In this document: positions 1 to 64,000 of the stretch, piece by piece
Position numbering within the stretch: position 1 is the stretch's first letter
How the letters are laid out: each line of letters begins with the position of its first letter
Source of the DNA: Candidatus Omnitrophota bacterium
GTDB taxonomy: Bacteria > Omnitrophota > Gorgyraeia > Gygaellales > Profunditerraquicolaceae
Direction: 5' to 3'
Assembly (NCBI GenBank): GCA_040754255.1
Contig: JBFMDA010000001.1
Span: 2,535 to 66,534 of the forward strand
Length of the DNA: 64,000 bases
Notes under the pieces: model-generated
Seen by the model: the letters and a program-made list of their open reading frames with translations, nothing else
Database searches by the model: none
What the model was told of the DNA's origin: nothing
Program-made: the position numbers and the translations under genes

Positions 1-2
1 GT

Positions 3-803
3 GAAGATGCGCTCAATGAGCTTATGGCAGCGCAAGGCGGGTTTAATCATAACCTGCAGGGATTACGGGTAGTGGACCTCCTTGAGGAACGATACCCTGA
101 TTACCCCGGCCTGAACTTGAACTGGGAGGTAAGAGAAGGCATAGTCAAGCATTCATCCGCATTTGATAAGAGCCTCAAGCGCAAGGACCTAGCCCCCGAC
201 GAATTACCTACCCTTGAGACCCAGGTTGTCGATGTGGCAGACGAAATCGCCTACGACAATCACGATATTGACGACGGAATTACGTCGGGCTTACTGAAGG
301 AATCGGAACTGGCTGAAGTGCCGTTATGGGACAATATTTATAGGGAAATTTCCAAGAAATATGGTACAATGGAAGAGAATAAAAGAAAATACCTGATAAT
401 TCGCTCGCTCATTGATATGCAGGTAACCGATTTGATTGATACTTCACTTAAGAAGCTGCAAGCCCTGAAACCGGCAAACCATATGGAAGTAAAAAGGTTA
501 CGGGAGAAGATAATCACCTTCAGCCGCAAAGTGGAGGAGCAAAGGGTGCCTTTAAGGAAATTTCTGATTTCCAAATTATACCAACACTACCGAGTGGTAA
601 GGATGAGCGAAAAGGCAAAACATTTTATCGGGGAGTTGTTCGCTGTGTATATATCGAAACCAAAGGCTTTACCGTTTGCCGTCCAGAAGAGGATCGCTAT
701 CGACGGAAAAAAGAGGGCGGTCTGCGATTATATCGCCGGCATGACAGACAGGTACGCATTAGATGAGTACAAGAAATTATTTGACCCCTACGAGAAGGTA
801 TAA
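3..803 (+). CDS. dgt: dGTP triphosphohydrolase-like HD-domain phosphohydrolase, C-terminal portion (5' end outside window)
   Basis: Frame of ORF 24..803 stays open to the window edge. C-terminal region resembles Dgt/HD phosphohydrolase family (LNLNWEVREGIVKHS, DNHDIDDGI). Confidence 0.55.
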   Translation, partial: EDALNELMAAQGGFNHNLQGLRVVDLLEERYPDYPGLNLNWEVREGIVKHSSAFDKSLKRKDLAPDELPTLETQVVDVADEIAYDNHDIDDGITSGLLKESELAEVPLWDNIYREISKKYGTMEENKRKYLIIRSLIDMQVTDLIDTSLKKLQALKPANHMEVKRLREKIITFSRKVEEQRVPLRKFLISKLYQHYRVVRMSEKAKHFIGELFAVYISKPKALPFAVQKRIAIDGKKRAVCDYIAGMTDRYALDEYKKLFDPYEKV

Positions 804-1824
804 AAGGTTAATTTCGGCGATTCACAGCGTGTATCGACTGGTGAACTCGACGTTCGAATTGAAGGACCTCGTGATCCGCCTGGCGAGGCTGGTGTGCCAG
901 ATCCTTGACGCCAGGTATTGCGTCATCCTTATCCTTGACCCCACCAAGAAGTTTTCAAGCTTCCGGTGCATCGTAAGCGGCAGGACCAAGAAAGTCATCG
1001 ATAATAAACAAAAAATCACAAACGGGCTAGAGAAAAAGATTATAGACAGGCTTGTGACGGTTCGCAATCATCACCTGCTTGGGCTTCCCCTTATCTCCGA
1101 GGATGTAATGGGCTTAATTATTGTAAAAAGAGGGACACATCAGGCCGCATTTGACAACTACGACCAGGATACGCTAACCGCCATGCTTGAGCAGGTTATG
1201 ATAGGAATCAAGAATATGCAGCTATACGTAGAACAGCAAAAGATAGTGCTCGGCAGCCTGAAATCATTGGTTTCGCTCCTTGATAAGCGCGTACCCCAGG
1301 AATATACGCATTCGTCGTATTTCAGCAAGCTGGTTACCATGATATCACACCAGATGAATATTGACCAGAAACAGGCTGAGAGCATCGAATATGCCAGCCT
1401 TCTCCATGATGCAGGAAAGGTCGACATCCCGCTTGAGATACTTACCAAGACGTCAAAGCTCACGCCCCAGGAATTCCGTATTATTAAAACGCACCCGATA
1501 AAGGGGGTCCAGATATTACGGCCCCTGCAGGTTCTAAAACCGGCAATACCCATTATCATGCATCATCACGAAAAGTTTGACGGGACAGGGTACCCGTCGA
1601 AACTGAAAAAAGGGCAGATTCCCCTCGGCGCCAGGATAATGGCGGTTGCCGATGCGTTCGAGGCGATGGTATACGGCAGGCCGTATCGGGAAAGGATGAA
1701 TATCGATAAGGCGATCAACGAAATACGAAAGAAAAGCGGTACCCAGTTCGACCCCCGCGTAGTTGAAGCATTCATGAAAATTTCTAAAAAGGTCGCAAAA
1801 AAATACTTGCAACTGAGGAAATAG
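763..1824 (+). CDS. GAF-domain HD-GYP phosphodiesterase (cyclic-di-GMP signalling)
   Basis: HDAGK and HHHEKFDGTGYP motifs (HD-GYP) with a GAF-like N-terminal half. The first ATG overlaps the upstream gene by 41 nt, so the start is uncertain. Confidence 0.7.
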   Translation: MSTRNYLTPTRRYKRLISAIHSVYRLVNSTFELKDLVIRLARLVCQILDARYCVILILDPTKKFSSFRCIVSGRTKKVIDNKQKITNGLEKKIIDRLVTVRNHHLLGLPLISEDVMGLIIVKRGTHQAAFDNYDQDTLTAMLEQVMIGIKNMQLYVEQQKIVLGSLKSLVSLLDKRVPQEYTHSSYFSKLVTMISHQMNIDQKQAESIEYASLLHDAGKVDIPLEILTKTSKLTPQEFRIIKTHPIKGVQILRPLQVLKPAIPIIMHHHEKFDGTGYPSKLKKGQIPLGARIMAVADAFEAMVYGRPYRERMNIDKAINEIRKKSGTQFDPRVVEAFMKISKKVAKKYLQLRK

Positions 1825-1845
1825 GCAGTATATAATACGCAGAAT

Positions 1846-2397
1846 ATGAATAAGCCTAATAATTCGCAACTCGAATTGTTTTTAGGGACAGGTGATCCCG
1901 CAGCACCGGTTAAGAGGCAGGAGCAAAACCGCGCCCTTCTTTTCTTGAGGGACCACGAAAAATCGATACTCGTTATTATCGGGTTTTTAACAACCGCGAC
2001 ACTGGCGTATTGCATCGGAATTGAAAGAGGCAAAAAGACGGCGCGGGTATACCAAACCACATTCATTGACGTGGCATCTAAGCCTCAAGATGCGCGGCCA
2101 GTTAAAGAAGAGGTGGGCGCCGTTTCATCCGTGAAGCCGGCTTTCGTAAACGACCCTGTGCTGAAAACAAATCCTACCCTAGATACATACACGATACAGG
2201 TAGCTACGTTTCAAACAAAAAAACACGCAGAGAGGGCAGCAGTATCGTTAAAAAGCAGGGGCCATTCACCGATAATCTTATCCAGGGGAAAATACAGCAT
2301 CGTATGCGTAGGCAATTTCCACAACAAAGAAAAAGCGCGGTCGCTTTTAAGCGAGCTTAAAAAAACATACCGCGACTGTTACATCAGGAGGTTGTAA
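1846..2397 (+). CDS. SPOR-domain membrane protein (peptidoglycan-binding)
   Basis: N-terminal TM helix. C-terminal SPOR-like block YTIQVATFQTKKHAERAAVSLKSRGHSPIILSRGKYSIVCVGNF. Confidence 0.6.
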   Translation: MNKPNNSQLELFLGTGDPAAPVKRQEQNRALLFLRDHEKSILVIIGFLTTATLAYCIGIERGKKTARVYQTTFIDVASKPQDARPVKEEVGAVSSVKPAFVNDPVLKTNPTLDTYTIQVATFQTKKHAERAAVSLKSRGHSPIILSRGKYSIVCVGNFHNKEKARSLLSELKKTYRDCYIRRL

Positions 2398-2402
2398 AAC
2401 AC

Positions 2403-2702
2403 ATGTCAATACATCCATCATTGAGTGCGGCGGACAAATCAAAAAAACAGAGGTCGGTATTAAAACGCATTGAGCGTCTTAAAATGATGAGCGAAAAGAA
2501 CGAGTGGTCTGAAAAAGACGATGTCTACGGCCTCCCGAAGATAAAAACAGTGCGTATCAAGATCAAAAAGGAAAAAGCAGAGAAAGCCGAAACTACCGCT
2601 GCTGCTGAAGGTGCCGCTACTTCCACACCTGCTGCCAAAGAGCAGGCTCCCGCTAAAGGAAAAGAACAGGCGGGTGCAAAAAGCCAGGAAAAAGGTAAAT
2701 AA
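2403..2702 (+). CDS. small basic hypothetical protein with Ala/Lys-rich low-complexity tail
   Basis: ORF tightly spaced between SPOR and SH3 genes on the same strand. No recognisable domain. Confidence 0.3.
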   Translation: MSIHPSLSAADKSKKQRSVLKRIERLKMMSEKNEWSEKDDVYGLPKIKTVRIKIKKEKAEKAETTAAAEGAATSTPAAKEQAPAKGKEQAGAKSQEKGK

Positions 2703-2708
2703 CCTCGT

Positions 2709-3494
2709 ATGCCACTTAGGTCCTTTGCCATTACTGCTGCGTTCATTTTTCTCTGTGGCTTTGGTATATGTGCTGCCGAGGATTTTGTTCCGTTCAGAGG
2801 GACTGTAACTTCCGACGGAATACACATACGTTCCGATTCTACGGTAACTGCTCCTGTTATCTGTGATGTCGGCAAAGGAGATTCGCTTGACGTGCTCGCT
2901 CAGCTGTATGAATGGTATAGAGTCAGGCTACCCCGCAGTGCCCCTTCGTTTATCCGTAAAGACCTCGTTACAAAAGAAACAGGCTCTGTGGCAACAATAA
3001 TCAAAGAGAGGGTAAATGTCAGGTTGGAGCCTAACGAATCTTCTCCTATAATCGGCCGGGCAGTAAAAGGGGAGGAAATCAATATAGTGGCAGATGCGCA
3101 AGGCTGGTATAAGATCGAACCGGTCGCTAAATCCTCAGGCTGGATACATAGGCGATTCGTGCAAAAAGCTATTCAACCGGCACCCGCAGAGGCGGTACCG
3201 CTGACGCAACGCGAGGCGAAAGAAACGCACAAAGAACCTTCCCGCACCCCCGAAGAGGCCGGCGGGCGCAGCTTTTCTGTCGAGGGCATAGTAAGGCCGC
3301 AAGGAATATTTTTTAACAGAAAGGCGACGCACAAAATCGTTGATAGTTCAGGGAATGAATATCTTTTGCGCTGCGATAAACAAACCCTAAACCAGTTCAA
3401 TAATTATCGTGTTAGGTTATCCGGGACATTGCGCACGTTACCCGGCTACACGCACCCTCTCATCGAAGTAAAGAAAATAGAATATCTGGAATGA
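2709..3494 (+). CDS. secreted bacterial SH3 (SH3b) domain protein
   Basis: Signal peptide. Two SH3b-like repeats (EWYRV, GWYKI motifs). Confidence 0.55.
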   Translation: MPLRSFAITAAFIFLCGFGICAAEDFVPFRGTVTSDGIHIRSDSTVTAPVICDVGKGDSLDVLAQLYEWYRVRLPRSAPSFIRKDLVTKETGSVATIIKERVNVRLEPNESSPIIGRAVKGEEINIVADAQGWYKIEPVAKSSGWIHRRFVQKAIQPAPAEAVPLTQREAKETHKEPSRTPEEAGGRSFSVEGIVRPQGIFFNRKATHKIVDSSGNEYLLRCDKQTLNQFNNYRVRLSGTLRTLPGYTHPLIEVKKIEYLE

Positions 3495-4108
3495 ACATCC
3501 CCTATTTTATCGTATTATTTGGCCTTCTGATGATTGCGATGAGCGTGCATGAGTTTGCGCACGGATGGGTCGCGTACCGATTAGGAGACACTACTGCTAA
3601 ATACCTCGGTAGGCTTACCCTAAACCCGCTTGCGCATATCGATCCGGTAGGGACCGTGCTTCTGCCGCTTATGCTGCTTATTGCAACCAATGGACAGTTC
3701 GTGTTCGGAGCGGCAAAGCCAGTGCCTATCAATTACCTTGCCTTACGTAACCCAAAACGGGATATGGTGCTCATCGGTTTGAGCGGCCCGTTATCCAATC
3801 TGCTTTTTGCAGTTGCCTCTTCGGTGCTCCTTAGGTTCTTGCCTTCTCATAGCGGATTAGGCCTCATTCTGTATAATCTTATTTTCATCAATGTGGTGCT
3901 GGGGATATTCAACCTTGTACCCATACCCCCGCTTGACGGCTCAAGAATTCTTGCCGGCATCCTGCCCCGCGACCTTTCTGAGTTCTATTCACGCTTAGAG
4001 CCATACGGCTTCTTTATTATCATTATTCTCCTTTGGCTGGGTGTTTTTGATGTGTTTGTCTGGCCTATAATCAGGCTTATCGCCTCATTGCTGGCAAATC
4101 CATTTTAG
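3491..4108 (+). CDS. site-2 protease family zinc metalloprotease (peptidase M50)
   Basis: HEFAHGWVAYRLGD (HExxH) in the first TM helix and a multi-TM topology typical of small M50 proteases. Confidence 0.7.
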   Translation: MNIPYFIVLFGLLMIAMSVHEFAHGWVAYRLGDTTAKYLGRLTLNPLAHIDPVGTVLLPLMLLIATNGQFVFGAAKPVPINYLALRNPKRDMVLIGLSGPLSNLLFAVASSVLLRFLPSHSGLGLILYNLIFINVVLGIFNLVPIPPLDGSRILAGILPRDLSEFYSRLEPYGFFIIIILLWLGVFDVFVWPIIRLIASLLANPF

Positions 4109-4112
4109 GATA

Positions 4113-5204
4113 ATGAACAAACTTATTGTCAGGCTAAAGCGTAACTCCTATTCGATTCTTATCGGAAACGGTAATCTAGCCTCTCTCGGATCGCTGCTTA
4201 TTAAAACAAAGCTAGGTAATCACGCCTTCATAATTACCACCCCATTTATTAAGAGAAAATACGGGCCACGGCTTGAAAAATCGCTTAATCAAGAACGCCT
4301 CTGTTATACCTGGTGCGGTGTCCCTGATACCGAATCGAGCAAGTCGTTAAGGATCGCTTCTTCGGTGATCAAGAAGCTTGCAGGCGTAGCGTCAAAGAAA
4401 CGGGTTTGTATCATAGCCTTCGGCGGCGGGGTCGTCGGGGACCTTGCGGGGTTTATCGCTTCTGTCTATAGGCGAGGCATACCGTACATCCAGGTTCCTA
4501 CCACGTTTCTTGCGCAGATCGATTCCAGCATCGGAGGAAAGACTGCCCTTGACTTAGAGGAGGCCAAAAATCTTATAGGGAGTTTTTATCAACCCGGATT
4601 AGTAGTTACAGATATCTCGCTGCTTCAAAGCCTGCCGTTAGCCCAGGTAAAGAACGGCTTGTCAGAGGCAATAAAATACGGTCTTATCCGGGATAAGGGC
4701 TTATTCTCCTATATTGAGAAAAATTATCGGTTACTGCTCGGGAAGAACAAAGCAGCGCTTAGGCGTGTAATTTACCGGTGCGCGGCGATAAAATCGTCTA
4801 TTGTGGGGAATGACGAAAAGGAAACAAAGGGCTTAAGGACCATACTTAATTTCGGCCATACCATCGGCCATGCTGTTGAAGCAGCGAGCAGGTATTCGCG
4901 CATCAGCCATGGCCAGGCAGTCGCCTTGGGGATGTTAGCGGCAATTGCGATTAGCCGGGAATTAGGGTACATAGATGATTCTTTGCCCGGTCGTATAACC
5001 AGGCTGTTTAAGAAGGTAGGGCTGCCGCAAAAGGCCTCCGGGGTCGGCTTTAACGCGATTATCGCTGCCTATCGCCATGATAAAAAATTCACCGGCCTTG
5101 AGAATAAATTTGTCTTATTGAAGGGGATAGGTAGGCCGATAATCGTACGAAACGTTAATCCCGCGGTAGTAAGGCGGGCGATCCGGTCAATACTGAAGCC
5201 TTAA
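4113..5204 (+). CDS. aroB: 3-dehydroquinate synthase
   Basis: GGGVVGDLAGF nucleotide-binding motif and H..GHAVE metal site. Length 363 aa. Confidence 0.85.
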   Translation: MNKLIVRLKRNSYSILIGNGNLASLGSLLIKTKLGNHAFIITTPFIKRKYGPRLEKSLNQERLCYTWCGVPDTESSKSLRIASSVIKKLAGVASKKRVCIIAFGGGVVGDLAGFIASVYRRGIPYIQVPTTFLAQIDSSIGGKTALDLEEAKNLIGSFYQPGLVVTDISLLQSLPLAQVKNGLSEAIKYGLIRDKGLFSYIEKNYRLLLGKNKAALRRVIYRCAAIKSSIVGNDEKETKGLRTILNFGHTIGHAVEAASRYSRISHGQAVALGMLAAIAISRELGYIDDSLPGRITRLFKKVGLPQKASGVGFNAIIAAYRHDKKFTGLENKFVLLKGIGRPIIVRNVNPAVVRRAIRSILKP

Positions 5205-5696
5205 TTAACGGCGGTTGGTGAGTACAACAGGGCCTTCCGGAGTGCTTAACTCTACTGAATCCACAGTGATTTTTTCTACTGTTGCGCCATCCACTCTTTC
5301 TCTCAACCTCACAATTTGATTGTTCACAAGGGCATAGTTGTCATTCCCGGAAGAAAATATCCCGTTTAAGACGTATTGCTCTCTGGGCTCAACCTGCGGC
5401 AAGGTTTCGTTTTCTACTACCGCAGGTGCCGGGGTGGAAGGGGCGGGCGTTTCAGCCGTAGCAGGATCAGCAGGTAAAGGCTGCGTAGTTTCTACGGCGG
5501 GCAGCGTAATCGGTAGCGGAGGGAAAAGGTAATCAAACCCTTTTTTGGCAATAAACATTCCCACGATCGCAAGGATTATATATACGGCAATCGGTTTATT
5601 GTGTGCCTTTTGAACAATAAAGGATGAGCCGGGCTGTCCTTTATGTTGTGCAGGATGTGTACCTAGTTTTTTTAACGCTTCGTAGATAATACTCAT
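5205..5696 (-). CDS. GspB/ExeB-like protein (partner of ExeA ATPase)
   Basis: Likely start MSIIYEALKK matches the GspB N-terminal motif. TM helix then Pro-rich region. Overlaps upstream ExeA-like gene by 4 nt. ORF-track start at 5738 is probably too long. Confidence 0.5.
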   Translation of the reverse strand: MSIIYEALKKLGTHPAQHKGQPGSSFIVQKAHNKPIAVYIILAIVGMFIAKKGFDYLFPPLPITLPAVETTQPLPADPATAETPAPSTPAPAVVENETLPQVEPREQYVLNGIFSSGNDNYALVNNQIVRLRERVDGATVEKITVDSVELSTPEGPVVLTNRR

Positions 5697-6517
5697 AGGA
5701 TAGTCGGCTGCAGGGAGGTTTCGAGTTCCGCGATACATTTTTTGACAAGGCTTGCGTCAATCGCCCTTACCTCCGCGACGAACCCCGCCAAAAGCGAACG
5801 GTCGCAAATAATATTGATCAGGCGCGGCGTGCCTTTCGAAAAATCGGCAATCAATTCGATCGCATCATCCTTGAATACGACGCTATCATCGGCGCCGGCG
5901 ACTTTTAGCCGGTGGCCGATGTATTCTGCAAGTTCCTTTTTTTCTATGGGCGTTATGTGGTAGCGTACCATTATTCTTTGTTGCAGCTGCCGTAATTCAT
6001 AGAGGCTTAATTTACGGTTCAGTTCAGGCTGGCCGACCAGTATTATTTGGATGAGCTTATCCTTTTCGGTCTCAAGGTTAGAAAGCAGGCGGACCTGTTC
6101 GAGTTGATGAGGTTTTAAATTCTGGGCTTCATCAATAATAAGCACCACGTTATTCCCGGCCTTGGCTTCCTCAATCAAGAACCTGTTTAGCTCCCAGATA
6201 AAACCCAGCCTGGTTTTATTCTTGATTTGCACTCCAAAATCCCTGACAATCGCCTCAAGCAGCTGAAGTTCGGAAAAGTTCGGGTTTAATATAAAAGCAG
6301 TTTTTACATTTTTCCCCAGTTGATCAAGGAAAAACCTGCACAGCGTAGTCTTGCCGGTGCCGATTTCCCCGGTTATGACCATTATTCCTTTGCGTTGGTT
6401 CACCCCGTAGAGCAGGTGAGAGAGCGCTTCTTTATGCTGATGGCTCATAAAGAAGAAGGTAGGATCCGCAGTGACATTGAAAGGCATTTCCTTGAGTCCG
6501 TAAAATTCACAATACAT
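5693..6517 (-). CDS. ExeA/GspA-family AAA ATPase
   Basis: MYCEFYGL...PFNVTADP...VITGEIGTGKTTLCR Walker A and IIDEAQNL Walker B. Paralogous to the ATPase at 43997..45001. Start taken at the internal Met (ORF track gives 6568). Confidence 0.7.
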   Translation of the reverse strand: MYCEFYGLKEMPFNVTADPTFFFMSHQHKEALSHLLYGVNQRKGIMVITGEIGTGKTTLCRFFLDQLGKNVKTAFILNPNFSELQLLEAIVRDFGVQIKNKTRLGFIWELNRFLIEEAKAGNNVVLIIDEAQNLKPHQLEQVRLLSNLETEKDKLIQIILVGQPELNRKLSLYELRQLQQRIMVRYHITPIEKKELAEYIGHRLKVAGADDSVVFKDDAIELIADFSKGTPRLINIICDRSLLAGFVAEVRAIDASLVKKCIAELETSLQPTIL

Positions 6518-6601
6518 CGTTTCCTCTGTTTTCCCTATTATAACAGAAAAAAATATTTTGTAAAGCACCAGCTTGAGTATTTCTATTTCTGAAAATAACT
6601 G

Positions 6602-6630
6602 TTGACAAAATTCTAATAATAGTATAAAAT
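6602..6630 (+). promoter_or_regulatory. sigma70-like promoter (TTGACA-17-TAAAAT) upstream of guaB-like/guaA operon
   Basis: Perfect -35 hexamer at 6602..6607 and an AT-rich -10 at 6625..6630 with 17-nt spacing, about 80 nt upstream of the ATG. Confidence 0.4.
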
Positions 6631-6707
6631 TTCAAATATTCCCTAAAAATTTTGATAGATTCATTTATAACTTGTTGAAATACAATAATTTACGATAAGG
6701 AGATAAA

Positions 6708-7868
6708 ATGGGAGAATGGATTGGGATGGGTAGGAGAGCCCGCAGGTGTTACGGATTTGACGAGATAGCCCTTGTGCCGGGCAACCAGACCATAAATCCT
6801 GCAGAGGTTGATACCTCTTTTGAGCTCGGAAAGAGAAAATTCAGGGTGCCGATACTGGCTGCTGCGATGGACGGAGTGGTAGACGTAACGTTCGCAGTAA
6901 CAATGTCTAAGCTCAATGGCCTTGCGGTAATCAACCTTGACGGAGTGCAAACCCGCTACGATAACCCGGAATCTGTCTTGGAAAAAATCGCATCGGCAAC
7001 CCCCCAGGAAGCTACCGAGCTCATCCAGGAAATCTACACCAAGCCAATCAAGGAAAAACTTATTGCGACAAGAGTCGCGCAGATCAAGCGTAGAGGCGGT
7101 ATCGCTGCAGTAAGCTGTATCCCTTCCCATGCAGAGCGTTTCGCAAAAATCGCAGTCGCGGCAGGCGCAGACTACTTTGTGGTACAGTCCACGGTCACTT
7201 CCACCAAGCATATCGCAAAAGAATACAAAAGCCTAGATTTATACGCCTTCTGTCAAAAGATGAAAATACCCGTCGTCATAGGCAATTGCGTTACCTACGG
7301 AACGACCCTTGACCTTATGTCAACGGGCGTTGCAGGCCTGCTTATCGGGATAGGCCCAGGCGCTGCCTGCACTACAAGGGGGGTGTTAGGAATCGGGGTA
7401 CCCCAGGTAACCGCAACCGTTGACGCGGCTGCTGCGCGTGATTTTTATTTTAAGAGGACCGGCAGGTACATCACTATCATTACTGACGGCGGCATGAACA
7501 GGGGCGGAGATATCTGTAAGGCATTTGCCAGCGGAGCCGATGCGGTAATGATAGGTTCCAGCTTTGCCAGGGCTAAAGAAGCCCCTGGCGGCGGCTACCA
7601 TTGGGGCATGGCGACTTCAAATGTCAATTTGCCCAGAGGGACGCGTATTTATGTCGGGACTACCGGAAGCTTGAAAGAAATCCTTTTGGGCCCTGCCAGG
7701 GTCGATGACGGCTCGCAAAATTTGATGGGTGCCCTAAAAACCTCTATGGGTTCTTTGGGGGCCGCAAATATAAAAGAGATGCACGACGTAGAGATTATCA
7801 TTGCGCCTTCGATACAGACCGAGGGCAAAATCTTTCAGGTCGGCCAGAGAGTGGGGATGGGCAAATGA
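6708..7868 (+). CDS. IMP dehydrogenase family protein (short form lacking CBS pair)
   Basis: IMPDH/GMPR TIM-barrel N-terminus (FDEIALVPG...PILAAAMDGV). 386 aa, immediately upstream of guaA. Confidence 0.7.
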   Translation: MGEWIGMGRRARRCYGFDEIALVPGNQTINPAEVDTSFELGKRKFRVPILAAAMDGVVDVTFAVTMSKLNGLAVINLDGVQTRYDNPESVLEKIASATPQEATELIQEIYTKPIKEKLIATRVAQIKRRGGIAAVSCIPSHAERFAKIAVAAGADYFVVQSTVTSTKHIAKEYKSLDLYAFCQKMKIPVVIGNCVTYGTTLDLMSTGVAGLLIGIGPGAACTTRGVLGIGVPQVTATVDAAAARDFYFKRTGRYITIITDGGMNRGGDICKAFASGADAVMIGSSFARAKEAPGGGYHWGMATSNVNLPRGTRIYVGTTGSLKEILLGPARVDDGSQNLMGALKTSMGSLGAANIKEMHDVEIIIAPSIQTEGKIFQVGQRVGMGK

Positions 7869-9406
7869 AGCAGGAAATAATACTAATCCTTGATTTTGGG
7901 TCGCAGTATACACAGCTTATTGCACGACGTATCAGGGAGCACAAGATCTTTTCAAAGATCGTACCTTACAATATTACTGCCAAAGAGATACACGAACTTT
8001 CGCCCAAGGGGTTGATCCTTTCCGGCGGCCCTTCTTCGGTAGTCGATAAAAAAAGCCCTTTGCCCGATGCGCGCATTTTCAAACTCGGCATTCCGGTGCT
8101 GGGTATTTGTTACGGGATGCAGGCGATTGCGCAGCTCTTGGGCGGAAGGACTAAGCATACCAAAGAAAGGGAGTACGGAAGAGCAGAAATTTTTATCGAT
8201 GATAACCGTACGCTTTTCAGTTCGCTTCCGGGAAATTTTACCTGCTGGGCAAGCCACGGCGATTATGTGACCAAGGTCCCGCCGGGCTTTAACATTATTG
8301 CCCATACCTTAAATTCGCCTATCGCGGCAATGGGGCACCGTGCCCGCAAAATTTACGGTGTTCAGTTCCATCCGGAAGTCACCCATACCGAAAAAGGCAA
8401 TCAAATCCTGAGCAATTTCCTGCTTAAGGTGTGCAGTTGCTCTGGCCGCTGGAACATGCATTCCTTCATCAAGCAGACAGTGGAAGAAATACGAAAGACC
8501 GTAGGCACACATAAGGTGGTGCTTGGTTTAAGCGGCGGCGTCGATTCGTCGGTAACCGCCCTTTTGCTGCACAGGGCCATCAAGCGGAATTCCCGCTGCA
8601 TTTTCATTAATAACGGCTTGCTAAGGAAAGACGAACCCGACCAGATTAAGAAAGTATTCCGCAGCAACTTCAAGCTCAACCTGGACTATGTAGAGGCAAG
8701 CAAACGGTTCCTTATCCGCCTTAAAGGGGTGGTTGAGCCTGAAGAAAAACGAAAAATAATCGGCAACGAATTCGTCAAGATTTTTGAATCAGAGGCAAAG
8801 AAGCTAAGGGGGGTCAGATTTCTTGCGCAAGGCACGCTTTACCCCGATGTCATTGAGTCGCTTTCTCCGATAGGTTCGCCTTCAAGCAAGATTAAAAGCC
8901 ATCACAACGTCGGCGGCCTTCCCGAACATATGAAACTAAAATTAATTGAGCCATTGCGGGAGCTGTTTAAAGATGAAGTCCGCCAGATCGGCAGGGAGCT
9001 GGGTTTACCGGATGCCATTTTATATCGCCAGCCGTTTCCAGGCCCGGGCCTTGCCATCCGGATAATCGGCGAAATAACCCCTGAACGCCTCAATATCTTA
9101 AGAGAGGTTGACTTCAGGGTGATGGAGGAAATTCAAAAAGAAAACCTGTCCAGGCAGATATGGCAGTCCTTTGCGATTCTCCTGCCCATTAAGAGCGTGG
9201 GTGTAATGGGCGATGAACGGACATACGAAAACGTAGTCGCTATCCGCTGCGTTTCCAGCGTTGACGGGATGACTGCCGACTGGTTCAAGCTGCCTCCGGA
9301 ACTCCTGGAAAGGCTCTCGCACAGGATTATCAACGAGGTCAAAGGCGTCAACCGCGTTGTCTACGATATCACCTCAAAGCCTCCAGCGACAATAGAGTGG
9401 GAATAG
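7865..9406 (+). CDS. guaA: GMP synthase (glutamine-hydrolysing)
   Basis: N-terminal class-I glutamine amidotransferase (ILILDFGSQYTQLIARR). ATP-PPase SGGVDSSV P-loop. C-terminal dimerisation domain ending IEWE. Confidence 0.9.
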   Translation: MKQEIILILDFGSQYTQLIARRIREHKIFSKIVPYNITAKEIHELSPKGLILSGGPSSVVDKKSPLPDARIFKLGIPVLGICYGMQAIAQLLGGRTKHTKEREYGRAEIFIDDNRTLFSSLPGNFTCWASHGDYVTKVPPGFNIIAHTLNSPIAAMGHRARKIYGVQFHPEVTHTEKGNQILSNFLLKVCSCSGRWNMHSFIKQTVEEIRKTVGTHKVVLGLSGGVDSSVTALLLHRAIKRNSRCIFINNGLLRKDEPDQIKKVFRSNFKLNLDYVEASKRFLIRLKGVVEPEEKRKIIGNEFVKIFESEAKKLRGVRFLAQGTLYPDVIESLSPIGSPSSKIKSHHNVGGLPEHMKLKLIEPLRELFKDEVRQIGRELGLPDAILYRQPFPGPGLAIRIIGEITPERLNILREVDFRVMEEIQKENLSRQIWQSFAILLPIKSVGVMGDERTYENVVAIRCVSSVDGMTADWFKLPPELLERLSHRIINEVKGVNRVVYDITSKPPATIEWE

Positions 9407-9408
9407 AT

Positions 9409-9465
9409 TACTACGCAATTCTTTAGATGGGCTTATAGTCAATAGTCCATAGCCGATAGTTTACA
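9409..9465. repeat. family-B heptamer tandem repeat (TATAGTC/AATAGTC/CATAGCC/GATAGTT) plus one TACGCAA unit
   Basis: Direct reading of the intergenic sequence between guaA and dnaE. Confidence 0.6.
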
Positions 9466-9482
9466 TTATCTCGTTTTAGGCC

Positions 9483-12400
9483 ATGCCGCGTTCCGATTTC
9501 GTCCATTTACACCTCCATACGCAATACAGCCTCCTTGACGGTGCCTGCCGTATACCTGAACTGCTCAATCTCGCCGCGCAATACAATATGGACTCCCTGG
9601 CAATTACCGACCATGGAAACATGTTCGGGGCAATAGATTTCTATCTGGGTGCGCAAAAAGCAGGGATCAAGCCAATTATCGGCTGCGAGGCATATATCGC
9701 GCCTAAAAGCCATCTGGATAAAGATATGGGCAGCATAGAAGAGGCCGCATACCATTTCATTCTTCTGGTGCGCGACGAAGCAGGGCTGCAAAACTTAATG
9801 AAGCTGGTATCCAAGGCCTATATTGACGGGTTTTATTACAGGCCGCGGATAGACAAAGAGCTTTTGGCCGCGCACAGCAAAGGGCTGATCGGATTAAGCG
9901 CCTGCCTTAAGGGGGAAATTCCTTCCCTGTTGCAACAAAACAGGTTTAACGACGCCTTAAAAGCCGCGGATGATTTTATGCAAATCCTGGGCAAAGAGAA
10001 TTTTTACCTTGAGCTTCAGGAAAATAAAATACCTGATCAAAAAACAGTAAACCAGGGCTTATTGAAAATTGCAAAAGAACTAACGCTTGGCCTTGTCGCC
10101 ACCAATGATGTGCATTACCTGACCAAGGACCGGGCAAAGTCCCACGAAGCGCTCCTGTGTATACAGACCCAGACCACCCTCAATGATCCTAACCGCATGC
10201 GGTTCCAGACCGACGAATTCTATTTCAAATCGCCTGAAGAGATGAAAGAGGCTTTCAGGGATATCCCGGAAGCCATTTATAACACCAAGGTAATTGCGCA
10301 ACGCTGTAACCTGGAGCTTGATTTTTCCTCGATACATATCCCCAAATACAACCCTCCCAACGGCATGCCAAAAGAAGCCTTCCTGCGTCAGCTTTGTATA
10401 GAAGGAATTCCGAAGCGCTACGGCACACAGAGCGAAGAAGTGGTAGCAAGAGTCGAACACGAATTAAAAATAATAAAAGAAATGGGCTTCACGAGTTATT
10501 TTCTCATCGTGTGGGATTTCATCCACTATGCAAAAAGCCAGCATATCCCGGTCGGCCCGGGAAGGGGCTCTGCGGCAGGAAGCTGCGTGAGTTTTTTGCT
10601 GGGTATCACAGATATTGACCCGTTGCGTTATAACCTGCTTTTTGAGCGTTTTCTTAACCCCGAGAGGCAGGGGCTGCCGGATATTGATATCGATTTCTGT
10701 TACGAGCGCAGGCAGGAAGTTATTGATTATGTGACGAAGAAATACGGCCAGGAAAACGTTGCCCAGATCATTACGTTCGGCACGATGCAGGCGCGCGCAG
10801 TTGTCAGGGACGTGGGCAGGGTTATGGGCATGGCGTATGCGGATGTAGACCGGATTGCCAAAATGATCCCGCCCGACCCTAATATTTCGCTCAAGGATGC
10901 CCTAGAGAGCGAGCCGGAACTGAAGAATTTATACGACAATGATGCGCAGATAACCAGGCTCATCGATACTGCGTTGCCGCTGGAAGGGCTTAACAGGCAC
11001 GCTTCCATCCATGCGGCCGGGGTGGTTATCGCCGATAAGCCTCTCAATAATTATATGCCGCTATTTAAAACGCAGGACGACCAGATTACCAGCGGCTTTG
11101 ATATGACGGCCCTTGAAAAAATCGGATTACTGAAGGTAGATTTCCTGGGGTTAAGGACACTGACCGTTATCGATGAAACGCTCAAATTAATCAAACGCCA
11201 CAAGGGCCGGGATATCGATATCGAAAAAATCCCGCTTGACGATCCGGCGACATATACATTGCTGGTATCGGCCCACACAATGGGGATATTCCAGCTTGAA
11301 AGTTCCGGGATGCGCGACCTTTTAAAGAAGCTTGAGCCGGAACGTTTCGAAGACCTGATCGCGCTTCTGGCGCTCTACCGCCCCGGCCCGATGGGCTCAG
11401 GTATGTTGACCGATTTTATACAAAGAAAGAGGAATAAAATACCTATACGCTACGACCACAAAAAGCTTGAGCCTATTTTAAAAGATACCTACGGTATTAT
11501 GGTGTATCAGGAGCAGATCATGCAGATTGTCTCCAGCCTTGCGGGTTTTAGCCTTGCGGAAGCTGATTTGCTCAGAAGGGCTATGAGCAAAAAGATCCCC
11601 GAAGTAATGGAGCAGCAGCGTAAACATTTTACGTCGGGCTGCGTAAAGAACGGGCTGAGCGAAGCGACTGCGAAGAAAATTTTTGACCAGATCCTTTTTT
11701 TCTCCGGTTATGGTTTTAACCGCAGCCACAGCGCTGCCTACGCGCTTATTTCCTACAGGACGGCGTTTTTGAAATCAAACTTTCCGGTTGAATTCATGAC
11801 CGCGCTATTGACTTCGGAGCGGGACAATACCGATAAAATCGTCGAATATGTCAATGAGGCGGAAAAGATGGGGATTGCCATTCTGCCGCCCGATATAAAC
11901 GCAAGCGACGGGCTCTTTAAAATTGAAAATGAGAAATCAATCCGGTTCGGCCTGCTTGCCGTAAAAAATGTCGGCAGGGGCGCGATTGACTCGGTGATTA
12001 ATGCCCGCAATGAATCCAAAACGTTTACGTCCCTGGAAGACCTCTGCCAGCGCATCGATTTAAGGCTGGTAAATAAAAAGGTGCTTGAGAGCCTGATAAA
12101 ATGCGGGGCGTTCGATTCTTTCAGAAAGAACAGGGCGCAGATGTTTGCGTCTCTGGAAAAAATACTCGAATTCTCTTCGAGTTCCCGCAGGGACAAAGCC
12201 AGGGGCCAACTGTCGTTTTTTGACAAGGAGCTCGATGCGCGCGGGTTTAAAGATTCGGTATCGCTTACCGAGCAGATAGAGGTCAAGGAGTGGCCGGAGC
12301 CGCAATTACTTGCGTTTGAAAAAGAGATGATCGGTTTTTACATTTCGGGCCATCCGCTCGCCCGCTACGCAAAACAATTAAAACGCTTTGCCTCAACCAC

Positions 12401-12926
12401 TATCCGCGACCTGCCTAATTTCAAAGACCAGGACCCCGTTACAATCATAGGCCTTATTGCCAAAGTCAAACACACCATTACCCGCGCCAAACAAGAAAAG
12501 ATGGCGATAATGCTGGTGGAGGACCTGGAAGGCGTCATTGAGGTGCTTGTGTTTCCGGTTTCCTTCCAGAAAAACCATCATTACATCCAGCCAAGCCTCG
12601 TAGTCATGGTAAAGGGGAGGCTCAACTTAAGGGAAGATACGCCAAAAATCATTGCCAATGAGATCTTCCCGGTTGAGGAGGTGTATAAGCTCGTAACGGC
12701 CCTGCAGATCAATCTCTTAGGATTACGCGAGTCTATCTTTGAAAGCCTCAAAGAACTTTTAAGCGGCTCACCCGGCAAGACGCCGGTGTACCTTCGGCTG
12801 GATACCCCCAACAAAACAAACGTTCAGCTTGTGGTCGGCAAAGACCTCTATGTCAACCCATCCGAACACCTCATCAGCGATATCGAAAACCTGCTCGGAG
12901 AAGAAAGGCTCTCGTTAGTCATTTAA
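9483..12926 (+). CDS. dnaE: DNA polymerase III alpha subunit
   Basis: PHP N-terminus (FVHLHLHTQYSLLDGA), polymerase core and OB-fold. 1147 aa. Confidence 0.95.
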   Translation: MPRSDFVHLHLHTQYSLLDGACRIPELLNLAAQYNMDSLAITDHGNMFGAIDFYLGAQKAGIKPIIGCEAYIAPKSHLDKDMGSIEEAAYHFILLVRDEAGLQNLMKLVSKAYIDGFYYRPRIDKELLAAHSKGLIGLSACLKGEIPSLLQQNRFNDALKAADDFMQILGKENFYLELQENKIPDQKTVNQGLLKIAKELTLGLVATNDVHYLTKDRAKSHEALLCIQTQTTLNDPNRMRFQTDEFYFKSPEEMKEAFRDIPEAIYNTKVIAQRCNLELDFSSIHIPKYNPPNGMPKEAFLRQLCIEGIPKRYGTQSEEVVARVEHELKIIKEMGFTSYFLIVWDFIHYAKSQHIPVGPGRGSAAGSCVSFLLGITDIDPLRYNLLFERFLNPERQGLPDIDIDFCYERRQEVIDYVTKKYGQENVAQIITFGTMQARAVVRDVGRVMGMAYADVDRIAKMIPPDPNISLKDALESEPELKNLYDNDAQITRLIDTALPLEGLNRHASIHAAGVVIADKPLNNYMPLFKTQDDQITSGFDMTALEKIGLLKVDFLGLRTLTVIDETLKLIKRHKGRDIDIEKIPLDDPATYTLLVSAHTMGIFQLESSGMRDLLKKLEPERFEDLIALLALYRPGPMGSGMLTDFIQRKRNKIPIRYDHKKLEPILKDTYGIMVYQEQIMQIVSSLAGFSLAEADLLRRAMSKKIPEVMEQQRKHFTSGCVKNGLSEATAKKIFDQILFFSGYGFNRSHSAAYALISYRTAFLKSNFPVEFMTALLTSERDNTDKIVEYVNEAEKMGIAILPPDINASDGLFKIENEKSIRFGLLAVKNVGRGAIDSVINARNESKTFTSLEDLCQRIDLRLVNKKVLESLIKCGAFDSFRKNRAQMFASLEKILEFSSSSRRDKARGQLSFFDKELDARGFKDSVSLTEQIEVKEWPEPQLLAFEKEMIGFYISGHPLARYAKQLKRFASTTIRDLPNFKDQDPVTIIGLIAKVKHTITRAKQEKMAIMLVEDLEGVIEVLVFPVSFQKNHHYIQPSLVVMVKGRLNLREDTPKIIANEIFPVEEVYKLVTALQINLLGLRESIFESLKELLSGSPGKTPVYLRLDTPNKTNVQLVVGKDLYVNPSEHLISDIENLLGEERLSLVI

Positions 12927-13138
12927 TTCGTATTGCGTACAGCGTACAGCGTACGGCGTAGCGCGTAAAGCCGGTTGTTGGGTTAGGGTGAAGCCATGGA
13001 TCTGGTTATTTGGTAATGTTGTTGGTAAAAAACACGCCAAAGACCTCACCCTAACAACTAGACAATCAACCTGGCCCTTATACCACACACACCGCTTTAC
13101 TCCTTGACCTTACTTAGCCTCGACCTAGGCCTTAACCT
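12927..13138. repeat. composite heptamer-repeat intergenic element: (GCGTACN)n, inverted-repeat core, then (CCTTRAC)n
   Basis: Starts directly after the dnaE stop. GTATTGCGTACAGCGTACAGCGTACGGCGTAGCGCGT, then GTTGTTGGGTTAGGGTGAAG / CCTCACCCTAACAAC inverted pair, then CCTTGACCTTACTTAGCCTCGACCTAGGCCTTAACC. Confidence 0.8.
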
Positions 13139-13163
13139 TTTATAGTATTGAGTACGAAATCTA

Positions 13164-13192
13164 TTGACATCGTAACATTTTGTTGATATTAT
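13164..13192 (+). promoter_or_regulatory. sigma70-like promoter (TTGACA-17-TATTAT) upstream of hup
   Basis: Consensus -35 at 13164..13169 and -10 at 13187..13192, about 40 nt upstream of the hup ATG. Confidence 0.45.
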
Positions 13193-13230
13193 ACTTGCGT
13201 AGTTAATGTGAGAAAAAACGGAGGAAAAAA

Positions 13231-13503
13231 ATGACTAAAAAAGACATCATCTTAAAAATCTCTGACGATACCAACCTGAAACAAACCGATGTAAAGAAAG
13301 TCGTGCAAAAATGTTTTGACTGCATAATAGACGCGCTGGTGCGTGGTGAAAAGATAGAGCTGAGGAATTTCGGCGTCTTTAAGATAAAACAAAGAAGGAG
13401 CCGAACCGGCAGAAACCCGCGCACAGGCCAAGTCGTTCCTGTTCCGCCCCGCAAAGTCGTAGTCTTCAAGCCCGGCCTCGAAATGAAGAAAAAGATAAAA
13501 TAA
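13231..13503 (+). CDS. hup: HU/IHF-family DNA-binding protein
   Basis: 90 aa. RNFGVF and R.GRNPRTG..V DNA-binding arm motifs. Confidence 0.85.
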   Translation: MTKKDIILKISDDTNLKQTDVKKVVQKCFDCIIDALVRGEKIELRNFGVFKIKQRRSRTGRNPRTGQVVPVPPRKVVVFKPGLEMKKKIK

Positions 13504-13506
13504 TCT

Positions 13507-14775
13507 ATGTTTAAGAGAGTAGCCGGAACAAAAGATATCCTGCCTGCGCAAGTCAGCATATGGCAAAGCCTGGAAGCAATCAGCAGGGAAGTATTCAATC
13601 TCTATAATTATAAGGAGATACGCCCGCCGTTGCTGGAGGAATCAGGCTTATTCAACCGCTCGTTGGGCGAGACTGCAGAAATCGTCCAGAAACAGATGTT
13701 TCTCGTAAAAAAAGGGGATGATGAATTCGCGCTCAGGCCTGAAGCTACGGCTTCTATAGTCCGTGCCTATATCGAGAATAACTTTGATAAGTTGCAGTCA
13801 TTTTCGAAATTATATTACATAGGCCCAATGTTTAGACTCGAGCGGCCGCAAAAGGGGAGGCTACGACAATTCCACCATATTGGCTGTGAGGCAATCGGTT
13901 CAAAAGACCCTTATGTAGATGTTGAGGTCATTTCGCTGGCAAATACCCTTCTTGCGCGTTTCTTTATTGATGAGTATGCCCTGCACATAAACAGCCTCGG
14001 CTGTCCGCAGGATAAAAAGAAATTTGCCGACCTCTTACGCGCTGCGCTCAAAGGAAAAGTTGCCCGTTTCTGCGAAGACTGCCAGGCGCGTTATGAGCGC
14101 AATGTATTCAGGATCCTTGATTGTAAAAACGAATCGTGCCGTGGTTTTATTAAGGACCTCGGCCTTACAAACGAACATTTGTGCAAAGAATGCGCGCAGC
14201 ACTTTGCAATAGTCAGGGAAGGGTTGGGTGCGCTGGGCGTTACGTATGAAGTTTCTCCTTTATTAGTCAGGGGCCTTGATTATTATACAGGCACGGTATT
14301 TGAATTTACACACAAGTCGCTTGAGAGCCAACAAGATGCCCTCGGCGCAGGCGGCAGATACGATACCCTTAGCCGGGAGCTTGGCGGGCCGGACAAGGGG
14401 GCATGCGGGTTTGCCTTTGGGGTAGAAAGGCTGTTGTTGGTATGTAAAGAGGAAAAGATTGCCCCCTCGGCCAAGCCGCTTGTTTTTTTAATCCTCCTGG
14501 GAGATGAAGCAAGGCAAAAGGGCGTTAAGGTGCTTAATGATTTGCGCAGCCGCGGAATAGCTGCGGATACAGATTATGAGAGTAAATCCTTAAAAGGCGC
14601 GATGCGCAAGGCAAATGATCTTAATGCCAGGTTTGCGGCGATCCTGGGAGAAGACGAGTTGCGCAAAGGAACAATAAGCCTCAAAGATATGCAGTCGGGC
14701 CAGCAGAGGGAAGTAGGGATTAACGAAATAACACAAATAATATCTAACTCAGGGCCTATGGTCGATGGTCGATAG
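13507..14775 (+). CDS. hisS: histidine--tRNA ligase
   Basis: Class II aaRS motifs (MFRLERPQKGRLRQFHHIG, GGRYD). C-terminal anticodon-binding domain. Confidence 0.9.
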   Translation: MFKRVAGTKDILPAQVSIWQSLEAISREVFNLYNYKEIRPPLLEESGLFNRSLGETAEIVQKQMFLVKKGDDEFALRPEATASIVRAYIENNFDKLQSFSKLYYIGPMFRLERPQKGRLRQFHHIGCEAIGSKDPYVDVEVISLANTLLARFFIDEYALHINSLGCPQDKKKFADLLRAALKGKVARFCEDCQARYERNVFRILDCKNESCRGFIKDLGLTNEHLCKECAQHFAIVREGLGALGVTYEVSPLLVRGLDYYTGTVFEFTHKSLESQQDALGAGGRYDTLSRELGGPDKGACGFAFGVERLLLVCKEEKIAPSAKPLVFLILLGDEARQKGVKVLNDLRSRGIAADTDYESKSLKGAMRKANDLNARFAAILGEDELRKGTISLKDMQSGQQREVGINEITQIISNSGPMVDGR

Positions 14776-14808
14776 TCCATTGACTATAGACCATAGACTA
14801 TCGTCCCT
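14753..14808. repeat. family-B heptamer inverted-repeat element (CTATGGTCGATGGTCGATAGTC / GACTATAGACCATAGACTATCG)
   Basis: Imperfect palindrome built from CTATNGT/GACNATAG heptads. It overlaps the hisS stop codon. Confidence 0.65.
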
Positions 14809-14826
14809 TAATTTTTTTATACGATT

Positions 14827-16221
14827 ATGCTACGAACCCACACATGCGGCGAATTAACGGCCAAAGACATCGGCAGCGAAGTGACGCTGTGCGGCTGGGT
14901 TGCCAGTAGGCGGGACCACGGCAAGCTTATTTTTATAGATATACGGGATAGGTATGGCTTGACTCAGGTGGTGTTTATCCCCAAGGATATCGCAGAAGCA
15001 TACAAATCCGCGCAAACACTGCGTGATGAATATGTAATCAGGGTGCGCGGTAAAGTAAACCAAAGGCCGCAAGGCACCCTCAATCCAAAGTTGCCGACGG
15101 GTGAAATCGAAATTCTTGCAACCGGCCTTGAAATTCTTAATGCCAGCCTCACCCCGCCGTTTGAAATAAAAGAGGGCGTGCCTATTGACGAGGAGTTACG
15201 CCTTAAATACCGGTATCTGGACCTGCGCAGAAAAAACGTTTTTACTAATTTTACCTTAAGGGACCGGGCATACAAGGTAATGCGGGCTTTCTTGGCGAAA
15301 AAAGACTTTATCGAATGCGAAACCCCCATACTTACAAAATCAACGCCGGAAGGTGCGCGCGATTATTTGGTCCCTTCAAGGCTTAATCCCGGCCAATTTT
15401 ATGCGCTCCCCCAGTCGCCGCAACTATTCAAGCAGATCCTTATGGTCTCAGGGATTGAGCGGTATTACCAGATCGCAAAATGTTTCCGCGACGAAGACCT
15501 GCGCGCTGACCGCCAGCCGGAATTCACCCAGCTGGATATCGAGATGTCTTTTATCAGTGAAGAGGACATATTTAGTTTGACAGAGGAATTGATGTATTTG
15601 ATAATGAAAGAGCTGAAAGGCATCGAACTAAAAACGCCGTTTCCCCGCATTTCTTATAAGGAGGCGATGCATACGTATGCCAGCGACAAACCAGACGTAA
15701 GGCAGGAACTAAACGCCGAGTTTGCGTTTGCCTGGGTCGTTGACTTTCCGCTGTTCAAATACAATGATGAAGAAAAGCGTTGGGAAAGCGAGCACCATCC
15801 TTTTACTGCGCCGAACCCGCGCCAGATTGAACTGTTGGAAACGAATCCGGCAGAAGTAGTATCCCGTTCTTATGACCTTGTGTTAAACGGAATGGAAATC
15901 GGCTCAGGTTCAATAAGGATTCACGAGCAGTCGCTTCAGGAAAAGATTTTCGGGATAATCGGCATTCAGCAGGAAGAGGCGCGTAAGCGTTTCGGCTTTC
16001 TGTTGGATGCATTTCAGTACGGCGCACCTCCGCACGGAGGTATCGCATTCGGCATAGATAGGCTTCTGGCAATACTTGCAAACGAGGCAAGTATCCGGGA
16101 GGTAATCGGGTTCCCGAAGACGCAGAAGGCGTACTGTCCGCTTACTCAAGCGCCTTCGGAGGTTGACGCAAGGCAGCTCAAGGAATTAAAAATAAATTTA
16201 GCCAAAAAAAAGGAGGCTTAG
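14827..16221 (+). CDS. aspS: aspartate--tRNA ligase, short archaeal/non-discriminating type without GAD insertion
   Basis: N-terminal OB anticodon-binding domain. Class II motifs (FRDEDLRADRQPEFTQLD, GGIAFGIDRL). 464 aa. Confidence 0.85.
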   Translation: MLRTHTCGELTAKDIGSEVTLCGWVASRRDHGKLIFIDIRDRYGLTQVVFIPKDIAEAYKSAQTLRDEYVIRVRGKVNQRPQGTLNPKLPTGEIEILATGLEILNASLTPPFEIKEGVPIDEELRLKYRYLDLRRKNVFTNFTLRDRAYKVMRAFLAKKDFIECETPILTKSTPEGARDYLVPSRLNPGQFYALPQSPQLFKQILMVSGIERYYQIAKCFRDEDLRADRQPEFTQLDIEMSFISEEDIFSLTEELMYLIMKELKGIELKTPFPRISYKEAMHTYASDKPDVRQELNAEFAFAWVVDFPLFKYNDEEKRWESEHHPFTAPNPRQIELLETNPAEVVSRSYDLVLNGMEIGSGSIRIHEQSLQEKIFGIIGIQQEEARKRFGFLLDAFQYGAPPHGGIAFGIDRLLAILANEASIREVIGFPKTQKAYCPLTQAPSEVDARQLKELKINLAKKKEA

Positions 16222-16222
16222 T

Positions 16223-16804
16223 ATGAAAGCGGCAAAACAAATGTATTTCGTATTCTTGGCATCTGCGTTTTTGCTTTCCGGCTGCGTAGTGAGGACCTAT
16301 CAGACTACCAAAGACAGGGTTGACCAGGATCTGCAGGGCAACCGCGGTTATCTTAAAGGTAGGCCGGTCGCAGGCGAAACAACCGCGCGCAAGACTACGC
16401 GTTCCTTAAGAGTGGTGGAGCTGGAGCTTCATTCACCGTTAAAATTCGAAAAAGGGCCTTCGCAGGAAGCAGGAAAAGTTTCTATGAAAGGTACGGTTGC
16501 GGAAAGGACTGAAGACAAGGGCGCATGGGGTAATCGCGGCTATATCTCAAGCAGTGATCTCCCTGAAATTGCCGAACCCTCGCCCGCAGCCAAGCCGGCC
16601 GGTTTTCAGAAGTATACGGTCCAGAAAAACGATACGCTTCAAAAAATCTCCCTTAAGTTCTTCGGCACGACAAAGAAATGGCAAAAGATTTTTGAAGCAA
16701 ATAAGAACAGCTTAAAAGCGCCGAATAAGATTTATCCCGGGCAAACACTGCTTATACCTGTCCAAGGGCCTGTCGCCGCTGAAGGCATGAAGAAATTTAA
16801 ATAA
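16223..16804 (+). CDS. LysM-domain lipoprotein
   Basis: Lipoprotein signal (LLSGC). C-terminal LysM ([18 protein letters not shown]...[10 protein letters not shown]). Confidence 0.65.
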
Positions 16805-16812
16805 ACGGGACA

Positions 16813-17760
16813 GTGAAGAAGGTTCTGGAGTTAGAAAGCATTTCCCAGGCACAGCAGTTGTGCGGGCCGTTCGATAAAGGCCTTAAGGACCTAGAGGAAG
16901 AACTGAAGGTCCGCCTGACTATTCACGACAATCATCTTAAGATTTCCGGTGTTCCTACCAGGGTCAATAAGGCATACAAATACCTGGAAGGCCTGCTTGC
17001 GGATATCAGGAATACGCAGGAAGGGCCCTTGCCAAGGCTTAGGGAAAAAGAAAAATTGAAAAGAGTTCAGAAATCTAAAACGGCATCTTCGGGTGCGGCG
17101 CACACATTTAGGCTCGGCATTGAAAAGACCATAGGGCCTAAAACCAAGGGGCAGCGCGAATACATCGAGTCGATTAAGAAATACGATATCGTCTTTGGTG
17201 TCGGGCCGGCAGGTACCGGAAAAACATACCTGGCAATGGCCCAGGCAGTGGAAGCCCTTAAAAAACAGGAAGTGCGCCGTATTATCCTGACCAGGCCTGC
17301 AATCGAAGCAGGGGAATCCCTTGGGTTCCTGCCGGGCGATATGTATGAAAAAATTTCCCCTTACCTGCGGCCGCTCTACGATGCGCTTTATGATATGATG
17401 GATGCGGAACGAATAGAAAAGTATATCGAGACAGGCATTATTGAGGTGGCCCCGCTTGCGTATATGAGGGGAAGGACTTTAAACGATGCCTTTATTGTGC
17501 TCGACGAAGCACAGAATGCTACCGCAGAACAGATGAAGATGTTCTTGACCCGCATCGGTTTTTATTCAAAAGCGGTAATTACCGGGGATATTACGCAGAG
17601 CGACCTGCCCGATGGGAAGCCTATCGGGCTATTGCAGGCACAGGAGATATTGCGCGACATAGAAGGCATCAAATTCGTATTTTTGACAGGCGAGGATATT
17701 GTAAGGCACGAACTTGTCCAGAAGATAATCCAGGCATATGACCACGCAAACCGTCAATAG
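16813..17760 (+). CDS. phoH: PhoH-like ATPase
   Basis: [16 protein letters not shown] Walker A and FIVLDEAQN Walker B. Conserved phoH / 7TM-HD / ybeY gene order. Confidence 0.85.
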
Positions 17761-19183
17761 CAAGAAAAAACAGCCTTTAGGGATGAACCCTTCGATGCGC
17801 ACGCGCGAAATCATAGGGTTTATACTCGGGACCATCCTGGTCTTTACGCTTTGCTATGTCCTGCAGGTAAATACCCTGCTTGGGCTGTTTCTTCTGTCAT
17901 TAACGATCTATTTCAAATACCTTTACCTTACCCATAATCGGCTTACCTATAAATTACTCAATCCTTCGTTCTTTTTCGTAATTAATTTTACCACCGCTTA
18001 TTGGATCGCACAGCAGGGGTTGCCTATTTTTTATCTTCCGTATGCCGCGTTTCCTATGCTGGCAACGCTCTTGTTTCCCCGCCTGACCATACCGTTTCTA
18101 CTCAATCTTGCTTCGGCAGTTTCCCTGGCATTTGTGTTCGGCAACAAACTCCTGGTTGAGGTATTGTTTCTTATCAGCGGCATTCTTTCAATCACCCTTG
18201 TAGTCGGGGCAAGGAGAAGGTTTACCATCATCAAGGCCGGGCTTATCATCGGTTTTGTGCAAGCCTTATCGTATCTATTGCTCCATCCGGTTGACCTCAT
18301 AAAGCACTCTACGGTATATTCTGCGTTCTTCCTAAACGGCCTGGCCTGCAGCATTATCGTGCTGGGCACTTTGTCGATTTTCGAATACCTCTTTAAGACC
18401 ATTACCAATATTACCCTGCTTGAATTGTCCGATTTTAACCAACCGCTCCTGCATCGCCTGATGCTTGAAGTCCCCGGGACCTACCACCACAGCCTTATTG
18501 TCGGCAACCTCTCGGAAGCAGCCTGCGAGGCAATCAACGCCAATGCACTCCTTGCGCGTATTGGGGCGTATTACCACGATATAGGAAAACTGGAAAAACC
18601 GGAATACTTCAGCGAGAACCAGGACCTAAGCCAGAGCAAACATGACGAGCTTTCTCCTACGATGAGCAAGCTGGTGATTATGAACCATGTAAAAGAAGGC
18701 ATTGAGTTAGCAAAACGCAGCAGGCTGAATCCGGCAATCATAAATTTCATCCACCAGCACCACGGCAACAGCCTTGTGTATTATTTTTACCGCCGCGCAC
18801 TCGAGAGCGTAGAAGAGGATGAGAAAATACAGGAGGAAGGGTTTCGTTATCCGGGCCCAAAGCCAAACAGCAAAGAAACCGCCGTCGTATTGCTGGCAGA
18901 TTCGGTAGAAGCGGCTACCCGTGCCCTGAAAGAACCAAATCCTTCCAAGATCGAAGAAGTAGTCCATAAGATCATCAATAACAAATTTATCGACGGCCAA
19001 CTTGACGAATGCGACCTTACCCTCAAAGACCTGGAAAAGATTGCGAAAGTATTTATCCGCATCCTGAACAGCATCTACCATGCGCGCATCACCTATCCCG
19101 AGGCGAATGTTGAAAATAATCATAAAAAACCTGCAAAAGAAAATTCCCATCAATCCGACAAGGATAAAGAAGTTAGCTCTTAG
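17738..19183 (+). CDS. 7TM-receptor HD hydrolase (7TMR-HDED, PgpH-like)
   Basis: Seven TM helices followed by an HD domain (YYHDIGK). Sits between phoH and ybeY. The start may be 17783 instead. Confidence 0.7.
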
Positions 19184-19538
19184 TACCGTATCCCGCGGGG
19201 ACTTGCATAAAGCCGGTGAATTGACTATCTGCTTCGTACACGACGCACAGATACAAACGCTCAATTCCCGCTTTCTTAAGATACAAAAACCCACGGACGT
19301 GTTAGCCTTCAAGCTCAGCGCAAAAAATGAGGAATTCCGCGCGGATATTATCATTTCCGCGGAAACGGCACTGCGTAATGCCGCGGAGTTTGGCACTTCG
19401 CCTTTTTTCGAACTCAGCCTCTATGTAGCCCACGGCATCCTTCATCTGCAGGGGTATGACGATAAAACCGTTAAAGGCACACAACAGATGTACAGAAGGG
19501 CAGTGGGGATTCTAAAGAAGAATAACATTAGTTCGTAG
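19107..19538 (+). CDS. ybeY: rRNA maturation endoribonuclease YbeY
   Basis: HGILHLQGYDD metal-binding motif. The chosen start overlaps the upstream gene. Confidence 0.75.
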   Translation: MLKIIIKNLQKKIPINPTRIKKLALSTVSRGDLHKAGELTICFVHDAQIQTLNSRFLKIQKPTDVLAFKLSAKNEEFRADIIISAETALRNAAEFGTSPFFELSLYVAHGILHLQGYDDKTVKGTQQMYRRAVGILKKNNISS

Positions 19539-19767
19539 TGCGTATAGCGTATTGCGTATAGCGTAGTGCGTACGGCCTTTACCGCGGAACGCATAACACT
19601 CTTGTTGTGTGGGTGTGGGTTAGGTCATTGGTTTGGTGAATGGGGGAAGGTAAATGGTGTAAAAAATTTACACCAATAACCTTACACTAACAACCAAACC
19701 ATTTACCTTCCCTCTATACTATACGCTCTACCTCAACCTTAGCCTTACTTAACCTAAACCTTAACCT
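19539..19767. repeat. composite heptamer-repeat element: (GCGTATN)n, palindromic core GGTGTAAAAAATTTACACC, then (CCTTAAC)n
   Basis: Starts right after the ybeY stop. The core from about 19560 to 19640 is a reverse-complement copy of the core at about 26400..26480. Confidence 0.85.
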
Positions 19768-19778
19768 TTTTCTACGAA

Positions 19779-20552
19779 ATGTCCATTCATAAAACCGAAG
19801 CGATAGTACTGAACCGCCGGCCTTTTCGGGAGACATCCCTGATCGCCGACTTTTTTACCCTTGAGTTCGGCAAGATCAACGGCTTATTAAAAGGGATTCG
19901 CACTGAACCGCAGAAGTTCTCAAGCCCCGTAGAGCTATTTTCGCTCAACGAGATTATTTTTTACCGAAGGCAGAATTCCGATATCCAGCTCGTAAGCCAA
20001 TGCGACCTAAAGCACAATTTTGATGCGATCCGCCGCGATGTGACAAAGGTAAGCCTTGCCAGCGTGATGATGGAACTGCTGCAGGCAGTCATGCCCGCGG
20101 AAGAAAAGAACGAAGAGATATTTAAGCTCGCCAGTGCGTCTCTTCAGGAAATGGAATCCTGCGTCAGGCCGGAGAAGATCGCCACTATTTTTAAAATAAA
20201 ACTACTTTCTTTATCCGGCTTTAAGCCCCACCTGGACTCCTGCGTATCCTGCGGCAATAAAATTTTAAGCCAGTCCAAATTCAGCCTTTCACTGGGCGGC
20301 CTCATCTGTGCTACGTGTAACCATAAAGACAAGAATGCCCGCCTTATTTTTCGGGGAACGATTGCCACCATCCTGCATATCGAAAAGAATGAAATGAAAA
20401 ATAATCTCAACCTAGGAATGAATCCCCAGATCAAAACAGAGCTGAACCTGATCCTGAACGCCTTCCTCACTTACCACCTTGAAAGAAGCTTCAAGGCGCA
20501 AAAGGTACTGGACGGGATGCAGAATACTATCGCGCTGCCCTTGCGCACGTAA
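19779..20552 (+). CDS. recO: DNA repair protein RecO
   Basis: N-terminal OB fold (EAIVLNRRPFRETSLI). C-terminal CxxC...CxxC zinc finger. Confidence 0.8.
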   Translation: MSIHKTEAIVLNRRPFRETSLIADFFTLEFGKINGLLKGIRTEPQKFSSPVELFSLNEIIFYRRQNSDIQLVSQCDLKHNFDAIRRDVTKVSLASVMMELLQAVMPAEEKNEEIFKLASASLQEMESCVRPEKIATIFKIKLLSLSGFKPHLDSCVSCGNKILSQSKFSLSLGGLICATCNHKDKNARLIFRGTIATILHIEKNEMKNNLNLGMNPQIKTELNLILNAFLTYHLERSFKAQKVLDGMQNTIALPLRT

Positions 20553-20566
20553 CTCTTATCTTCAAG

Positions 20567-22276
20567 ATGTTAAACCTGACAATCGCCGAAACCTTCAGGA
20601 ATATATCCCAACTGCTTGAAATACGCCAAGACAACCCTTTCCGCATAAGGGCATATGCACGGGCAGCGCAGGCCATCGAGGGGCTCAACGAAGACATCGA
20701 AACCGCCGCACAACAAGATACACTCAGGGAAATCCCCGGCATCGGAGAAGACCTGGAAAGAAAAATCAAAGAATTCATTTCAACGGGGAAAATCAGGGCC
20801 TACGAAGAATTAAAGAAAACATTCCCTGACGGCCTGCTTGAGTTGTTGCGTATCCCTTCAGTAGGGCCGAAGACCGCCAAACTGCTTTACGATGAGCTGC
20901 ATATACACAACGTTGCCGGTTTGGAGTCAGCCATCGCCAAAGGCAAGCTAAAAGGCATATTCGGCATCAAGGAAAAGACCATTGAGAACATCGCTTCTGG
21001 CATAAGGCTCCTTAAGGCCGGTAAAGAACGAATGCCGCTTTCGGTTGCCTGGCAGGCCGCGGAAAGTTTCTTAAAACCGCTTCATGGCTTACCGGGTGTT
21101 AAAAAAATTTCCTGCGCCGGCTCCCTGCGGCGCCAGAGAGAGACAATCAGGGATATAGATATTCTCCTCGCTTCTGAAGCCCCAAAAAAAATCATACGGT
21201 ATTTCACAGGCCTGCCTCAGGTAAAAGAAATTATTGCTTCCGGCAGCACAAAATCATCGGTACGCACGGCCGACGGCATCCAGGTTGATTGCCGCGCCGT
21301 CGTAGGGAAATCATTCGGGGCAGCGCTGCTTTATTTTACAGGCTCAAAAAATTTCAATATCAAATTAAGGCAGATTGCGATACAGAAAGGCTTAAAAATC
21401 AATGAGTACGGCGTATTCAGGGGAAACTCTTTTGTTGCGGGAAGGACGGAAGCTGAAATTTTCAAACTGCTGGGAATGGAATATATTGAGCCGGAGCTAA
21501 GGGAGGATACCGGCGAAATAGCGCTTGCGCAAAAAGGTACACTCCCGAAATTGATAACGCAGGATGATTTAAAGGGGGATTTGCATACGCACTCAAGCTG
21601 GTCTGACGGCAATAACACCATACAAGAGATGGCCCTTGCCGCGGCAAAGCTCGGTTACTCCTATATCGCCATAACAGACCATTCGCAGGGGCTTAAGATT
21701 GCCAACGGCCTTTCCGTAAAAGACCTTTTAAAAAAAAGAAAAGAAATCGAAAAGGTGAATACTGCATTGCGCCGGTGCAGGGTCCTTTACGGGACAGAGG
21801 TCGATATAGACTCACAGGGAAGGCTCGATTATTCCAACGAGACACTCAAGGAATTTGATATTGTCATCGCAGCGATTCACAGCGGTTTTAAACAGTCAAA
21901 AGAGAAGCTTACCCGCAGGATACTGAAAGCCTGCGATAACAAATACGTCAATATTATTTCTCATCCCACCGGCAGGCTCTGGGGGACGCGCGACGCCTAT
22001 GAAATAGATTTTGACGCGGTTCTAACGCGCGCCAAAGAAACCAACACCGCCCTTGAGATCAATTCTTATCCTCTGCGCCTTGACTTAAACGACCTCCATT
22101 GCCGCCGCGCAAAGGAACAGGGAGTAAAGCTGGTGATTAATACCGATTCTCACTCGCTTGAGCATCTCCGCGCAGCTAGATTCGGTGTTGCAGTTGCGCG
22201 CAGAGGGTGGCTTACTGCAAAAGATGTGCTCAATACGTTGCCCCTTGACGCCCTATTGAAAGCGATAAAAAAATGA
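20567..22276 (+). CDS. polX: family X DNA polymerase with C-terminal PHP domain (PolX)
   Basis: HhH motifs and a Pol-beta-like nucleotidyltransferase (GSLRRQRETIRDIDIL). PHP domain HTHSSWSDG. 569 aa. Confidence 0.8.
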   Translation: MLNLTIAETFRNISQLLEIRQDNPFRIRAYARAAQAIEGLNEDIETAAQQDTLREIPGIGEDLERKIKEFISTGKIRAYEELKKTFPDGLLELLRIPSVGPKTAKLLYDELHIHNVAGLESAIAKGKLKGIFGIKEKTIENIASGIRLLKAGKERMPLSVAWQAAESFLKPLHGLPGVKKISCAGSLRRQRETIRDIDILLASEAPKKIIRYFTGLPQVKEIIASGSTKSSVRTADGIQVDCRAVVGKSFGAALLYFTGSKNFNIKLRQIAIQKGLKINEYGVFRGNSFVAGRTEAEIFKLLGMEYIEPELREDTGEIALAQKGTLPKLITQDDLKGDLHTHSSWSDGNNTIQEMALAAAKLGYSYIAITDHSQGLKIANGLSVKDLLKKRKEIEKVNTALRRCRVLYGTEVDIDSQGRLDYSNETLKEFDIVIAAIHSGFKQSKEKLTRRILKACDNKYVNIISHPTGRLWGTRDAYEIDFDAVLTRAKETNTALEINSYPLRLDLNDLHCRRAKEQGVKLVINTDSHSLEHLRAARFGVAVARRGWLTAKDVLNTLPLDALLKAIKK

Positions 22277-22287
22277 AACAGCCTATT

Positions 22288-22410
22288 CGTTCCGTATTGC
22301 GTATTGCGTATCGCGTATCGCGTTATGCGTCCAGCGTTATGCGCAGGGCGTCTTGCGCATTGCGCAAAAGACCACGCGGAAAACCGGCTACCTCAGCCTT
22401 AACCTTAGCC
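22288..22410. repeat. heptamer-repeat element (GCGTATN)n then (CCTTAAC)n, overlapping the 5' end of apbE
   Basis: CGTATTGCGTATTGCGTATCGCGTATCGCGTTATGCG...CCTCAGCCTTAACCTTAGCC. Confidence 0.75.
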
Positions 22411-23331
22411 TTCTGTTCATCGCTAGTTATTCTATGCGGTTGTCAGCCCCGGCACCTATACAGGGAAACCCGCGTCATGATGGGGACGTTTATCGAGGTA
22501 ATTTCACCGGATGAGCGCTCGTCTGCTATTGCCTTTGAAGAAATAAAACGGATCGAGTCCCTCTTAAGCAAATACGACGAACACAGCGAAATATACAGGC
22601 TCAACAAAAACGGCAAAATAACTGCAAGCCCGGAAACATGGTATATAATGCAAAGGGCCAGGGAATTCTGGAAAAACTCAAACGGCGCATTCGATATAAC
22701 CGTAGGCCCCCTGATGAATGCCTGGGGGTTTACCGACAAGCGATATACGGTCCCCAAGAAACAGGAAATTAAGAAGGCATTAAGGCTTGTAGGAATGGAT
22801 AAAATTATTTTTCATAAAAACAATAATGTGATAGAATTTAGTATTCGCGGCATGTCGGTTGACTTAGGCGCTATCGCCAAAGGTTTTGCTATTGATTCCG
22901 CTATTAAAAAAATAAAGGCTGCGGGCGTAAAAAATTGCTTGATTAATGCAGGCGGAGATATATATTGTGTAGGTAAGAAATTCGGCAGGCCCTGGAAAGT
23001 GGCAGTGCAGAATCCTCGAGGAAGAAGTTTTTTGAGCACCTTGCGCCTGGAAGACAGCGCCATAGCCACTTCGGGGGATTATGAGCAGTATTTTAAGAAT
23101 AAGGAGGAAGTTTTTTCTCACATATTTGACCCCACAACAGGGGCTCCTGCGCAGGCCGGAATAACTTCAGTGACGGTTATTGCACAAGACTGCCTTACTG
23201 CAGATGCGTTGGCTACTTCCGTATTTGTGTTAGGCAGGGAAAAGGGGACAGAGATGATAAAAAAATACCCTCCCGCGAAAGCCTGCATCGTAGAGAGCAA
23301 TAACGAAGGAGAATTGGTAACTGTGCCATGA
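22339..23331 (+). CDS. apbE: FAD:protein FMN transferase (ApbE family), probable lipoprotein
   Basis: ApbE core from MMGTFIEVISPD at 22477. The in-frame upstream Met at 22339 gives a basic n-region, a hydrophobic h-region and a CGC lipobox-like signal. The ORF-track start at 22273 reads through the repeat. Alternative start 22477. Confidence 0.7.
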   Translation: MRRASCALRKRPRGKPATSALTLAFCSSLVILCGCQPRHLYRETRVMMGTFIEVISPDERSSAIAFEEIKRIESLLSKYDEHSEIYRLNKNGKITASPETWYIMQRAREFWKNSNGAFDITVGPLMNAWGFTDKRYTVPKKQEIKKALRLVGMDKIIFHKNNNVIEFSIRGMSVDLGAIAKGFAIDSAIKKIKAAGVKNCLINAGGDIYCVGKKFGRPWKVAVQNPRGRSFLSTLRLEDSAIATSGDYEQYFKNKEEVFSHIFDPTTGAPAQAGITSVTVIAQDCLTADALATSVFVLGREKGTEMIKKYPPAKACIVESNNEGELVTVP

Positions 23332-24731
23332 AAAACGGTATGAAAAAAAGCAATGTCGACATATTTGCGTTGTTCCTTCCGGAAATAAAGCAACTGCTTT
23401 CCAAGAAGGACTTCAACGGCCTTAAGCTGGTACTTAAAACAATGCGCTCCATTGACCTGGCTGAAGGGTGGCGGCACCTTGAGGCAAATGACAAGATCCT
23501 GGTCTTTAAGCTCTTGAGTTCCAGGAAAGCCATAGAGGTATTTGAAGCCCTTCCGTTTTCCGAACAGTCATTCATTTTAAACAACCTCAATAACGCGGAG
23601 ATTTCACAGATTATTAACGAAATGTCTCCTGACGAAAGAGCCGACCTTTTCAAGGAGCTGCCTGATAAGGCGTCAAAAAAATTATTCAACCTGGTCAATA
23701 AAGAAGAGGCACAGGACTTGCGTGAATTACTGGTGTATCCCGAGGGGACTGCGGGCAGTTTGATGACCACAGACATGGTCGAATTGAAAAAAGATATGAC
23801 TGCCAGGCAAGCTATCCTCTCTATCCAGGAAAACCTGAGGACTGAATACGCAAGCGACATCTATTCCGTATTTGTAACTGACGAAGGCCATAAACTAAGA
23901 GGCTGTATCGCGCTGCAGGATTTATTAAAGGCTCCTCCTGATATTGCAATAAAAGAGATTATGCAAAGCGCCGACCTGATCAAAGTGAACGCCGATACCG
24001 ATATTATTGAAGTTGCGCGCTATTTCAAAAAATATGACCTGCTCGATGCGCCCGTAGTTGATACCAACGACGTCCTGGTAGGGCTTATTACCATTGATGA
24101 CGTAGTCGATATCATGGAAAAGGAAACTACCAAGGATATATACGAAATCGGCAAGATGGATGCCAAGGGCGGCCAGATTATCAGTTATGCGCGAGCCACC
24201 ACCGCTGAATTGGTAAAAAGGCGGGCAGGATGGCTGATACTGCTGTTGATTTTCGATTTCATGACCGGTACAGTGTTAAAGTCATTTGAACATACGTTAA
24301 GCTCTGTCGTAGCCTTGGCATTTTTTATCCCTATGTTATTGGACACCGGCGGAAATGCCGGGGCACAGACTTCAATCACGATTATAAGGGGGTTAGCGAC
24401 TGGTGATGTGAATTTCAAGAATGTGTTTAAGGTTATCAAGCTTGAGTTTAGCGCAGCCATCCTGATGGGCCTGGTCGTAGGGACTGTCGCCTTCGGCAGG
24501 GCATTCCTGCTGCAAAAAGACTTTGCGCTTTCCATAGTCGTCGGCTTAAGCATGCTTTTCATCGCCATACTCGCTATCGCCACAGGGACATTTCTTCCGC
24601 TTTTTTCCAAAAAAGTCGGCCTCGACCCTGCGGTTCTGGCAGGCCCGATTACCACAAGCGTGGTTGATGTGTGCGGGTTAATAATTTATTTCAAAATAGC
24701 CCAGATGTTTATTCCTGCGCTGCACTTCTAG
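23328..24731 (+). CDS. mgtE: magnesium transporter MgtE
   Basis: N-terminal MgtE_N domain, tandem CBS, C-terminal 5-TM channel (GNAGAQ). Confidence 0.85.
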   Translation: MKNGMKKSNVDIFALFLPEIKQLLSKKDFNGLKLVLKTMRSIDLAEGWRHLEANDKILVFKLLSSRKAIEVFEALPFSEQSFILNNLNNAEISQIINEMSPDERADLFKELPDKASKKLFNLVNKEEAQDLRELLVYPEGTAGSLMTTDMVELKKDMTARQAILSIQENLRTEYASDIYSVFVTDEGHKLRGCIALQDLLKAPPDIAIKEIMQSADLIKVNADTDIIEVARYFKKYDLLDAPVVDTNDVLVGLITIDDVVDIMEKETTKDIYEIGKMDAKGGQIISYARATTAELVKRRAGWLILLLIFDFMTGTVLKSFEHTLSSVVALAFFIPMLLDTGGNAGAQTSITIIRGLATGDVNFKNVFKVIKLEFSAAILMGLVVGTVAFGRAFLLQKDFALSIVVGLSMLFIAILAIATGTFLPLFSKKVGLDPAVLAGPITTSVVDVCGLIIYFKIAQMFIPALHF

Positions 24732-24753
24732 CTTCACGAAACCATCCTTTATC

Positions 24754-25593
24754 ATGAAGTTGACAATTAAAGAAATCCGGAATAAAAAGAACGATAAAGA
24801 AAAAATCGCCTGCCTCACCGCGTATGATTTTCCGTTCGCCAGCCTGGTGGATCAGGCAGGCATCGATATAATCATTGTGGGCGATTCCCTTGCCAATGTG
24901 GTGCTTGGGCTTGAGTCAACCAAAGACATAGGGATAGAAGAAGTACTCTATCACACCAAAGCAGTCACCCGCGCCGCTACGCGTGCGCTGGTAATCGCTG
25001 ACATGCCTTTCTCGGCATACCAGACCGAACCGGATAAGGCGCAAGGAAACGCCAAACGGCTGACAGAAGAAGGGGGCTGCGATGCGGTTAAGGTAGAGTG
25101 GTTTGACCTCTGCATCAATGTGACACGAGCAATTATCAATTCAGGCATTCCGGTAATGGGCCATATCGGCCTTACCCCCCAGACTGCGGATAAAATCGGC
25201 GGATTTAAAGTGCAAGGCAAAGACGCTGAGCGCGCAACAGAGCTCCTTACACAGGCAAAGCTCTTTGAAGAGGCCGGCTGTTTTTCGATTGTGCTTGAAT
25301 GTGTCCCCGATAAAATCGCAGGGCTCATCACGGAAAAACTCTCTATTCCTACTATCGGTATCGGTGCAGGGCCCCATTGCGACGGCCAGGTCCTGGTGCT
25401 GCATGATATACTCGGGTTATCAAAAGGTTCAAAATTTAAATTCGTCAAGCAATATACTGACGTGTCAGCCGTTGTGCAGGAAGCAATCGCACGCTACAAG
25501 AACGAGGTGTTGAACGGTTCATTCCCCGATAATGCGCACAGTTTTTCGATTTCGCCCGAAGAATTTACAAAACTAAAAAACTCCTTCTTCTGA
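24754..25593 (+). CDS. panB: 3-methyl-2-oxobutanoate hydroxymethyltransferase
   Basis: CLTAYDFPFASL, VGDSLANVVLG and HIGLTPQ motifs. Confidence 0.85.
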   Translation: MKLTIKEIRNKKNDKEKIACLTAYDFPFASLVDQAGIDIIIVGDSLANVVLGLESTKDIGIEEVLYHTKAVTRAATRALVIADMPFSAYQTEPDKAQGNAKRLTEEGGCDAVKVEWFDLCINVTRAIINSGIPVMGHIGLTPQTADKIGGFKVQGKDAERATELLTQAKLFEEAGCFSIVLECVPDKIAGLITEKLSIPTIGIGAGPHCDGQVLVLHDILGLSKGSKFKFVKQYTDVSAVVQEAIARYKNEVLNGSFPDNAHSFSISPEEFTKLKNSFF

Positions 25594-26318
25594 TGAAAAA
25601 GAAATACGCTAGATTTTTGCCGTGGATAGTGGTGTGGGGCGCAGCTATCCTTGTGATCACCACCTTCGGCAAGCCCTACGTGTTAAAAACCTATGTTGAA
25701 ATGGGTATCGGCACCTGCAATAAAATCCCGGTCTTATGCATTGTGCCGACAAAAGGGTTTACCAATCCTGCCGTTGACAAAAGCTATATCGCGGGGCTTG
25801 CAAGATACTCAATAGAGGAAATCGAAATCGCCCTTCCCAAAGATTTTTTCGTAATCAAAGAACAAATTTACAGGGCCTATTACAAAAAACGCAAGCGCAC
25901 CGAAAAAGACCCCGTCGCCTACCTGTTGTATCAGAAGCCGGATTTTTTCCAGTCGCTTTTCCCGCAGCTTAAGAAACTGAATCTCAGGAACAATTACGAT
26001 TTCTTAAACCGCATCCTTAACGCAAGGACTTCCGATATCAAAGACCTGCCCAGCACGCTCTTTGTGATACTGAAAAGTATTTTTACGCCCGACGTCGGAC
26101 CGGGCAGCGACATAAAAATCGCCCGGTTTAGCATGGCGGACAAAAGAGGGTTCATTACCTACAACTATACAAAAGAAGGCAATTACTTCAATTGCGATAT
26201 CGTAAACGGCAATCAGGAATTTTTCAAGGTATACCTCAAAGACAAGCAGAAAAAGCTGGATATAGATAAGGTACTTGCAATTATTTCTACGCTGCGTAGG
26301 AATAGCGAGAGAGGCTAA
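25593..26318 (+). CDS. hypothetical membrane-anchored protein
   Basis: Long ORF with an N-terminal TM segment. No recognisable domain. Confidence 0.4.
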   Translation: MKKKYARFLPWIVVWGAAILVITTFGKPYVLKTYVEMGIGTCNKIPVLCIVPTKGFTNPAVDKSYIAGLARYSIEEIEIALPKDFFVIKEQIYRAYYKKRKRTEKDPVAYLLYQKPDFFQSLFPQLKKLNLRNNYDFLNRILNARTSDIKDLPSTLFVILKSIFTPDVGPGSDIKIARFSMADKRGFITYNYTKEGNYFNCDIVNGNQEFFKVYLKDKQKKLDIDKVLAIISTLRRNSERG

Positions 26319-26527
26319 GGTCAAGGCTAAGATTAAGGTTGAGGGGGTAAAGGTAAGGTTAATGGTTTAGTTATTGGTGTAAGGTTGTTGGTGTGCGTGT
26401 TTTTACACCATCTACCTTCCCCCATCCACCAAACCAATGACCTAACCCACCACCCACACAACAAGAGTGTTATGCGTTCCGCGGTAAAGGCCGTACGCAC
26501 TACGCTATACGCAATACGCACTACGAA
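26319..26527. repeat. composite heptamer-repeat element in flipped orientation: (GGTYAAG)n, palindromic core, then (TACGCNA)n
   Basis: GGTCAAGGCTAAGATTAAGGTTGAGGGGGTAAAGGTAAGGTTAATGG ... GCCGTACGCACTACGCTATACGCAATACGCACTACGAAAAC. Core is the reverse complement of 19560..19640. Confidence 0.85.
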
Positions 26528-26595
26528 AACTATAGCGATTTTTTGTAATTTATGATAGAATACTACTTCGTGTTTATCCCTAAAAAGGAGATGCC

Positions 26596-27996
26596 ATGCT
26601 GACTCGGCACGATATACCGGAAAGAAGAAAAGACTACAGGCTCTATTCCCGTATACACGTCAAATTTGCATTCCAGAACGCCCAGGATAACGCAAAGAGG
26701 GAAAAGAATCTCCTTGCCACAAATATCAATACAGGAGGGATTTACCTGGAGAGCGAAGAGATATTTCCCCTGAATATGGAGGCAACGGTCAGTTTTCGCC
26801 TCCCTAAGAGCGAGACTACTGTCCAGGCCGCAATCAAGATCGCCCGGATTGAGGCCCTTGATGAAGGCAGGTCATTCGGCTTAGGCTGCGTATTCACCAA
26901 ACTCGACGACACGCACAAGCAGGAAATCCAGCAGCTGATCGAAAAGTTCAATATCGGCAAATTGCTGGAGTTGGCTATCAAACGAGGCGCTTCCGATCTC
27001 CACGTACTCGCAGACCATGTGCCTGTCTTGCGGGTAAACGGGGCACTGGAAGAAGTAGATGGACCAAGCCTCACCTCTGAAGAGATTCCGCAGCTACTTT
27101 TCAGCCTGATGACCAAACAACAGATAAGGCGTTTCGAAAAAGAGAAAGAGCTGGATTTCGGCATTCAATACGATGTCCGCAACCGCTTCAGGGTCAACAT
27201 ACACCAGCAACGGGGGTTCCTGGAGGCGACACTCAGGCTTATCAATACCAAGGTTTCTTCGTTCGAAGAACTCAACATTCCCGACGTCGTCAAGGACCTG
27301 GCAAGGCAAAGAGACGGCTTAATACTATTGGTAGGCCCCACAGGAAGCGGTAAAACGACCACTATGTCGGCGATGGTTGAGCTTATTAACCGGGAAAAAC
27401 GGGCGGTTATTATCACGCTTGAGCGCCCCATCGAATACGTGCATCCGAACATCAAGAGCATTATCAAACAGCGCGAAGTCGGCGTTGATACGAACTCCTT
27501 TTCCGCCGCCATCAAAAGCAGCCTCAAGCAGGACCCCAATATCATAGTCATCGGAGAGCTCGAGGATGCCGATTCAGTAAGGACCGCGCTTATCGCCGCT
27601 GAAGCCGGTTATTTAGTCATCGCATCGTTCCATTCGCCGAATACCATGCAGGCGATCGACCGGTTAGTCAGCTTTTTCCCGCTTGAGGCAAGGAAACAGG
27701 CCCTCTCGCAGCTGTCAAACTGCCTGAAGGGGATAATCTCGCACCTCTTAATACCGCGTAAAGACCGCAACGGCAGGCTTCTGGCTACCGAAATCATTGT
27801 TGCCAATGATGCGGTAAAAAGGATCATCCGCAAGGACGAGCTTTTCCAGCTGCCGACCATTATCCAGACCAGCGGCGCATACCGCATGCAGTCAATGGCA
27901 GACTCGATACGAAGGTACCTTGAAATGGATATTATTGATTCCGAAGCAGCGATGTTTTATTCGGAAGAATTCAATAAATACGGGCAGACAAAATAA
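26596..27996 (+). CDS. PilZ-domain / PilT-type type IV pilus retraction ATPase fusion
   Basis: N-terminal PilZ (RRKDYR ... NINTGGIY). C-terminal PilT/PilU ATPase (LLVGPTGSGKTTT Walker A). 466 aa versus about 345 for PilT alone. Confidence 0.75.
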   Translation: MLTRHDIPERRKDYRLYSRIHVKFAFQNAQDNAKREKNLLATNINTGGIYLESEEIFPLNMEATVSFRLPKSETTVQAAIKIARIEALDEGRSFGLGCVFTKLDDTHKQEIQQLIEKFNIGKLLELAIKRGASDLHVLADHVPVLRVNGALEEVDGPSLTSEEIPQLLFSLMTKQQIRRFEKEKELDFGIQYDVRNRFRVNIHQQRGFLEATLRLINTKVSSFEELNIPDVVKDLARQRDGLILLVGPTGSGKTTTMSAMVELINREKRAVIITLERPIEYVHPNIKSIIKQREVGVDTNSFSAAIKSSLKQDPNIIVIGELEDADSVRTALIAAEAGYLVIASFHSPNTMQAIDRLVSFFPLEARKQALSQLSNCLKGIISHLLIPRKDRNGRLLATEIIVANDAVKRIIRKDELFQLPTIIQTSGAYRMQSMADSIRRYLEMDIIDSEAAMFYSEEFNKYGQTK

Positions 27997-27997
27997 T

Positions 27998-29302
27998 ATG
28001 GCTGATGTAATGGATAAGATTGTTTCACTGTGCAAGCGCCGGGGATTTATCTTTCAGGGAAGCGACATCTACGGCGGGCTCGCCAATACCTGGGATTACG
28101 GCCCTTACGGTGTTGAGCTTAAGAACAACGTAAAGCGTGCCTGGTGGAAGGCAAACGTGTATGAGCGCGACGACATATTGGGCATGGACGCCTCAATCCT
28201 TATGCATCCGAAGGTCTGGGAAGCGTCCGGCCACGTGAAGAACTTTTTTGACCTCAAGCGCGACTGTAAATCCTGCAAAAAAAGGTTCAAGGACGCTGAC
28301 CTTAAGAATAAAAACAAGTGCCCCGAATGTGGGGGAGAGCTTACCGAAAGCAGGCCTTTTAACCTGATGTTTGAAACGCACGCAGGCGCAGTATCTGATG
28401 AAGCAAGCCTTATTTACTTAAGGCCGGAAACCGCGCAGGGGATGTTTGTTAATTTCTTAAATATCCTTGATTCCAGGCACCCGAAACTGCCATTCGGCCT
28501 GGCACAGATAGGGAAGGCATTTCGCAACGAAATCACGCCCGGCAACCTCACTTTTAGGACGCGGGAATTCGAACAGATGGAGATAGAGTATTTCGTAAGG
28601 CCTGAGGATGCGGATAAAAAACTACAAGAATGGATTGAACTGCATTTTGAATGGTACTTAAACTACGGAATTAAAAAGGAGAACTTAAGGAAACGGCCGC
28701 ATGGCCCTGAGGAGCTGGCACATTACGCAAGAGCGTGCACTGATATCGAATACAATTTTCCGTTCGGCTGGTCCGAGCTTGAAGGGATTGCCAACCGCAC
28801 TGATTTTGATTTAAAACAACATGCCGAATCCAGCGGCCAGGATTTGAGGTATTTTGACGATAAGGCCAAGGAACGTTTTTATCCCTACATCATTGAGCCT
28901 TCCGGCGGCGTTGACAGGACAGTGCTGGCATTTTTAGTCGATGCCTATCACGAAGAACAGGTCAAAGATGACACACGCGTAGTGCTTGCGCTGGATAAAG
29001 GCCTTGCCCCCGTAAAAGCGGCAGTGCTGCCCCTTTTAAAAAACAGGCCCGAGATCGTCGAGTTGGCGCGCGCAATCTCCAAAGACCTGAAACAACATAT
29101 GGTTGCGGTGTATGACGATACTGCTGCCATAGGAAAGCTCTACCGCCGGCAGGACGAAGTGGGAACACCATTCTGTGTCACGATAGACGTGCAGTCTCTT
29201 GAAGACAAAAAGGCCACTGTCCGCGACCGCGATTCGATGCAGCAGGAGCGGATCAGCGCAGATTCGTTAAAAGACTACTTGTTACAGAAACTGAACGGAT
29301 AG
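27998..29302 (+). CDS. glyQS: glycine--tRNA ligase, alpha2 homodimeric type
   Basis: MADVMDKIVSLCKRRGFIFQGSDIYGG N-terminus. Class II motifs. Start moved to the ATG at 27998, just after the upstream stop. Confidence 0.85.
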   Translation: MADVMDKIVSLCKRRGFIFQGSDIYGGLANTWDYGPYGVELKNNVKRAWWKANVYERDDILGMDASILMHPKVWEASGHVKNFFDLKRDCKSCKKRFKDADLKNKNKCPECGGELTESRPFNLMFETHAGAVSDEASLIYLRPETAQGMFVNFLNILDSRHPKLPFGLAQIGKAFRNEITPGNLTFRTREFEQMEIEYFVRPEDADKKLQEWIELHFEWYLNYGIKKENLRKRPHGPEELAHYARACTDIEYNFPFGWSELEGIANRTDFDLKQHAESSGQDLRYFDDKAKERFYPYIIEPSGGVDRTVLAFLVDAYHEEQVKDDTRVVLALDKGLAPVKAAVLPLLKNRPEIVELARAISKDLKQHMVAVYDDTAAIGKLYRRQDEVGTPFCVTIDVQSLEDKKATVRDRDSMQQERISADSLKDYLLQKLNG

Positions 29303-29458
29303 TAGTTGAAATTAAGGTTAAGGGGCAAAGGTAAGGTTGATGGTTTAGTTATTGGAGTAAGGTTGTTGGTGTTTTTACACCATCTACCTTACCCATTCAC
29401 CACACCAATAACCTAACCCTCACCAAATACTCTATACACAATACGAAAGGAAGGGCTA
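29303..29458. repeat. composite heptamer-repeat element: (GGTTAAG)n, core hairpin GGTGTTTTTACACC, then degenerate TACGCAA/TACGAAA units
   Basis: Direct reading. Same orientation as the 26319 copy. Ends ATACGAAAGGAAGGG upstream of the ppdK ATG. Confidence 0.8.
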
Positions 29459-29465
29459 ACGAGCA

Positions 29466-32204
29466 ATGGGTAACAAAAACGTATACTTCTTCGGCGGGGG
29501 AAAGGCTGACGGCAACGAAAGCATGAAAAATCTACTGGGAGGCAAAGGCGCAAACCTTGCCGAAATGGCAGGGCATAAAGATTTACGCCTTCCTGTCCCT
29601 CCCGGATTTACCATTACCACCGACGTGTGCACTTATTATTATAAAAACAGAAAAACATACCCAAAAACGCTTAAAACTGAAGTCGCAAAAGCCCTGGAAA
29701 AAGTAGAAACACTTATGGGGAAAAAATTCGGCGACCCGGATGACCCGCTTTTGGTTTCGGTGCGTTCGGGTGCGCGCAGGTCAATGCCCGGCATGATGGA
29801 AACGATATTAAACGTGGGCCTCACCGAGAAGACTATCCCCGGCCTTATCAAAAAAAGCGGCGGTAACAGCCGTTTCGTCTATGATGCGTACCGGCGCCTG
29901 ATTATGATGTATTCCGACGTGGTTATGGAAAAGGCTGCCGGAATCGAGCCCAAAGATGACCAGGGCATCCGTAAGCAGCTGGAAAAAATAATGCAACGCA
30001 TGAAGGAAGAAAAAGGCTGCAAAGCCGACACTGACCTGGCTGCGGATGACTTACAAAAGCTCTGCGCGCTGTTTAAAGAAAAAATCAAGCAGGCCCTGGG
30101 AAAAGAATTCCCGGATACCCCCGGCGAACAATTATGGGGAGGCATCGGCGCGGTATTCTCATCATGGAACGGTAAACGCGCAATAAGCTATCGCCGTATT
30201 GAAAATATTCCTGATGAGTGGGGCACTGCCGTCAATGTTCAGACGATGGTGTTCGGGAATATGGGCAATGACTCCGCAACCGGCGTTGCCTTTACCCGTA
30301 ACCCCGGCAACGGCGAAAATAAATTCTACGGCGAATACCTGGTGAACGCGCAAGGCGAAGACGTAGTTGCCGGCATCCGCACCCCTGCGCCGATTAACGA
30401 ATACTCAAAATCCGAGCACAACAAAGAACTGGTTACCCTGGAAAAATCAATGCCCTCAATCTATAAAGAGCTGTTTGATATCCAGAACCGGCTTGAAACC
30501 CACTACCACGACATGCAGGATATCGAATTCACCATAGAAAAAGGCAAGCTCTTTATGCTGCAGTGCCGCGTGGGCAAACGCAACGGCCCGGCTGCAGTGC
30601 GCATGGCCGTGGATATGATCAAGGAAAAACTCATCAATAAAGAATTAGCGGTAACCCGCGTAACACCCAGCCAGCTCGATGAATTGCTGCACCCCATTAT
30701 CAATCCGAAAATTGAGCTAACCTATAAGCCGCTGGTAAAAGGATTGCCTGCCGGCCCGGGCGGGGCAACAGGCCAGATCGTCTTTTATGCGAATGACGCC
30801 GTTGAGTGGAAAAAGCAGGGAAAGCAGGTAATACTTGTGCGCGAGGAAACAAACCCCGAAGACGTGGAAGGGATGCGCGCCGCTGAAGCAATCCTGACTG
30901 CGCGCGGCGGCATGACCTCTCACGCAGCGTTAGTCGCCCGCGGCTGGGGCAAGTGCTGTATAGTCGGTTGCAGCAGCCTTGAAGTCGAAGCAGAGCAAAA
31001 AAAATTACGCGCCGGCGATAAGGTCCTCAACGAAGGCGACTGGATTACCCTAAACGGCACCAAAGGCAATGTCTACGAAGGCAAGCTACCGATGATGGAT
31101 GCCGGGGAAGAAAACGAGCTTTTGACTGAATTCTTAAAGATGTGCGACTCCGTCAAGAAGCTTGGCGTGCGCACAAATGCCGACACTCCCGACGACGCCA
31201 AAAAGGCAAGGCAGTTCGGCGCAAAAGGGATCGGCCTGTTCAGGACAGAGCATATGTTCTACGGCAAAGGTTCCGATGAGCCGCTTTTCGTTTTACGTAA
31301 AATGATCATCTCTAATACGCTCAAGGAAAGGCAGGCTGCAATTAATGAACTCTATCCTTTTGTGAAGAAAGATATCAAAGGCACGCTTGAGGCAATGGAC
31401 GGATACCCGGTTGTCATCAGGCTCCTTGACCCGCCGCTGCATGAATTCGTCCCCCGCGAAAAGGCAAAGCTTGAGCAATTAGCAAAAGACCTGAATATCT
31501 CGATGGATGAGTTGTCCAAGCGCGCGGACAACCTGCATGAGTCAAACCCGATGATGGGGCACCGCGGCGTGCGCCTTGGCGTTACGTATCCGGAAGTGAG
31601 CGCTATGCAGATACGCGCAATTTTTGAATCTGCTGCCGAGCTTATTAAGGAAGGAAAAAAGCCGTATCCTGAAATAATGATCCCGGTGGTCTGCGACGTA
31701 AAAGAACTGCAGGATCAGCTGGTAATCGCAAAGCAGGCGTATGAAGAGGTGCTGAAAAAATTTAACCTTAAAAAAATCAGGCATATGTTCGGCACGATGA
31801 TCGAAATCCCGCGCGCAGCGCTGGTAGCCGATAAGATTGCCGCAGTAGCGCAATTCTTTTCTTTCGGGACCAACGACCTTACCCAGATGGGGTTCGGGTT
31901 CTCGCGCGACGACATCGGCTCATTTTTGCCCGAATACATCAAAAAAGGAATATTGCCCGAAGACCCGTTCCAGTCAATCGACCAGGAGGGGATCGGCCAG
32001 CTTATCGAAATCGCAATCCAGCGCGGAAGAAAGGCCCAAAAGGGGCTTGAAATCGGCATCTGCGGCGAGCATGGCGGAGAGCCTCGCTCTGTAGAATTCT
32101 GCCATCGCGTCGGCATGGACTATGTCAGCTGTTCGCCGTTCCGCGTGCCCATTGCAATCCTGGCAGCAGCCCAGGCAGCGCTTAGAGAGAAGAAGAAAAA
32201 ATAA
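29466..32204 (+). CDS. ppdK: pyruvate, phosphate dikinase
   Basis: 912 aa. PEP-utilising enzyme motifs (GGMTSHAALVARGWGKCCIVG, catalytic His). N-terminal ATP-grasp. C-terminal TIM barrel. Confidence 0.9.
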   Translation: MGNKNVYFFGGGKADGNESMKNLLGGKGANLAEMAGHKDLRLPVPPGFTITTDVCTYYYKNRKTYPKTLKTEVAKALEKVETLMGKKFGDPDDPLLVSVRSGARRSMPGMMETILNVGLTEKTIPGLIKKSGGNSRFVYDAYRRLIMMYSDVVMEKAAGIEPKDDQGIRKQLEKIMQRMKEEKGCKADTDLAADDLQKLCALFKEKIKQALGKEFPDTPGEQLWGGIGAVFSSWNGKRAISYRRIENIPDEWGTAVNVQTMVFGNMGNDSATGVAFTRNPGNGENKFYGEYLVNAQGEDVVAGIRTPAPINEYSKSEHNKELVTLEKSMPSIYKELFDIQNRLETHYHDMQDIEFTIEKGKLFMLQCRVGKRNGPAAVRMAVDMIKEKLINKELAVTRVTPSQLDELLHPIINPKIELTYKPLVKGLPAGPGGATGQIVFYANDAVEWKKQGKQVILVREETNPEDVEGMRAAEAILTARGGMTSHAALVARGWGKCCIVGCSSLEVEAEQKKLRAGDKVLNEGDWITLNGTKGNVYEGKLPMMDAGEENELLTEFLKMCDSVKKLGVRTNADTPDDAKKARQFGAKGIGLFRTEHMFYGKGSDEPLFVLRKMIISNTLKERQAAINELYPFVKKDIKGTLEAMDGYPVVIRLLDPPLHEFVPREKAKLEQLAKDLNISMDELSKRADNLHESNPMMGHRGVRLGVTYPEVSAMQIRAIFESAAELIKEGKKPYPEIMIPVVCDVKELQDQLVIAKQAYEEVLKKFNLKKIRHMFGTMIEIPRAALVADKIAAVAQFFSFGTNDLTQMGFGFSRDDIGSFLPEYIKKGILPEDPFQSIDQEGIGQLIEIAIQRGRKAQKGLEIGICGEHGGEPRSVEFCHRVGMDYVSCSPFRVPIAILAAAQAALREKKKK

Positions 32205-32207
32205 CAA

Positions 32208-32293
32208 TTCCGTTTTGCGTATTGCGTATAGCGTATTGCATTAACTGTTTTCGCAATAAGGCCTACGCGATACGCACTACGCTATACACACAA
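32208..32293. repeat. TACGC-heptamer inverted-repeat hairpin element (GCGTATT arm, 20-nt loop, TACGCNA arm)
   Basis: TTGCGTATTGCGTATAGCGTATTGC ... GCGATACGCACTACGCTATACAC. The arms are approximate reverse complements. Confidence 0.8.
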
Positions 32294-32298
32294 CGAAT

Positions 32299-33105
32299 AT
32301 GGAAGCCCTAAAAACATATCTCAAGGAAATCCGGGAAATACCGCTGCTTACCGCAGCACAGGAAATCGATTTGAGCAAAAAGATCCAACGCGGCGACGAG
32401 AAAGCCCGCAAGGATATGATCCGCGCGAATTTAAGGCTCGTGATCAATATTGCCAAGCGTTACGTATATTTCGGCACCCCATTGCTTGACCTGATCGAAG
32501 AAGGCAACCTCGGCCTGATGAAAGCCGTCGATAAATTCAACCCCAAAAAAGGTTTTCGCTTCTCAACCTATGCGGCGTGGTGGATACGGCAGTCGATCAT
32601 GCGCTCGATCGGCCAGCAGGACAAGATGGTGCGCCTGCCTGTCTATATGAATGAGCTCATCACTAAATGGAAGAAGGCAAGGGAACAACTGACCCAGAAG
32701 TTAAAACGCAACCCTATGGATGATGAAATCGCCAAGAAAATAAAGCTGCCGAAGGGCAAGGTCGATGACGTCAATTTCTGGCTGACTACGCGGACCTCAT
32801 CTCTGGATGAGCCTATCGGCGACGAAGGAGAAAGCCAGGTAATGGATTTGATCCAGGACGAAAACGCAGCCACCCCCAGCGACGAAGTCGACGCGTTTCT
32901 CAACAAACAGCGCGTCAATAACCTCCTTGAGAAAATGTCGGCAAGGGAGCGTAAAGTGCTCGATATGCGTTTCGGGCTGGTTGACGGAAAAACACATACC
33001 CTTGCCGAGGTAGCCAACAAGCTGAAAGTTTCAAGAGAAAGGGTGCGCCAAATCGAAGAAAAGGCGCTTAAAAAACTAAGAAAGTTCGTGGAGGAGCAGG
33101 GATGA
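32299..33105 (+). CDS. RNA polymerase sigma-70 family factor (group 2/3-like, regions 2-4)
   Basis: Region 2 motifs (LIEEGNLGLMKAVDKF, YAAWWIRQ). Region 4 HTH (TLAEVANKLKVSRERVRQIE). Confidence 0.75.
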   Translation: MEALKTYLKEIREIPLLTAAQEIDLSKKIQRGDEKARKDMIRANLRLVINIAKRYVYFGTPLLDLIEEGNLGLMKAVDKFNPKKGFRFSTYAAWWIRQSIMRSIGQQDKMVRLPVYMNELITKWKKAREQLTQKLKRNPMDDEIAKKIKLPKGKVDDVNFWLTTRTSSLDEPIGDEGESQVMDLIQDENAATPSDEVDAFLNKQRVNNLLEKMSARERKVLDMRFGLVDGKTHTLAEVANKLKVSRERVRQIEEKALKKLRKFVEEQG

Positions 33106-33632
33106 AAAAAATAAATTTAGAGGAGCATATCAGGAGTATTCCTGATTTTCCCAAAAAGGGCATACTCTTCAGGGATATCACTACACTGATTAAAGACAAG
33201 GATGCATTTGCCTGCGCAATAGAGATGCTCACGGAAAAATACAAATCGGAAAAAATCGATAAGATAATTGCGGTTGAGTCCCGCGGCTTTATCCTCGGCG
33301 CAGCGCTGGCGTATACGCTCCATGCCGGGTTTGTGCCTGTGCGTAAAAAGGGAAAGCTTCCGGCAGCAACCATATCGGTGAGTTATTCCCTCGAATACGG
33401 AATAGACCACCTTGAGATCCATAAAGATGCGCTTTCAAAAGGCGAAAAGGTCTTGATTGTCGATGACCTTCTGGCAACCGGCGGCACTGTCGCGGCAACA
33501 ATAGACCTTGTCGAGCAATTCGGCGCAAAGATTATCGGCATCGCATTTTTAATCGAACTCGTTGACCTCCACGGCCGCGATAAACTTAAAAATTATCCCA
33601 TCTGCTCTTTGATACAGTTCCATGGAGAGTAA
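33102..33632 (+). CDS. apt: adenine phosphoribosyltransferase
   Basis: PRPP-binding motif VLIVDDLLATGGT. 176 aa. Confidence 0.85.
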   Translation: MKKINLEEHIRSIPDFPKKGILFRDITTLIKDKDAFACAIEMLTEKYKSEKIDKIIAVESRGFILGAALAYTLHAGFVPVRKKGKLPAATISVSYSLEYGIDHLEIHKDALSKGEKVLIVDDLLATGGTVAATIDLVEQFGAKIIGIAFLIELVDLHGRDKLKNYPICSLIQFHGE

Positions 33633-33790
33633 CAGTCTAAACTCTAAACACGAAATCCTAAATTCTAAACAAATCATAAATCACAAATCCCAATGAATTA
33701 AACGAATTCGTTTGAGATTTAAGAAGTTGGAAATTGGAATTTGTTTAGAATTTAGAGTTTCGGATTTAGAATTTGCCGGATAGCTCGTTT
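33633..33790. repeat. family-C heptamer palindrome: (TCTAAAC/AAATCAC)n, centre TAAACGAATTCGTTTGA, then (GAATTTG/TTTAGAA)n
   Basis: About 150-nt imperfect inverted repeat made of 7-nt units between the apt stop and tRNA-Arg. Confidence 0.75.
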
Positions 33791-33808
33791 TTATTCAATG
33801 CAAAAACC

Positions 33809-33882
33809 GCCCCTGTAGCTCATAAGGATAGAGCAGCAGTTTCCTAAACTGCGTGCGGCAGGTTCGATTCCTGCCAGGGGCA
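33809..33882 (+). tRNA. tRNA-Arg (anticodon CCT)
   Basis: Hand-folded cloverleaf: 7-bp acceptor GCCCCTG/CAGGGGC, D-arm GCTC/GAGC, anticodon loop TTCCTAA, T-arm GCAGG-TTCGATT-CCTGC, discriminator A. CCA not encoded. Confidence 0.8.
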
Positions 33883-34091
33883 AGTATTTATTAGTCGTAA
33901 AAACGGTGACTTGATAGAAAATGGCAGGGCAAGGTTCTCCCCCTACGCCCATAAAATAAAAAAAATTGGGCTTCGGGGGATTAATTCGCAGGCGCCCTTC
34001 GGGCTACGCTTTACGCCGTTTACTCGCCGTAAAGCGTCTGCTCATTAAGATTCCTGCCAGGGGCATTTTTTCGAATAAAATATTTCGAATT

Positions 34092-34220
34092 CGTTATGCG
34101 TATTGCGTAGTGCGTATCGCGGAAAACCAAAGCTAGCGCATAACGCTGAACGCTCAACGCATAACGCCGTACGCTATGCGCTATACGCTATACGCAATAC
34201 GGAATACGCACTACGAAAAG
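34092..34220. repeat. TACGC-heptamer inverted-repeat element (GCGTATN arm ... TACGCNA arm) ending ACGAAAAGGAGGG at the RBS
   Basis: CGTTATGCGTATTGCGTAGTGCGTATCGCG ... TACGCTATGCGCTATACGCTATACGCAATACGGAATACGCACTACGAAAAGG. Confidence 0.8.
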
Positions 34221-34229
34221 GAGGGCAAC

Positions 34230-34679
34230 ATGAAGCACGTTTTCATTATAGCACTAAGCATTCTGCTATTATCAACCACCGGCTGCGCGAATTTATCCAG
34301 AAAAGACGTAGGCACCCAAAGTAATCTGCTTGAGCCTTCAATGTCTGCGCGGTTCACGGACATCCCTGTTCCTGTGAGGTTCAAATTTATCCCCAAGGAA
34401 TCCTATGCCTTCGAATCCTCCGGCGTAAGAGTAGGCGTGCTTAAATACAGGGGAAAGGCAACTGCTGATCAGGTGCTCAATTTCTATAAAGAACAGATGC
34501 CGATGAACAGCTGGATGTTGCTAAATATTATTGAATATAATCAAAGGATAATGAATTTCGAAAAAAACAACGAGAGCTGTATTGTAACCCTTTTGCCATC
34601 AGGTAGTTCTGTTGCGGTAACCGTATATATCGGCCCGATTTCGCAATATCCGAAGAAGGCCAGCAGGCCTCTAAAATAG
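34230..34679 (+). CDS. hypothetical lipoprotein
   Basis: MKHVFIIALSILLLSTTGC lipoprotein signal with an AAAGGAGGG RBS. The ORF-track start at 34176 reads through the repeat. Confidence 0.55.
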   Translation: MKHVFIIALSILLLSTTGCANLSRKDVGTQSNLLEPSMSARFTDIPVPVRFKFIPKESYAFESSGVRVGVLKYRGKATADQVLNFYKEQMPMNSWMLLNIIEYNQRIMNFEKNNESCIVTLLPSGSSVAVTVYIGPISQYPKKASRPLK

Positions 34680-34912
34680 TAAAATTTTATCAAAAAATGC
34701 TTGACAAGCATAGGGTTATGTGATAAAAAAGGGTAAATTAGCTTATACCACTGGGGTTGGTTTAAATAGAAGGCGAGAAGGAGGTGGAGAGAAAACAAGC
34801 CTTAAATCAACAAAAATCCAGTGATATAACATAGATAGAAATTCTCTAGGAACAGCTTTAGACCCTAGTTGAAAAAATAGAAAGTTTTAGTCTTATAAAG
34901 GAGGATACATAA

Positions 34913-36217
34913 ATGAGTAAACGCTTAATCGCAATTTTGACTTTTGTGCTCGCAGTCGGCCTTACCGCTGCTGCCTACGCAGAAGTGCAAAATGTAAAAG
35001 TAAGCGGAGATTTGCTCATTAGCGGAGTCTCAAGACAGCAGTTTGATTTAAACAAAGGCGTCAAGGGCGATACCGTTAATGACAGCGAAGATATGTTCCT
35101 TTCGCAGACCCGCTTAAAAGTTGATGCCGACCTGACCGACAACGTTATGACCACCATCAGGCTCATCAACGAAAGAAACTGGGACGAAGAGAGCACCACC
35201 AATACCGACATCGACCTTGATCTGGCATTCGTTACCTTGAAAGAATTCCTTTTCTCACCCCTGTCTGTCACCGTTGGCCGCCAGGAATTAAGGTATGGTA
35301 ATGCATTGGTCATCGGTGCCGCAAATACCTACGCGGTTGCCACATTAAACGGCGTTCCTTCAGATCTTACTTTAAGGAAGGCGTTTGATGGTATCAAGGC
35401 AGTGTTGAATTACGACCCGTTAGTGGTTGATTTGGTGTATGCAAAAATCAACGAAAGCAACAACAAGCGTAACGAAGACACCAACCTCTACGGCGTAAAC
35501 GCAGCATATGCATTCAACAACAAACTCAAAGCAGAAGCATACTTATGGAACAAGAACAACAGCTCTACCGATGACAGCCAGAACATCAAGACCGTTGGCG
35601 CATTGGTAAGCGCAATGCCCGCAGAAGACCTGGTTGCTACCTTGGAATATGCGTATCAATTCGGTCAGTCAGCTACAGCTGGCGCGGACAGGCAGAGAGC
35701 ATTTGCCCTCCAGGCGTATATCAACTACGTATTCTCAAAAGTAAAATATACTCCTATGGTCAGTGCCAAATACACGTATTTAAGCGGTGACAAGGATGCC
35801 AATGATACAAAAGATAATGCATGGGATGCTATGTATTATGATCAATTTAGCTCGCCTATCGCATTCGCAATACTTCCTTTCACCGATGTGCAGGCAATCG
35901 CATTGAACGCAGGCTTAAAGCCCACAGAAGATACCGCAATTTCTGCGACATGGGCAAATTACAGGCTTGCCGAGTCATTACCAGGCGCTGCATTACAGAG
36001 CAACAAAAGAGACGGCGCAGGCAGCTTGTATACCTACACAATGCAGACCAACAAGAAAGACCTCGGTAATGAATTCGATCTTATGGGAACCTACGACTAC
36101 ACCGAAGATGTGCAGCTTGGTTTAATGTTTGGTTATTACAAACCCGGCAAGGCATTTGCCGCAAATAACCGTCGTCAGGCAACCGAGTTGATCGGTTCGA
36201 TGAAGGTCAGCTTCTAG
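34913..36217 (+). CDS. putative outer-membrane beta-barrel porin
   Basis: Signal peptide ending AYA. Alternating amphipathic strands. C-terminal KVSF with terminal Phe typical of OM beta-barrels. Confidence 0.5.
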   Translation: MSKRLIAILTFVLAVGLTAAAYAEVQNVKVSGDLLISGVSRQQFDLNKGVKGDTVNDSEDMFLSQTRLKVDADLTDNVMTTIRLINERNWDEESTTNTDIDLDLAFVTLKEFLFSPLSVTVGRQELRYGNALVIGAANTYAVATLNGVPSDLTLRKAFDGIKAVLNYDPLVVDLVYAKINESNNKRNEDTNLYGVNAAYAFNNKLKAEAYLWNKNNSSTDDSQNIKTVGALVSAMPAEDLVATLEYAYQFGQSATAGADRQRAFALQAYINYVFSKVKYTPMVSAKYTYLSGDKDANDTKDNAWDAMYYDQFSSPIAFAILPFTDVQAIALNAGLKPTEDTAISATWANYRLAESLPGAALQSNKRDGAGSLYTYTMQTNKKDLGNEFDLMGTYDYTEDVQLGLMFGYYKPGKAFAANNRRQATELIGSMKVSF

Positions 36218-36240
36218 TAGCACGGATGTTGGATACCACA

Positions 36241-36276
36241 CCCCTCGGGGGAGCAATCCCCCGGGGGTTTTTTATT
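36241..36276 (+). terminator. rho-independent terminator
   Basis: GC-rich stem CCCCTCGGGGG / CCCCCGGGGG with loop AGCAAT, followed by TTTTTTATT. Lies 25 nt after the porin stop. Confidence 0.7.
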
Positions 36277-36295
36277 CGTAAGAAAAACGATAATG

Positions 36296-36446
36296 TGAAA
36301 GGTTAAAGGTCCAAAGGGTAAGGTTATGGGTCTGGTTATTGGGTAAAGTAGGTAGTGTAAAAACGCACCAACAACCTCACCCCAACAACTAAACCATCAA
36401 CCTTACCTTAACCCAAGCAATACGCGATACGCAATACGCACTACGA
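36296..36446. repeat. composite heptamer-repeat element: (GGTTAAG)n, core, (CCTTAAC)n, then (TACGCNA)n ending TACGAACCT before the ATG
   Basis: Direct reading between the porin terminator and the GH57 start. Confidence 0.8.
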
Positions 36447-36450
36447 ACCT

Positions 36451-38007
36451 ATGATTTATCTCGCACTGATCTTCCACATGCACCAGCCCTACTACAAAAA
36501 CCTCCTGACCCAGGAGACGCCGGTGCCATGGGTGCGGCTGCACGGTACCAAGGACTACCTGGATATGGTCAGGATCCTTGATAACTACCCCGGCATCCGG
36601 CAGACCTTTAACCTGGTACCGTCGCTCCTTGAGCAGCTGGAAGATTATGTGGCCGGCACCATCAAAGACAAATTTTTAGAGCTTTCCTATAAGCCTGCCA
36701 AAGATCTGACTACAGAAGACAAATCCTTCATCCTTGAGCGCTTTTTTAGTATCCATAAAGAAACAGTCATCGCCTTTCATCCCCGTTATTATGAATTGTT
36801 TTTTAAGAAACAGAATAAAAAGGAGTTCAGTACACAGGATTACCTTGACCTGCAGGTATGGTTTAACCTTTCCTGGATAGACCCTTCCTTTCGAGACGAG
36901 CGGCCACAGTTAAAGCGCCTGGTGGACAAGGCGCGGTTCTTTACCGAAGAGGAAAAACTCTCCTGCCTTGAAGCGCAAAAAGAGATACTCGGGCAAATCA
37001 TCCCCGCATACAAACAAGCAAAAGAACGCGGCCAGATTGAGATTACCGTAAACCCCTATTACCATCCCATTTTGCCGCTTCTCTACAGCACTAATACCGC
37101 CAGGGAGGCTAACCCAAAAAGTGTGCTGCCTAAAACCGCGTTCTCGTATCCTGAAGACGCACAGTCACAGATTGATTCGGCAGTAGAGTTTTACAAAGAG
37201 CGCTTCGGCACGCTACCCGAAGGGATGTGGCCTTCTGAAGAAGCGGTCTCTGAACACATATTGCCCTTTATCATTAATGCCGGGATACAGTGGATCGTAA
37301 CAGACGAAGGCGTGCTTTTTAAATCGCTTAAGAAAAAGAAGCGCGATACCAAACTGTTATACCAGCCGCACCTGTTAAGAAGAGAAGGGGGCAACCTGCA
37401 CGTTGTGTTCCGCGACCGCAACCTTTCTGATCTCATCGGCTTTGTCTATTACAACCTGAAGGCAGAAGACGCGGTGAGTAATTTCATCGGGCACTTTGAA
37501 AATATCAATAAGGCGTTCAAGGGGCAGGATGTCCTTGTCACCCTTGCCATGGACGGAGAAAATGCCTGGGAATATTATTATAACGACGGCCATAACTTCC
37601 TTGAGCTTCTCTATAAGCGGCTTTGTGAATCAGAGATCATCAAAACAGTAACAGTCAGTGACTACATTAAACGCAAACCTGCCACACGCGCCCTCAAACA
37701 CCTTGCTGCCGGCTCCTGGATATATTCGGAATTCTCAAAATGGATTAATAACACCTATAAGAATAAGGCCTGGGAATACCTTTCAAAGGCACGTCTGGAA
37801 TTGAAACTTAACGCGGATAAGCTTGACGAGCGCGCAAAGCAGCTGGCATACAAGCAGATATACATCTGCGAAGGCTCTGACTGGTTCTGGTGGTATGGCG
37901 ACCGCGAAAAGGACTTCGATTACCTCTTCCGCATGCATTTATCTAACTTCTATACCATTATCGGTAAGCCAACCCCGGAGTATCTCAAGACCCCCCTTGA
38001 ACCGTAA
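36451..38007 (+). CDS. glycoside hydrolase family 57 enzyme (alpha-glucan branching / 4-alpha-glucanotransferase-like)
   Basis: N-terminal GH57 signature ALIFHMHQPYY...PWVRLHGTKDYLDM. 518 aa, similar in size to GH57 branching enzymes. Confidence 0.75.
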   Translation: MIYLALIFHMHQPYYKNLLTQETPVPWVRLHGTKDYLDMVRILDNYPGIRQTFNLVPSLLEQLEDYVAGTIKDKFLELSYKPAKDLTTEDKSFILERFFSIHKETVIAFHPRYYELFFKKQNKKEFSTQDYLDLQVWFNLSWIDPSFRDERPQLKRLVDKARFFTEEEKLSCLEAQKEILGQIIPAYKQAKERGQIEITVNPYYHPILPLLYSTNTAREANPKSVLPKTAFSYPEDAQSQIDSAVEFYKERFGTLPEGMWPSEEAVSEHILPFIINAGIQWIVTDEGVLFKSLKKKKRDTKLLYQPHLLRREGGNLHVVFRDRNLSDLIGFVYYNLKAEDAVSNFIGHFENINKAFKGQDVLVTLAMDGENAWEYYYNDGHNFLELLYKRLCESEIIKTVTVSDYIKRKPATRALKHLAAGSWIYSEFSKWINNTYKNKAWEYLSKARLELKLNADKLDERAKQLAYKQIYICEGSDWFWWYGDREKDFDYLFRMHLSNFYTIIGKPTPEYLKTPLEP

Positions 38008-38050
38008 TTTCGTATCGCGTATAGCGTAGTGCGTATAGCGTATAGCGCGT
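38008..38050. repeat. left GCGTATN-heptamer arm flanking the four-helix-bundle gene
   Basis: TTTCGTATCGCGTATAGCGTAGTGCGTATAGCGTATAGCGCG. Confidence 0.8.
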
Positions 38051-38057
38051 TAATGCG

Positions 38058-38420
38058 CTATTGGATTTTTTTACTCATATTGACTATCATAGCACAGATA
38101 TGGTCTACTAAGTCAGCTATGGGCAATAATGTTTCTTTGTCGAGATAACCAAGTTCTTTAGATATCTCAAGTTGCGTTTCAAGTTCTGCGCAAGAACCAA
38201 GCGCAAGAATAAGGAATTGTTTATGTTCTTTCGCATATCTTCTCCTGAAGCCTTCAGCAATGTTTGAAGGAATAGAGACGGCTGCACGGCGCATTTGGCT
38301 TGATAATCCATAGCGTTCATCCAGAGGAAACAGCTTTGTTGTTTTGTATATTTCTTTTGTCAATGCCATTCCCTTTTGCCAAACCTTTAAGTCTTTGAAT
38401 GTCCTGATTTTCTCTTCCAT
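38058..38420 (-). CDS. four-helix-bundle protein (23S rRNA intervening-sequence protein family)
   Basis: MEEKIRTFKDLKVWQKGMALTKEIYKTTKLFP...SQMRRAAVSIPSNIAEG is typical of this family. Start taken at the internal Met. The ORF-track extension to 38507 is repeat-encoded. Confidence 0.7.
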   Translation of the reverse strand: MEEKIRTFKDLKVWQKGMALTKEIYKTTKLFPLDERYGLSSQMRRAAVSIPSNIAEGFRRRYAKEHKQFLILALGSCAELETQLEISKELGYLDKETLLPIADLVDHICAMIVNMSKKIQ

Positions 38421-38471
38421 GAATACGCTTCTTTCTGTCTCATATAATAGACGTATAATATCTGATTTTCT

Positions 38472-38505
38472 CACGCAATACGCGATACGCAATACGCGAT
38501 ACGAC
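38472..38505. repeat. right TACGCNA-heptamer arm flanking the four-helix-bundle gene
   Basis: CGCAATACGCGATACGCAATACGCGATACGACAA. Inverse orientation to the arm at 38008..38050. Confidence 0.8.
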
Positions 38506-38513
38506 AATAACCT

Positions 38514-38542
38514 ATTGACAATAGGGCACTTTTGTGTTATAA
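38514..38542 (+). promoter_or_regulatory. sigma70-like promoter (TTGACA-17-TATAAA)
   Basis: -35 at 38514..38519 and -10 at 38537..38542, upstream of the 38564 gene. Confidence 0.4.
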
Positions 38543-38563
38543 ATTCTTTTTAATATAGAGAGT

Positions 38564-45915: not shown

Positions 45916-46440
45916 ATGAGCAAAACTATAAGCGAACTTAAACGATTACAAGAACACCGCCAAAACGGCAACAGTCACTCTACAAGTGACGCGTCGCAAC
46001 CTATAAACGCTGAACGTCGTGGGCAATACGCAATACGCAATACGCAATACGAAAAACGCCGTACCTACGCCGTACCCAGCGTTATTATGTATCTACTACT
46101 AACGCTCAACTTCGCTCTATCCCTCGGGCTATTGGCTTTATTCTATAGCTCAAGAACCGAACGCCAAACAACTCTAACCCAGCTTAATTCTACAATTCAG
46201 GCTATGGAACTCTCTAACGCAGCCTTACTAAGCTCGTTCACTAAAAAGTTCAATCAAGCGAGCGTCGAGATAGAAAAGGCGTCAAAGAGGACGGAGGAGA
46301 TGGGGGTAACTGTCAAAGAATTAAACAAGGAGCAAGAAGCGCAACGCTTTGCAATTGAAACCCTTACAAAAGCAAAAAATACACTGTTTAATAGAATAAA
46401 TTTATTAGAAGCAAATTTAAATTCTAAAAGTAACGAATAA
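45916..46440 (+). CDS. hypothetical TM/coiled-coil protein containing an in-frame TACGCAA repeat (start ambiguous)
   Basis: ORF 174 aa with an internal GGCAATACGCAATACGCAATACGCAATACGAAAAA at 46017..46054 translated YAIRNTQYEK. A shorter alternative starts at the ATG at 46087 (TM helix plus coiled coil). Confidence 0.4.
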   Translation: MSKTISELKRLQEHRQNGNSHSTSDASQPINAERRGQYAIRNTQYEKRRTYAVPSVIMYLLLTLNFALSLGLLALFYSSRTERQTTLTQLNSTIQAMELSNAALLSSFTKKFNQASVEIEKASKRTEEMGVTVKELNKEQEAQRFAIETLTKAKNTLFNRINLLEANLNSKSNE

Positions 46441-46475
46441 ATATTAGATAACTATTTATAGGTGTGCATTAAACA

Positions 46476-47828
46476 ATGTATCAACAAATATATAAAAAAT
46501 TAATTTCACCGATTCATGAAAACATATTTAAAAGAAGTAAATTTTTAAATTACCTTGGCTTCTTAGAAGAAAGCCAATGGTGGCCTAGAGACAAATTGCT
46601 TAACTTCCAATGGAAAGAATTACAAAAACTTTTAAAACATAGTTACGAACAAGTTCCCTACTGGTGCGATGTCTTTAAAAAACTAAAAATAAAACCTGAC
46701 GACATAAAGAATTACTCTGATTTTCAAAAATTACCTATTATTGAAAAACAGGATATACGTAGGAATAAAAAGTTAATGGTTGCTCGTAATTATGCGGGTA
46801 AAACTTTTACTAAATCAACAAGCGGTTCAACCGGAATGCCGCTAGAATTGGACTATACCTCGGATAGCTACGATTGGAGAATGGCTGTTTCAAAAAGAGG
46901 CTACAGTTGGGCTGGTTGCGAAGACGGAAAGAAACAGGCTTATTTTTGGGGTGGCGTTTCTGGTAAAGAATCGATTATAAAAAAATGCAAGGAATATTTG
47001 TATCATATGGTATTAAGACAAAAATACATAGATTGCTGTGGGTTTACCGAAAAAAATATGGGTGTCGTATTAGAAAATTTAAATCAGTATGCTCCAGAAG
47101 TAATTATAGGTTATGCAAACCCTATTTATAACTTTTCGAGATTCGTTGAGCGGCACGGTAATCTAAGATTTAAACCAAAGGCAATTATTTCTGCAGCGGA
47201 AAAACTTTATAAGCCTCAAAGAGAAGTTATAGCAAATGCCTTCAAATGCCAGGTATTCAATACATATGGAAGCAGAGAATTCATGCTTATTGCTTCAGAG
47301 TGCGCTGAGCACAAAGGTCTGCATATTAACGTAGAAAACCTTTTTGTTGAAGTCATAAACGAAAGTGGTTTTCAGGCTAAGCCCGGAGAAATGGGAGATG
47401 TTATCATAACTGATTTGCACAATTACGGAATGCCATTTATCCGCTATAGGATCGGGGATATGGCAATACCTACTGATGAAAAATGCGCTTGCGGAAGAGA
47501 GCTACCTCTTTTAGAAGACGTAACTGGAAGAACCCTGGATATTATCAGAACCCCTGATGGACGATATATACCGGGAGAATTTTTTACGCGTTTATTCAGA
47601 GAATTTAACGAAATAAGGCAATTTCAGGTTGTTCAGGATAAATTAGATAGCTTGAACTTAAAGATCATCCGTGAAAAGCAGATATCCGATAAGAGAATAG
47701 ATTTTATTAAGGATGAAGTTGGAAAAATCCTAGGAAAAAAAGTTTCAGTCAAAATAGAATTTGTAGATAATATCCCTTTAACGAAAACAGGAAAATATAG
47801 AGTTACGGTATCAAATATTCCCGGCTAA
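46476..47828 (+). CDS. CapK/PaaK-family adenylate-forming enzyme (phenylacetate-CoA ligase-like), copy 1
   Basis: TSGSTGMPLE AMP-binding P-loop and the conserved YRIGD motif. 450 aa. Confidence 0.7.
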   Translation: MYQQIYKKLISPIHENIFKRSKFLNYLGFLEESQWWPRDKLLNFQWKELQKLLKHSYEQVPYWCDVFKKLKIKPDDIKNYSDFQKLPIIEKQDIRRNKKLMVARNYAGKTFTKSTSGSTGMPLELDYTSDSYDWRMAVSKRGYSWAGCEDGKKQAYFWGGVSGKESIIKKCKEYLYHMVLRQKYIDCCGFTEKNMGVVLENLNQYAPEVIIGYANPIYNFSRFVERHGNLRFKPKAIISAAEKLYKPQREVIANAFKCQVFNTYGSREFMLIASECAEHKGLHINVENLFVEVINESGFQAKPGEMGDVIITDLHNYGMPFIRYRIGDMAIPTDEKCACGRELPLLEDVTGRTLDIIRTPDGRYIPGEFFTRLFREFNEIRQFQVVQDKLDSLNLKIIREKQISDKRIDFIKDEVGKILGKKVSVKIEFVDNIPLTKTGKYRVTVSNIPG

Positions 47829-47829
47829 T

Positions 47830-49188
47830 ATGAGCTCATTATCTTTCGCGGTTAAGAATGCATCAAAATACGCCTACAGTTTAATACCTCTTGAATGGCG
47901 ATTAGGAAAGGAGTTCTTCCGGGAACTGAATTTCTTAGAGAAATCACAATGGTGGTCAAAAGAAGAACTTGAACAATACCAAAATGAACAGCTAAGAAAA
48001 TTAGTAGGACACGCGTATAATAACGTGCCTTATTATTCTCGCCTTTTTAAGGATAGCAAGCTATCTATTTCGGATATAAAAACCATTCAAGACTTACCGA
48101 AAATTCCTCTTTTGGATAAAGAAACTGTAAGAAATAATTTAACGCGGCTTAAAGCAATAAATTTTAGGCCTAGCCGGATGATTAAGCTGAACACCAGCGG
48201 TACAACTGGTCAACCTCTGATATTTTATTACGACAGGCGAATGCGTATGCCCGGGTTTAACGGAACTTTCCTTTGGAGGCATTATGGCTGGGCAGGTCAT
48301 AAAGTAGGGGAGCGCCGGGCAACTCTATCATGCTGGACAATAACAGGAAACAGGAATTTTATCTATAATCCCGTTAATAGGCTGCTTGTGCTTTCTGCTT
48401 ATACCCTGAAACGCGAGAATGCAGAAAAATACGCGGATAAGATGGCAAAATACCAAATTCAATATTTAGACGGGTATCCCAGTTCTATTGAGCTGCTTAC
48501 CTCTTTTTTAAAAGAGAAAGGCTTGAAGAAACCGCCTGTTCAATTAAGGGCAATTTTTTGTTGGGCTGAATATTTATATGATTGGCAGCGAAAAAATATA
48601 GAGGACTTCTGGGGATGCAAATGTTTTGATAGGTATGGGTTGAATGAAAGAGTGATTTGGGGCCTGGAGTGCGAAAAACACGAAGGCCTACATTTAATCT
48701 CTGAATTTGGAATAACCGAATTCTTGGATGACGATAACGATAAAAAGCTCAAGCGCATAATCGCGACAAGCCTGACAAACTATGCAATGCCTTTTATCAG
48801 ATACGAAACCGGGGATGTCGGAAGGCTTCTTGAAAATAAATGCAGTTGTGTCAGAAATTTTCCTCTATTTGAGTTAGGGGGAGGAAGAAAGAGAAATTTT
48901 GCTATAGGTAAAGATGGTGCATATATTCCTGTAGCCAATATAGATATACCGAATGTAAGCGAGAATGTTTTACAGTTTCAATTTATGCAAGATAAAAAAG
49001 GCATGCTTACTCTTAGCATAATAAAGAAACCGGAGTTCCAAGACAAAGATCTTCAGAAAATAAGCACTAAATTGTTTGAGAAGTTTAGTAATAATATGGT
49101 TATAGATATAAGATTTACTGATTCTATATACAAGACTAATAACCAAAAAATCCCAATTTTTATTCAAAAGATTGAAGAATTGAAATGA
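47830..49188 (+). CDS. CapK/PaaK-family adenylate-forming enzyme, copy 2
   Basis: NTSGTTGQPL P-loop and the YETGD motif. Tandem paralog of the preceding gene. Confidence 0.7.
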   Translation: MSSLSFAVKNASKYAYSLIPLEWRLGKEFFRELNFLEKSQWWSKEELEQYQNEQLRKLVGHAYNNVPYYSRLFKDSKLSISDIKTIQDLPKIPLLDKETVRNNLTRLKAINFRPSRMIKLNTSGTTGQPLIFYYDRRMRMPGFNGTFLWRHYGWAGHKVGERRATLSCWTITGNRNFIYNPVNRLLVLSAYTLKRENAEKYADKMAKYQIQYLDGYPSSIELLTSFLKEKGLKKPPVQLRAIFCWAEYLYDWQRKNIEDFWGCKCFDRYGLNERVIWGLECEKHEGLHLISEFGITEFLDDDNDKKLKRIIATSLTNYAMPFIRYETGDVGRLLENKCSCVRNFPLFELGGGRKRNFAIGKDGAYIPVANIDIPNVSENVLQFQFMQDKKGMLTLSIIKKPEFQDKDLQKISTKLFEKFSNNMVIDIRFTDSIYKTNNQKIPIFIQKIEELK

Positions 49189-50882
49189 ATAACTTACTTG
49201 TAAAAAGAATTTCGATTAAAAGAATGGTTCACTACCAAAAAAACTTATTATCAAATATTTATGTTGATGAAGAAGCTAATATAGAACAAATAAAGTCACG
49301 CAGCGATATAAATATTAATTACTTTGCATCGCTTCCTAAAGGACTTCTCGAAGAAATCGGAGCTGAATTTAATCATTTAATTGAAAAAGATACGAGTTGT
49401 TTGGTTGCAATGCATAATAATAACCGCGTAGGCTGTATTTTATTTAATATTCATGGTAAAGCGGATTTTTTGAAACCTTTCTCTTGCAAATTTAATTTCG
49501 GACCGGAACATGTATATGGATTTGGACTTTTTGTTAAACCTGAGTTTAGAAATAAAAAAATCGGTAAAATTTTATATTTTGAGTCATTTAAGTTTTTAAA
49601 AACGCAATTTAAGTATTTTGATATATTTGTAAATTCAGTAGATTTTATACCAAATCAACTTGCACAGAAGTTAGGATTTTATAAAGTAAATGAAGCTGTA
49701 TTAATCAAATTTTTTATTTTTGAATTTAAAGTTTCTTTAAAAAGAAAATATTCAAAAATAATTTTTGAAAGTTTGTATTATTTATTGAAAATTATAAAAG
49801 AGGCGACTAAGCTTTTATTAAAACCTTTAAAATGGGTTTTAAATAAAATTTATAGTATTAATAATAGCCTGCATTTAAAATTATATATTGCTGCTTGCAA
49901 AAAGAATGATGGTGGAGCCCGTTTTGCTTTTATATGCAAAAGCCGGCCCGATAATACCATATTAAAGAGGATTACCGACTTAGACTACGAGATAACTAAA
50001 TATAAAACATTTCGAAAAGTAGATTTAAGAAATGAAGTAAATAACATTTCAGAGAATACCCACTTAATTGTAATCGATGGTAAATATAATTACCTAATAA
50101 ATAAGCTTGGCTATATTAAAGGAATATATTTTATACCTCAATGGGTTAGGCAAACAAACCCCATTTTTCTTGGAATTAACGATTTAGTTAAAACAAATAA
50201 GCTTCGAAAAAGTGAAACTTTGTTGTCCGACATCAAAAAAATTAATAACAGTCATTACGAGTATGAGTTTTTTAAAAATGACCGTTCCTTGTTAGATTTT
50301 TTTTATTATAACATGTATACGCCGTATGTTAATAACCGCTATGGAGATGAAAAATTTCTAACTTCTTATGGAGAAATTTTAAGCTATTTTAAAAAAGGCG
50401 GCTTAATACTCGTAAAAGATGGCGATAGATATGTATCTGGTACAATTGTCAAAATTGAAGATAAGAAATTATCTACATGTAAATCTGGAGTTTTAAATGG
50501 AGATATGAACCTTGTGAAAAAAGGCGTTCTTACCGCATTATTTTATTTTTATTGTAAATTTGCTCAAGATAACGGCCTTACTAAAATAGATTATGGCTTA
50601 AGCCGTCCATTTTTGAATGATGGCGTATTAAGATATAAGGCGAAGTGGAACACAAAAATAGATGTCGACAAAAAAAGCAGTAAAGTTTTTGTACTTAAAA
50701 TTAATCAATTATCTGAATTTACTAGAAATTTTCTAATTAATAACCCATTTATAACTATTGAGAAAAATATCCTTAGAGGTAATGTCTTTTACGATTCAAA
50801 TTCCAAAGAAAACAGAGAAAAGTATTCTATAAATGGTTTATCTGAATTTAAAATGATAAATTTAGATGAAATGGTTGTGTAA
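49185..50882 (+). CDS. two-domain GNAT / FemAB-like acyltransferase (PEP-CTERM-locus FemAB-related type)
   Basis: N-terminal GNAT motif FGLFVKPEFRNKKIGKILY. C-terminal FemAB-like block TKIDYGLS...LRYKAKWNT. 565 aa. Confidence 0.55.
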   Translation: MNNLLVKRISIKRMVHYQKNLLSNIYVDEEANIEQIKSRSDININYFASLPKGLLEEIGAEFNHLIEKDTSCLVAMHNNNRVGCILFNIHGKADFLKPFSCKFNFGPEHVYGFGLFVKPEFRNKKIGKILYFESFKFLKTQFKYFDIFVNSVDFIPNQLAQKLGFYKVNEAVLIKFFIFEFKVSLKRKYSKIIFESLYYLLKIIKEATKLLLKPLKWVLNKIYSINNSLHLKLYIAACKKNDGGARFAFICKSRPDNTILKRITDLDYEITKYKTFRKVDLRNEVNNISENTHLIVIDGKYNYLINKLGYIKGIYFIPQWVRQTNPIFLGINDLVKTNKLRKSETLLSDIKKINNSHYEYEFFKNDRSLLDFFYYNMYTPYVNNRYGDEKFLTSYGEILSYFKKGGLILVKDGDRYVSGTIVKIEDKKLSTCKSGVLNGDMNLVKKGVLTALFYFYCKFAQDNGLTKIDYGLSRPFLNDGVLRYKAKWNTKIDVDKKSSKVFVLKINQLSEFTRNFLINNPFITIEKNILRGNVFYDSNSKENREKYSINGLSEFKMINLDEMVV

Positions 50883-50897
50883 ATTCGCTTATAAACA

Positions 50898-52097
50898 TTG
50901 CTTATGAGTAACAGAGAAGAGACTTCTTGCGTAGTTTTAGGTCTTGGAGTAAATGGCCTTGGCGTAGTAAGAAGCTTGGGTAGGAATCACTTACGCGTAA
51001 TAGGAATATATACTCGGGAAGGGGAGCTAGGCAGACACAGTAGGTATTGTAAAGCTATAAAATTCCCTCTTCTTGAGAAAAATAACCAGGAGTTTTTGGA
51101 TAAACTATGCAATTTAGGTAAAAGCCTTGGTAAAGCAGTAATTTTCTCCACTAATGATAAATATGTCCAATTTGTCTCTGATTTCCGGGACAAGCTATCT
51201 GAATATTTTTTAATTAATTTGCCTGAAAAAGATATTGTTGCAAAGATGAATTCCAAAGACGGGATAAGAGAACTGGCCCAGGAATGCGGGGTAAAGATAC
51301 CCCAAACTAAGCAAATCAATTCAAAAGCTGATCTTGAGTATGTAAATAAACATTTTAATTTCCCCGTGCTTATTAAACCATTTAAAACTTACAATAATGA
51401 ATACTTTAAAGGAAAGAAAAATCTAATAGTGCAATCTCCTAAAGAACTAACTAGCATATATGAGTCCGCCACAGGCTTGTTTTCTACTTCTTTGGCCCAG
51501 GAGATAATACGAGGAGGCGACAACCATATTATAATGCCATCTTTCTATTTTGATAAAGAATCACGCCCTCTTGCTTCTTGCACTACCAGAAAAGTTCGTC
51601 AGTATCTGCCTGATTATGGAATAGCCTGTTATCTTAAAACAGAAGGAGTGCCAAAAGTTGAAGAAATAGCGTTGTCATTTTTACAAAAATTAAAATTTAA
51701 AGGAATTGTGCTTTTAGAATTCGCTGAATCAGTTAAAACAGGCGACTATTATTTATTGGAAGCGAACTTAAGGTCATGTTACGTAAATCAATTATTTAGC
51801 GATTGCGGTATAAATTTTTCTTATATTAATTACCTCTACTTAACAAATCCTTCTTTATTGCAGGGCCTCAAATTCAAACAAAAAAATGGGATATATTGGA
51901 TAGATTTCATTAGGGACTTGGCTTCATTTAGTAGAAAATATAAACAGAATAAAATAACATTTTTTCACTGGTTTAAAACCGCGCTAAAAGCCCGGTCATT
52001 TGCAATTTTTGCCTTTGATGATCTACTGCCGGCTTTTGTATCTCTTTCCCTATTTATAAGGGGCGTTTCCTTGAAACGGTTATCATTAAAAATATGA
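50898..52097 (+). CDS. putative ATP-grasp superfamily ligase
   Basis: Pre-ATP-grasp Gly-rich N-terminus (VVLGLGVNGLGVVRSLGR). Central region with ATP-grasp-like spacing (VLIKP, E..LLEFA). Confidence 0.45.
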   Translation: MLMSNREETSCVVLGLGVNGLGVVRSLGRNHLRVIGIYTREGELGRHSRYCKAIKFPLLEKNNQEFLDKLCNLGKSLGKAVIFSTNDKYVQFVSDFRDKLSEYFLINLPEKDIVAKMNSKDGIRELAQECGVKIPQTKQINSKADLEYVNKHFNFPVLIKPFKTYNNEYFKGKKNLIVQSPKELTSIYESATGLFSTSLAQEIIRGGDNHIIMPSFYFDKESRPLASCTTRKVRQYLPDYGIACYLKTEGVPKVEEIALSFLQKLKFKGIVLLEFAESVKTGDYYLLEANLRSCYVNQLFSDCGINFSYINYLYLTNPSLLQGLKFKQKNGIYWIDFIRDLASFSRKYKQNKITFFHWFKTALKARSFAIFAFDDLLPAFVSLSLFIRGVSLKRLSLKI

Positions 52098-53323
52098 AAA
52101 TCCTTCACATATTAGATCGTTCAATCCCGGATTTAAGCGGTTACAGTATCCGTAGTAAATATATCGTTGAATTCCAAAGAAAGATTGGGCTGGAACCGAT
52201 AGTACTTACATCACCTAAATACCCGCGAATGCCGAAATCAGAGGAAATTAACAATATTACTTATTATCGTTCTTTTCTACCCCAAGATGCATTTTCGTCA
52301 ATAATGCTTAAAATACCGTTTATGCGAGAATTGCTCATAATGGATGTCTTAAAAAAAGATATCCGCAAGCTCGTCAAGCTTCATCAATTTGATATTCTGC
52401 ATGCCCATTCGCCGTCTCTCTGCGGGCTGGCTGCCTCCAAAATAGCAAGAGAATCCGGAATTCCCTTCATTTACGAAGCCCGCGCTCTATGGGAAGACAC
52501 GGCAGTAGATATGCAAAAATTTACTGAGAGGTCTGTTAAATACAAAATAAGCAGGTACCTTGAGACCAAGTTGTTTAAAAAAGTCAGTGCTATAGTAGTT
52601 ATCTGCGAGAGCCTGAAAAAAGAAATCTCAAGCCGCATAGGTACAAACCATATTTATGTCGTTCCTAACGGCGTGAATACTCAAGAGTTCATTCCAAGAG
52701 AGAAGAGTGGCGAGCTTATAAATAAGTATAATCTAAAAGGAAAAACCGTAGTTGGCTTTATCGGCAAGTTTTTCCGATATGAGGGCCTGGATATTTTATT
52801 AAAAAGTATCCCTCTAATTTTGGCAAAAAATAAAAATATGGTATTCATCCTGATTGGAGGAGGAGTAGAAGGGGCTAATATCCTTAAGATGGCGAAAGAA
52901 TTGAAACTTAATGATAACGTTATTTTTCCCGGGTGGGTCCCTCATCAAGAGATCTCTGATTATTACAGTATTATAGATATTTTTGTTTATCCCAGAGTGA
53001 GTAAACGAATAACCGAACTGGTAACCCCCCTGAAGCCTCTGGAGGCTATGGCTATGGGGAAGATGGTAGTAGCCAGTAACGTAGGAGGGCTCAAGGAACT
53101 TATAAAGGATCAAAAAACAGGATTCCTATTTTCTGCTGGAGATAGCGATGATTTAGCTAAAAAGATAGTGTTTTTGTCAGATAAAGATGCGTTGCGAAAG
53201 GAAATAGGCCAGAGAGCCCGTTTGGCTGTTCTATCAGAAAGAGATTGGTCTATTATTGTCCCGAATTACAGGGATATCTATAATACGTTATTGTCAGATA
53301 GGAAAAAACATGAAAATAATTAG
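52094..53323 (+). CDS. glycosyltransferase family 4 (GT-B, group 1)
   Basis: GT4 C-terminal EX7E region (PLKPLEAMAMGKMVVASNVGGLKE). Confidence 0.75.
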   Translation: MKILHILDRSIPDLSGYSIRSKYIVEFQRKIGLEPIVLTSPKYPRMPKSEEINNITYYRSFLPQDAFSSIMLKIPFMRELLIMDVLKKDIRKLVKLHQFDILHAHSPSLCGLAASKIARESGIPFIYEARALWEDTAVDMQKFTERSVKYKISRYLETKLFKKVSAIVVICESLKKEISSRIGTNHIYVVPNGVNTQEFIPREKSGELINKYNLKGKTVVGFIGKFFRYEGLDILLKSIPLILAKNKNMVFILIGGGVEGANILKMAKELKLNDNVIFPGWVPHQEISDYYSIIDIFVYPRVSKRITELVTPLKPLEAMAMGKMVVASNVGGLKELIKDQKTGFLFSAGDSDDLAKKIVFLSDKDALRKEIGQRARLAVLSERDWSIIVPNYRDIYNTLLSDRKKHENN

Positions 53324-54410
53324 CGTTGTTGGCGCGCGCCCTAATTTTATGAAAATCGCCCCTATAATGGATGAGCTCAAAAAACATCCGGAAATTGAAT
53401 CTTTATTAGTCCATACAGGACAGCATTACGATGAGACAATGTCCGACTCTTTTTTTAAAGACTTGGGCATACCTCTACCTAACATAAATCTGGAAGTTGG
53501 TTCAAAATCTCATGCCGTCCAAACTGCGGAAATTATGACCGGATTTGAAAAAGTCATAGTAAAACATAATCCGGATTTAGTAATTGTGGTCGGCGACGTA
53601 ACTTCAACTCTTGCCTGTGCTTTAACCTGCTCCAAAATGAACATACCAGTGGCTCATATAGAAGCAGGATTAAGGAGTTTTGATAGAACCATGCCTGAAG
53701 AAATTAATAGAATTTTAACTGACGCGATCTCCGAATATCTTTTTATCACTGAAAAAAGTGCAGAAATTAATCTATTGCGAGAAGGAAGGCCGAAGGAAAA
53801 AATATATTTTGTAGGCAATGTTATGGTAGATACCTTGCTTAAAAATAAAGAAAGAGCCAACCAATCACTAATTTTATCAGAACTTAACCTTATCGCGGCT
53901 AAAGGCGATACCCTTCCTTACGCATATTTGACGCTGCATAGGCCAAGTAATGTAGATAATAAAAACGTACTACTTGGTATACTGCAAGCCTTGGCTGAAA
54001 TACAGCAACACATCAAAATTATCTGGCCAATTCATCCCCGGACAAAAAAGAAGATCGAAGAATTTAATTTTAGCGATGTGCTGAAGGCAAAGGGAATTAT
54101 TCTTGTCGAACCGTTGGGTTATCTTGATTCTTTGAAGCTGATTTCTGAATCACGATTCACATTGACCGATTCGGGAGGTATCCAGGAAGAAACCACGATA
54201 CTCAATATACCCTGCCTCACGCTACGTAATAATACAGAGCGGCCCGTGACGGTCGAACAAGGAACCAATACCATTGTCGGGATAGATAGAAAGAAAATAG
54301 TTAAAGAATCCCTAAGTAATTTAGAAAAAGGGCGTAACCGCAAACCAGCTCCTAAACTATGGGACGGAAAAGCGGCTGGGCGCATAGTCGAAATTTTAAT
54401 TAAAAAATGA
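53310..54410 (+). CDS. wecB: UDP-N-acetylglucosamine 2-epimerase (non-hydrolysing)
   Basis: MKIISVVGARPNFMKIAPI...HTGQHYD and DSGGIQEE motifs. Start moved to the ATG at 53310, overlapping the upstream stop by 14 nt. Confidence 0.85.
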   Translation: MKIISVVGARPNFMKIAPIMDELKKHPEIESLLVHTGQHYDETMSDSFFKDLGIPLPNINLEVGSKSHAVQTAEIMTGFEKVIVKHNPDLVIVVGDVTSTLACALTCSKMNIPVAHIEAGLRSFDRTMPEEINRILTDAISEYLFITEKSAEINLLREGRPKEKIYFVGNVMVDTLLKNKERANQSLILSELNLIAAKGDTLPYAYLTLHRPSNVDNKNVLLGILQALAEIQQHIKIIWPIHPRTKKKIEEFNFSDVLKAKGIILVEPLGYLDSLKLISESRFTLTDSGGIQEETTILNIPCLTLRNNTERPVTVEQGTNTIVGIDRKKIVKESLSNLEKGRNRKPAPKLWDGKAAGRIVEILIKK

Positions 54411-55930
54411 AGCATCAAAAGTTATTAAAAGACAGTTCTATTTATACCTTACGAGTCATTGTCGCTAATGCTACCTCGGTTCTGCAGGTTATCTTTATTG
54501 CCAGGTTGCTTGGACCGCAATTATTCGGCATGCTTCAGGTCTATCGTATTATTTTGGGATTTACGGCATACGCTACATTCGGCTCATTGTGGGCGATGAT
54601 GAGGGAGATCGCTTTTTACCGGGGAGAGAAAAATTACCAGAAGGTTGAAGAAATAAAGAATATTTCTTTTACCCTAAACATAATAACGTCATTGATTGCA
54701 ACTGTAATTATGGCGGCTCTGATCATCTTTTATCATAAGATATCTTCAATATCTATGTATGAGATGACTATACTTGTCGGAATCGTTATTCTGCAGCAAT
54801 TTTTTAGTTTCTTCGATAAATATCTCCTTGCGGAAAAGAATTTTTTGCTTAACGGAAAGGCTTCCATTTCTTTTCAATTAACAAACTTTTTTGGCATATT
54901 GGTTTTGGGTTATTTTTACGGGCTCACCGGCGTCTTAATAGCCATGCTTTTTTCTTATGCTTTAAGTATTATTTATATTGTTATAACCATTCATTTTAAA
55001 TTTAGATTGTCATTTAATATACAAAAATCCTTGAAGCTTATAAAAATAGGATTTCCTATATTCGGTAATGGTTTGTTGCGCCAAGGAATGGCTTCAGTAG
55101 ACAGATTAATGATCGTTAACTTTTTAGGTAAAATTGAATTAGGCTATTACGGAATAGCGGGGATGATAAAACAATTTATGGGAGAATTCTATATCGCAAT
55201 ATTCACCACCATATTCCCCAGCCTTGCCGAAAAATACGGAGAGACTAAAGATATAAAAAGTGTCAAAAACTATATCTTGAAACCAATGGTTGTTTCGGCA
55301 CACTTAACTCCGCTTTTTATCGGTTCAATCATCATTTGCCTCAGCCCGTTCATCACCTATATTTTACCTAAATATGTTCCTGGGATATCCGCTACAAGTA
55401 TTGCTATTACTTCTTCATATTTTGCCTGTCTTCAGGCAGGGATTCCCAATTTCTTTATTGCAATTAACAAGACTAGCAGGATGTATCCTTTCCAGATTGC
55501 AGCAATAATAATCAGCCTGATTGTTACCTATATTGCCATAAAGCTGGGGTTTGGATTAATAGGGGTCGCCTGCAGCGCAGTCATTTCCTATTTTGTCTTT
55601 GTAACGGCGCTGATAAATTACTTTTTGCAGCACTACTCACTAGGCCTGAATTCAAGAATAAAGTTTTTTGCCTATGTTTATTATCCCTTTGGTTATATGG
55701 TTGCTTCCATCATGATAATAAATTTTATCTTCAGGATAAACTCTTATTCATTTATAGAAGACCTCTTAATAACATCAGGCAAATTATTAATATTCATTCT
55801 TTTGAATATTCCTCTGCTTATATACATTAATAAAAAAACTGCCGTTCTCGGAGAGATAAAGAAATTTAGCTTGAATATGTTAAAAAACAAATTACAACAA
55901 ACTTCTGAAGTTGATATTATAGAAGATTAA
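54407..55930 (+). CDS. wzx: MOP-superfamily polysaccharide flippase (Wzx-like)
   Basis: 507 aa, about 12-14 TM helices, PST-family-like N-terminus. Confidence 0.7.
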   Translation: MKHQKLLKDSSIYTLRVIVANATSVLQVIFIARLLGPQLFGMLQVYRIILGFTAYATFGSLWAMMREIAFYRGEKNYQKVEEIKNISFTLNIITSLIATVIMAALIIFYHKISSISMYEMTILVGIVILQQFFSFFDKYLLAEKNFLLNGKASISFQLTNFFGILVLGYFYGLTGVLIAMLFSYALSIIYIVITIHFKFRLSFNIQKSLKLIKIGFPIFGNGLLRQGMASVDRLMIVNFLGKIELGYYGIAGMIKQFMGEFYIAIFTTIFPSLAEKYGETKDIKSVKNYILKPMVVSAHLTPLFIGSIIICLSPFITYILPKYVPGISATSIAITSSYFACLQAGIPNFFIAINKTSRMYPFQIAAIIISLIVTYIAIKLGFGLIGVACSAVISYFVFVTALINYFLQHYSLGLNSRIKFFAYVYYPFGYMVASIMIINFIFRINSYSFIEDLLITSGKLLIFILLNIPLLIYINKKTAVLGEIKKFSLNMLKNKLQQTSEVDIIED

Positions 55931-55935
55931 ACCCT

Positions 55936-57114
55936 ATGCTTAAAGTCTTAGTTTTGAGTTATATGTTCCCTGATACGCGTAACCCCCAATTGGGAATATT
56001 TATAAAGAGGGAGGTAGCCAGTCTTTCTAAACGGTGCGAATTAAAAGTTGTTTCTCCCCGTCCCTGGATATTCTTTAAAGAATGGCTAGGGGCAAATAGT
56101 GAAAGCGGCACGTCTGTAATAGACGCATATTACCCGCGTTACTTACCTTTACCAGGACATTTTTTTAACCCGATTAAAGGTTGGTGGTTTTATATTTTTA
56201 CCAAGAGGTTGATTTCAACAATTAAAAACGGGTTTAACTTTGACGTTATACATGCGCACCGCGCCTATCCGGAAGGGTTTGCCGCTATACTTTTGGGTAA
56301 ATTTTTTAAAAAACCCGTGGTCATCACTGTGCGCGGTTCGGATATAAATCTTCTGCCGAAACAATTTTTAATGAAACGCCTGATTAGGTCCGCGCTTCAA
56401 AAAGCATCCGTTGTGATTGCGGTAAGTAAAGATTTGAAAGAGAAAGTTTACGGTTTAGGCGTAGATGAAAACAAAATAAAACTTATGCCTAAGGGGGTTA
56501 ACCTGGAAATCTTTAAGCCGAGGGATAAACAAAGTATAAGAAAAGTTCTGGGATTGCCTGCGGATAAAACAATAGTGCTTTATGCCGGAAATCTGGTGGC
56601 GGTAAAAAACCCATTAGCGATAGTAACTGCGGCTTTGCGTATTCCGCAAGATATACTAAAAAAATGTTTTTTTGTTTTTGTAGGAGAAGGAGAGTTGAAA
56701 CAGGCACTTGATAGAAAGGTCCACTACTCAAGGCTGGAAGATTATTTTTTATTAACCGGAGCCGTTCTTCCTGAGCAAATCCCACCTTGGATGAATGCCG
56801 CGGATATTTTTGTTTTACCAAGCATTTCTGAAGGCATGCCCAATGTTCTTTATGAAGCAATGGCCTGCGGCTTAGCGGTTATTGCCTCTGATGTAGGAGG
56901 TATAATTGATACAATAGAAGATGGTAAAAACGGATTATTATTTCCTTTCCAAGATGCTCAAGCTTTAAGCTTAGATATTATAAAATTAGCAAATGATACG
57001 AGTTTGAGGAAAGAACTAGGAAAAAATGCCAGGCTTTACCTTGAAAATGCCAGATTAACCTGGGAAACAAATGCTTCTTTGGTGGAAAGCTTTTACAAAA
57101 CAATTTTAACTTAA
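55936..57114 (+). CDS. glycosyltransferase family 4 (GT-B, group 1)
   Basis: GT4 C-terminal motif (PSISEGMPNVLYEAMACGLAVIASDVGGI). Confidence 0.75.
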   Translation: MLKVLVLSYMFPDTRNPQLGIFIKREVASLSKRCELKVVSPRPWIFFKEWLGANSESGTSVIDAYYPRYLPLPGHFFNPIKGWWFYIFTKRLISTIKNGFNFDVIHAHRAYPEGFAAILLGKFFKKPVVITVRGSDINLLPKQFLMKRLIRSALQKASVVIAVSKDLKEKVYGLGVDENKIKLMPKGVNLEIFKPRDKQSIRKVLGLPADKTIVLYAGNLVAVKNPLAIVTAALRIPQDILKKCFFVFVGEGELKQALDRKVHYSRLEDYFLLTGAVLPEQIPPWMNAADIFVLPSISEGMPNVLYEAMACGLAVIASDVGGIIDTIEDGKNGLLFPFQDAQALSLDIIKLANDTSLRKELGKNARLYLENARLTWETNASLVESFYKTILT

Positions 57115-57121
57115 AAATATT

Positions 57122-58438
57122 ATGGAAAACCAGGTATTTCTATTGATCCTTGGTTCAATTATCTTTTTCGTGACAGCTATTAATCCGTTCTTGATCTTGC
57201 CCGTCTTTATAATTGGCTCTTATATAGAATTTATGCTCTATTTTCCAAGGCTAGTTCAATATAATCCTACTGTAATCTTGGGAATAATAGTACTTTCCGC
57301 CTGGATATTCCATCTGGTAATCTATAGAGATCTGCCTCCTACGAAGAGCAAGCAGATTTTAATAATATGGGTTTTTATTTTATGGACTTTCTGCAATTCA
57401 CTTGTTCATAGGGATAGCAGCTTAGAAGCTTTTATTGATTTTCTGCGGATGCTAATTCCGTATTTTTTCTTCGCCTATATTGTCAAAACACGCAAACAAA
57501 TGTCCATTATCGTATGGGTTCTTTTAATTATAGGTACAATTACTGCATTATACGGGATCTATCAACTCAAATCTAATATTGGAGTTTATGACAGAGGAGT
57601 AAAGCGCATCGTAAGCTTTATGGACAACCCCAATGCCTTCGGAAATTCACTCACTATTTTGGTCCCATTAGCATTAGGGCTTTTATTTTACCGCAAACAT
57701 AAGTTTTTTATGAAGGGTATTATTCTTGCCATACTTGCCTGCTTTATTGCAGGAATTGTTATTTCATTTTCACGCGGTTGTTTTATTGGATTGTTGCTTG
57801 GTATATTTTTTTCCGTTGCCAAGTTTTTCAGAAGGAGCAAAAAAGTGTTTGCATTCATGGCTACTTTTTGTTTGCTTTTGGTAATAATTTATTTATTTCC
57901 GGATAGGCAAAAATACATACTATGGGCAAGACTGAGAACAATCATACGCGCTGACTCGGTTGAAACAATCGATATGGGCAGGACAGAAACGGCGAAGGCA
58001 GGATTACAAATTATGCGCGAAAAACCAATTTTTGGTGTTGGCCTGGCCGGTTTTACTAATGAATATTTTAGGCTGGCTTCCGAATCGCCCGATATTAAAG
58101 TAGTAAGTAAAGATGCGTTGGTACCGCACAATCTGTATATACAAGTCGGCTCTTCTTTAGGCATTCCTGGCTTAGCGCTATATTTACTTTTAGTCTTATT
58201 TGTATTTAAAGATTTAAGAGCTGCGGAGCGAAAATTTCGTTTAAAAAATGACGGCTTGCTTATGAATATATCTATGGCCTTTCAAATAATGATAATGGTA
58301 TTCTTGATATCCGGATTTTTCGGGGGCGCTTTAATGAAAAAAATTTTCTGGATACTTGCTCCGCTGGCAATTGCATTAAAAAGAATTTCGCCTCAAGAAG
58401 GACAAAAAGAGTTGCTAAAAATTAAGCATGAAAGATAA
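57122..58438 (+). CDS. O-antigen ligase/polymerase family protein (Wzy-like)
   Basis: Polytopic membrane protein with a Wzy_C-type loop (PHNLYIQVGSSLGIPG). Confidence 0.65.
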   Translation: MENQVFLLILGSIIFFVTAINPFLILPVFIIGSYIEFMLYFPRLVQYNPTVILGIIVLSAWIFHLVIYRDLPPTKSKQILIIWVFILWTFCNSLVHRDSSLEAFIDFLRMLIPYFFFAYIVKTRKQMSIIVWVLLIIGTITALYGIYQLKSNIGVYDRGVKRIVSFMDNPNAFGNSLTILVPLALGLLFYRKHKFFMKGIILAILACFIAGIVISFSRGCFIGLLLGIFFSVAKFFRRSKKVFAFMATFCLLLVIIYLFPDRQKYILWARLRTIIRADSVETIDMGRTETAKAGLQIMREKPIFGVGLAGFTNEYFRLASESPDIKVVSKDALVPHNLYIQVGSSLGIPGLALYLLLVLFVFKDLRAAERKFRLKNDGLLMNISMAFQIMIMVFLISGFFGGALMKKIFWILAPLAIALKRISPQEGQKELLKIKHER

Positions 58439-59777
58439 AATCACTCTACGCAAAATTCCTTATCCTTACAAAGCCGCCTTGGCCATATGTAGCGATTTAG
58501 ATAAAATAAATCGTGAAAAATTTGACCAAATACACGACTTTCTTTCCTCGAATAAGCCTACTTTACTTGGTAATGGACTAGAATTAGAAATCGCGGATTC
58601 ATTCTGGATGTACTCCTCTAGCAGTGACACAGTAAACGCTTTTTCATATTTTGAAGGAATAAGTGAAAAACCTTCTTATAATGCGATTAAAATTGAAGAA
58701 ATGATTTCAGCCGGTTTTATAGACTCTTTGCATACTTACGGAGATTTCAGCGAATACCCGGGCTTTAATCGCGAATTGGCAAAGCGTGCCTTAGCCCAAA
58801 TGCATAAAAAAAACATGAAGATCTCTGTATGGATTAATCATGGGAATATACATAATTTTCAGAATATCGGGATTAAAACAGCTCTTGGAGATGTAGAATA
58901 TATTTCTGCCGTTGATGGCGGTAAAAGAAAGTGTATTGAGTATCATGCTGACTTAACGCTTCCCTTCGGATTTAAGTACTTATGGATTGATGAACTTACT
59001 GAAATTGTAGGTCAGGAAAGGCCATGTGGGATAATTGAAGCAGTTTTTTCAAAGCTATTTGAATCTAAGCCTACGAAGTCACTTTTCCACAAGTTAATGC
59101 TAATCTTGGTTCCATTTTTATTAATTCTTCAAAATAAATTATCTTTGAAACTAAAAATAAATGTAGTCCTGAATAAACTATTTCCAAAAGCCTTTAATGG
59201 TAACAATGATTTAATAAAAGTAATTACGTTGAGGGACGGTCAAAAAGCTTATTCTTTCAAAAGATATGGACGTTTCGGGGTTGATAATGCCGATGCCCTG
59301 CCTAAGCTTTTGTCTAAGCCTACTTTGAAAAAATTAAAACATAATATGGGAATTATGGTACTATTTGTGCATCTTGCTAAAAGTGATAACCAGAAAAATA
59401 TCTTTTCTACCCAAGCTTGTGATGCTCTGCGATATCTTTCAGCTCAAGAAAAGAGCGGACAGATATATGTAACTACTACTAGTAAACTATTGCATTATAC
59501 TGTTTTGAAAAAATTTTTGAAATGGAGGGCCCAACATAGACCCGATGAAATAGAGATTATCATAGAAAAAGTAGAGGATCCTGTGTACGGAGATTACATC
59601 CCTACCGTACAACAACTACAAGGAATTACTTTTTATGTACCGGATGCCCAAAAAATATCTGTAAGTATTAATGGTAACAAAATACCTGTAAGCCGGAACT
59701 TACCTGATTTTACCGGTAAAGAATCCGTAACCATTCCGTTAACCCGGCTTAAGTACCCGAACAATATAAATGCATAG
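58428..59777 (+). CDS. hypothetical protein (possible carbohydrate-modifying enzyme; function unassigned)
   Basis: 449-aa ORF co-oriented with and overlapping its neighbours. No confident motif. Confidence 0.35.
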   Translation: MKDKITLRKIPYPYKAALAICSDLDKINREKFDQIHDFLSSNKPTLLGNGLELEIADSFWMYSSSSDTVNAFSYFEGISEKPSYNAIKIEEMISAGFIDSLHTYGDFSEYPGFNRELAKRALAQMHKKNMKISVWINHGNIHNFQNIGIKTALGDVEYISAVDGGKRKCIEYHADLTLPFGFKYLWIDELTEIVGQERPCGIIEAVFSKLFESKPTKSLFHKLMLILVPFLLILQNKLSLKLKINVVLNKLFPKAFNGNNDLIKVITLRDGQKAYSFKRYGRFGVDNADALPKLLSKPTLKKLKHNMGIMVLFVHLAKSDNQKNIFSTQACDALRYLSAQEKSGQIYVTTTSKLLHYTVLKKFLKWRAQHRPDEIEIIIEKVEDPVYGDYIPTVQQLQGITFYVPDAQKISVSINGNKIPVSRNLPDFTGKESVTIPLTRLKYPNNINA

Positions 59778-62184
59778 ATTAATTCTATTATTAGCTATTT
59801 TTCTTAATACAGTAGGTTTTAGTATTGCCGGCAATATTCCTATTGAGGAAGACGGCAAAAATATTCTAAGTTCCCACCCTAGGATCTTTATTAATTCATT
59901 TAATATTGGAGAGCATCGAGAAAAGGTACAGTGGCTGCTTAGTGATCCTTTTGAGCGATTAATAAAATCGAAGCAAACCAAGGTCCCGCAAAGATTGACG
60001 CGCCTGAAAGACTATATCTATAAAAATGCGTATCTTTACCAAATAACGGGAGATAAAAAGTGGGCAGAACATGTTATCGAAGCCATGGAGCAACTTCCAA
60101 AATCGCTTCAGGCTTATGGAAGCAACGAAGATAGTAGCTTTGCTCATGCCTTAGAGGCATGGTCCATAGGATTTGACTGGTGTTATGATCAGATAGTCGC
60201 ATCTGGTAAAAAAGATCAGTTCGTTACATGGATAAATAATTATTTTTTAAAAGTACGCGATAATTTAAGTATTTTACCTGATTTTCATAATTACGCCAGT
60301 CAAGACGAATTCGCTATTCTCGCTGCCGGCCTCGCCACTTACGGCGACAATCCGCAAGCGCCTCACTATATCAACCTGGCAAAAGATATTATGGAAAGAG
60401 GCAAAGAAAGAAATGGGATAGTTTATAATGTAGCCGAATCTATTAAGTTTGTTGATGGAACCTGCAATTGGGAAGGAGTAACATATGGCAGGCAGCAGTT
60501 GTTTAATTATTTTAAATATGCTGAAGCCTGGAGAACTGCAACGAATAATACAATAAACCCCTGGCAGGGCGTTTTTGCTAAATTGGAAAACGCCGGTTAT
60601 TATATAATATACAGCCTGAGGCCCGATGATAAATTCGAAAATTTAGCCGACATATCTTATCCGCGTATTTCATATTATGACATAAATAACCTTGCTGCCC
60701 TTGAGAGCCGGTTCAAAAACGGCTATTTCACTGCTTTTATCAATAAATATTATCGTTGGAGTAGCGGTAAACTTATAACAGATATTTGGCTTGGCCGTTT
60801 TGACTCATCCTTGGTTTATTATCTTTTATGGTATGACCCGAAGATAAAAGAAAAGGACCTCGAAGAACTTCCAAAAACAAGAAAATTTGGCGATGTAATT
60901 ATAATGAGAACGGGTTTTAAGAAAACCGATACAATGCTATCCTTTAAAAGCGGAATCCATTGGGGCTTTCATTCGCAGCTTGACCATGGTTCTTTTACGA
61001 TATACAAAGATGTGCCCCTGGCGATTGATAGCGGTTACTATGACAGTTGGGGCTCGGGTAAAGAACACAATTGGAGCTATTGGAAAAGAACTATTGCCCA
61101 CAACTCCCTTCTTATTTATGATGCAACAGAGAAACGGGTTACCTATCCAAGAAACAATATCTGCAGCAATGACGGAGGCCAAAGAATGGCTTTTATAACA
61201 TTTTCGCCTCCATATATTAAAACGGGGAGTACTAATAAACCGGTAAGCATTCAACATTTAAACAAACATCTTGAAGAATTCTTAATGGGAACATTCAGTG
61301 CTTACGAATTCACTAGTAGCTATGATTACGTTAAAACAGATATTACTAAAGCATATAATAATGTGTACAGTGGAAAAGGGACAAACCAGCCAAGGAAAGT
61401 AGATTTAGTACAGAGAGAGTTTGTATATTTAAAACCAGATATTGTCGTTGTTTTCGACAAAGTATATGCGGCAAAGGACAGTTTAATAAAAAAATGGTTG
61501 TTACATAGCGGGAGCTACTATGATAAATCAGCGCAGCCTGTTCTAAATGGAAGAGAAAAAGTGCTGAAGGGGACAGTAGATCAGGGCATTACAGAATCAA
61601 CAGATACTGACCTGACTACTATAACAAGAGGCCGTGGCAGGTTATTTATAAAAACATTGTTGCCCAAAAATCATGTAACGAGAAAAATAGGCGGGCAGGG
61701 ATACGAATTCTGGGTAGACGATAAAAACGCACCTATTTCTTCAAAAATCATTCCCTTAGAGAGACAGTCCGAAGATCCAGGGGCGTGGCGGATAGAAATA
61801 CAGCCAAAAGAAAAGCAAAAAAATGATTTTTTTCTTCACTTAATTTCTATTTCTAATTCTGAGGTTTCTTCAATGCCCGATGCCACAATGATACAAACAA
61901 ACTCAAAGAATATGATAGGTATTCGGCTTATTTCCAAAAGTGATAATTTTCACTACATTGTTATGTTTAATTCAACTAAAGAAAGCATCAAAAATGCTGA
62001 TTTAGATATTGGCGGAGAGGGCAAAATAAAAGCCTTACTTTCCGGACTTCAGCCTTCAAGCAAATACGATATCTTAAGAAATAATCAGTTTTTAGAAAAC
62101 GGGGTATCCGCTGCTGAAGGAACATTGTATTTTGACTTGGATCTAAGTGGAAACAAGAATCTCTTTTCTATCCGCTTAAAATAA
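59770..62184 (+). CDS. secreted heparinase II/III-like polysaccharide lyase family protein
   Basis: Signal peptide. N-terminal alpha/alpha toroid region. Central Hepar_II_III-type block HGSFTIYKDVPLAIDSGYYD...IAHNSLLIYD. Confidence 0.6.
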   Translation: MHRLILLLAIFLNTVGFSIAGNIPIEEDGKNILSSHPRIFINSFNIGEHREKVQWLLSDPFERLIKSKQTKVPQRLTRLKDYIYKNAYLYQITGDKKWAEHVIEAMEQLPKSLQAYGSNEDSSFAHALEAWSIGFDWCYDQIVASGKKDQFVTWINNYFLKVRDNLSILPDFHNYASQDEFAILAAGLATYGDNPQAPHYINLAKDIMERGKERNGIVYNVAESIKFVDGTCNWEGVTYGRQQLFNYFKYAEAWRTATNNTINPWQGVFAKLENAGYYIIYSLRPDDKFENLADISYPRISYYDINNLAALESRFKNGYFTAFINKYYRWSSGKLITDIWLGRFDSSLVYYLLWYDPKIKEKDLEELPKTRKFGDVIIMRTGFKKTDTMLSFKSGIHWGFHSQLDHGSFTIYKDVPLAIDSGYYDSWGSGKEHNWSYWKRTIAHNSLLIYDATEKRVTYPRNNICSNDGGQRMAFITFSPPYIKTGSTNKPVSIQHLNKHLEEFLMGTFSAYEFTSSYDYVKTDITKAYNNVYSGKGTNQPRKVDLVQREFVYLKPDIVVVFDKVYAAKDSLIKKWLLHSGSYYDKSAQPVLNGREKVLKGTVDQGITESTDTDLTTITRGRGRLFIKTLLPKNHVTRKIGGQGYEFWVDDKNAPISSKIIPLERQSEDPGAWRIEIQPKEKQKNDFFLHLISISNSEVSSMPDATMIQTNSKNMIGIRLISKSDNFHYIVMFNSTKESIKNADLDIGGEGKIKALLSGLQPSSKYDILRNNQFLENGVSAAEGTLYFDLDLSGNKNLFSIRLK

Positions 62185-62202
62185 TTAAAAGCAGAGGTAA
62201 AA

Positions 62203-63348
62203 ATGATGAAATTTATTTTCTGGTTACTACTATTCAGCATAGGTTATACTTATTTTGGCTATCCAATACTTATGGCGATTTTGTTGAAAATTAAGAAAAA
62301 CAAACTAGTAAATAAAGCAGAAATTTTTCCGTTGGTCAGCATTGTGATTGCTGCTTATAACGAAGAAAAGAATATCGGAGCAAAAATTTCTGATTTACTT
62401 AACTTGGATTATCCAAGAGAAAAAATGGAAATAACCGTAGTTTCCGATTTCTCTACTGATCAGACTGACGAAATTGTTAGAAGCTTTGCAGACAGAGGAG
62501 TTAAATTGGTGAGGCTGGAAAAACGTAGTGGCAAAATCGATGCTTATCGCAATGTTTTACCCGATTTGAAGGGAGAAATTATTGTATTTTCCGACGCTAC
62601 CAGCCTGCTTGATAGATATAGTATTGGAAAACTAATAAATAATTTTAATGATCCTACCGTAGGTTGTGTTGGCGGGCTGCTTATGTATATTAACCCTAAA
62701 AATGCTCTTGTAGGAAAGGGAGAAAGAAAATATTGGTCTTATGAGAAACGAATCAGGGAATATGAAAGCAAGCTAGATTCATTGCCTTCGGTTTCGGGAA
62801 CGTTATATGCGGTACGCAAGGAACTTTTCCCGCTCGATATGAAAGAATACCTTGCAGACGACTTGATCATTCCACTTATAGTAAAAAAGAAAGGATATCG
62901 TACGGTCTTTGAGAAAGGCGCGATTTGTAAAGATTTTACTACTATTACCATCAAAGAAGAAATGGCTAAGAGAATAAGAATAACCGTACAAAACATAAGA
63001 GGCCTTTTAGACCAGTTGGAAATTTTGAACTTTTTCAAATATGGTATTTTTTCTTTGTTGGTTTTTTCTCATAAGGTACTAAGACTACTGATACCAATTT
63101 TTTTGCTGGTATTATTCATTTGTAATATTATACTTATCACACAGCATTATCTCTATTCGCTCATCTTACTAGCCCAACTGCTATTTTACGTTATGGGCAT
63201 ATTTGGACATCAATTGAATAAGAAAATAAAGCTTACTGCGGCAAATACTTCGTTTTATTTTTGTCTTTCTAACATTTCAATTTTTATAGGCATACTTGAA
63301 TTTATAAAAGGGAATAGAGTTACTACCTGGGAAACGGTGAGAACCTAA
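62203..63348 (+). CDS. membrane glycosyltransferase family 2 (GT-A)
   Basis: VSIVIAAYNEEKNI, DAD-type DxD (VFSDATS) and C-terminal TM helices. Confidence 0.7.
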   Translation: MMKFIFWLLLFSIGYTYFGYPILMAILLKIKKNKLVNKAEIFPLVSIVIAAYNEEKNIGAKISDLLNLDYPREKMEITVVSDFSTDQTDEIVRSFADRGVKLVRLEKRSGKIDAYRNVLPDLKGEIIVFSDATSLLDRYSIGKLINNFNDPTVGCVGGLLMYINPKNALVGKGERKYWSYEKRIREYESKLDSLPSVSGTLYAVRKELFPLDMKEYLADDLIIPLIVKKKGYRTVFEKGAICKDFTTITIKEEMAKRIRITVQNIRGLLDQLEILNFFKYGIFSLLVFSHKVLRLLIPIFLLVLFICNIILITQHYLYSLILLAQLLFYVMGIFGHQLNKKIKLTAANTSFYFCLSNISIFIGILEFIKGNRVTTWETVRT

Positions 63349-64000
63349 TGTCAAAAGGCTCTATAATAGCTATGATGTATGTCATTACGTTTGCAATGGC
63401 CTTTTGTATCTCTTATACCCTTACTCCGCTGATAAGATGGACAAGCCTTAAAATGCATTGGCTTGATAAGCCAAACTGGCGCAAAGTCAATACAAATCCA
63501 ATGCCGCTCGTAGGAGGATTAGCTATATTTTGCGGTTTCTTAGCGACTATCTTATTTATTTCTGGTCAACAGCCGTTTTTTCCGATTAAGGATAAACTGT
63601 TATCGGTTTTAGCAACTTCGTTCATCATTTGCCTTGTCGGTATGGCTGACGATATAAAAGGCCTTAGCCCGCGCAGGAAACTATTTTACCAACTAGTTGC
63701 AGCCGCAATAGCTACCCTTTTAGGATTTATGATATTAAAAGTAAGCAGCCCATTCGGCGGTCATATTAATGCACCGTTTGTCTTTTCGCTTTTAATCACG
63801 GTTTTATGGATTATAGGATTTACCAATGCAATTAACCTCATGGACGGCCTTGATGGTCTCGCTGCGGGTGTTTCATCAATTATTGCAATAAGCCTATTCT
63901 TTGCAGCGATAAGAACCAATAACCCACTAATGGCAATTTTATCAATTGCCCTTGCTGGCAGCGCACTAGGTTTTCTTCCCCATAACTTCTTTCCGGCAAA
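63348..64000 (+). CDS. WecA/MraY-family polyprenyl-phosphate N-acetylhexosamine-1-phosphate transferase (3' end outside window)
   Basis: ATG overlaps the upstream TAA. KPNWRKVNTNPMPLVGGL, MADDIKGL and NAINLMDGLDGLAAG motifs. Open to the window end. Confidence 0.75.
   Translation, partial: MSKGSIIAMMYVITFAMAFCISYTLTPLIRWTSLKMHWLDKPNWRKVNTNPMPLVGGLAIFCGFLATILFISGQQPFFPIKDKLLSVLATSFIICLVGMADDIKGLSPRRKLFYQLVAAAIATLLGFMILKVSSPFGGHINAPFVFSLLITVLWIIGFTNAINLMDGLDGLAAGVSSIIAISLFFAAIRTNNPLMAILSIALAGSALGFLPHNFFPA

What the first reader, a model, noticed from the sequence alone, without database searches (positions are those of the whole stretch)
22288..22480. Repeat element overlaps the apbE start: likely start codon and signal peptide are encoded by heptamer-repeat sequence
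- The GCGTATN then CCTTAAC element after polX runs into the apbE reading frame.
- The in-frame ATG at 22339 lies inside the repeat (GCGTTATGCGCAGGGCG).
- Translation from there gives a classical signal peptide: MRRASCALRKRPRGKPATS, then ALTLAFCSSLVIL, then CGC.
- The hydrophobic core of that peptide is encoded by the CCTCAGCCTTAACCTTAGCC heptamers.
- The ApbE catalytic core proper only begins at MMGT (22477).
- Either a repeat insertion was exapted as a secretion signal or the true start is 22477 and the protein is cytoplasmic.
Basis: partly seen in the sequence, partly recalled or inferred. Interest (0 to 1): 0.5.

Follow-up and report, generated by a model that had tools for sequence, protein, structure and literature searches.

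The report
Repeat-built lipoprotein signal peptide of ApbE
A dispersed 7-base/6-base tandem repeat that normally fills the gaps between genes in this Omnitrophota genome sits, in frame, inside the part of the apbE gene that encodes its cleavable lipoprotein export signal. Related genomes show the same thing repeatedly, so these repeats appear to be recruited as raw material for signal peptides.

Summary
The repeat is real. Eleven GCG-phased heptamers (22292-22368), a 21-nt spacer and about four CCTYAR units (22390-22412) begin 8-16 nt after the polX stop. The CCTYAR units are hexamers, not heptamers. All of this lies inside the apbE ORF.

The repeat belongs to a dispersed family: GCGTATN pairs give 79 hits against 4.7 expected, almost all of them in intergenic gaps.

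ApbE is a lipoprotein. The motif LCGC-Q-xx-LY-x-E/D-x-R-x-MMGT is conserved in about 100 of 120 orthologues. A start at 22477, giving a cytoplasmic protein, is therefore refuted, and the hexamers must be translated.

Thirteen of 19 related loci use this ATGA overlap, and the frame stays open through the repeat in all three close relatives. Their lengths differ by 42 nt, which is six heptamers or 14 codons.

In relative L001, the signal-peptide-coding segment is 86% identical over 98 nt to an intergenic copy of the element. Across orthologues, signal peptides show a 7-residue periodicity that the mature protein lacks.

The repeat is therefore an insertion into, and partial replacement of, an ancestral signal peptide. 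All of it is removed by signal peptidase II. Which start codon is used remains inferred.

The parts
20567..22276 (+). polX (family X DNA polymerase with PHP domain). Its TGA stop (22274-22276) overlaps the apbE ATG.
   Evidence: ORF. Pfam HHH_8, DNA_pol_B_thumb and PHP hits. polX lies directly upstream of apbE in 15 or more related loci.
22273..23331 (+). apbE (FAD:protein FMN transferase) as the longest ORF, 352 aa. This is the most likely real gene extent.
   Evidence: Pfam PF02424 E 4e-90 over aa 70-337. The identical 352-aa product is annotated by NCBI in a Candidatus Omnitrophota MAG (P0001).
22273..22276 (+). ATGA stop/start overlap. This is the ancestral, translationally coupled apbE start codon.
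   Evidence: The ATGA overlap is in frame with apbE in 13 of 19 Omnitrophota loci. It is in frame and open through the repeat in the window, L001 and L002.
22285..22368 (+). Heptamer array: leader unit ATTCGTT, then 11 GCG-phased units (4 near-perfect GCGTATY units, then degenerate ones). If translation starts at 22273 it encodes the Arg-rich n-region I5..K32.
   Evidence: It has no stop codon in any of the three frames, unlike all five other + orientation arrays in the window.
22312..22353 (+). Approximate position of the 42-nt (6-heptamer, 14-codon) segment present in the window but absent from the 89%-identical relative L002. It contains ATG 22339.
   Evidence: Protein alignment A4. DNA. 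Paralogous degenerate tail on the minus strand at about 34133-34217.
22297..22299 (+). Alternative in-frame TTG inside the array.
   Evidence: No Shine-Dalgarno sequence.
22339..22341 (+). It is not conserved in L002 or L001.
   Evidence: No Shine-Dalgarno sequence (+1.2 kcal/mol).
22360..22362 (+). In-frame TTG in the last GTATTG unit, exactly 10 codons before ACC TCA GCC in the window, L001 and L002. The same spacing also occurs in the non-coding paralogue, so the spacing is a property of the element.
   Evidence: Weak Shine-Dalgarno-like AGGG (-3.5 kcal/mol, within background).
22369..22389 (+). Spacer of the short-form element (AGACCACGCGGAAAACCGGCT). It encodes the end of the basic n-region (RPRGKPA).
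   Evidence: 26 nt (22380-22405) are 100% identical between the window and L001. The same spacer is present in the L001 intergenic paralogue.
22390..22412 (+). Hexamer array ACCTCA GCCTTA ACCTTA GCCTT, read as T-S-A-L-T-L-A. This is the first part of the hydrophobic region.
   Evidence: TRF period 6/12. D2. Family enrichment of 10 against 0.05 expected. Expanded to ...ALALALASALTL in L001.
22413..22443 (+). Non-repeat remainder of the hydrophobic region plus the lipobox L-C-G-C. The lipidated Cys+1 is codon 57 (22441-22443).
   Evidence: PS51257 match FCSSLVILCGC. LCGCQ is the commonest lipobox among 120 orthologues (43 cases).
22444..22479 (+). Conserved mature N-terminus QPRHLYRETRVM that precedes the Pfam ApbE domain.
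   Evidence: Conserved as Q(N/S)xxLY(K/R)(D/E)x(R/Q)(V/I)M in the orthologue list. C57, Q58 and L62 are invariant or nearly invariant in alignment A1.

Best explanation
The feature is an in-frame tandem-repeat tract inside the sequence that encodes the cleavable lipoprotein signal peptide of ApbE.

The genome is a Candidatus Omnitrophota MAG full of STRR-like boundary repeats. GCGTAKN heptamer arrays start a few bases after stop codons. Their reverse complements end just before the next start codon. CCTYAR hexamer arrays often accompany them.

Ancestrally, apbE starts at an ATG that overlaps the polX stop (ATGA), so there is no intergenic gap. The post-stop repeat of polX therefore landed inside the first codons of apbE.

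Translation most likely still begins at ATG 22273 by termination-reinitiation coupling. On that reading:
- The heptamers (rich in CGT, CGC and GCG, with no GA-containing codons) are read as a 37-residue, +12-charged, acid-free n-region.
- The hexamers, read as GCC-TTA and ACC-TTA, supply the first third of the hydrophobic region.
- Non-repeat sequence supplies the rest of the hydrophobic region and the lipobox LCGC.

After Sec export, Lgt would lipidate Cys57 and LspA would cut in front of it. Every repeat-encoded residue is then discarded and mature ApbE is unchanged. This explains why this coding segment tolerates repeats.

Shown: the anatomy of the repeat, its membership of a dispersed family, the conserved lipobox, the necessity of translating the hexamers, and frame preservation in the three close relatives. 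Inferred: use of ATG 22273 rather than an internal start, and the Lgt/LspA processing steps.
For: - Repeat anatomy and enrichment.
- Post-stop and pre-start placement rule for 15 arrays in the window.
- ApbE identity.
- Organism and annotated 352-aa product.
- Conserved lipobox and mature N-terminus: 100 of 120 orthologues match PS51257.
- The ATGA overlap is the start of short, plain signal peptides in L006, L007, L010, L088, L089, L090, L092 and L094, and occurs in 13 of 19 loci overall.
- Frame preservation: in the window, L002 and L001 the ATGA ATG is in frame and stop-free through repeats of different length (68, 54 and 59 codons before MMGT). The window and L002 differ by 42 nt, exactly 6 heptamers and 14 codons.
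- The window's heptamer tract has no stop in any frame, whereas 12 of 24 units in the other + arrays carry TAG or TAA.
- Arrays are unavoidably translated in orthologues that have no other canonical start. L099 has (GATTACA)x4.5 plus (TTCTCTG)x5, giving MKPGLQITDYRLQIKFLILFSVLCFLYSVLSGC. L098 has a 56-aa signal peptide containing a GCGTATA-type array. L088 and L012 have arrays in the hydrophobic region.
- Residue identity at lag 7 is 0.191 in signal-peptide regions, against 0.06-0.11 at other lags and 0.054 in mature regions.
- Ten of 19 loci exceed every control segment for period-7 signal.
- Paralogy of the coding segment with an intergenic copy in L001: 84/98 identities, E 3e-28.
Against: - No experimental data exist on the start codon.
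- None of the candidate starts has a convincing Shine-Dalgarno sequence.
- A 56-residue lipoprotein signal peptide with a 37-residue n-region is well outside the usual range.
- The ATG at 22273 would be conserved anyway, because it is formed by the polX Lys codon plus TGA.
- Frame preservation rests on only three related genomes, roughly p = 0.04 if the events are independent.
- The 33-nt TTG-to-ACC spacing that keeps TTG 22360 in frame also occurs in the non-coding paralogue. It therefore does not discriminate between starts.
- Many long N-termini in the orthologue list may be gene-caller over-extensions.
- The presence of Lgt and LspA in this genome was not checked.
Confidence: 0.6

Rival explanations
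1. Translation starts at an internal codon inside the repeat: TTG 22360 (giving MRKRPRGKPATSALTLAFCSSLVILCGC, a textbook 27-residue lipoprotein signal) or the reader's ATG 22339. Most of the heptamer array would then be an untranslated intercistronic spacer like every other array in the genome, and only the spacer and hexamers would be coding.
For: - All other GCGTAKN arrays but one in the window are non-coding and sit right after stops.
- TTG 22360 gives the most canonical signal-peptide length and n-region charge (+5).
- A TTG at the same position is present in L001 and L002.
- It has slightly better Shine-Dalgarno-like pairing (-3.5 kcal/mol) than 22273.
Against: - ATG 22339 is absent from L002 and L001.
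- The TTG and its spacing are intrinsic to the element even where it is non-coding.
- The Shine-Dalgarno scores are within background.
- This reading does not explain the preserved frame and the total absence of stops from 22273 through arrays of three different lengths.
- Orthologues L099 and L098 prove that arrays downstream of the polX-adjacent ATG are translated.
Confidence: 0.27
2. The heptamer tract is a contingency (phase-variation) locus like the CTCTT repeats in the Neisseria opa leader. Gain or loss of one 7-nt unit would shift the frame between ATG 22273 and the lipobox and switch ApbE export on or off.
For: - The unit length is not a multiple of 3.
- The tract lies in the leader-peptide coding region downstream of the start, exactly as in opa (PMC3960869).
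- Copy number differs between relatives.
Against: - Only 4-5 near-perfect units are present, and the rest are degenerate.
- The only observed length difference is frame-preserving (42 nt).
- The same arrays fill most intergenic gaps, where phase variation is meaningless.
- ApbE is a housekeeping flavin transferase, not a surface antigen.
- The two assemblies of the L002-type contig (L002, L003), which may not be independent, are identical across the junction.
Confidence: 0.08
3. The true start is ATG 22477/22480 (MMGT). The upstream ORF is a chance read-through of a stop-free repeat, and ApbE is cytoplasmic.
For: - Gene callers chose MMGT for the 89% relative (P0002) and for two others (P0092, P0110).
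- The Pfam model begins at residue 70.
- It has the best, though still weak, Shine-Dalgarno-like score, -4.9 kcal/mol.
Against: - The 13 residues between the lipobox Cys and MMGT, and the lipobox itself, are conserved across about 100 of 120 orthologues, including those without any repeat.
- The window-to-L002 differences between the lipobox Cys and MMGT look like those of coding sequence: three appear synonymous and two replace an amino acid, read by hand.
Confidence: 0.02

Closest known systems
Neisseria opa genes: CTCTT pentamer 'coding repeats' in the leader-peptide region
   Same: A short tandem repeat whose unit is not a multiple of 3 lies inside the signal-peptide-coding 5' end of the gene and is translated as part of the leader (PMC3960869).
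   Different: The opa tracts are long, perfect and hypermutable, and they switch the frame at about 1e-3 per generation. Here only 4-5 perfect units are followed by degenerate ones. The one observed length change preserves the frame. The repeat belongs to a genome-wide intergenic family. The protein is a housekeeping enzyme.
STRR (short tandemly repeated repetitive) heptanucleotide sequences of heterocystous cyanobacteria
   Same: Both are dispersed arrays of 7-bp units, mostly intergenic and often hairpin-forming, of unknown function. Proposed roles are transcript stability or translational coupling (PMC2670836). The window shows the same type of arrays at gene boundaries.
   Different: The phylum differs (Omnitrophota). 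The unit sequences differ (GCGTAKN, ATAGACC, TCTAAAC and others). Here the arrays obey a strand rule relative to stop and start codons, are combined with CCTYAR hexamer arrays, and are demonstrably translated in some genes. Full-text searches combining Omnitrophica or Omnitrophota with repeat terms returned no papers.
ApbE/Ftp lipoproteins (for example E. coli ApbE and Treponema pallidum Ftp; stated from general knowledge)
   Same: Periplasmic FAD:protein FMN transferase anchored by an N-terminal lipidated Cys. JGI names for orthologues include 'thiamine biosynthesis lipoprotein'.
   Different: The usual signal peptide is about 20 residues and non-repetitive. Here it is up to 56 residues, and roughly two thirds of it is repeat-encoded.
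Extended signal peptide regions (ESPR) of autotransporters (from general knowledge)
   Same: An unusually long, basic N-terminal extension (about 50-60 aa in total) precedes a normal hydrophobic region.
   Different: ESPR is a conserved sequence motif with a proposed kinetic role. The extension here is a non-conserved translation of repeats, with no sequence similarity to ESPR.

Membership tests
ApbE / FAD:protein FMN transferase (Pfam PF02424) | Full-length match to the family profile above the curated threshold | tested here: met
   302 bits against a cut-off of 25.6, E 4.3e-90, profile positions 1-264 of 266, residues 70-337. 5574 homologues at E <= 1e-30.
Bacterial lipoprotein signal peptide (SPase II type; PROSITE PS51257 rule) | Lipobox [LIVMFWSTAG](2)-[LIVMFYSTAGCQ]-[AGS]-C preceded by 6 uncharged residues, with a basic n-region and a hydrophobic region | tested here: met
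   FCSSLVILCGC matches. Cys+1 is residue 57. The uncharged stretch is 19 aa with mean Kyte-Doolittle hydropathy 1.65. The n-region charge is +5 to +12 depending on the start.
Bacterial lipoprotein signal peptide (SPase II type; PROSITE PS51257 rule) | Lipobox Cys conserved in orthologues | tested here: met
   100 of 120 orthologues match the rule. LCGCQ occurs in 43 and LSGCQ in 18. C57 and Q58 are nearly invariant in A1.
Bacterial lipoprotein signal peptide (SPase II type; PROSITE PS51257 rule) | Processing by Lgt and LspA (lipidation, globomycin-sensitive cleavage) | not testable with these tools
   Needs experiment. The presence of lgt and lspA in the genome was not checked.
STRR-like dispersed heptanucleotide arrays | Tandem 7-bp units, many copies dispersed over the genome, predominantly intergenic | tested here: met
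   About 30 period-7/14 rows in 64 kb. 79 hits against 4.7 expected. 13 of 15 GCGTA-type arrays are intergenic. 7.2 stringent arrays per 100 kb in Omnitrophota loci against 0.8 in other phyla, and almost none at periods 5, 6 or 8-11.
STRR-like dispersed heptanucleotide arrays | Cyanobacterial lineage and the canonical STRR unit sequences (as recalled: CCCCAGT, TTGGTCA, CAACAGT) | tested here: not met
   The organism is Candidatus Omnitrophota. The units are GCGTAKN and others. It is an analogue of the named STRR families, not a member.
Phase-variable coding repeats (opa type) | Repeat in the leader-peptide coding region, with a unit length not divisible by 3 | tested here: met
Phase-variable coding repeats (opa type) | Long perfect tract, with copy-number variants that shift the frame | tested here: not met
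   At most 4-5 near-perfect units. The only length difference seen between relatives is 42 nt, which preserves the frame. No population data are available.
Twin-arginine (Tat) signal peptide | S/T-R-R-x-F-L-K motif conserved in orthologues | tested here: not met
   VMRRASC does not fit the motif. The RR lies in the window-specific 42-nt segment, and orthologues lack it.

The most novel reading that the evidence does not exclude
In this Omnitrophota lineage, heptanucleotide boundary repeats act as a recurrent source of new N-terminal targeting sequence. Arrays that arise next to stop and start codons are repeatedly absorbed into the apbE reading frame. There a purine-rich or CG-rich array yields a basic n-region, and a pyrimidine-rich array yields the hydrophobic core. 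That second array is often the complementary arm of a hairpin pair, or a GCCTTA hexamer array. On this reading, whole signal peptides are born from, and turned over by, non-coding repeats, with the cleaved leader acting as a safe harbour for them.
Probability: 0.4. Interest if true: 0.7.

Novelty: new variant of a known kind. Interest (0 to 1): 0.5.

Why it matters
**Annotation.** The analysis fixes the gene model. ApbE here is an exported lipoprotein that most likely starts at 22273, not a cytoplasmic protein starting at MMGT. Gene callers disagree on exactly this point (352 aa against 284 aa for near-identical genes). The same error class probably affects many Omnitrophota genes that adjoin stop-free arrays.

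**Origin of signal peptides.** This is a concrete, comparative case of coding sequence being recruited from a dispersed non-coding repeat. A signal-peptide segment is 86% identical to an intergenic copy. Nearly half of the orthologous signal peptides carry the 7-residue periodicity that translated heptamers produce. That makes the origin and turnover of signal peptides testable in a defined gene family.

**A possibly undescribed repeat system.** It points to an STRR-like repeat system in an uncultivated phylum, for which the full-text searches here found no description. The arrays follow a strand rule relative to stop and start codons, which hints at an RNA-level function.

Tried and rejected
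- Exact-product look-up of PolX to find the source contig returned nothing on record.
- Rfam returned only a tRNA at the gathering threshold, and nothing meaningful at E <= 1 around 19450-22520. The one hit was CsrC at 14 bits, which is noise.
- A protein search with the repeat-encoded N-terminus alone (alignment A5), meant to find other protein families carrying the same element, gave 707 candidates and none with E <= 10. Even the source proteins failed to score, so the result is uninformative (one search was a parameter error).
- Anti-Shine-Dalgarno duplex energies for the six candidate starts are all within genomic background and do not discriminate.
- The RNA fold of the apbE 5' region is not more stable than shuffles (z -1.55), so there is no evidence for a regulatory hairpin there.
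- The multiple alignment of the apbE 5' region against the long composite elements at 19529-19770 and 26310-26527 aligns only in the low-complexity arrays. I do not claim that the window copy is a deletion derivative of the long form.
- The genome-contig scan was saturated by generic ApbE patterns and returned only about 12 Omnitrophota loci. The metagenome scan returned 14 loci. No further members of the window/L002/L001 clade were found, so the frame-preservation argument rests on three genomes.
- A Tat signal was considered and rejected.
- An assembly artefact was considered unlikely. The arrays are shorter than a sequencing read, and the two L002-type assemblies agree.
Full report
**1. What is in the sequence**

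polX (20567-22276) ends in AAA AAA TGA. An ATG at 22273 overlaps this stop (ATGA) and opens a 352-codon ORF whose residues 70-337 match Pfam ApbE at E 4e-90. The identical 352-aa product is annotated by NCBI as FAD:protein FMN transferase in a Candidatus Omnitrophota MAG.

A period-7 array starts eight bases after the stop. It has a leader unit ATTCGTT, then CCGTATT GCGTATT GCGTATC GCGTATC GCGTTAT GCGTCCA GCGTTAT GCGCAGG GCGTCTT GCGCATT GCGCAAA (22292-22368). TRF, the repeat finder and manual phasing agree.

A 21-nt spacer follows, and then ACCTCA GCCTTA ACCTTA GCCTT (22390-22412).

Both repeat types are far beyond chance. GCGTATNGCGTAT gives 79 hits against 4.7 expected, and CCTYAR trimers give 10 against 0.05.

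**2. The repeat belongs to a dispersed boundary-repeat family**

Almost all genes in the window are on the + strand. There are about fifteen GCGTAKN arrays.
- Arrays in + orientation begin 2-16 nt after a stop codon (12928, 19533, 22292, 32210, 38010).
- Arrays in reverse-complement orientation end just before the Shine-Dalgarno sequence or ATG of the next gene (32297, 34217, 36447, 40303, 45043, 45912).

The apbE-associated array obeys the post-stop rule. It falls inside a gene only because apbE has no intergenic gap.

Other heptamer types (ATAGACC, TCTAAAC, ACCATAG, CTCCGAG) also occur. Stringent period-7 arrays run at 7.2 per 100 kb in the Omnitrophota loci I collected, against 0.8 in other phyla. 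Other periods are essentially absent.

The closest described analogue is the cyanobacterial STRR heptamers, whose function is also unknown (PMC2670836). Searches of the paper library that combined Omnitrophica or Omnitrophota with repeat terms returned no papers.

**3. ApbE is a lipoprotein, so the MMGT start is refuted**

Of the 120 best homologues, 100 match the PROSITE lipobox rule. Nearly all share L(C/S)GC-Q-x-x-L-Y-(K/R)-(D/E)-x-(R/Q)-x-MMGTFVEV, and LCGCQ is the commonest form. The window has LCGC-QPRHLYRETRV-MMGT, with Cys+1 at codon 57 (22441-22443).

No canonical in-frame start lies between the hexamers and the lipobox. A lipobox needs a hydrophobic region in front of it. The hexamers must therefore be translated, and the start lies at or upstream of 22360. 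The three database proteins that begin at MMGT (including the 89% relative P0002) are most simply explained as gene-caller choices.

**4. Which start**

In-frame candidates are ATG 22273, TTG 22297, ATG 22339 and TTG 22360.

*Comparative evidence.* In 13 of 19 Omnitrophota loci with polX upstream, the apbE ATG overlaps the polX stop as ATGA. In the repeat-free loci this ATG is followed at once by a short, plain lipoprotein signal such as MKKILYCLLVVILSGC in L089. That is the ancestral arrangement.

*Frame preservation.* The window's two syntenic relatives are L002 (89% aa identity) and L001 (72%). In all three genomes the ATGA ATG is in frame and stop-free through repeats of different length: 68, 54 and 59 codons before MMGT. 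The window differs from L002 by 42 nt, which is six heptamers or 14 codons.

*Stop codons.* The window's array contains no stop in any frame, whereas half of the units in the other + arrays carry TAG or TAA.

It is also part of a recurrent degenerate tail of this array type; the paralogue on the minus strand at about 34133-34217 reads AGCGTTATGCGCTAG.

*TTG 22360.* It is conserved in position, but the same 33-nt TTG-to-ACC spacing exists in a non-coding paralogue. That conservation is therefore not evidence for initiation.

*Shine-Dalgarno.* Pairing energies do not discriminate, and overlapping starts in this genome often lack a Shine-Dalgarno sequence.

*Arrays translated elsewhere.* In several orthologues an array is certainly translated, because there is no other start:
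- L099 reads ATGA, then (GATTACA)x4.5 and (TTCTCTG)x5, which encode the entire signal MKPGLQITDYRLQIKFLILFSVLCFLYSVLSGC.
- L098 has a 56-residue signal containing a GCGTATA-type array whose four TAGs are all out of frame.
- L088 and L012 have arrays as the hydrophobic region.

I therefore put about 0.6 on 22273, about 0.27 on an internal start, and about 0.02 on 22477.

**5. Exaptation**

In L001 the apbE segment 4034-4131 runs from the last heptamer through the spacer and the hexamers to three codons before the lipobox Cys. It is 84/98 identical, ungapped (E 3e-28), to the minus strand of an intergenic region (8011-8108). The match includes the non-repetitive string CTCAACCTCTCATTTTGCGTTAGCCTTGGCC. 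The window shares 26 identical bases of the spacer/hexamer junction with L001. The signal-peptide-coding segment is therefore a copy of a dispersed, normally non-coding element.

Across the 100 orthologues that have a lipobox, residue identity at lag 7 is 0.191 in the signal-peptide region. It is 0.06-0.11 at other lags and 0.054 in the mature protein. Forty-six of the 100 show five or more lag-7 identities.

At the DNA level, 10 of 19 loci have a period-7 signal in the signal-peptide segment that exceeds every one of 38 control segments several-fold longer.

Several orthologues (L004, L085, L087) carry inverted array pairs. The purine-rich arm reads as a Lys/Arg-rich n-region, and the complementary arm reads as a Leu/Phe/Ser-rich hydrophobic region.

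The ancestral signal peptide and lipobox clearly pre-date the repeats. The accurate description is an in-frame insertion into, and in L001 a near-complete replacement of, an existing cleavable leader.

**6. How it works (inferred)**

- Coupled initiation at the polX stop.
- A long Arg-rich, acid-free n-region from the heptamers. GCGTATY read in all three frames gives A, Y, R, V, S, I, L and C, and no acidic residues.
- Ala, Leu, Thr and Ser from the hexamers.
- Sec export, Lgt lipidation of Cys57, and LspA cleavage.

Because the leader is discarded, the constraints reduce to positive charge, hydrophobicity and an open frame. This explains both the tolerance and the purging of stop-containing units.

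In the window the two other lipoproteins (16223, and the gene starting at about 34230) have plain signals. The apbE case therefore seems to be tied to the lack of an intergenic gap.

**7. Verdict**

Its details are partly wrong: the second repeat is hexamers, the overlapping ATG was missed, and the signal is of the lipoprotein type. The other is supported in modified form.

Relative to known biology this is a new variant of known kinds, namely opa-type coding repeats in a leader (PMC3960869) and STRR-like arrays. It has a wider and, as far as I could search, undescribed pattern behind it.

Noticed in passing
window 12928-12962, 19533-19574, 22292-22319, 32210-32237, 38010-38044 (+ orientation); 26493-26527, 32263-32297, 34148-34217, 36420-36447, 38478-38505, 40262-40303, 45009-45043, 45878-45912 (reverse complement): There is a strand rule. 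GCGTAKN arrays in + orientation abut the stop codon of the upstream gene. Reverse-complement arrays (…ATACGCN…ACGAA) abut the Shine-Dalgarno sequence or ATG of the downstream gene. Where both occur in one gap (32210/32263, 34098/34148, 38010/38478) they could pair and bring the stop and the start together. This suggests an RNA-level role, but function was not tested.
   Followed up: partly
window 19529-19770 (+) and 26310-26527 (-): These are two copies of a ~220-240-nt composite element, closely similar where they align, made of a heptamer array, GGCCTTTACCGCGGAACGCATAACAC, a long internal hairpin and a CCTYAR hexamer array. They lie in inverted orientation and flank the recO-polX-apbE-mgtE-panB-ORF block. 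The recO-proximal copy folds far better than shuffles (z -4.3). There is no Rfam match. The orthologous gaps in L001 and L002 hold the same end arrays but different internal modules.
   Followed up: partly
window 46023-46059 inside ORF 45916-46440: A (CAATACG)x5 array lies in frame in a small coiled-coil membrane protein. It encodes GQYAIRNTQYEK immediately before the single transmembrane helix. This is a second case of an array translated in a basic segment before a hydrophobic segment.
   Followed up: partly
window 44815-44845 inside ORF 43997-45001: A heptamer array (CTCCGAG CTCCGAG CTATGAG CTCTGAG) lies in frame, reading SELRAMSSEL, between the large N-terminal part and a Cys-rich C-terminal region of a 334-aa protein whose family was not checked.
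   Followed up: no
window 40316-40780: A small ORF with a strong Shine-Dalgarno sequence. Its N-terminal half is a Lys/Pro/Arg-rich low-complexity region encoded by 18-nt (GCGAAAAAGAAAAAACCT) and CCTAAG hexamer repeats, the same hexamer family read in another frame. It has no Pfam hit. More hexamers follow its stop, at 40790-40843.
   Followed up: no
window 34176-34679: The listed ORF start is an over-extension through a stop-free reverse-orientation array. The real start is most likely the ATG at about 34230, preceded by AAGGAGG, giving a plain lipoprotein signal MKHVFIIALSILLLSTTGC. This illustrates how these arrays mislead gene callers.
   Followed up: partly
L099 3005-3090: An orthologue's whole signal peptide is encoded by (GATTACA)x4.5 followed by (TTCTCTG)x5, directly after the ATGA overlap with polX.
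   Followed up: yes
window 33636-33774, next to the tRNA at 33809-33882: Three adjacent arrays of other heptamers (TCTAAAC, ACAAATC, TTTAGAA; the first and last are near reverse complements) lie just upstream of the only tRNA gene in the window.
   Followed up: no
non-Omnitrophota loci L016-L081: Three stringent period-7 arrays, and none of any other period from 5 to 11, were counted in 362 kb from other phyla. I did not look at which genomes they come from or where they sit.
   Followed up: no

What the first reader, a model, noticed from the sequence alone, without database searches (positions are those of the whole stretch)
26596..27996. PilT-type retraction ATPase with an N-terminal PilZ c-di-GMP receptor domain
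- The N-terminal 110 aa carry both halves of the PilZ signature (RRKDYR and NINTGGIY).
- They are fused to a complete PilT/PilU ATPase.
- A direct c-di-GMP input on a pilus retraction motor would be a compact control mechanism.
- An HD-GYP phosphodiesterase is also encoded in this window (763..1824).
- No other pilus genes are adjacent, so the ATPase may act on a different fibre or secretion system.
Basis: partly seen in the sequence, partly recalled or inferred. Interest (0 to 1): 0.55.

Follow-up and report, generated by a model that had tools for sequence, protein, structure and literature searches.

The report
PilZ-fused PilT-like pilus motor ATPase

Summary
ORF 26596..27996 (+, 466 aa) carries an N-terminal PilZ domain (Pfam 37.2 bits, cut-off 22.5) joined by about 2 residues to a PilT/PilU-family ATPase (TIGR01420 369.6 bits, cut-off 319.1). 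The predicted fold matches c-di-GMP-bound PilZ domains and PilT4. The fusion is not a one-off. All 120 best homologues are about 460 aa and nearly all carry both domains. At least 35 species genomes, almost all Omnitrophota, have it, and Zixibacteria has more distant copies. Fused proteins form one clade in a tree of ATPase cores. R11, R15 and G48 are among the best-conserved PilZ residues. The window protein has N where the motif has S, as do 30 of 121 members.

- Close relatives also encode a canonical, unfused PilT, so this is a second, diverged paralogue.
- The ATPase is rewired. The "invariant" Arg beside Walker B is acidic in 121/121, and the Asp-box Asp is Arg/Lys in 121/121.
- Missing pilus neighbours are uninformative, because the canonical PilT is also unlinked.

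Most likely it is a c-di-GMP-gated accessory motor or regulator of type IVa pili. I found no paper describing it. I rate it a new variant of a known kind, of moderate interest.

The parts
26596..27996 (+). PilZ-PilT fusion gene (466 aa, stop codon included). It is identical to NCBI MEW6074697.1, which is named only 'PilT/PilU family type 4a pilus ATPase'.
26586..26590 (+). Shine-Dalgarno AGGAG, 5 nt upstream of the ATG. It supports the annotated N-terminus.
   Evidence: orthologue N-termini align at the same Met
26620..26946 (+). PilZ domain (aa 9-117): six beta-strands (aa 16-103) followed by a C-terminal helix (aa 105-117).
   Evidence: Pfam. AF2 models with pLDDT 84 and 86. Foldseek top hits are c-di-GMP-bound PilZ domains.
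26623..26640 (+). R10-R11-K-D-Y-R15, the (R)RxxxR c-di-GMP-binding loop. It is predicted to be disordered in the apo model.
   Evidence: R11 is present in 110/121 and R15 in 115/121 family members. Both are at 90% or more in the distant fusions. pLDDT is below 50 for aa 1-11.
26722..26739 (+). N43-I-N-T-G-G48, the [D/N]xSxxG motif with N in place of S.
   Evidence: D/N43 is present in 121/121 and G48 in 112/121. Position 45 is S in 86, N in 30 and T in 4. The N45 subset keeps the other motif residues at the same rate.
26947..26952 (+). Two-residue junction (aa 118-119) between the PilZ C-terminal helix and the first helix of the PilT N-terminal domain.
   Evidence: AF2 secondary structure: helix 105-117, then helix 120-129
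26953..27258 (+). PilT N-terminal (N2-type) domain, aa 120-221, with invariant Arg fingers R199 and R214.
27259..27975 (+). PilT C-terminal ATPase domain, aa 222-460.
27334..27360 (+). Walker A, GPTGSGKTT (aa 247-255). K253 is invariant.
27415..27438 (+). Asp box, TLERPIEY (aa 274-281). E276 and E280 are invariant. R277 replaces the Asp of the canonical (I/V)EDPIE.
   Evidence: R in 118 and K in 3 of 121
27532..27567 (+). Atypical Walker B plus catalytic Glu, DPNIIVIGELED (aa 313-324). E321 is invariant. E323 replaces the 'normally invariant' Arg (Pa/Vc R206) of GEMRD.
   Evidence: D in 93 and E in 28 of 121; PMC6762196
27601..27633 (+). His box, EAGYLVIASFH (aa 336-346). H346 is conserved in 120/121. 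The first His is Y (91/121) and the Thr of ETGH is A (105/121).
27811..27840 (+). AVKRIIRKDE (aa 406-415), a diverged counterpart of the PilT AIRNLIRE motif. R412 is invariant.
763..1824 (+). GAF(weak)-HD-GYP phosphodiesterase with intact HD and GYP motifs. It belongs to the organism's c-di-GMP turnover but is not physically linked to the fusion gene (25 kb away).
27998..29302 (+). Glycyl-tRNA synthetase gene, whose ATG starts 2 nt after the last base of the PilZ-PilT stop codon. This neighbour is conserved across the family and is probably co-transcribed.

Best explanation

The proposed mechanism has three steps.
1. c-di-GMP binds between the flexible (R)RxxxR loop and the [D/N]x(S/N)xxG face of the beta-barrel, probably as an intercalated dimer because an Arg or Lys precedes RxxxR.
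2. Binding orders the loop and re-orients the PilZ barrel. The barrel's C-terminal helix runs almost directly into the first helix of the PilT N-terminal domain.
3. PilT function depends on which open or closed packing of N-terminal and C-terminal domains the hexamer adopts, and on docking to the PilC/PilM platform. The re-orientation would therefore bias the motor's conformational cycle or its access to the pilus base.

The organism also has an ordinary PilT. The fused protein most likely acts on the type IVa pilus as a second, c-di-GMP-conditional motor or modulator of retraction, rather than as the housekeeping retraction motor.

Shown here: the domain architecture, the folds, conservation of ligand-binding and catalytic residues, monophyly of the fusion, co-occurrence with a canonical PilT, and GGDEF/HD-GYP enzymes in the lineage.

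Inferred: c-di-GMP binding, the T4aP machine as the target, and the allosteric route. The direction of the effect (activation or inhibition) is unknown.
For: Architecture and fold:
- Both profiles score above their curated cut-offs.
- The AF2 model has pLDDT 84. The PilZ part is six strands plus a helix, followed after 2 residues by the PilT N-terminal-domain helix.
- The N-terminal (aa 1-150) model hits MotI/DgrA, Alg44, MapZ, MrkH, PA0012, PP4397, PlzA, BcsA and VCA0042, mostly c-di-GMP complexes.
- The ATPase part matches PilT4 with a target-normalised TM-score (TMt) of 0.92.

Selection on the binding site:
- The PilZ domain averages only 40% pairwise identity, yet R15 (95%), G48 (93%) and R11 (91%) are among its ten most conserved positions.
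- The same residues are at 90% or more in 26 distant fusion clusters sharing 31-49% identity. Of those, 25 of 26 hit Pfam PilZ.
- The N45 variant keeps R11, R15 and G48 at the same rate as the S45 variant.

One ancient fusion: 34 of 35 fused proteins fall in one clade of 36 tips in an NJ tree of 167 ATPase cores. The two other tips are N-truncated fragments.

Spread:
- All 120 best homologues have the fused length, and nearly all carry both precomputed domains.
- At least 35 species-representative genomes carry it.
- Candidate division Zixibacteria has it too.

Catalytic competence: Walker A Lys, both Asp-box Glu, the catalytic Glu and both Arg fingers are invariant, and the second His-box His is present in 120/121.

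c-di-GMP turnover in the lineage:
- An intact HD-GYP gene is in the window.
- Both sister genomes encode a PAS-GAF-GGEEF-HD-GYP protein.
- An HD-GYP gene lies two genes upstream of the Zixibacteria fusion.

Second paralogue: sister genomes encode an unfused PilT that scores 364 bits to PilT4, against 272 bits for the fused protein, and it has all canonical motifs.

Precedents in the literature:
- c-di-GMP acts on pilus extension ATPases through N-terminal MshEN domains (PMC11656802).
- A PilZ protein binds PilT and PilU in trans in Xanthomonas (PMC3749722).
- PilT activity depends on packing between its N- and C-terminal domains (PMC6858323).
Against: - No binding or activity data exist, and the organism is uncultured.
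- The window protein has N instead of the canonical Ser in [D/N]xSxxG. I know of no tested PilZ with that substitution.
- No pilus gene lies within 64 kb, nor near any family member examined. The target machine is therefore assigned by homology alone.
- The family lacks the Walker-B-adjacent Arg. Its loss (R206S) in V. cholerae PilT mimics a hydrolysis-dead motor. It also has an acidic residue where PaPilT R123D abolishes twitching. It may therefore not be a competent retraction motor.
Confidence: 0.55

Rival explanations
1. It is an attenuated or non-motor PilT paralogue that works as a c-di-GMP-dependent brake or clutch. The hexamer would occupy the PilC/PilM socket, or form mixed or stacked assemblies with the canonical PilT or PilB, according to c-di-GMP level. 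It would do so with little ATP hydrolysis of its own. This would be analogous to YcgR or MotI on the flagellar motor, but built from a motor paralogue.
For: - Pa/Vc R206 is described as 'normally invariant', and R206S behaves like a Walker-B-dead PilT. In this family that position is D/E in 121/121.
- The residue aligned to Pa R123 is D/E in 117/121. R123D kills twitching and weakens PilC binding in PaPilT.
- The His-box Thr and first His, which sense the neighbouring subunit, are changed to A and Y.
- A canonical PilT coexists in sister genomes.
- Some distant fused members have clearly degenerate Walker A or Asp-box motifs.
- The best structural match of the PilZ part is the flagellar clutch MotI/DgrA.
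Against: - Every residue known to be directly catalytic is invariant or nearly so over 121 sequences. That is hard to explain without selection for hydrolysis.
- The lost Arg is matched by a gained Arg/Lys at the Asp-box position in 121/121, and the two never co-occur in the wider sample. This looks like a compensatory relocation rather than a loss.
- R123 is not universal in working PilTs. By the same alignment, the position is M in Aquifex PilT and N in the sister-genome canonical PilT.
Confidence: 0.2
2. The ATPase serves a machine other than the type IVa pilus. Candidates are the type II-secretion-like or Tad-like systems that are abundant in Omnitrophota, or a DNA-uptake apparatus. c-di-GMP would then gate that process.
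For: - There is no linkage to pilus genes anywhere in the family.
- Omnitrophota carry conserved T2SS/T4P-like loci next to giant genes, with small pilZ genes downstream (10.1101/2023.11.21.568195). They also carry Tad systems.
- The ATPase is diverged from canonical PilT.
Against: - The protein passes the PilT/PilU T4aP-ATPase model. It scores far below cut-off for GspE, PilB, TadA-type, DotB and VirB11 models.
- pilT genes are commonly unlinked to pilus genes, and the organism's canonical PilT is unlinked too.
- T2SS and Tad systems normally use GspE-type or TadA/CpaF-type ATPases, not PilT-type ones (established knowledge).
Confidence: 0.13
3. The PilZ domain no longer senses c-di-GMP. It would serve only as a protein-protein adaptor or localisation module, as in P. 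aeruginosa PilZ (PA2960) and Xanthomonas XAC1133, which bind PilB without binding c-di-GMP.
For: - The window protein deviates from the canonical motif (N for S).
- About one third of family members lack a perfect [D/N]xSxxG.
- In Xanthomonas, the PilZ-PilT/PilU effect did not need c-di-GMP binding.
- Non-binding PilZ domains that act on pilus ATPases are documented (10.1101/814665).
Against: - Documented non-binding PilZ domains have lost the RxxxR loop altogether. Here R11 and R15 are at 91-95% in a domain of 40% identity, and they remain at 90% or more in distant clusters.
- The fold is the complete six-strand barrel plus helix, not the divergent type.
- S and N interchange without decay of the other motif residues.
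Confidence: 0.1

Closest known systems
PilT type IVa pilus retraction ATPases (P. aeruginosa PilT 3JVU/3JVV, G. metallireducens PilT4 6OJX/6OK2, G. sulfurreducens PilT-4 5ZFQ, A. aeolicus PilT 2EWV)
   Same: - The two-domain ATPase fold matches, with TMt up to 0.93.
- phmmer E-values are 1e-71 to 6e-81 over aa 118-458, and the Foldseek structural alignments show 38-39% identity.
- The protein passes TIGR01420.
- Walker A, both Asp-box Glu, the catalytic Glu, the second His-box His, both Arg fingers and the last Arg of AIRNLIRE are all conserved.
- There is no N1/MshEN domain and no tetracysteine motif.
   Different: - It carries an extra 117-aa N-terminal PilZ domain.
- The Asp-box Asp is Arg/Lys, and the Walker-B-adjacent Arg (R206) is Asp/Glu.
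- ETGH reads EAG(Y/H), and AIRNLIRE reads A(V)KR(I)IR(N/K).
- An acidic residue sits at the Pa R123 position.
- It coexists with a canonical PilT in sister genomes.
PilU, the PilT-dependent accessory retraction ATPase
   Same: - It is a second PilT-family paralogue that coexists with a canonical PilT.
- It has a diverged AIRNLIRE region; PilU lacks the motif (PMC6762196).
- It hits P. aeruginosa PilU 9N32 with E 4e-65.
   Different: - It scores higher to PilT than to PilU structures (276 against 224 bits).
- It is not encoded next to pilT.
- PilU has no PilZ domain.
- Dependence on PilT is untested.
MshE / PilB / PilF extension ATPases with an N-terminal MshEN (GSPII) c-di-GMP-binding domain
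   Same: The design principle is the same: a c-di-GMP receptor domain sits at the N-terminus of a PilT/VirB11-like hexameric motor, upstream of the N2 domain, and gives direct second-messenger input to pilus dynamics (PMC11656802; PMC4624772 and PMC11731258 listed).
   Different: - The receptor fold is different: a PilZ beta-barrel here, against the helical MshEN. No PF05157 hit was found.
- The motor belongs to the retraction-type (PilT) clade, not the extension (PilB/MshE) clade.
- Among near relatives, 7 other PilT-like cores do carry MshEN.
Xanthomonas campestris PilZ protein XC_2249, which interacts with PilT and PilU
   Same: A PilZ domain contacts PilT-family retraction ATPases to modulate pilus motility, within an HD-GYP/GGDEF signalling context (PMC3749722). 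The fusion here is the 'Rosetta-stone' version of that pairing.
   Different: - In Xanthomonas the partners are separate proteins.
- The interaction needs GGDEF proteins.
- c-di-GMP binding by XC_2249 was not required for the effect.
YcgR and MotI/DgrA, PilZ brakes or clutches of the flagellar motor
   Same: - A PilZ domain converts c-di-GMP level into direct mechanical control of a motility motor.
- MotI/DgrA is the top structural match of the PilZ part (5VX6, E 7e-6).
   Different: - Those are stand-alone PilZN-PilZ proteins that act in trans on flagellar stator or rotor proteins.
- Here a single PilZ is covalently part of a pilus-type ATPase.
FimX-PilZ-PilB complex (Xanthomonas, Pseudomonas)
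   Same: c-di-GMP signalling proteins, including a PilZ-fold protein, bind a T4P motor ATPase (PMC8389850).
   Different: - That PilZ lacks the c-di-GMP motifs, and the ligand is bound by FimX instead.
- The target is the extension ATPase PilB.
- The components are separate proteins.

Membership tests
PilZ domain (PF07238), canonical c-di-GMP-binding type | Match to the curated PilZ profile above the gathering score | tested here: met
   The score is 37.2 bits against 22.5, covering profile positions 1-101 of 102. Of the distant fusions, 25 of 26 also match.
PilZ domain (PF07238), canonical c-di-GMP-binding type | RxxxR motif in a flexible N-terminal loop | tested here: met
   R11-K-D-Y-R15 is preceded by R10. 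R11 is present in 110/121 and R15 in 115/121. Residues 1-11 have low confidence and look disordered.
PilZ domain (PF07238), canonical c-di-GMP-binding type | [D/N]xSxxG motif on the barrel | tested here: inconclusive
   The window protein has N43-I-N45-T-G-G48, so D/N and G are present but S is replaced by N. In the family, position 45 is S in 86, N in 30 and T in 4 of 121. The N variants keep the other motif residues. The effect of S to N on binding is unknown.
PilZ domain (PF07238), canonical c-di-GMP-binding type | Six-stranded beta-barrel followed by a C-terminal alpha-helix | tested here: met
   AF2 predicts strands 16-27, 34-44, 48-53, 62-68, 75-87/88 and 93/94-103, then helix 105-117. 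Foldseek top hits are solved PilZ domains.
PilZ domain (PF07238), canonical c-di-GMP-binding type | Binds c-di-GMP | not testable with these tools
   This needs DRaCALA, ITC or MST on purified protein.
PilT/PilU family type IVa pilus ATPase (TIGR01420) | Match to the curated family model above its cut-off, and not to the PilB, GspE, DotB, TraJ or VirB11 models | tested here: met
   The score is 369.6 bits against 319.1. All other secretion-ATPase models fall far below their cut-offs.
PilT/PilU family type IVa pilus ATPase (TIGR01420) | [quoted passage not shown] | tested here: met
   K253, E276, E280, E321, R199 and R214 are invariant in 121 sequences, and H346 is present in 120/121.
PilT/PilU family type IVa pilus ATPase (TIGR01420) | Conserved non-catalytic signature residues of working PilTs: Asp of EDPIE, Arg of GE(M/L)RD (R206), and Thr and first His of ETGH | tested here: not met
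   R/K replaces Asp in 121/121. D/E replaces R206 in 121/121. Ala replaces Thr in 105/121. Tyr replaces His in 91/121. The functional importance of R206 comes from PMC6762196.
PilT/PilU family type IVa pilus ATPase (TIGR01420) | AIRNLIRE motif (PilT proper, absent from PilU) | tested here: inconclusive
   The sequence is AVKRIIRK. A, the basic third residue, I and the last R are kept, while N and E are not.
PilT/PilU family type IVa pilus ATPase (TIGR01420) | Powers retraction of a type IVa pilus | not testable with these tools
   There are no pilus genes in the 64 kb window. T4aP is reported as common in the phylum (PMC10066038). The complete genome could not be scanned.
MshEN-type c-di-GMP-binding secretion ATPases (MshE/PilB/PilF) | N-terminal MshEN/GSPII domain (PF05157) | tested here: not met
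   There is no PF05157 hit at E up to 1. The N-terminus is a PilZ barrel. The protein may work like this class but is not a member.
YcgR/MotI-type PilZ motor brakes | Stand-alone PilZN plus PilZ protein acting on the flagellar motor | tested here: not met
   This is a single PilZ domain covalently fused to an ATPase. The similarity is limited to the fold.

The most novel reading that the evidence does not exclude
The Omnitrophota PilZ-PilT clade is not a retraction motor. It would instead be a c-di-GMP-operated clutch built from a motor paralogue. Its nucleotide-sensing network is rewired: the R206 position is acidic, the Asp-box Asp is Arg, and the His-box Thr and His are changed. With that network it would bind the PilC/PilM socket, or the canonical PilT or PilB hexamer, only in one c-di-GMP state. 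Pili would then be locked in the extended, attached state (or released from it) while these ultra-small, host-dependent cells sit on their hosts. That would be a new class of pilus regulator, and the first direct second-messenger switch on the retraction side of the machine.
Probability: 0.2. Interest if true: 0.75.

Novelty: new variant of a known kind. Interest (0 to 1): 0.55.

Why it matters
Direct c-di-GMP control of type IV pili is so far documented on the extension side. It works through MshEN domains of MshE/PilB/PilF and through FimX/PilZ on PilB. A recent review argues that regulation should favour extension over retraction (PMC11656802).

A conserved, monophyletic subfamily in which the receptor is welded onto a PilT-type ATPase suggests that second-messenger input on the retraction-type motor exists and is under selection. 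It occurs across a whole phylum of ultra-small, probably host-attached bacteria, in which type IVa pili are thought to mediate attachment (PMC10066038).

The fusion also acts as a 'Rosetta stone' for the poorly understood PilZ-PilT/PilU interaction seen in trans in Xanthomonas.

The hypothesis is directly testable in vitro even though the organisms are uncultured. The tests are ligand binding, ATPase assays with and without c-di-GMP, and cryo-EM of the hexamer.

The family-wide relocation of an active-site Arg gives a natural experiment on the role of R206 and the Asp box in PilT-like motors.

Public annotation calls these proteins plain "PilT/PilU family" ATPases, so the feature is currently invisible to annotation-based surveys.

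Tried and rejected
- Gene neighbourhood as a guide to the target machine. I examined the window, three Omnitrophota loci, the Zixibacteria locus and three distant fusion loci. None has pilus or secretion genes, so this is uninformative. The two AAA_22 genes, which I first suspected to be ExeA/MshM-like, best match the XrtA/PEP-CTERM exopolysaccharide ATPase model.
- An upstream riboswitch or structured RNA. Rfam finds only a tRNA in the window.
- Promoter and terminator scan around the gene. It found no more sites than expected by chance.
- Genome scan with the alignment of aa 1-150 (A2). The full-length alignment A1 was used instead.
- AFDB fold search for named organisms with the two-domain fold. 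The library was unavailable.
- Measuring the distance between R277 and E323 in the model to test the salt-bridge-swap idea. Structure prediction gives no coordinates. The idea rests only on co-variation.
- Literature. Seven full-text searches and the PilZ-diversity paper (10.1101/814665) gave no description of a PilZ-PilT fusion. This is absence within the searchable library only.
- Assembly chimera or mis-called start. Rejected because of the single ORF, the good Shine-Dalgarno sequence, and more than 100 orthologues with co-linear N-termini.
- R123D as strong evidence for a dead motor. This was tempered because R123 is not universal in working PilTs: by the same alignment, the position is M in Aquifex PilT and N in the sister-genome canonical PilT.
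Full report
**1. The observation**

The ORF 26596..27996 (+) is real and encodes 466 aa. An AGGAG ribosome-binding site lies 5 nt upstream of the ATG.

Pfam PilZ (PF07238) matches aa 9-116 over the whole model. The score is 37.2 bits against a gathering score of 22.5, and 41 bits for the isolated N-terminus. NCBIfam TIGR01420 (PilT/PilU family type 4a pilus ATPase) matches aa 120-458 with 369.6 bits against a cut-off of 319.1. The models for PilB, GspE, DotB, TraJ, ComGA and VirB11 all remain far below their cut-offs.

The HD-GYP gene at 763..1824 is also real. It hits HD_5 with 151 bits, has a weak GAF match, and carries intact LLHDAGK and HHHEKFDGTGYP motifs.

One correction is needed. The second PilZ motif is N-I-N-T-G-G, so the canonical Ser of [D/N]xSxxG is Asn in this protein.

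**2. Fold**

An AlphaFold2 model built on 46 orthologues has mean pLDDT 84.3.
- Residues 1-11, which include most of the RxxxR loop, are predicted to be disordered.
- Six beta-strands (aa 16-103) are followed by helix 105-117. This is the canonical PilZ layout described by Galperin and Chou (10.1101/814665).
- After only two residues, helix 120-129 opens the PilT N-terminal domain.

The full-length model matches G. metallireducens PilT4 with a target-normalised TM-score (TMt) of 0.92-0.93. It also matches P. aeruginosa PilT and PilU. No solved chain covers both parts.

A separate model of aa 1-150 (pLDDT 86.1) hits almost only solved PilZ domains. These are MotI/DgrA, Alg44, MapZ, MrkH, PA0012, PP4397, PlzA, BcsA and VCA0042, mostly crystallised with c-di-GMP.

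**3. A family, not a one-off**

All 120 best homologues in the 5.8-billion-protein set are about 460 aa and 54-94% identical to the window protein. Nearly all carry PilZ plus T2SSE. Those with names are Candidatus Omnitrophota MAGs.

The exact protein is public as MEW6074697.1. It is named only "PilT/PilU family type 4a pilus ATPase".

A scan of 185,579 species-representative genomes returned 333 relatives. Among the best 80, at least 35 are full-length fusions. Almost all are Omnitrophota; a few MAGs are labelled Planctomycetales, Deltaproteobacteria or Patescibacteria.

The window is 95.7% identical in DNA to isolate STD1_201 and about 85% identical to SURF_25.

Against 1.84 billion 50%-identity representatives, the close family collapses into one cluster. 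About 25 further clusters of 448-506 aa align end to end at 33-46% identity.
- They carry an N-terminal PilZ by my own HMM.
- 25 of 26 carry it by Pfam.
- One of them is from candidate division Zixibacteria.

In a neighbour-joining tree of 167 ATPase cores, 34 of 35 fused proteins fall into a single clade of 36 tips. The two other tips are N-terminally truncated fragments, and the canonical PilTs lie outside. The tree has no bootstrap support, so this is indicative. It points to one ancient fusion that founded a distinct PilT subfamily.

**4. Is the PilZ domain a c-di-GMP receptor?**

Across the window protein and 120 orthologues:
- R11 is present in 110, R15 in 115, D/N43 in 121 and G48 in 112.
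- Position 45 is S in 86, N in 30 and T in 4.

The PilZ domain is the fastest-evolving part of the protein. Its mean pairwise identity is 0.41, against 0.58 and 0.67 for the two ATPase domains. Even so, R15, G48 and R11 are among its ten most conserved positions.

Sequences with N45 keep R11, R15 and G48 as often as those with S45: 28, 29 and 27 of 30, against 77, 81 and 80 of 86. S and N therefore appear interchangeable, and the N variant does not look like a sign of decay.

In the 26 distant fusion clusters, the two Arg and the Gly are still at 90% or more.

Documented non-binding PilZ domains have lost the RxxxR loop and part of the barrel. That is not the case here.

R or K precedes RxxxR in 111 of 121 sequences. 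From the PP4397/VCA0042 work (my own knowledge; the relevant structures 3KYF and 3KYG appear), this predicts binding of an intercalated c-di-GMP dimer.

The lineage can make and break the ligand.
- An HD-GYP gene is in the window.
- Both sister genomes encode a 1235-1244-aa PAS-GAF-GGEEF-HD-GYP protein with intact motifs.
- An HD-GYP gene lies two genes upstream of the Zixibacteria fusion.

Binding itself remains an inference.

**5. The ATPase is complete but rewired**

I used the ungapped alignments to five solved PilTs and P. aeruginosa numbering.

The directly catalytic residues are invariant or nearly so in 121 sequences. These are Walker A K136, Asp-box E159 and E163, catalytic E204, His-box H229 (120/121), both Arg fingers, and R294 of AIRNLIRE.

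Several residues that are constant in working PilTs are systematically replaced:
- The Asp of (I/V)EDPIE is Arg or Lys in 121/121.
- The Arg of GE(M/L)RD (R206) is Asp or Glu in 121/121.
- The Thr of ETGH is Ala in 105/121.
- The first His-box His is Tyr in 91/121.
- The position of R123 is Asp or Glu in 117/121, with Lys or Arg one residue earlier in 114/121.
- AIRNLIRE reads A-V-K-R-I-I-R-(N/K).

Two of these positions have been tested experimentally. Adams et al. call R206 a "normally invariant arginine" beside Walker B, and the natural R206S allele of V. cholerae MO10 behaves like a hydrolysis-dead PilT (PMC6762196). McCallum et al. found that R123D abolishes twitching and weakens PilC binding (PMC6858323). 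R123 is not universal, however. By the same alignment, the position is M in Aquifex PilT and N in the sister-genome canonical PilT.

In a wider sample of 150 representatives, a basic residue at the Asp-box position never co-occurs with Arg at the R206 position. This fits a compensatory charge relocation between neighbouring residues. I could not measure the distance, because no coordinates are returned.

The R/acidic swap marks the window's own clade. More distant fusions are heterogeneous, and some have plainly degenerate ATPase motifs.

**6. A second paralogue**

The genomes of STD1_201 and SURF_25 each encode an additional, unfused PilT (L077, L078).
- It scores 364 bits to PilT4, against 272 bits for the fused protein.
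- It has IEDPIEF, GEMRD, ETGHL and AMRNLIRE intact.

The fused protein is therefore not the organism's standard retraction motor. One lineage even has two tandem PilZ-PilT genes. The second copy has a weaker PilZ motif (NMNSES) and Walker A GPTNSGKTT.

**7. Context**

The gene sits in a conserved housekeeping block: PanB, a family-less protein of about 240 aa (absent in some genomes), PilZ-PilT, GlyRS, PPDK, a sigma-70 factor and a phosphoribosyltransferase. The GlyRS ATG starts 2 nt after the last base of the PilZ-PilT stop codon.

No pilus gene occurs in the 64 kb window, and none occurs near any family member examined. The canonical PilT of SURF_25 is equally unlinked, and unlinked pilT genes are common in model organisms (my own knowledge). 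The absence of neighbours therefore says little about the target machine.

Seymour et al. report type IVa pilus genes in nearly all Omnitrophota and propose a role in attachment to hosts. Their paper does not mention PilT, PilZ or c-di-GMP (PMC10066038).

**8. Mechanism**

Best-supported reading (confidence 0.55): c-di-GMP binds the PilZ domain. The near-rigid helix-to-helix junction passes the change on to the PilT N-terminal domain. PilT activity and PilC binding depend on which open or closed packing of N- and C-terminal domains the hexamer adopts. The ligand would therefore bias the motor's conformational cycle or its docking, and so make pilus retraction dynamics conditional on c-di-GMP. 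The protein would act alongside the canonical PilT.

The closest functional analogy is the MshEN domain on extension ATPases. The closest physical precedent is the PilZ-PilT/PilU interaction in trans in Xanthomonas.

The sign of the effect cannot be deduced.

The main rival (0.2) is that the rewired paralogue is a poor ATPase and serves as a c-di-GMP-dependent brake or clutch. Lesser rivals are a non-T4aP target (0.13) and a PilZ domain that no longer binds the ligand (0.1).

**9. Novelty and score**

Seven full-text searches and the PilZ-diversity paper gave no description of a PilZ-PilT fusion. The architecture is visible only as precomputed Pfam hits.

Both parts are well-known families, and c-di-GMP control of pili is established on the extension side. 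A 2024 review argues that regulation should favour extension. I therefore rate this a new variant of a known kind.

It is widespread, conserved, monophyletic and uncharacterised. The unusual relocation of an active-site Arg adds a second testable point.

Interest is 0.55. A specialist would find it noteworthy rather than astonishing. It makes c-di-GMP input to a retraction-type motor directly testable in vitro.

Noticed in passing
window 41743-63348 (+): A large exopolysaccharide cluster coincides with a drop in G+C from about 0.47 to 0.32-0.38. It contains Poly_export/SLBB, Wzz/GNVR, an AAA_22 ATPase, a tyrosine autokinase, two PaaK/F390-synthetase-like adenylating enzymes, a GNAT protein, glycosyltransferases, a flippase, a Wzy-like polymerase and a HepB-like lyase (59770-62184). 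The best NCBIfam hits are the XrtA/PEP-CTERM set (pepcterm_export, ChnLen, ATPase, TyrKin), all just below their cut-offs. No exosortase or PEP-CTERM substrate was looked for.
   Followed up: partly
window 5696-6568 (-) and 43997-45001 (+): Two paralogous AAA_22 ATPases each score about 309 bits to TIGR03015 (XrtA/PEP-CTERM system-associated ATPase, cut-off 324.5). One lies in the EPS cluster. The other is isolated, next to a 177-aa protein with no family match (5205-5738, -).
   Followed up: partly
L001 10001-12784 and L002 1669-4452: One Omnitrophota lineage has a tandem duplication of the PilZ-PilT gene. The second copy is 64% identical to the first. Its PilZ motif is weakened (NMNSES, G to S) and its Walker A reads GPTNSGKTT.
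   Followed up: partly
L078 7590-11294 and L077 7905-11639: In both sister genomes a 1235-1244-aa PAS(x3-4)-GAF-GGEEF-HD-GYP protein with intact motifs lies two genes downstream of the canonical, unfused pilT. A DUF1622 gene sits between them.
   Followed up: partly
L085 5552-9434 (Zixibacteria-type contig): The distant PilZ-PilT fusion of candidate division Zixibacteria is preceded by an HD-GYP gene and an EpsI (exosortase-associated) family gene. The window also combines this fusion with a PEP-CTERM-like EPS cluster about 14 kb away. This may be coincidence.
   Followed up: no
proteins P0122-P0269 (representative search): Many PilT-like cores carry other additions. Tandem PilT-PilT proteins of 660-1020 aa occur. 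Seven cores have an N-terminal MshEN domain, three have a receiver domain, and at least one has DUF4388. Sensor domains on retraction-type ATPases therefore seem broader than the literature suggests.
   Followed up: partly
window 25593-26318 (+): A 241-aa protein with an N-terminal hydrophobic segment has no Pfam or NCBIfam match. It lies directly upstream of the fusion gene. It is syntenic in L001 and L002 but absent in L003 and L004.
   Followed up: partly
window 39156-40235 (+), with 36451-38007 (+): A ParA/MinD-type ATPase (AAA_31, CbiA, BcsQ-like) is fused to a C-terminal glycogen-binding module (AMPK1_CBM/CBM48). It lies close to a GH57 glycoside hydrolase. This is an unusual pairing and may relate to positioning of glycogen granules.
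   Followed up: no
window 33809-33882 (+): A single tRNA gene is the only Rfam match in the window at gathering threshold.
   Followed up: no
window 24-803 (+) and 763-1824 (+): The HD-GYP ORF overlaps the end of an upstream ORF that carries an HD_assoc (dGTPase-type) domain by about 40 nt. The upstream ORF may run off the window start, and the true HD-GYP start may lie further downstream.
   Followed up: no

What the first reader, a model, noticed from the sequence alone, without database searches (positions are those of the whole stretch)
33633..33790. 150-nt perfect-architecture palindrome built from a different heptamer (TCTAAAC / GAATTTG) between apt and tRNA-Arg
- Left arm: TCTAAAC TCTAAAC ACGAAAT CCTAAAT TCTAAAC AAATCAT AAATCAC AAATCCC.
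- Centre: TAAACGAATTCGTTTGA.
- Right arm: GAAATTG GAATTTG TTTAGAA TTTAGAG TTTCGGA TTTAGAA, the reverse complement of the left arm unit by unit.
- It shares the organising principle of the TACGC family (heptads arranged as a long hairpin) but with unrelated sequence.
- This points to a general heptad-repeat-generating mechanism rather than one selfish element.
Basis: seen in the sequence. Interest (0 to 1): 0.5.

Follow-up and report, generated by a model that had tools for sequence, protein, structure and literature searches.

The report
Gene-less copy of a heptad-armed hairpin element
The 140-base palindrome between apt and tRNA-Arg is one copy of a widespread, probably mobile hairpin element; its seven-base-repeat arms match those that flank small "23S rRNA intervening-sequence / four-helix-bundle" protein genes in many bacterial phyla, which ties the long-unexplained bacterial heptamer repeats to a specific gene family.

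Summary
Positions 33636-33776 form an imperfect long hairpin: 71% ungapped complementarity over 68-nt arms, about 50 pairs, RNA MFE -45.4 kcal/mol (z -4.8). The arms have a strong period of 7.

It is not a local product of repeat generation. It belongs to a dispersed family with at least 20 copies in Omnitrophota and CPR contigs (nhmmer E down to 1e-52). Copies are wedged between stop and start codons. Other heptad hairpins nest inside them and replace them between 92-95%-identical genomes. In a Gottesmanbacteria membrane-protein gene, two copies sit in frame.

The same C[T/G]AAA heptad arms directly flank PF05635 genes in Moranbacteria, Parcubacteria, Nitrospiraceae and other contigs. With the ORF removed, those cassettes align collinearly with the window element, which keeps a vestigial ATG (33693-33695).

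The rule generalises. All 27 PF05635 genes inspected have short tandem repeats next to them, inverted on both sides in nearly all. The period is 7 in most and 8 in three. One is the TACGC-armed gene at window 38007-38509, and 14 are on plasmids, mostly cyanobacterial.

Best reading: an ORF-less miniature of an IVS-type selfish cassette. Mobility and RNase III processing are inferred. I found no paper describing the PF05635-heptad link.

The parts
33636..33691 (+). Left arm: five CTAAA-type heptads (nCTAAAy), then three AAATCnn heptads
   Evidence: Read directly. TRF period-7 arrays 33636-33670 and 33669-33693. Lag-7 match 0.69. Aligns with the arm upstream of the ATG in PF05635 cassettes L026, L034, L035 and L036.
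33692..33713 (+). Centre: conserved AATG, with a vestigial start codon at 33693-33695 (ATG AAT TAA), then the perfect 14-nt palindrome AAACGAATTCGTTT (33700-33713). The hairpin axis lies between 33706 and 33707.
   Evidence: CCAATG is kept in 9 of 13 aligned copies. In ORF-bearing relatives this ATG starts the PF05635 gene.
33714..33776 (+). Right arm: nine heptads (GAGATTT ... GATTTAG AATTTGC). Complementary to the left arm, with mismatches mostly at the variable dinucleotides.
   Evidence: TRF 33744-33774. One heptad within 33721-33734 is deleted in the ortholog L001. Aligns with the arm that follows the stop codon in PF05635 cassettes.
33772..33799 (+). 3' tail TTTGCCGGATAGCTCGTTTTTATTCAAT, outside the hairpin. 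Conserved in the Omnitrophota subfamily.
   Evidence: Present in window, L001a, L001b/L033, L030a, L032a, L032b and L023 (10905). Absent in L023a. Not a better-than-chance promoter or terminator match.
33102..33632 (+). apt (adenine phosphoribosyltransferase). Its stop codon lies 3 nt before the element.
   Evidence: NCBIfam TIGR01090, 237 bits.
33809..33882 (+). tRNA-Arg(CCT), 9 nt after the tail
   Evidence: ARAGORN. Rfam RF00005, 62.4 bits.
38007..38509 (-). ORF-bearing counterpart of another heptad family in the same window. A PF05635 '23S rRNA IVS / four helix bundle' gene (38058-38420, minus strand) lies between inverted TACGC heptad arms (38007-38052 and 38469-38509).
   Evidence: Pfam PF05635 E 8.6e-40. 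TIGR02436. Identical to NCBI Candidatus Omnitrophota protein P0209. Arms seen.

Best explanation
The palindrome is an ORF-less miniature copy of a palindromic selfish element. The full-length form is a small PF05635 gene ('23S rRNA intervening-sequence protein', or four-helix-bundle protein, an Avd relative) enclosed by long inverted arms made of C[T/G]AAAnn heptads.

**Shown**
- The window copy keeps both arms, the start codon of the lost ORF and about 14 nt of junction.
- It sits 3 nt after the apt stop codon and just upstream of tRNA-Arg.
- It folds as a roughly 140-nt imperfect hairpin on either strand.
- The family is dispersed, and its copies fill the spacers between genes.
- Copies nest, and they are replaced quickly relative to point substitution.
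- Arms change length in steps of 7 nt.
- Copies can sit in frame inside genes.
- The arms are collinear with those of PF05635 cassettes.

**Inferred**
- Copies spread by an unknown transposition or recombination mechanism, possibly in trans through a PF05635 protein that recognises the heptad arms.
- By analogy with rRNA IVS stems, the transcribed hairpin is tolerated because it is a neutral or RNase III-processed intercistronic stem. Here that would separate the apt mRNA from the tRNA-Arg precursor.
- No function specific to this locus is required.
For: **Dispersed family**
- A paralog 80% identical over 163 nt, including centre and tail, lies at another spacer in the close relative L001.
- A metagenome scan found 11 contigs.
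- nhmmer then found at least 20 distinct copies, 2-4 per 8-11 kb contig, with E down to 1e-52.

**Context**
- Copies start 2-20 nt after a stop codon and end 1-17 nt before a start codon.
- Ten copies lie in sense with co-directional neighbours, against one in antisense.

**Turnover**
- In 6.5 kb of synteny at 92-95% identity, three of four long spacers carry different hairpin elements in the window and in L001.

**Nesting and heptad indels**
- An ATAGACC-type hairpin sits inside two family copies in L030.
- Whole-heptad (7-nt) indels occur in L001a and L032b.

**In-frame insertion**
- Two stop-free copies lie in a Gottesmanbacteria membrane-protein ORF.
- The first is absent from a 96%-identical homolog, and most homologs lack both.

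**Link to PF05635**
- L026 carries the family's arms around a PF05635 gene.
- Seven loci from six homologs of that protein were read. L034, L035, L036, L039 and L042 carry C[T/G]AAA heptad arms against both the ATG and the stop codon. L043 repeats L042. L040 has only the upstream arm.
- The L035 upstream arm reads ...CTAAACAAATCATAAATCACAA|ATG, which is the 25-mer core of the window element.
- ORF-deleted cassettes match the mini-element HMM across most of the hairpin (model positions 3-144; E 1.9e-10 to 4.1e-8 for L034, L035 and L039; weaker and partial for L036 and L042), and L026, L034, L035 and L036 align collinearly with it.

**Generality**
- The 90-nt flanks of 13 PF05635 genes peak at lag 7 (0.446) and lag 14 (0.408), against 0.25-0.31 at other lags.
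- Homologs of the window's own PF05635 protein carry TACGC arms (three loci) or GGTAC arms (one).
- 14 of 14 plasmid-borne PF05635 genes have flanking short tandem repeats, inverted on both sides in most; the period is 7 in 11 and 8 in 3.
- In 40 kb of a Calothrix plasmid, the only two period-7 arrays flank the gene.

**Literature**
- IVSs are described as selfish elements bordered by complementary sequences. They are cut by RNase III, some carry the S23p ORF, and mobility has long been suspected (PMC4990558).
Against: - No target-site duplication or clean empty site was found. At the one near-isogenic site, a different small palindrome occupies the position.
- PF05635 is not a known transposase, and no transposase was linked to the elements.
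- The window holds only one copy of this family.
- No clade-A PF05635 gene was seen in an Omnitrophota genome.
- Copies are 77-92% identical, so there is no sign of a very recent burst.
- Heptad-rich sequence can inflate nhmmer scores, and the 25-mer scan biases which copies were recovered.
- Covariation is uninformative: 22 consensus pairs, only 1 with a compensatory change.
- Sense and antisense fold equally well, so nothing shows selection at the RNA level.
- In-frame copies in a coding region argue against obligatory RNase III cleavage.
- The conserved tail is unexplained.
- The reverse history, in which PF05635 genes insert into pre-existing hairpins, is not excluded.
Confidence: 0.72

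Rival explanations
1. Host-functional intercistronic RNA structure. The hairpin would act for this locus as a 3' stabiliser or terminator of apt mRNA, or as the processing site that releases the tRNA-Arg precursor. It might have been exapted from a repeat.
For: - It lies in the sense orientation, 3 nt after the apt stop and 9 nt (counting the tail) before the tRNA.
- It is retained in L001, while three neighbouring spacers were swapped.
- It forms a stable stem with a 17-bp uninterrupted core.
- The orientation bias across the family is 10:1.
Against: - More distant relatives with the same apt-tRNA-Arg synteny have unrelated spacers of 30-290 nt.
- The same element sits next to unrelated genes and inside an ORF.
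- No terminator-like or promoter-like signal exceeds chance.
- No Rfam family matches. The only hits are plant miRNA hairpins far below threshold.
- The antisense strand folds as well as the sense strand.
- The orientation bias could equally reflect the direction of replication.
Confidence: 0.15
2. In-situ product of a general heptad-generating process: polymerase slippage plus quasi-palindrome template switching, with no transfer between sites.
For: - Heptads are the unit of length change.
- Many unrelated heptads form hairpins in one genome.
- Heptanucleotide repeats are the commonest long simple repeats in bacteria, and slippage has been proposed as the cause (Mrazek 2007, as cited in PMC4679880).
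Against: - Non-repetitive parts (centre CCAATGnnTTAAACGAATTCGTTTGrGATTTAAG, and the tail) are conserved at unlinked loci and in different metagenomes.
- The arms are collinear with cassette arms from other phyla.
- Whole elements are replaced between near-identical genomes.
Confidence: 0.05
3. Ordinary MITE or REPIN: a deletion derivative of a transposase-encoding IS, or a REP doublet mobilised by a RAYT (Y1 HUH) transposase. On this view the association with PF05635 genes is incidental.
For: - It is a multi-copy, intergenic, palindromic element of MITE size, and copies nest inside one another.
- Elements that form hairpins in single-stranded DNA are typical substrates of IS200/IS605 and RAYT enzymes (my own knowledge).
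Against: - No target-site duplication was found.
- No transposase lies next to any copy in the ORFs inspected.
- REPs are 20-40 nt and G+C-rich with GTAG or CGTC heads (PMC3733652), which is unlike this element.
- The only ORF repeatedly enclosed by the arms is PF05635, in 27 of 27 loci inspected.
Confidence: 0.08

Closest known systems
23S rRNA intervening sequences (IVS) of Leptospira and Coxiella, which carry the S23p / PF05635 ORF
   Same: - A selfish insert bordered by long complementary sequences that form a stem.
- The ORF, when present, belongs to the same protein family (PF05635 / TIGR02436).
- ORF-less short forms also exist (the Salmonella-type IVS; my own knowledge).
- The distribution is sporadic and apparently horizontal (PMC4990558).
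   Different: - Here the elements lie between protein-coding genes, next to a tRNA gene and even inside ORFs. They are not in rRNA helices 25 or 45.
- The arms are tandem heptads, a feature not reported for IVS in the papers I could read.
- RNase III excision is untested here.
Rickettsia palindromic elements (RPE) and bacterial MITEs in general
   Same: - 100-170 nt palindromic, multi-copy and lacking a gene.
- Inserted in intergenic regions and, in frame, inside protein-coding genes (L025).
- Present or absent between close relatives.
   Different: - No target-site duplication was found, and there is no transposase-bearing parent.
- The parent-like form carries a four-helix-bundle protein gene.
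- The arms are internally periodic (period 7).
- The family spans several phyla.
Cyanobacterial STRR heptamers and other intergenic heptamer repeats (TAACTGA repeats of Beggiatoaceae, Cyanobacteria and Bacteroidetes; PMC4679880)
   Same: - Tandem heptanucleotide units in intergenic regions, often ending a few nt before start codons.
- The phylogenetic distribution is patchy and suggests horizontal spread, with 'no mechanism evident'.
   Different: - Those repeats were described as direct arrays of unknown origin.
- Here the arrays come as inverted pairs that form hairpins, and I find them flanking PF05635 genes, including in Nostoc, Calothrix, Anabaena and Riemerella plasmids.
ERIC/IRU and Correia (NEMIS) elements
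   Same: Imperfect palindromes of about 127-150 bp in transcribed intergenic regions that fold as long RNA hairpins. Correia elements are RNase III substrates (my own knowledge).
   Different: - The sequence is unrelated.
- Those elements have no heptad periodicity.
- They are confined to narrow taxa.
- They have no associated ORF-bearing form.
REP / BIME / REPIN-RAYT systems
   Same: Intergenic palindromic repeats proposed to be non-autonomous mobile DNA that depends on a single-copy protein gene flanked by the repeats (PMC3116915).
   Different: - REPs are short and G+C-rich with conserved tetranucleotide heads.
- The associated protein there is a Y1 transposase. Here it is a PF05635 four-helix bundle with no known catalytic activity.

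Membership tests
23S rRNA intervening sequence (IVS) | Inserted in a 23S (or 16S) rRNA gene helix | tested here: not met
   The element lies between apt and tRNA-Arg. Other copies lie between protein-coding genes or inside an ORF.
23S rRNA intervening sequence (IVS) | Bordered by complementary sequences that form an extended stem | tested here: met
   Arms 33639-33706 and 33707-33774. MFE -45.4 kcal/mol, z -4.8.
23S rRNA intervening sequence (IVS) | May enclose a PF05635 (S23p) ORF | tested here: met
   Met for the family, not for this copy. L026, L034, L035, L036, L039 and L042 carry PF05635 genes between C[T/G]AAA arms. The window copy keeps only the ATG.
23S rRNA intervening sequence (IVS) | Excised from the transcript by RNase III | not testable with these tools
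   [quoted passage not shown] The 17-bp core plus flanking helices is only compatible with a substrate.
MITE | Many dispersed copies of a short non-coding element with terminal inverted repeats | tested here: met
   At least 20 copies at distinct loci.
MITE | Target-site duplication flanking each copy | tested here: not met
   No direct repeats are visible at the ends of the copies. The filled versus alternative site comparison shows none.
MITE | Ends shared with an autonomous element that encodes a transposase | tested here: inconclusive
   The ends are shared with an ORF-bearing element, but the ORF is PF05635, which has no known transposase activity.
Rickettsia palindromic elements (RPE) | Palindromic element inserted in frame in protein-coding genes and translated | tested here: met
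   L025 has two stop-free copies in one ORF. They are absent from homologs. This is a resemblance in behaviour only. There is no sequence relationship to RPE, and the hosts are not Rickettsia.
REP / REPIN-RAYT | 20-40 nt G+C-rich palindromes with a GTAG or CGTC head, associated with a RAYT gene | tested here: not met
   The element is about 140 nt and A+T-rich, with no such head. No RAYT was seen among the neighbouring ORFs inspected. A genome-wide search for RAYT was not possible.
Tandem heptanucleotide repeats (STRR / LSSR class) | Head-to-tail repeats of a 7-nt unit in intergenic DNA | tested here: met
   TRF period 7, 3.6-5 copies per array, 75-83% matches. Lag-7 excess about 7 sd above shuffles.

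The most novel reading that the evidence does not exclude
PF05635 four-helix-bundle (Avd-like, pentameric) proteins and the inverted heptad arrays around their genes together form a widespread class of mobile cassette that has not been recognised. In effect these are IVS elements living outside rRNA.

On this reading:
- The protein recognises its own heptad arms. Arms typically hold about five units, which would match a pentamer.
- ORF-less miniatures such as the apt-tRNA-Arg palindrome are mobilised in trans.
- This would explain the origin of the heptamer tandem repeats (STRR, TAACTGA and similar) that have puzzled work on cyanobacterial, Bacteroidota and Beggiatoaceae genomes since 1990.

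The physical association is shown here in 27 of 27 loci. The functional link is not.
Probability: 0.35. Interest if true: 0.85.

Novelty: new variant of a known kind. Interest (0 to 1): 0.68.

Why it matters
**Two unexplained observations that may be one**
- Short tandem heptamer repeats are the commonest long simple repeats in bacterial genomes. In cyanobacteria (STRR) and Beggiatoaceae (TAACTGA) neither their origin nor their function is established.
- PF05635 '23S rRNA IVS / four helix bundle' proteins are abundant; each of two searches here returned about 8000 relatives. Their function is unknown.
- The palindrome in this window connects the two. Its arms are those of a PF05635 cassette, and PF05635 genes in at least eight phyla are enclosed by inverted heptad (sometimes octad) arrays.

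**Consequences if the link holds**
- It gives a concrete, testable model for what IVS elements are.
- It suggests why heptamer arrays cluster just after stop codons and just before start codons.
- It suggests what the Avd-like proteins bind.
- It flags a source of assembly breaks, mis-called start codons and in-frame insertions in CPR and Omnitrophota genomes.

Tried and rejected
- **Rfam**, E-value mode, over 33000-34600. Only the tRNA matched. The hairpin drew plant miRNA precursor models at 33.6 and 21.9 bits against gathering scores of 90 and 102. These are generic long-hairpin matches and I rejected them.
- **Promoter and terminator scans.** Counts were at shuffle level. The tail cannot be called a promoter, and the hairpin is not an intrinsic terminator.
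- **Two-part palindrome pattern in viral contigs.** Five hits, all chance matches in A+T-rich viruses. The specific 27-mer gave 0 hits. There is no sign of a phage origin.
- **Exact look-up of the apt protein.** Not on record.
- **Covariation.** The stem is too conserved: 1 compensatory pair in 22. It neither supports nor refutes selection for structure.
- **Strand asymmetry.** G-U against A-C content and sense against antisense MFE were compared across 17 copies. There is no consistent difference.
- **Open reading frames in the element.** All intergenic copies have stops in all three frames. Only the two in-gene L025 copies are open, so a peptide-coding role is rejected.
- **Target-site duplication.** None was seen.
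- **Elhai et al. 2008** on small dispersed repeats in Nostoc could not be read. My comparison with that work rests on memory.
- **Not done.** I did not survey the window or the source genome for transposases, RAYT or RNase III.

Full report
**1. The observation**

- The left arm (33636-33691) is TCTAAAC TCTAAAC ACGAAAT CCTAAAT TCTAAAC AAATCAT AAATCAC AAATCCC.
- The centre holds a perfect 14-nt palindrome, AAACGAATTCGTTT (33700-33713).
- The right arm (33714-33776) reads as nine heptads, GAGATTT ... GATTTAG AATTTGC.
- apt ends at 33632 (TIGR01090), and tRNA-Arg(CCT) starts at 33809.

Period 7 is strongly non-random. The lag-7 match fraction is 0.556, against 0.302 +/- 0.037 in 2000 shuffles. 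TRF reports three period-7 arrays.

The palindrome is also real.
- Arms 33639-33706 and 33707-33774.
- RNA MFE -45.4 kcal/mol, z -4.8.
- DNA MFE -25.8 kcal/mol, z -4.2.
- The complementary strand folds at -49.8 kcal/mol, z -6.5.

It is not 'perfect', though. Ungapped complementarity is 71%. The MFE has about 50 pairs including 4 G-U. The inner third pairs poorly. Mismatches concentrate on the two variable bases of each 5+2 unit (CTAAA+nn).

**2. It is a copy of a dispersed family**

The window comes from a Candidatus Omnitrophota genome.
- The apt protein is 98% identical to that of MAG contig JAQUON010000003 (L001).
- A window protein is identical to an NCBI Omnitrophota protein (P0209).

L001 has the same element at the same place, with one heptad (7 nt) deleted. 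It also has a second copy, about 80% identical over 163 nt including the non-repetitive centre and a 28-nt tail. That copy lies downstream of tRNA-Arg, where the window has something else.

A single metagenome scan with a 25-mer found 11 contigs. An HMM built from four full copies then found at least 20 distinct copies in those contigs, 2-4 per 8-11 kb, with E down to 1e-52. The window itself holds only this one copy.

Copies typically begin 2-20 nt after a stop codon and end 1-17 nt before the next start codon. Where both neighbours point the same way, the element is in sense 10 times and in antisense once. Copies from the Omnitrophota-type contigs are 77-92% identical. Copies from other contigs are 67-82% identical to them.

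**3. Signs of mobility**

(a) Turnover. Within the 6.5 kb shared by the window and L001 (92-95% identity), three of four long spacers carry different elements.

| Spacer | Window | L001 |
|---|---|---|
| ppdK-sigma | TACGC hairpin | ATAGACC/ATAGTC hairpin |
| tRNA-Arg to lipoprotein gene | tRNA 3'-end duplication plus a TACGC hairpin | CTAAA-family copy |
| porin-GH57 | GGTTA-type palindrome plus a TACGC arm | PF05635 gene between ATAGACC arms |

(b) Nesting. Two copies in L030 carry an ATAGACC-type hairpin in their centre, and one also has a small G+C-rich hairpin in its left arm.

(c) In-frame insertion. In L025, two copies lie inside one membrane-protein ORF. Named homologs place this contig in Candidatus Gottesmanbacteria (CPR).
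- These are the only copies with an open frame.
- A 96%-identical homolog lacks the first copy, and most homologs lack both.
- At the DNA level the flanks are identical, and the homolog has a different 31-nt palindrome at that site.
- Another homolog (P0002) appears to carry a family copy in a different frame at the second site.

(d) Length changes come in heptads.

No target-site duplication was seen.

**4. What the arms belong to**

In L026 the same arms enclose a 120-aa gene of Pfam PF05635 ('23S rRNA intervening sequence protein'; NCBIfam TIGR02436 'four helix bundle protein').

I retrieved homologs of that protein (64-78% identical) and read their contigs. The named sources are Moranbacteria (L036), Parcubacteria (L042), Woesebacteria (L040) and a complete Nitrospiraceae genome (L039). 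L034 and L035 have no named source.
- L034, L035, L036, L039 and L042 have C[T/G]AAAnn heptad arms against the ATG and the stop codon.
- L040 has only the upstream arm.
- The L035 upstream arm ends ...CTAAACAAATCATAAATCACAA|ATG, which is the 25-mer core of the window element.

With the ORF removed, L034, L035 and L039 match the mini-element HMM over most of the hairpin (E 1.9e-10 to 4.1e-8); L036 and L042 match only partially. L026, L034, L035 and L036 align collinearly with the window copy. The layout is [left arm ... ATG] + about 14 nt + [(TA)GTTTGA ... right arm]. The window copy keeps the ATG at 33693-33695 (ATG AAT TAA), and CCAATG is conserved in 9 of 13 aligned copies.

The simplest reading is that the palindrome is an ORF-deletion miniature of such a cassette, in the way a MITE derives from an IS. 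The reverse history, in which ORFs insert into hairpin loops, is not excluded. Against it, the arms track the protein clade across phyla rather than the host.

**5. The principle is general**

The window's own PF05635 gene (38058-38420, minus strand) lies between inverted TACGC arms (38007-38052 and 38469-38509).

Homologs of that protein, 64-73% identical, carry GCGTA/TACGC arms in three loci and GGTAC heptads in one.

The CTAAA-associated proteins are only 10-21% identical to the TACGC- and ATAGACC-associated ones.

Pooled over the 90-nt flanks of 13 independent PF05635 genes, autocorrelation peaks at lag 7 (0.446) and lag 14 (0.408), against 0.25-0.31 at other lags. The best lag is 7 or 14 in 20 of 26 flanks.

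A tblastn search of plasmids found 44 records, mostly Nostoc, Calothrix, Anabaena and relatives. I inspected 14, and every gene has short tandem repeats next to it, inverted on both sides in most.
- Eleven have period 7. Examples are GGGAGTA, GGGTGTA, AGGAGTC, GGGAACA, GGTGACA and CTCTGCC, and AAGGTTC in Riemerella (Bacteroidota).
- Three have period 8: Leptolyngbya, Gemmatirosa and Oscillatoria.

Such arrays are rare in the surrounding DNA. There are 2-5 per 25-40 kb, and 5 of 11 abut the PF05635 gene. In 40 kb of a Calothrix plasmid, the only two arrays flank the gene. A Nostoc plasmid also holds an ORF-less hairpin with the same heptad as its cassette (L056 24402-24487).

**6. How it most likely works**

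Shown:
- A long hairpin-forming, gene-less copy of a dispersed family, packed into an operon spacer.
- Arms shared with PF05635 cassettes.
- Rapid turnover and heptad-step length changes.

Inferred:
- The element is selfish DNA.
- It is tolerated because it sits between genes and, once transcribed, forms a stem that is neutral or is processed. This is how rRNA IVS stems are cut by RNase III (PMC4990558).
- At this locus, that would separate the apt mRNA from the tRNA-Arg precursor.

Unknown:
- The mechanism of movement. The IVS literature has long suspected that the ORF contributes to mobility (Ralph and McClelland 1993, as cited in PMC4990558).
- PF05635 is related to Avd, the nucleic-acid-binding pentameric partner of DGR reverse transcriptases (PMC10053308; weak NF033474 matches).
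- A protein that reads a 7-nt register on its own arms would explain the 5+2 unit structure. This is speculation.

Against an RNA-only function:
- Both strands fold equally well.
- Covariation is uninformative.
- Two copies are translated in frame.
- More distant relatives with the same apt-tRNA-Arg synteny have unrelated spacers.

**7. Comparison with what is known**

The element works like an IVS or a MITE/RPE. It fails a defining test of each.
- It is not in rRNA.
- It has no target-site duplication and no transposase parent.
- It is unrelated in sequence to ERIC, Correia, REP or RPE.

It does belong to the descriptive class of tandem heptanucleotide repeats. For that class, published work proposes slippage (Mrazek 2007, cited in PMC4679880) or translational regulation, and notes a patchy, apparently horizontal distribution with 'no mechanism evident' (PMC4679880).

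In the papers I could search, PF05635 is called functionally uncharacterised (bioRxiv 10.1101/2024.02.27.582315; PMC4990558). None links it to heptad arms. The library is incomplete, and Elhai et al. 2008 could not be read.

**8. Verdict**

The palindrome is real, imperfect, and a member of a widespread family. The 'not a selfish element' conclusion is wrong. The principle appears to be the architecture of PF05635 (IVS-type) cassettes and their gene-less derivatives.

I rate it a new variant of a known kind, interest 0.68.

Noticed in passing
window 33866-33882 and 34049-34065: The last 17 nt of tRNA-Arg (GATTCCTGCCAGGGGCA) are repeated exactly 166 nt downstream. This looks like the att scar of a small integrated or decayed element. 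L001 lacks the segment and has a CTAAA-family copy there instead.
   Followed up: partly
window 38007-38509: A PF05635 '23S rRNA IVS / four helix bundle' gene on the minus strand, antisense to all its neighbours, lies in the loop of a TACGC-heptad hairpin.
   Followed up: yes
window 12922-12974, 19527-19579, 22284-22338, 26488-26530, 32205-32295, 34089-34220, 36413-36452, 40250-40307, 45007-45053, 45858-45920, 46014-46066: TACGC-family arrays follow an orientation rule. TTCG-(nnGCGTA)n comes right after stop codons, and (TACGCnn)n-TACGAA comes right before a Shine-Dalgarno sequence or start codon. 'ACGAA' precedes several start codons by 0-15 nt, for example at 19779, 32299, 36451, 43997 and 45916.
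   Followed up: partly
window 32205-32295 versus L001 2105-2190: The ppdK-sigma factor spacer holds a TACGC hairpin in the window. In the 95%-identical relative it holds an ATAGACC/ATAGTC hairpin.
   Followed up: yes
window 19575-19775, 26323-26491 (inverted), 29329-29424, 36316-36408, 13025-13141: A second family of long palindromes (GGTTA/TAACC-rich, loop GGTGTAAAAA..TTACACC, MFE down to -58 kcal/mol). It is often joined to a TACGC arm on one side and to CCTTAG/CCTAAG hexad runs on the other. Its nature is unknown.
   Followed up: partly
window 40316-40780: An ORF with Pro-Lys-rich repeats encoded by CCTAAGCCTAAA-type hexamers resembles the non-coding CCTTAG/CCTAAG arrays at 13100-13140, 19735-19768, 22390-22412 and 40800-40850. 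It has no Pfam match.
   Followed up: no
window 44808-44851, 46014-46066, 22284-22338: Period-7 arrays (GAGCTnn and TACGCnn types) lie inside long ORFs (43997-45001, 45916-46440 and 22273-23331). They may be in-frame insertions or mis-set start codons.
   Followed up: no
L025 5483-5608, 5955-6082 and 6090-6120: A Gottesmanbacteria membrane-protein gene carries two in-frame family copies followed by an in-frame (GGGTTAT)4 array. Homologs carry other unrelated inserts at the same two loop positions, so these sites are insertion hot spots.
   Followed up: yes
L004 3660-3745: A more distant relative (apt 69% identical) has, in its apt-tRNA-Arg spacer, a hairpin built from yet another heptad (GTTTCnn / nnGAAAC).
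   Followed up: no
L056 (Nostoc edaphicum pNe_5) 19903-20402; L057 (Calothrix brevissima plasmid1) 19908-20418: Cyanobacterial PF05635 genes sit between inverted STRR-like heptamer arrays. In the Nostoc case, the cassette is wedged between the two ribonucleotide reductase subunit genes on the opposite strand.
   Followed up: partly
L032 (oriented) 6592-9008: Two family copies bracket a 104-aa ORF between lexA and a dinB-like polymerase IV gene. The copies therefore sit inside an SOS-type gene cluster.
   Followed up: no
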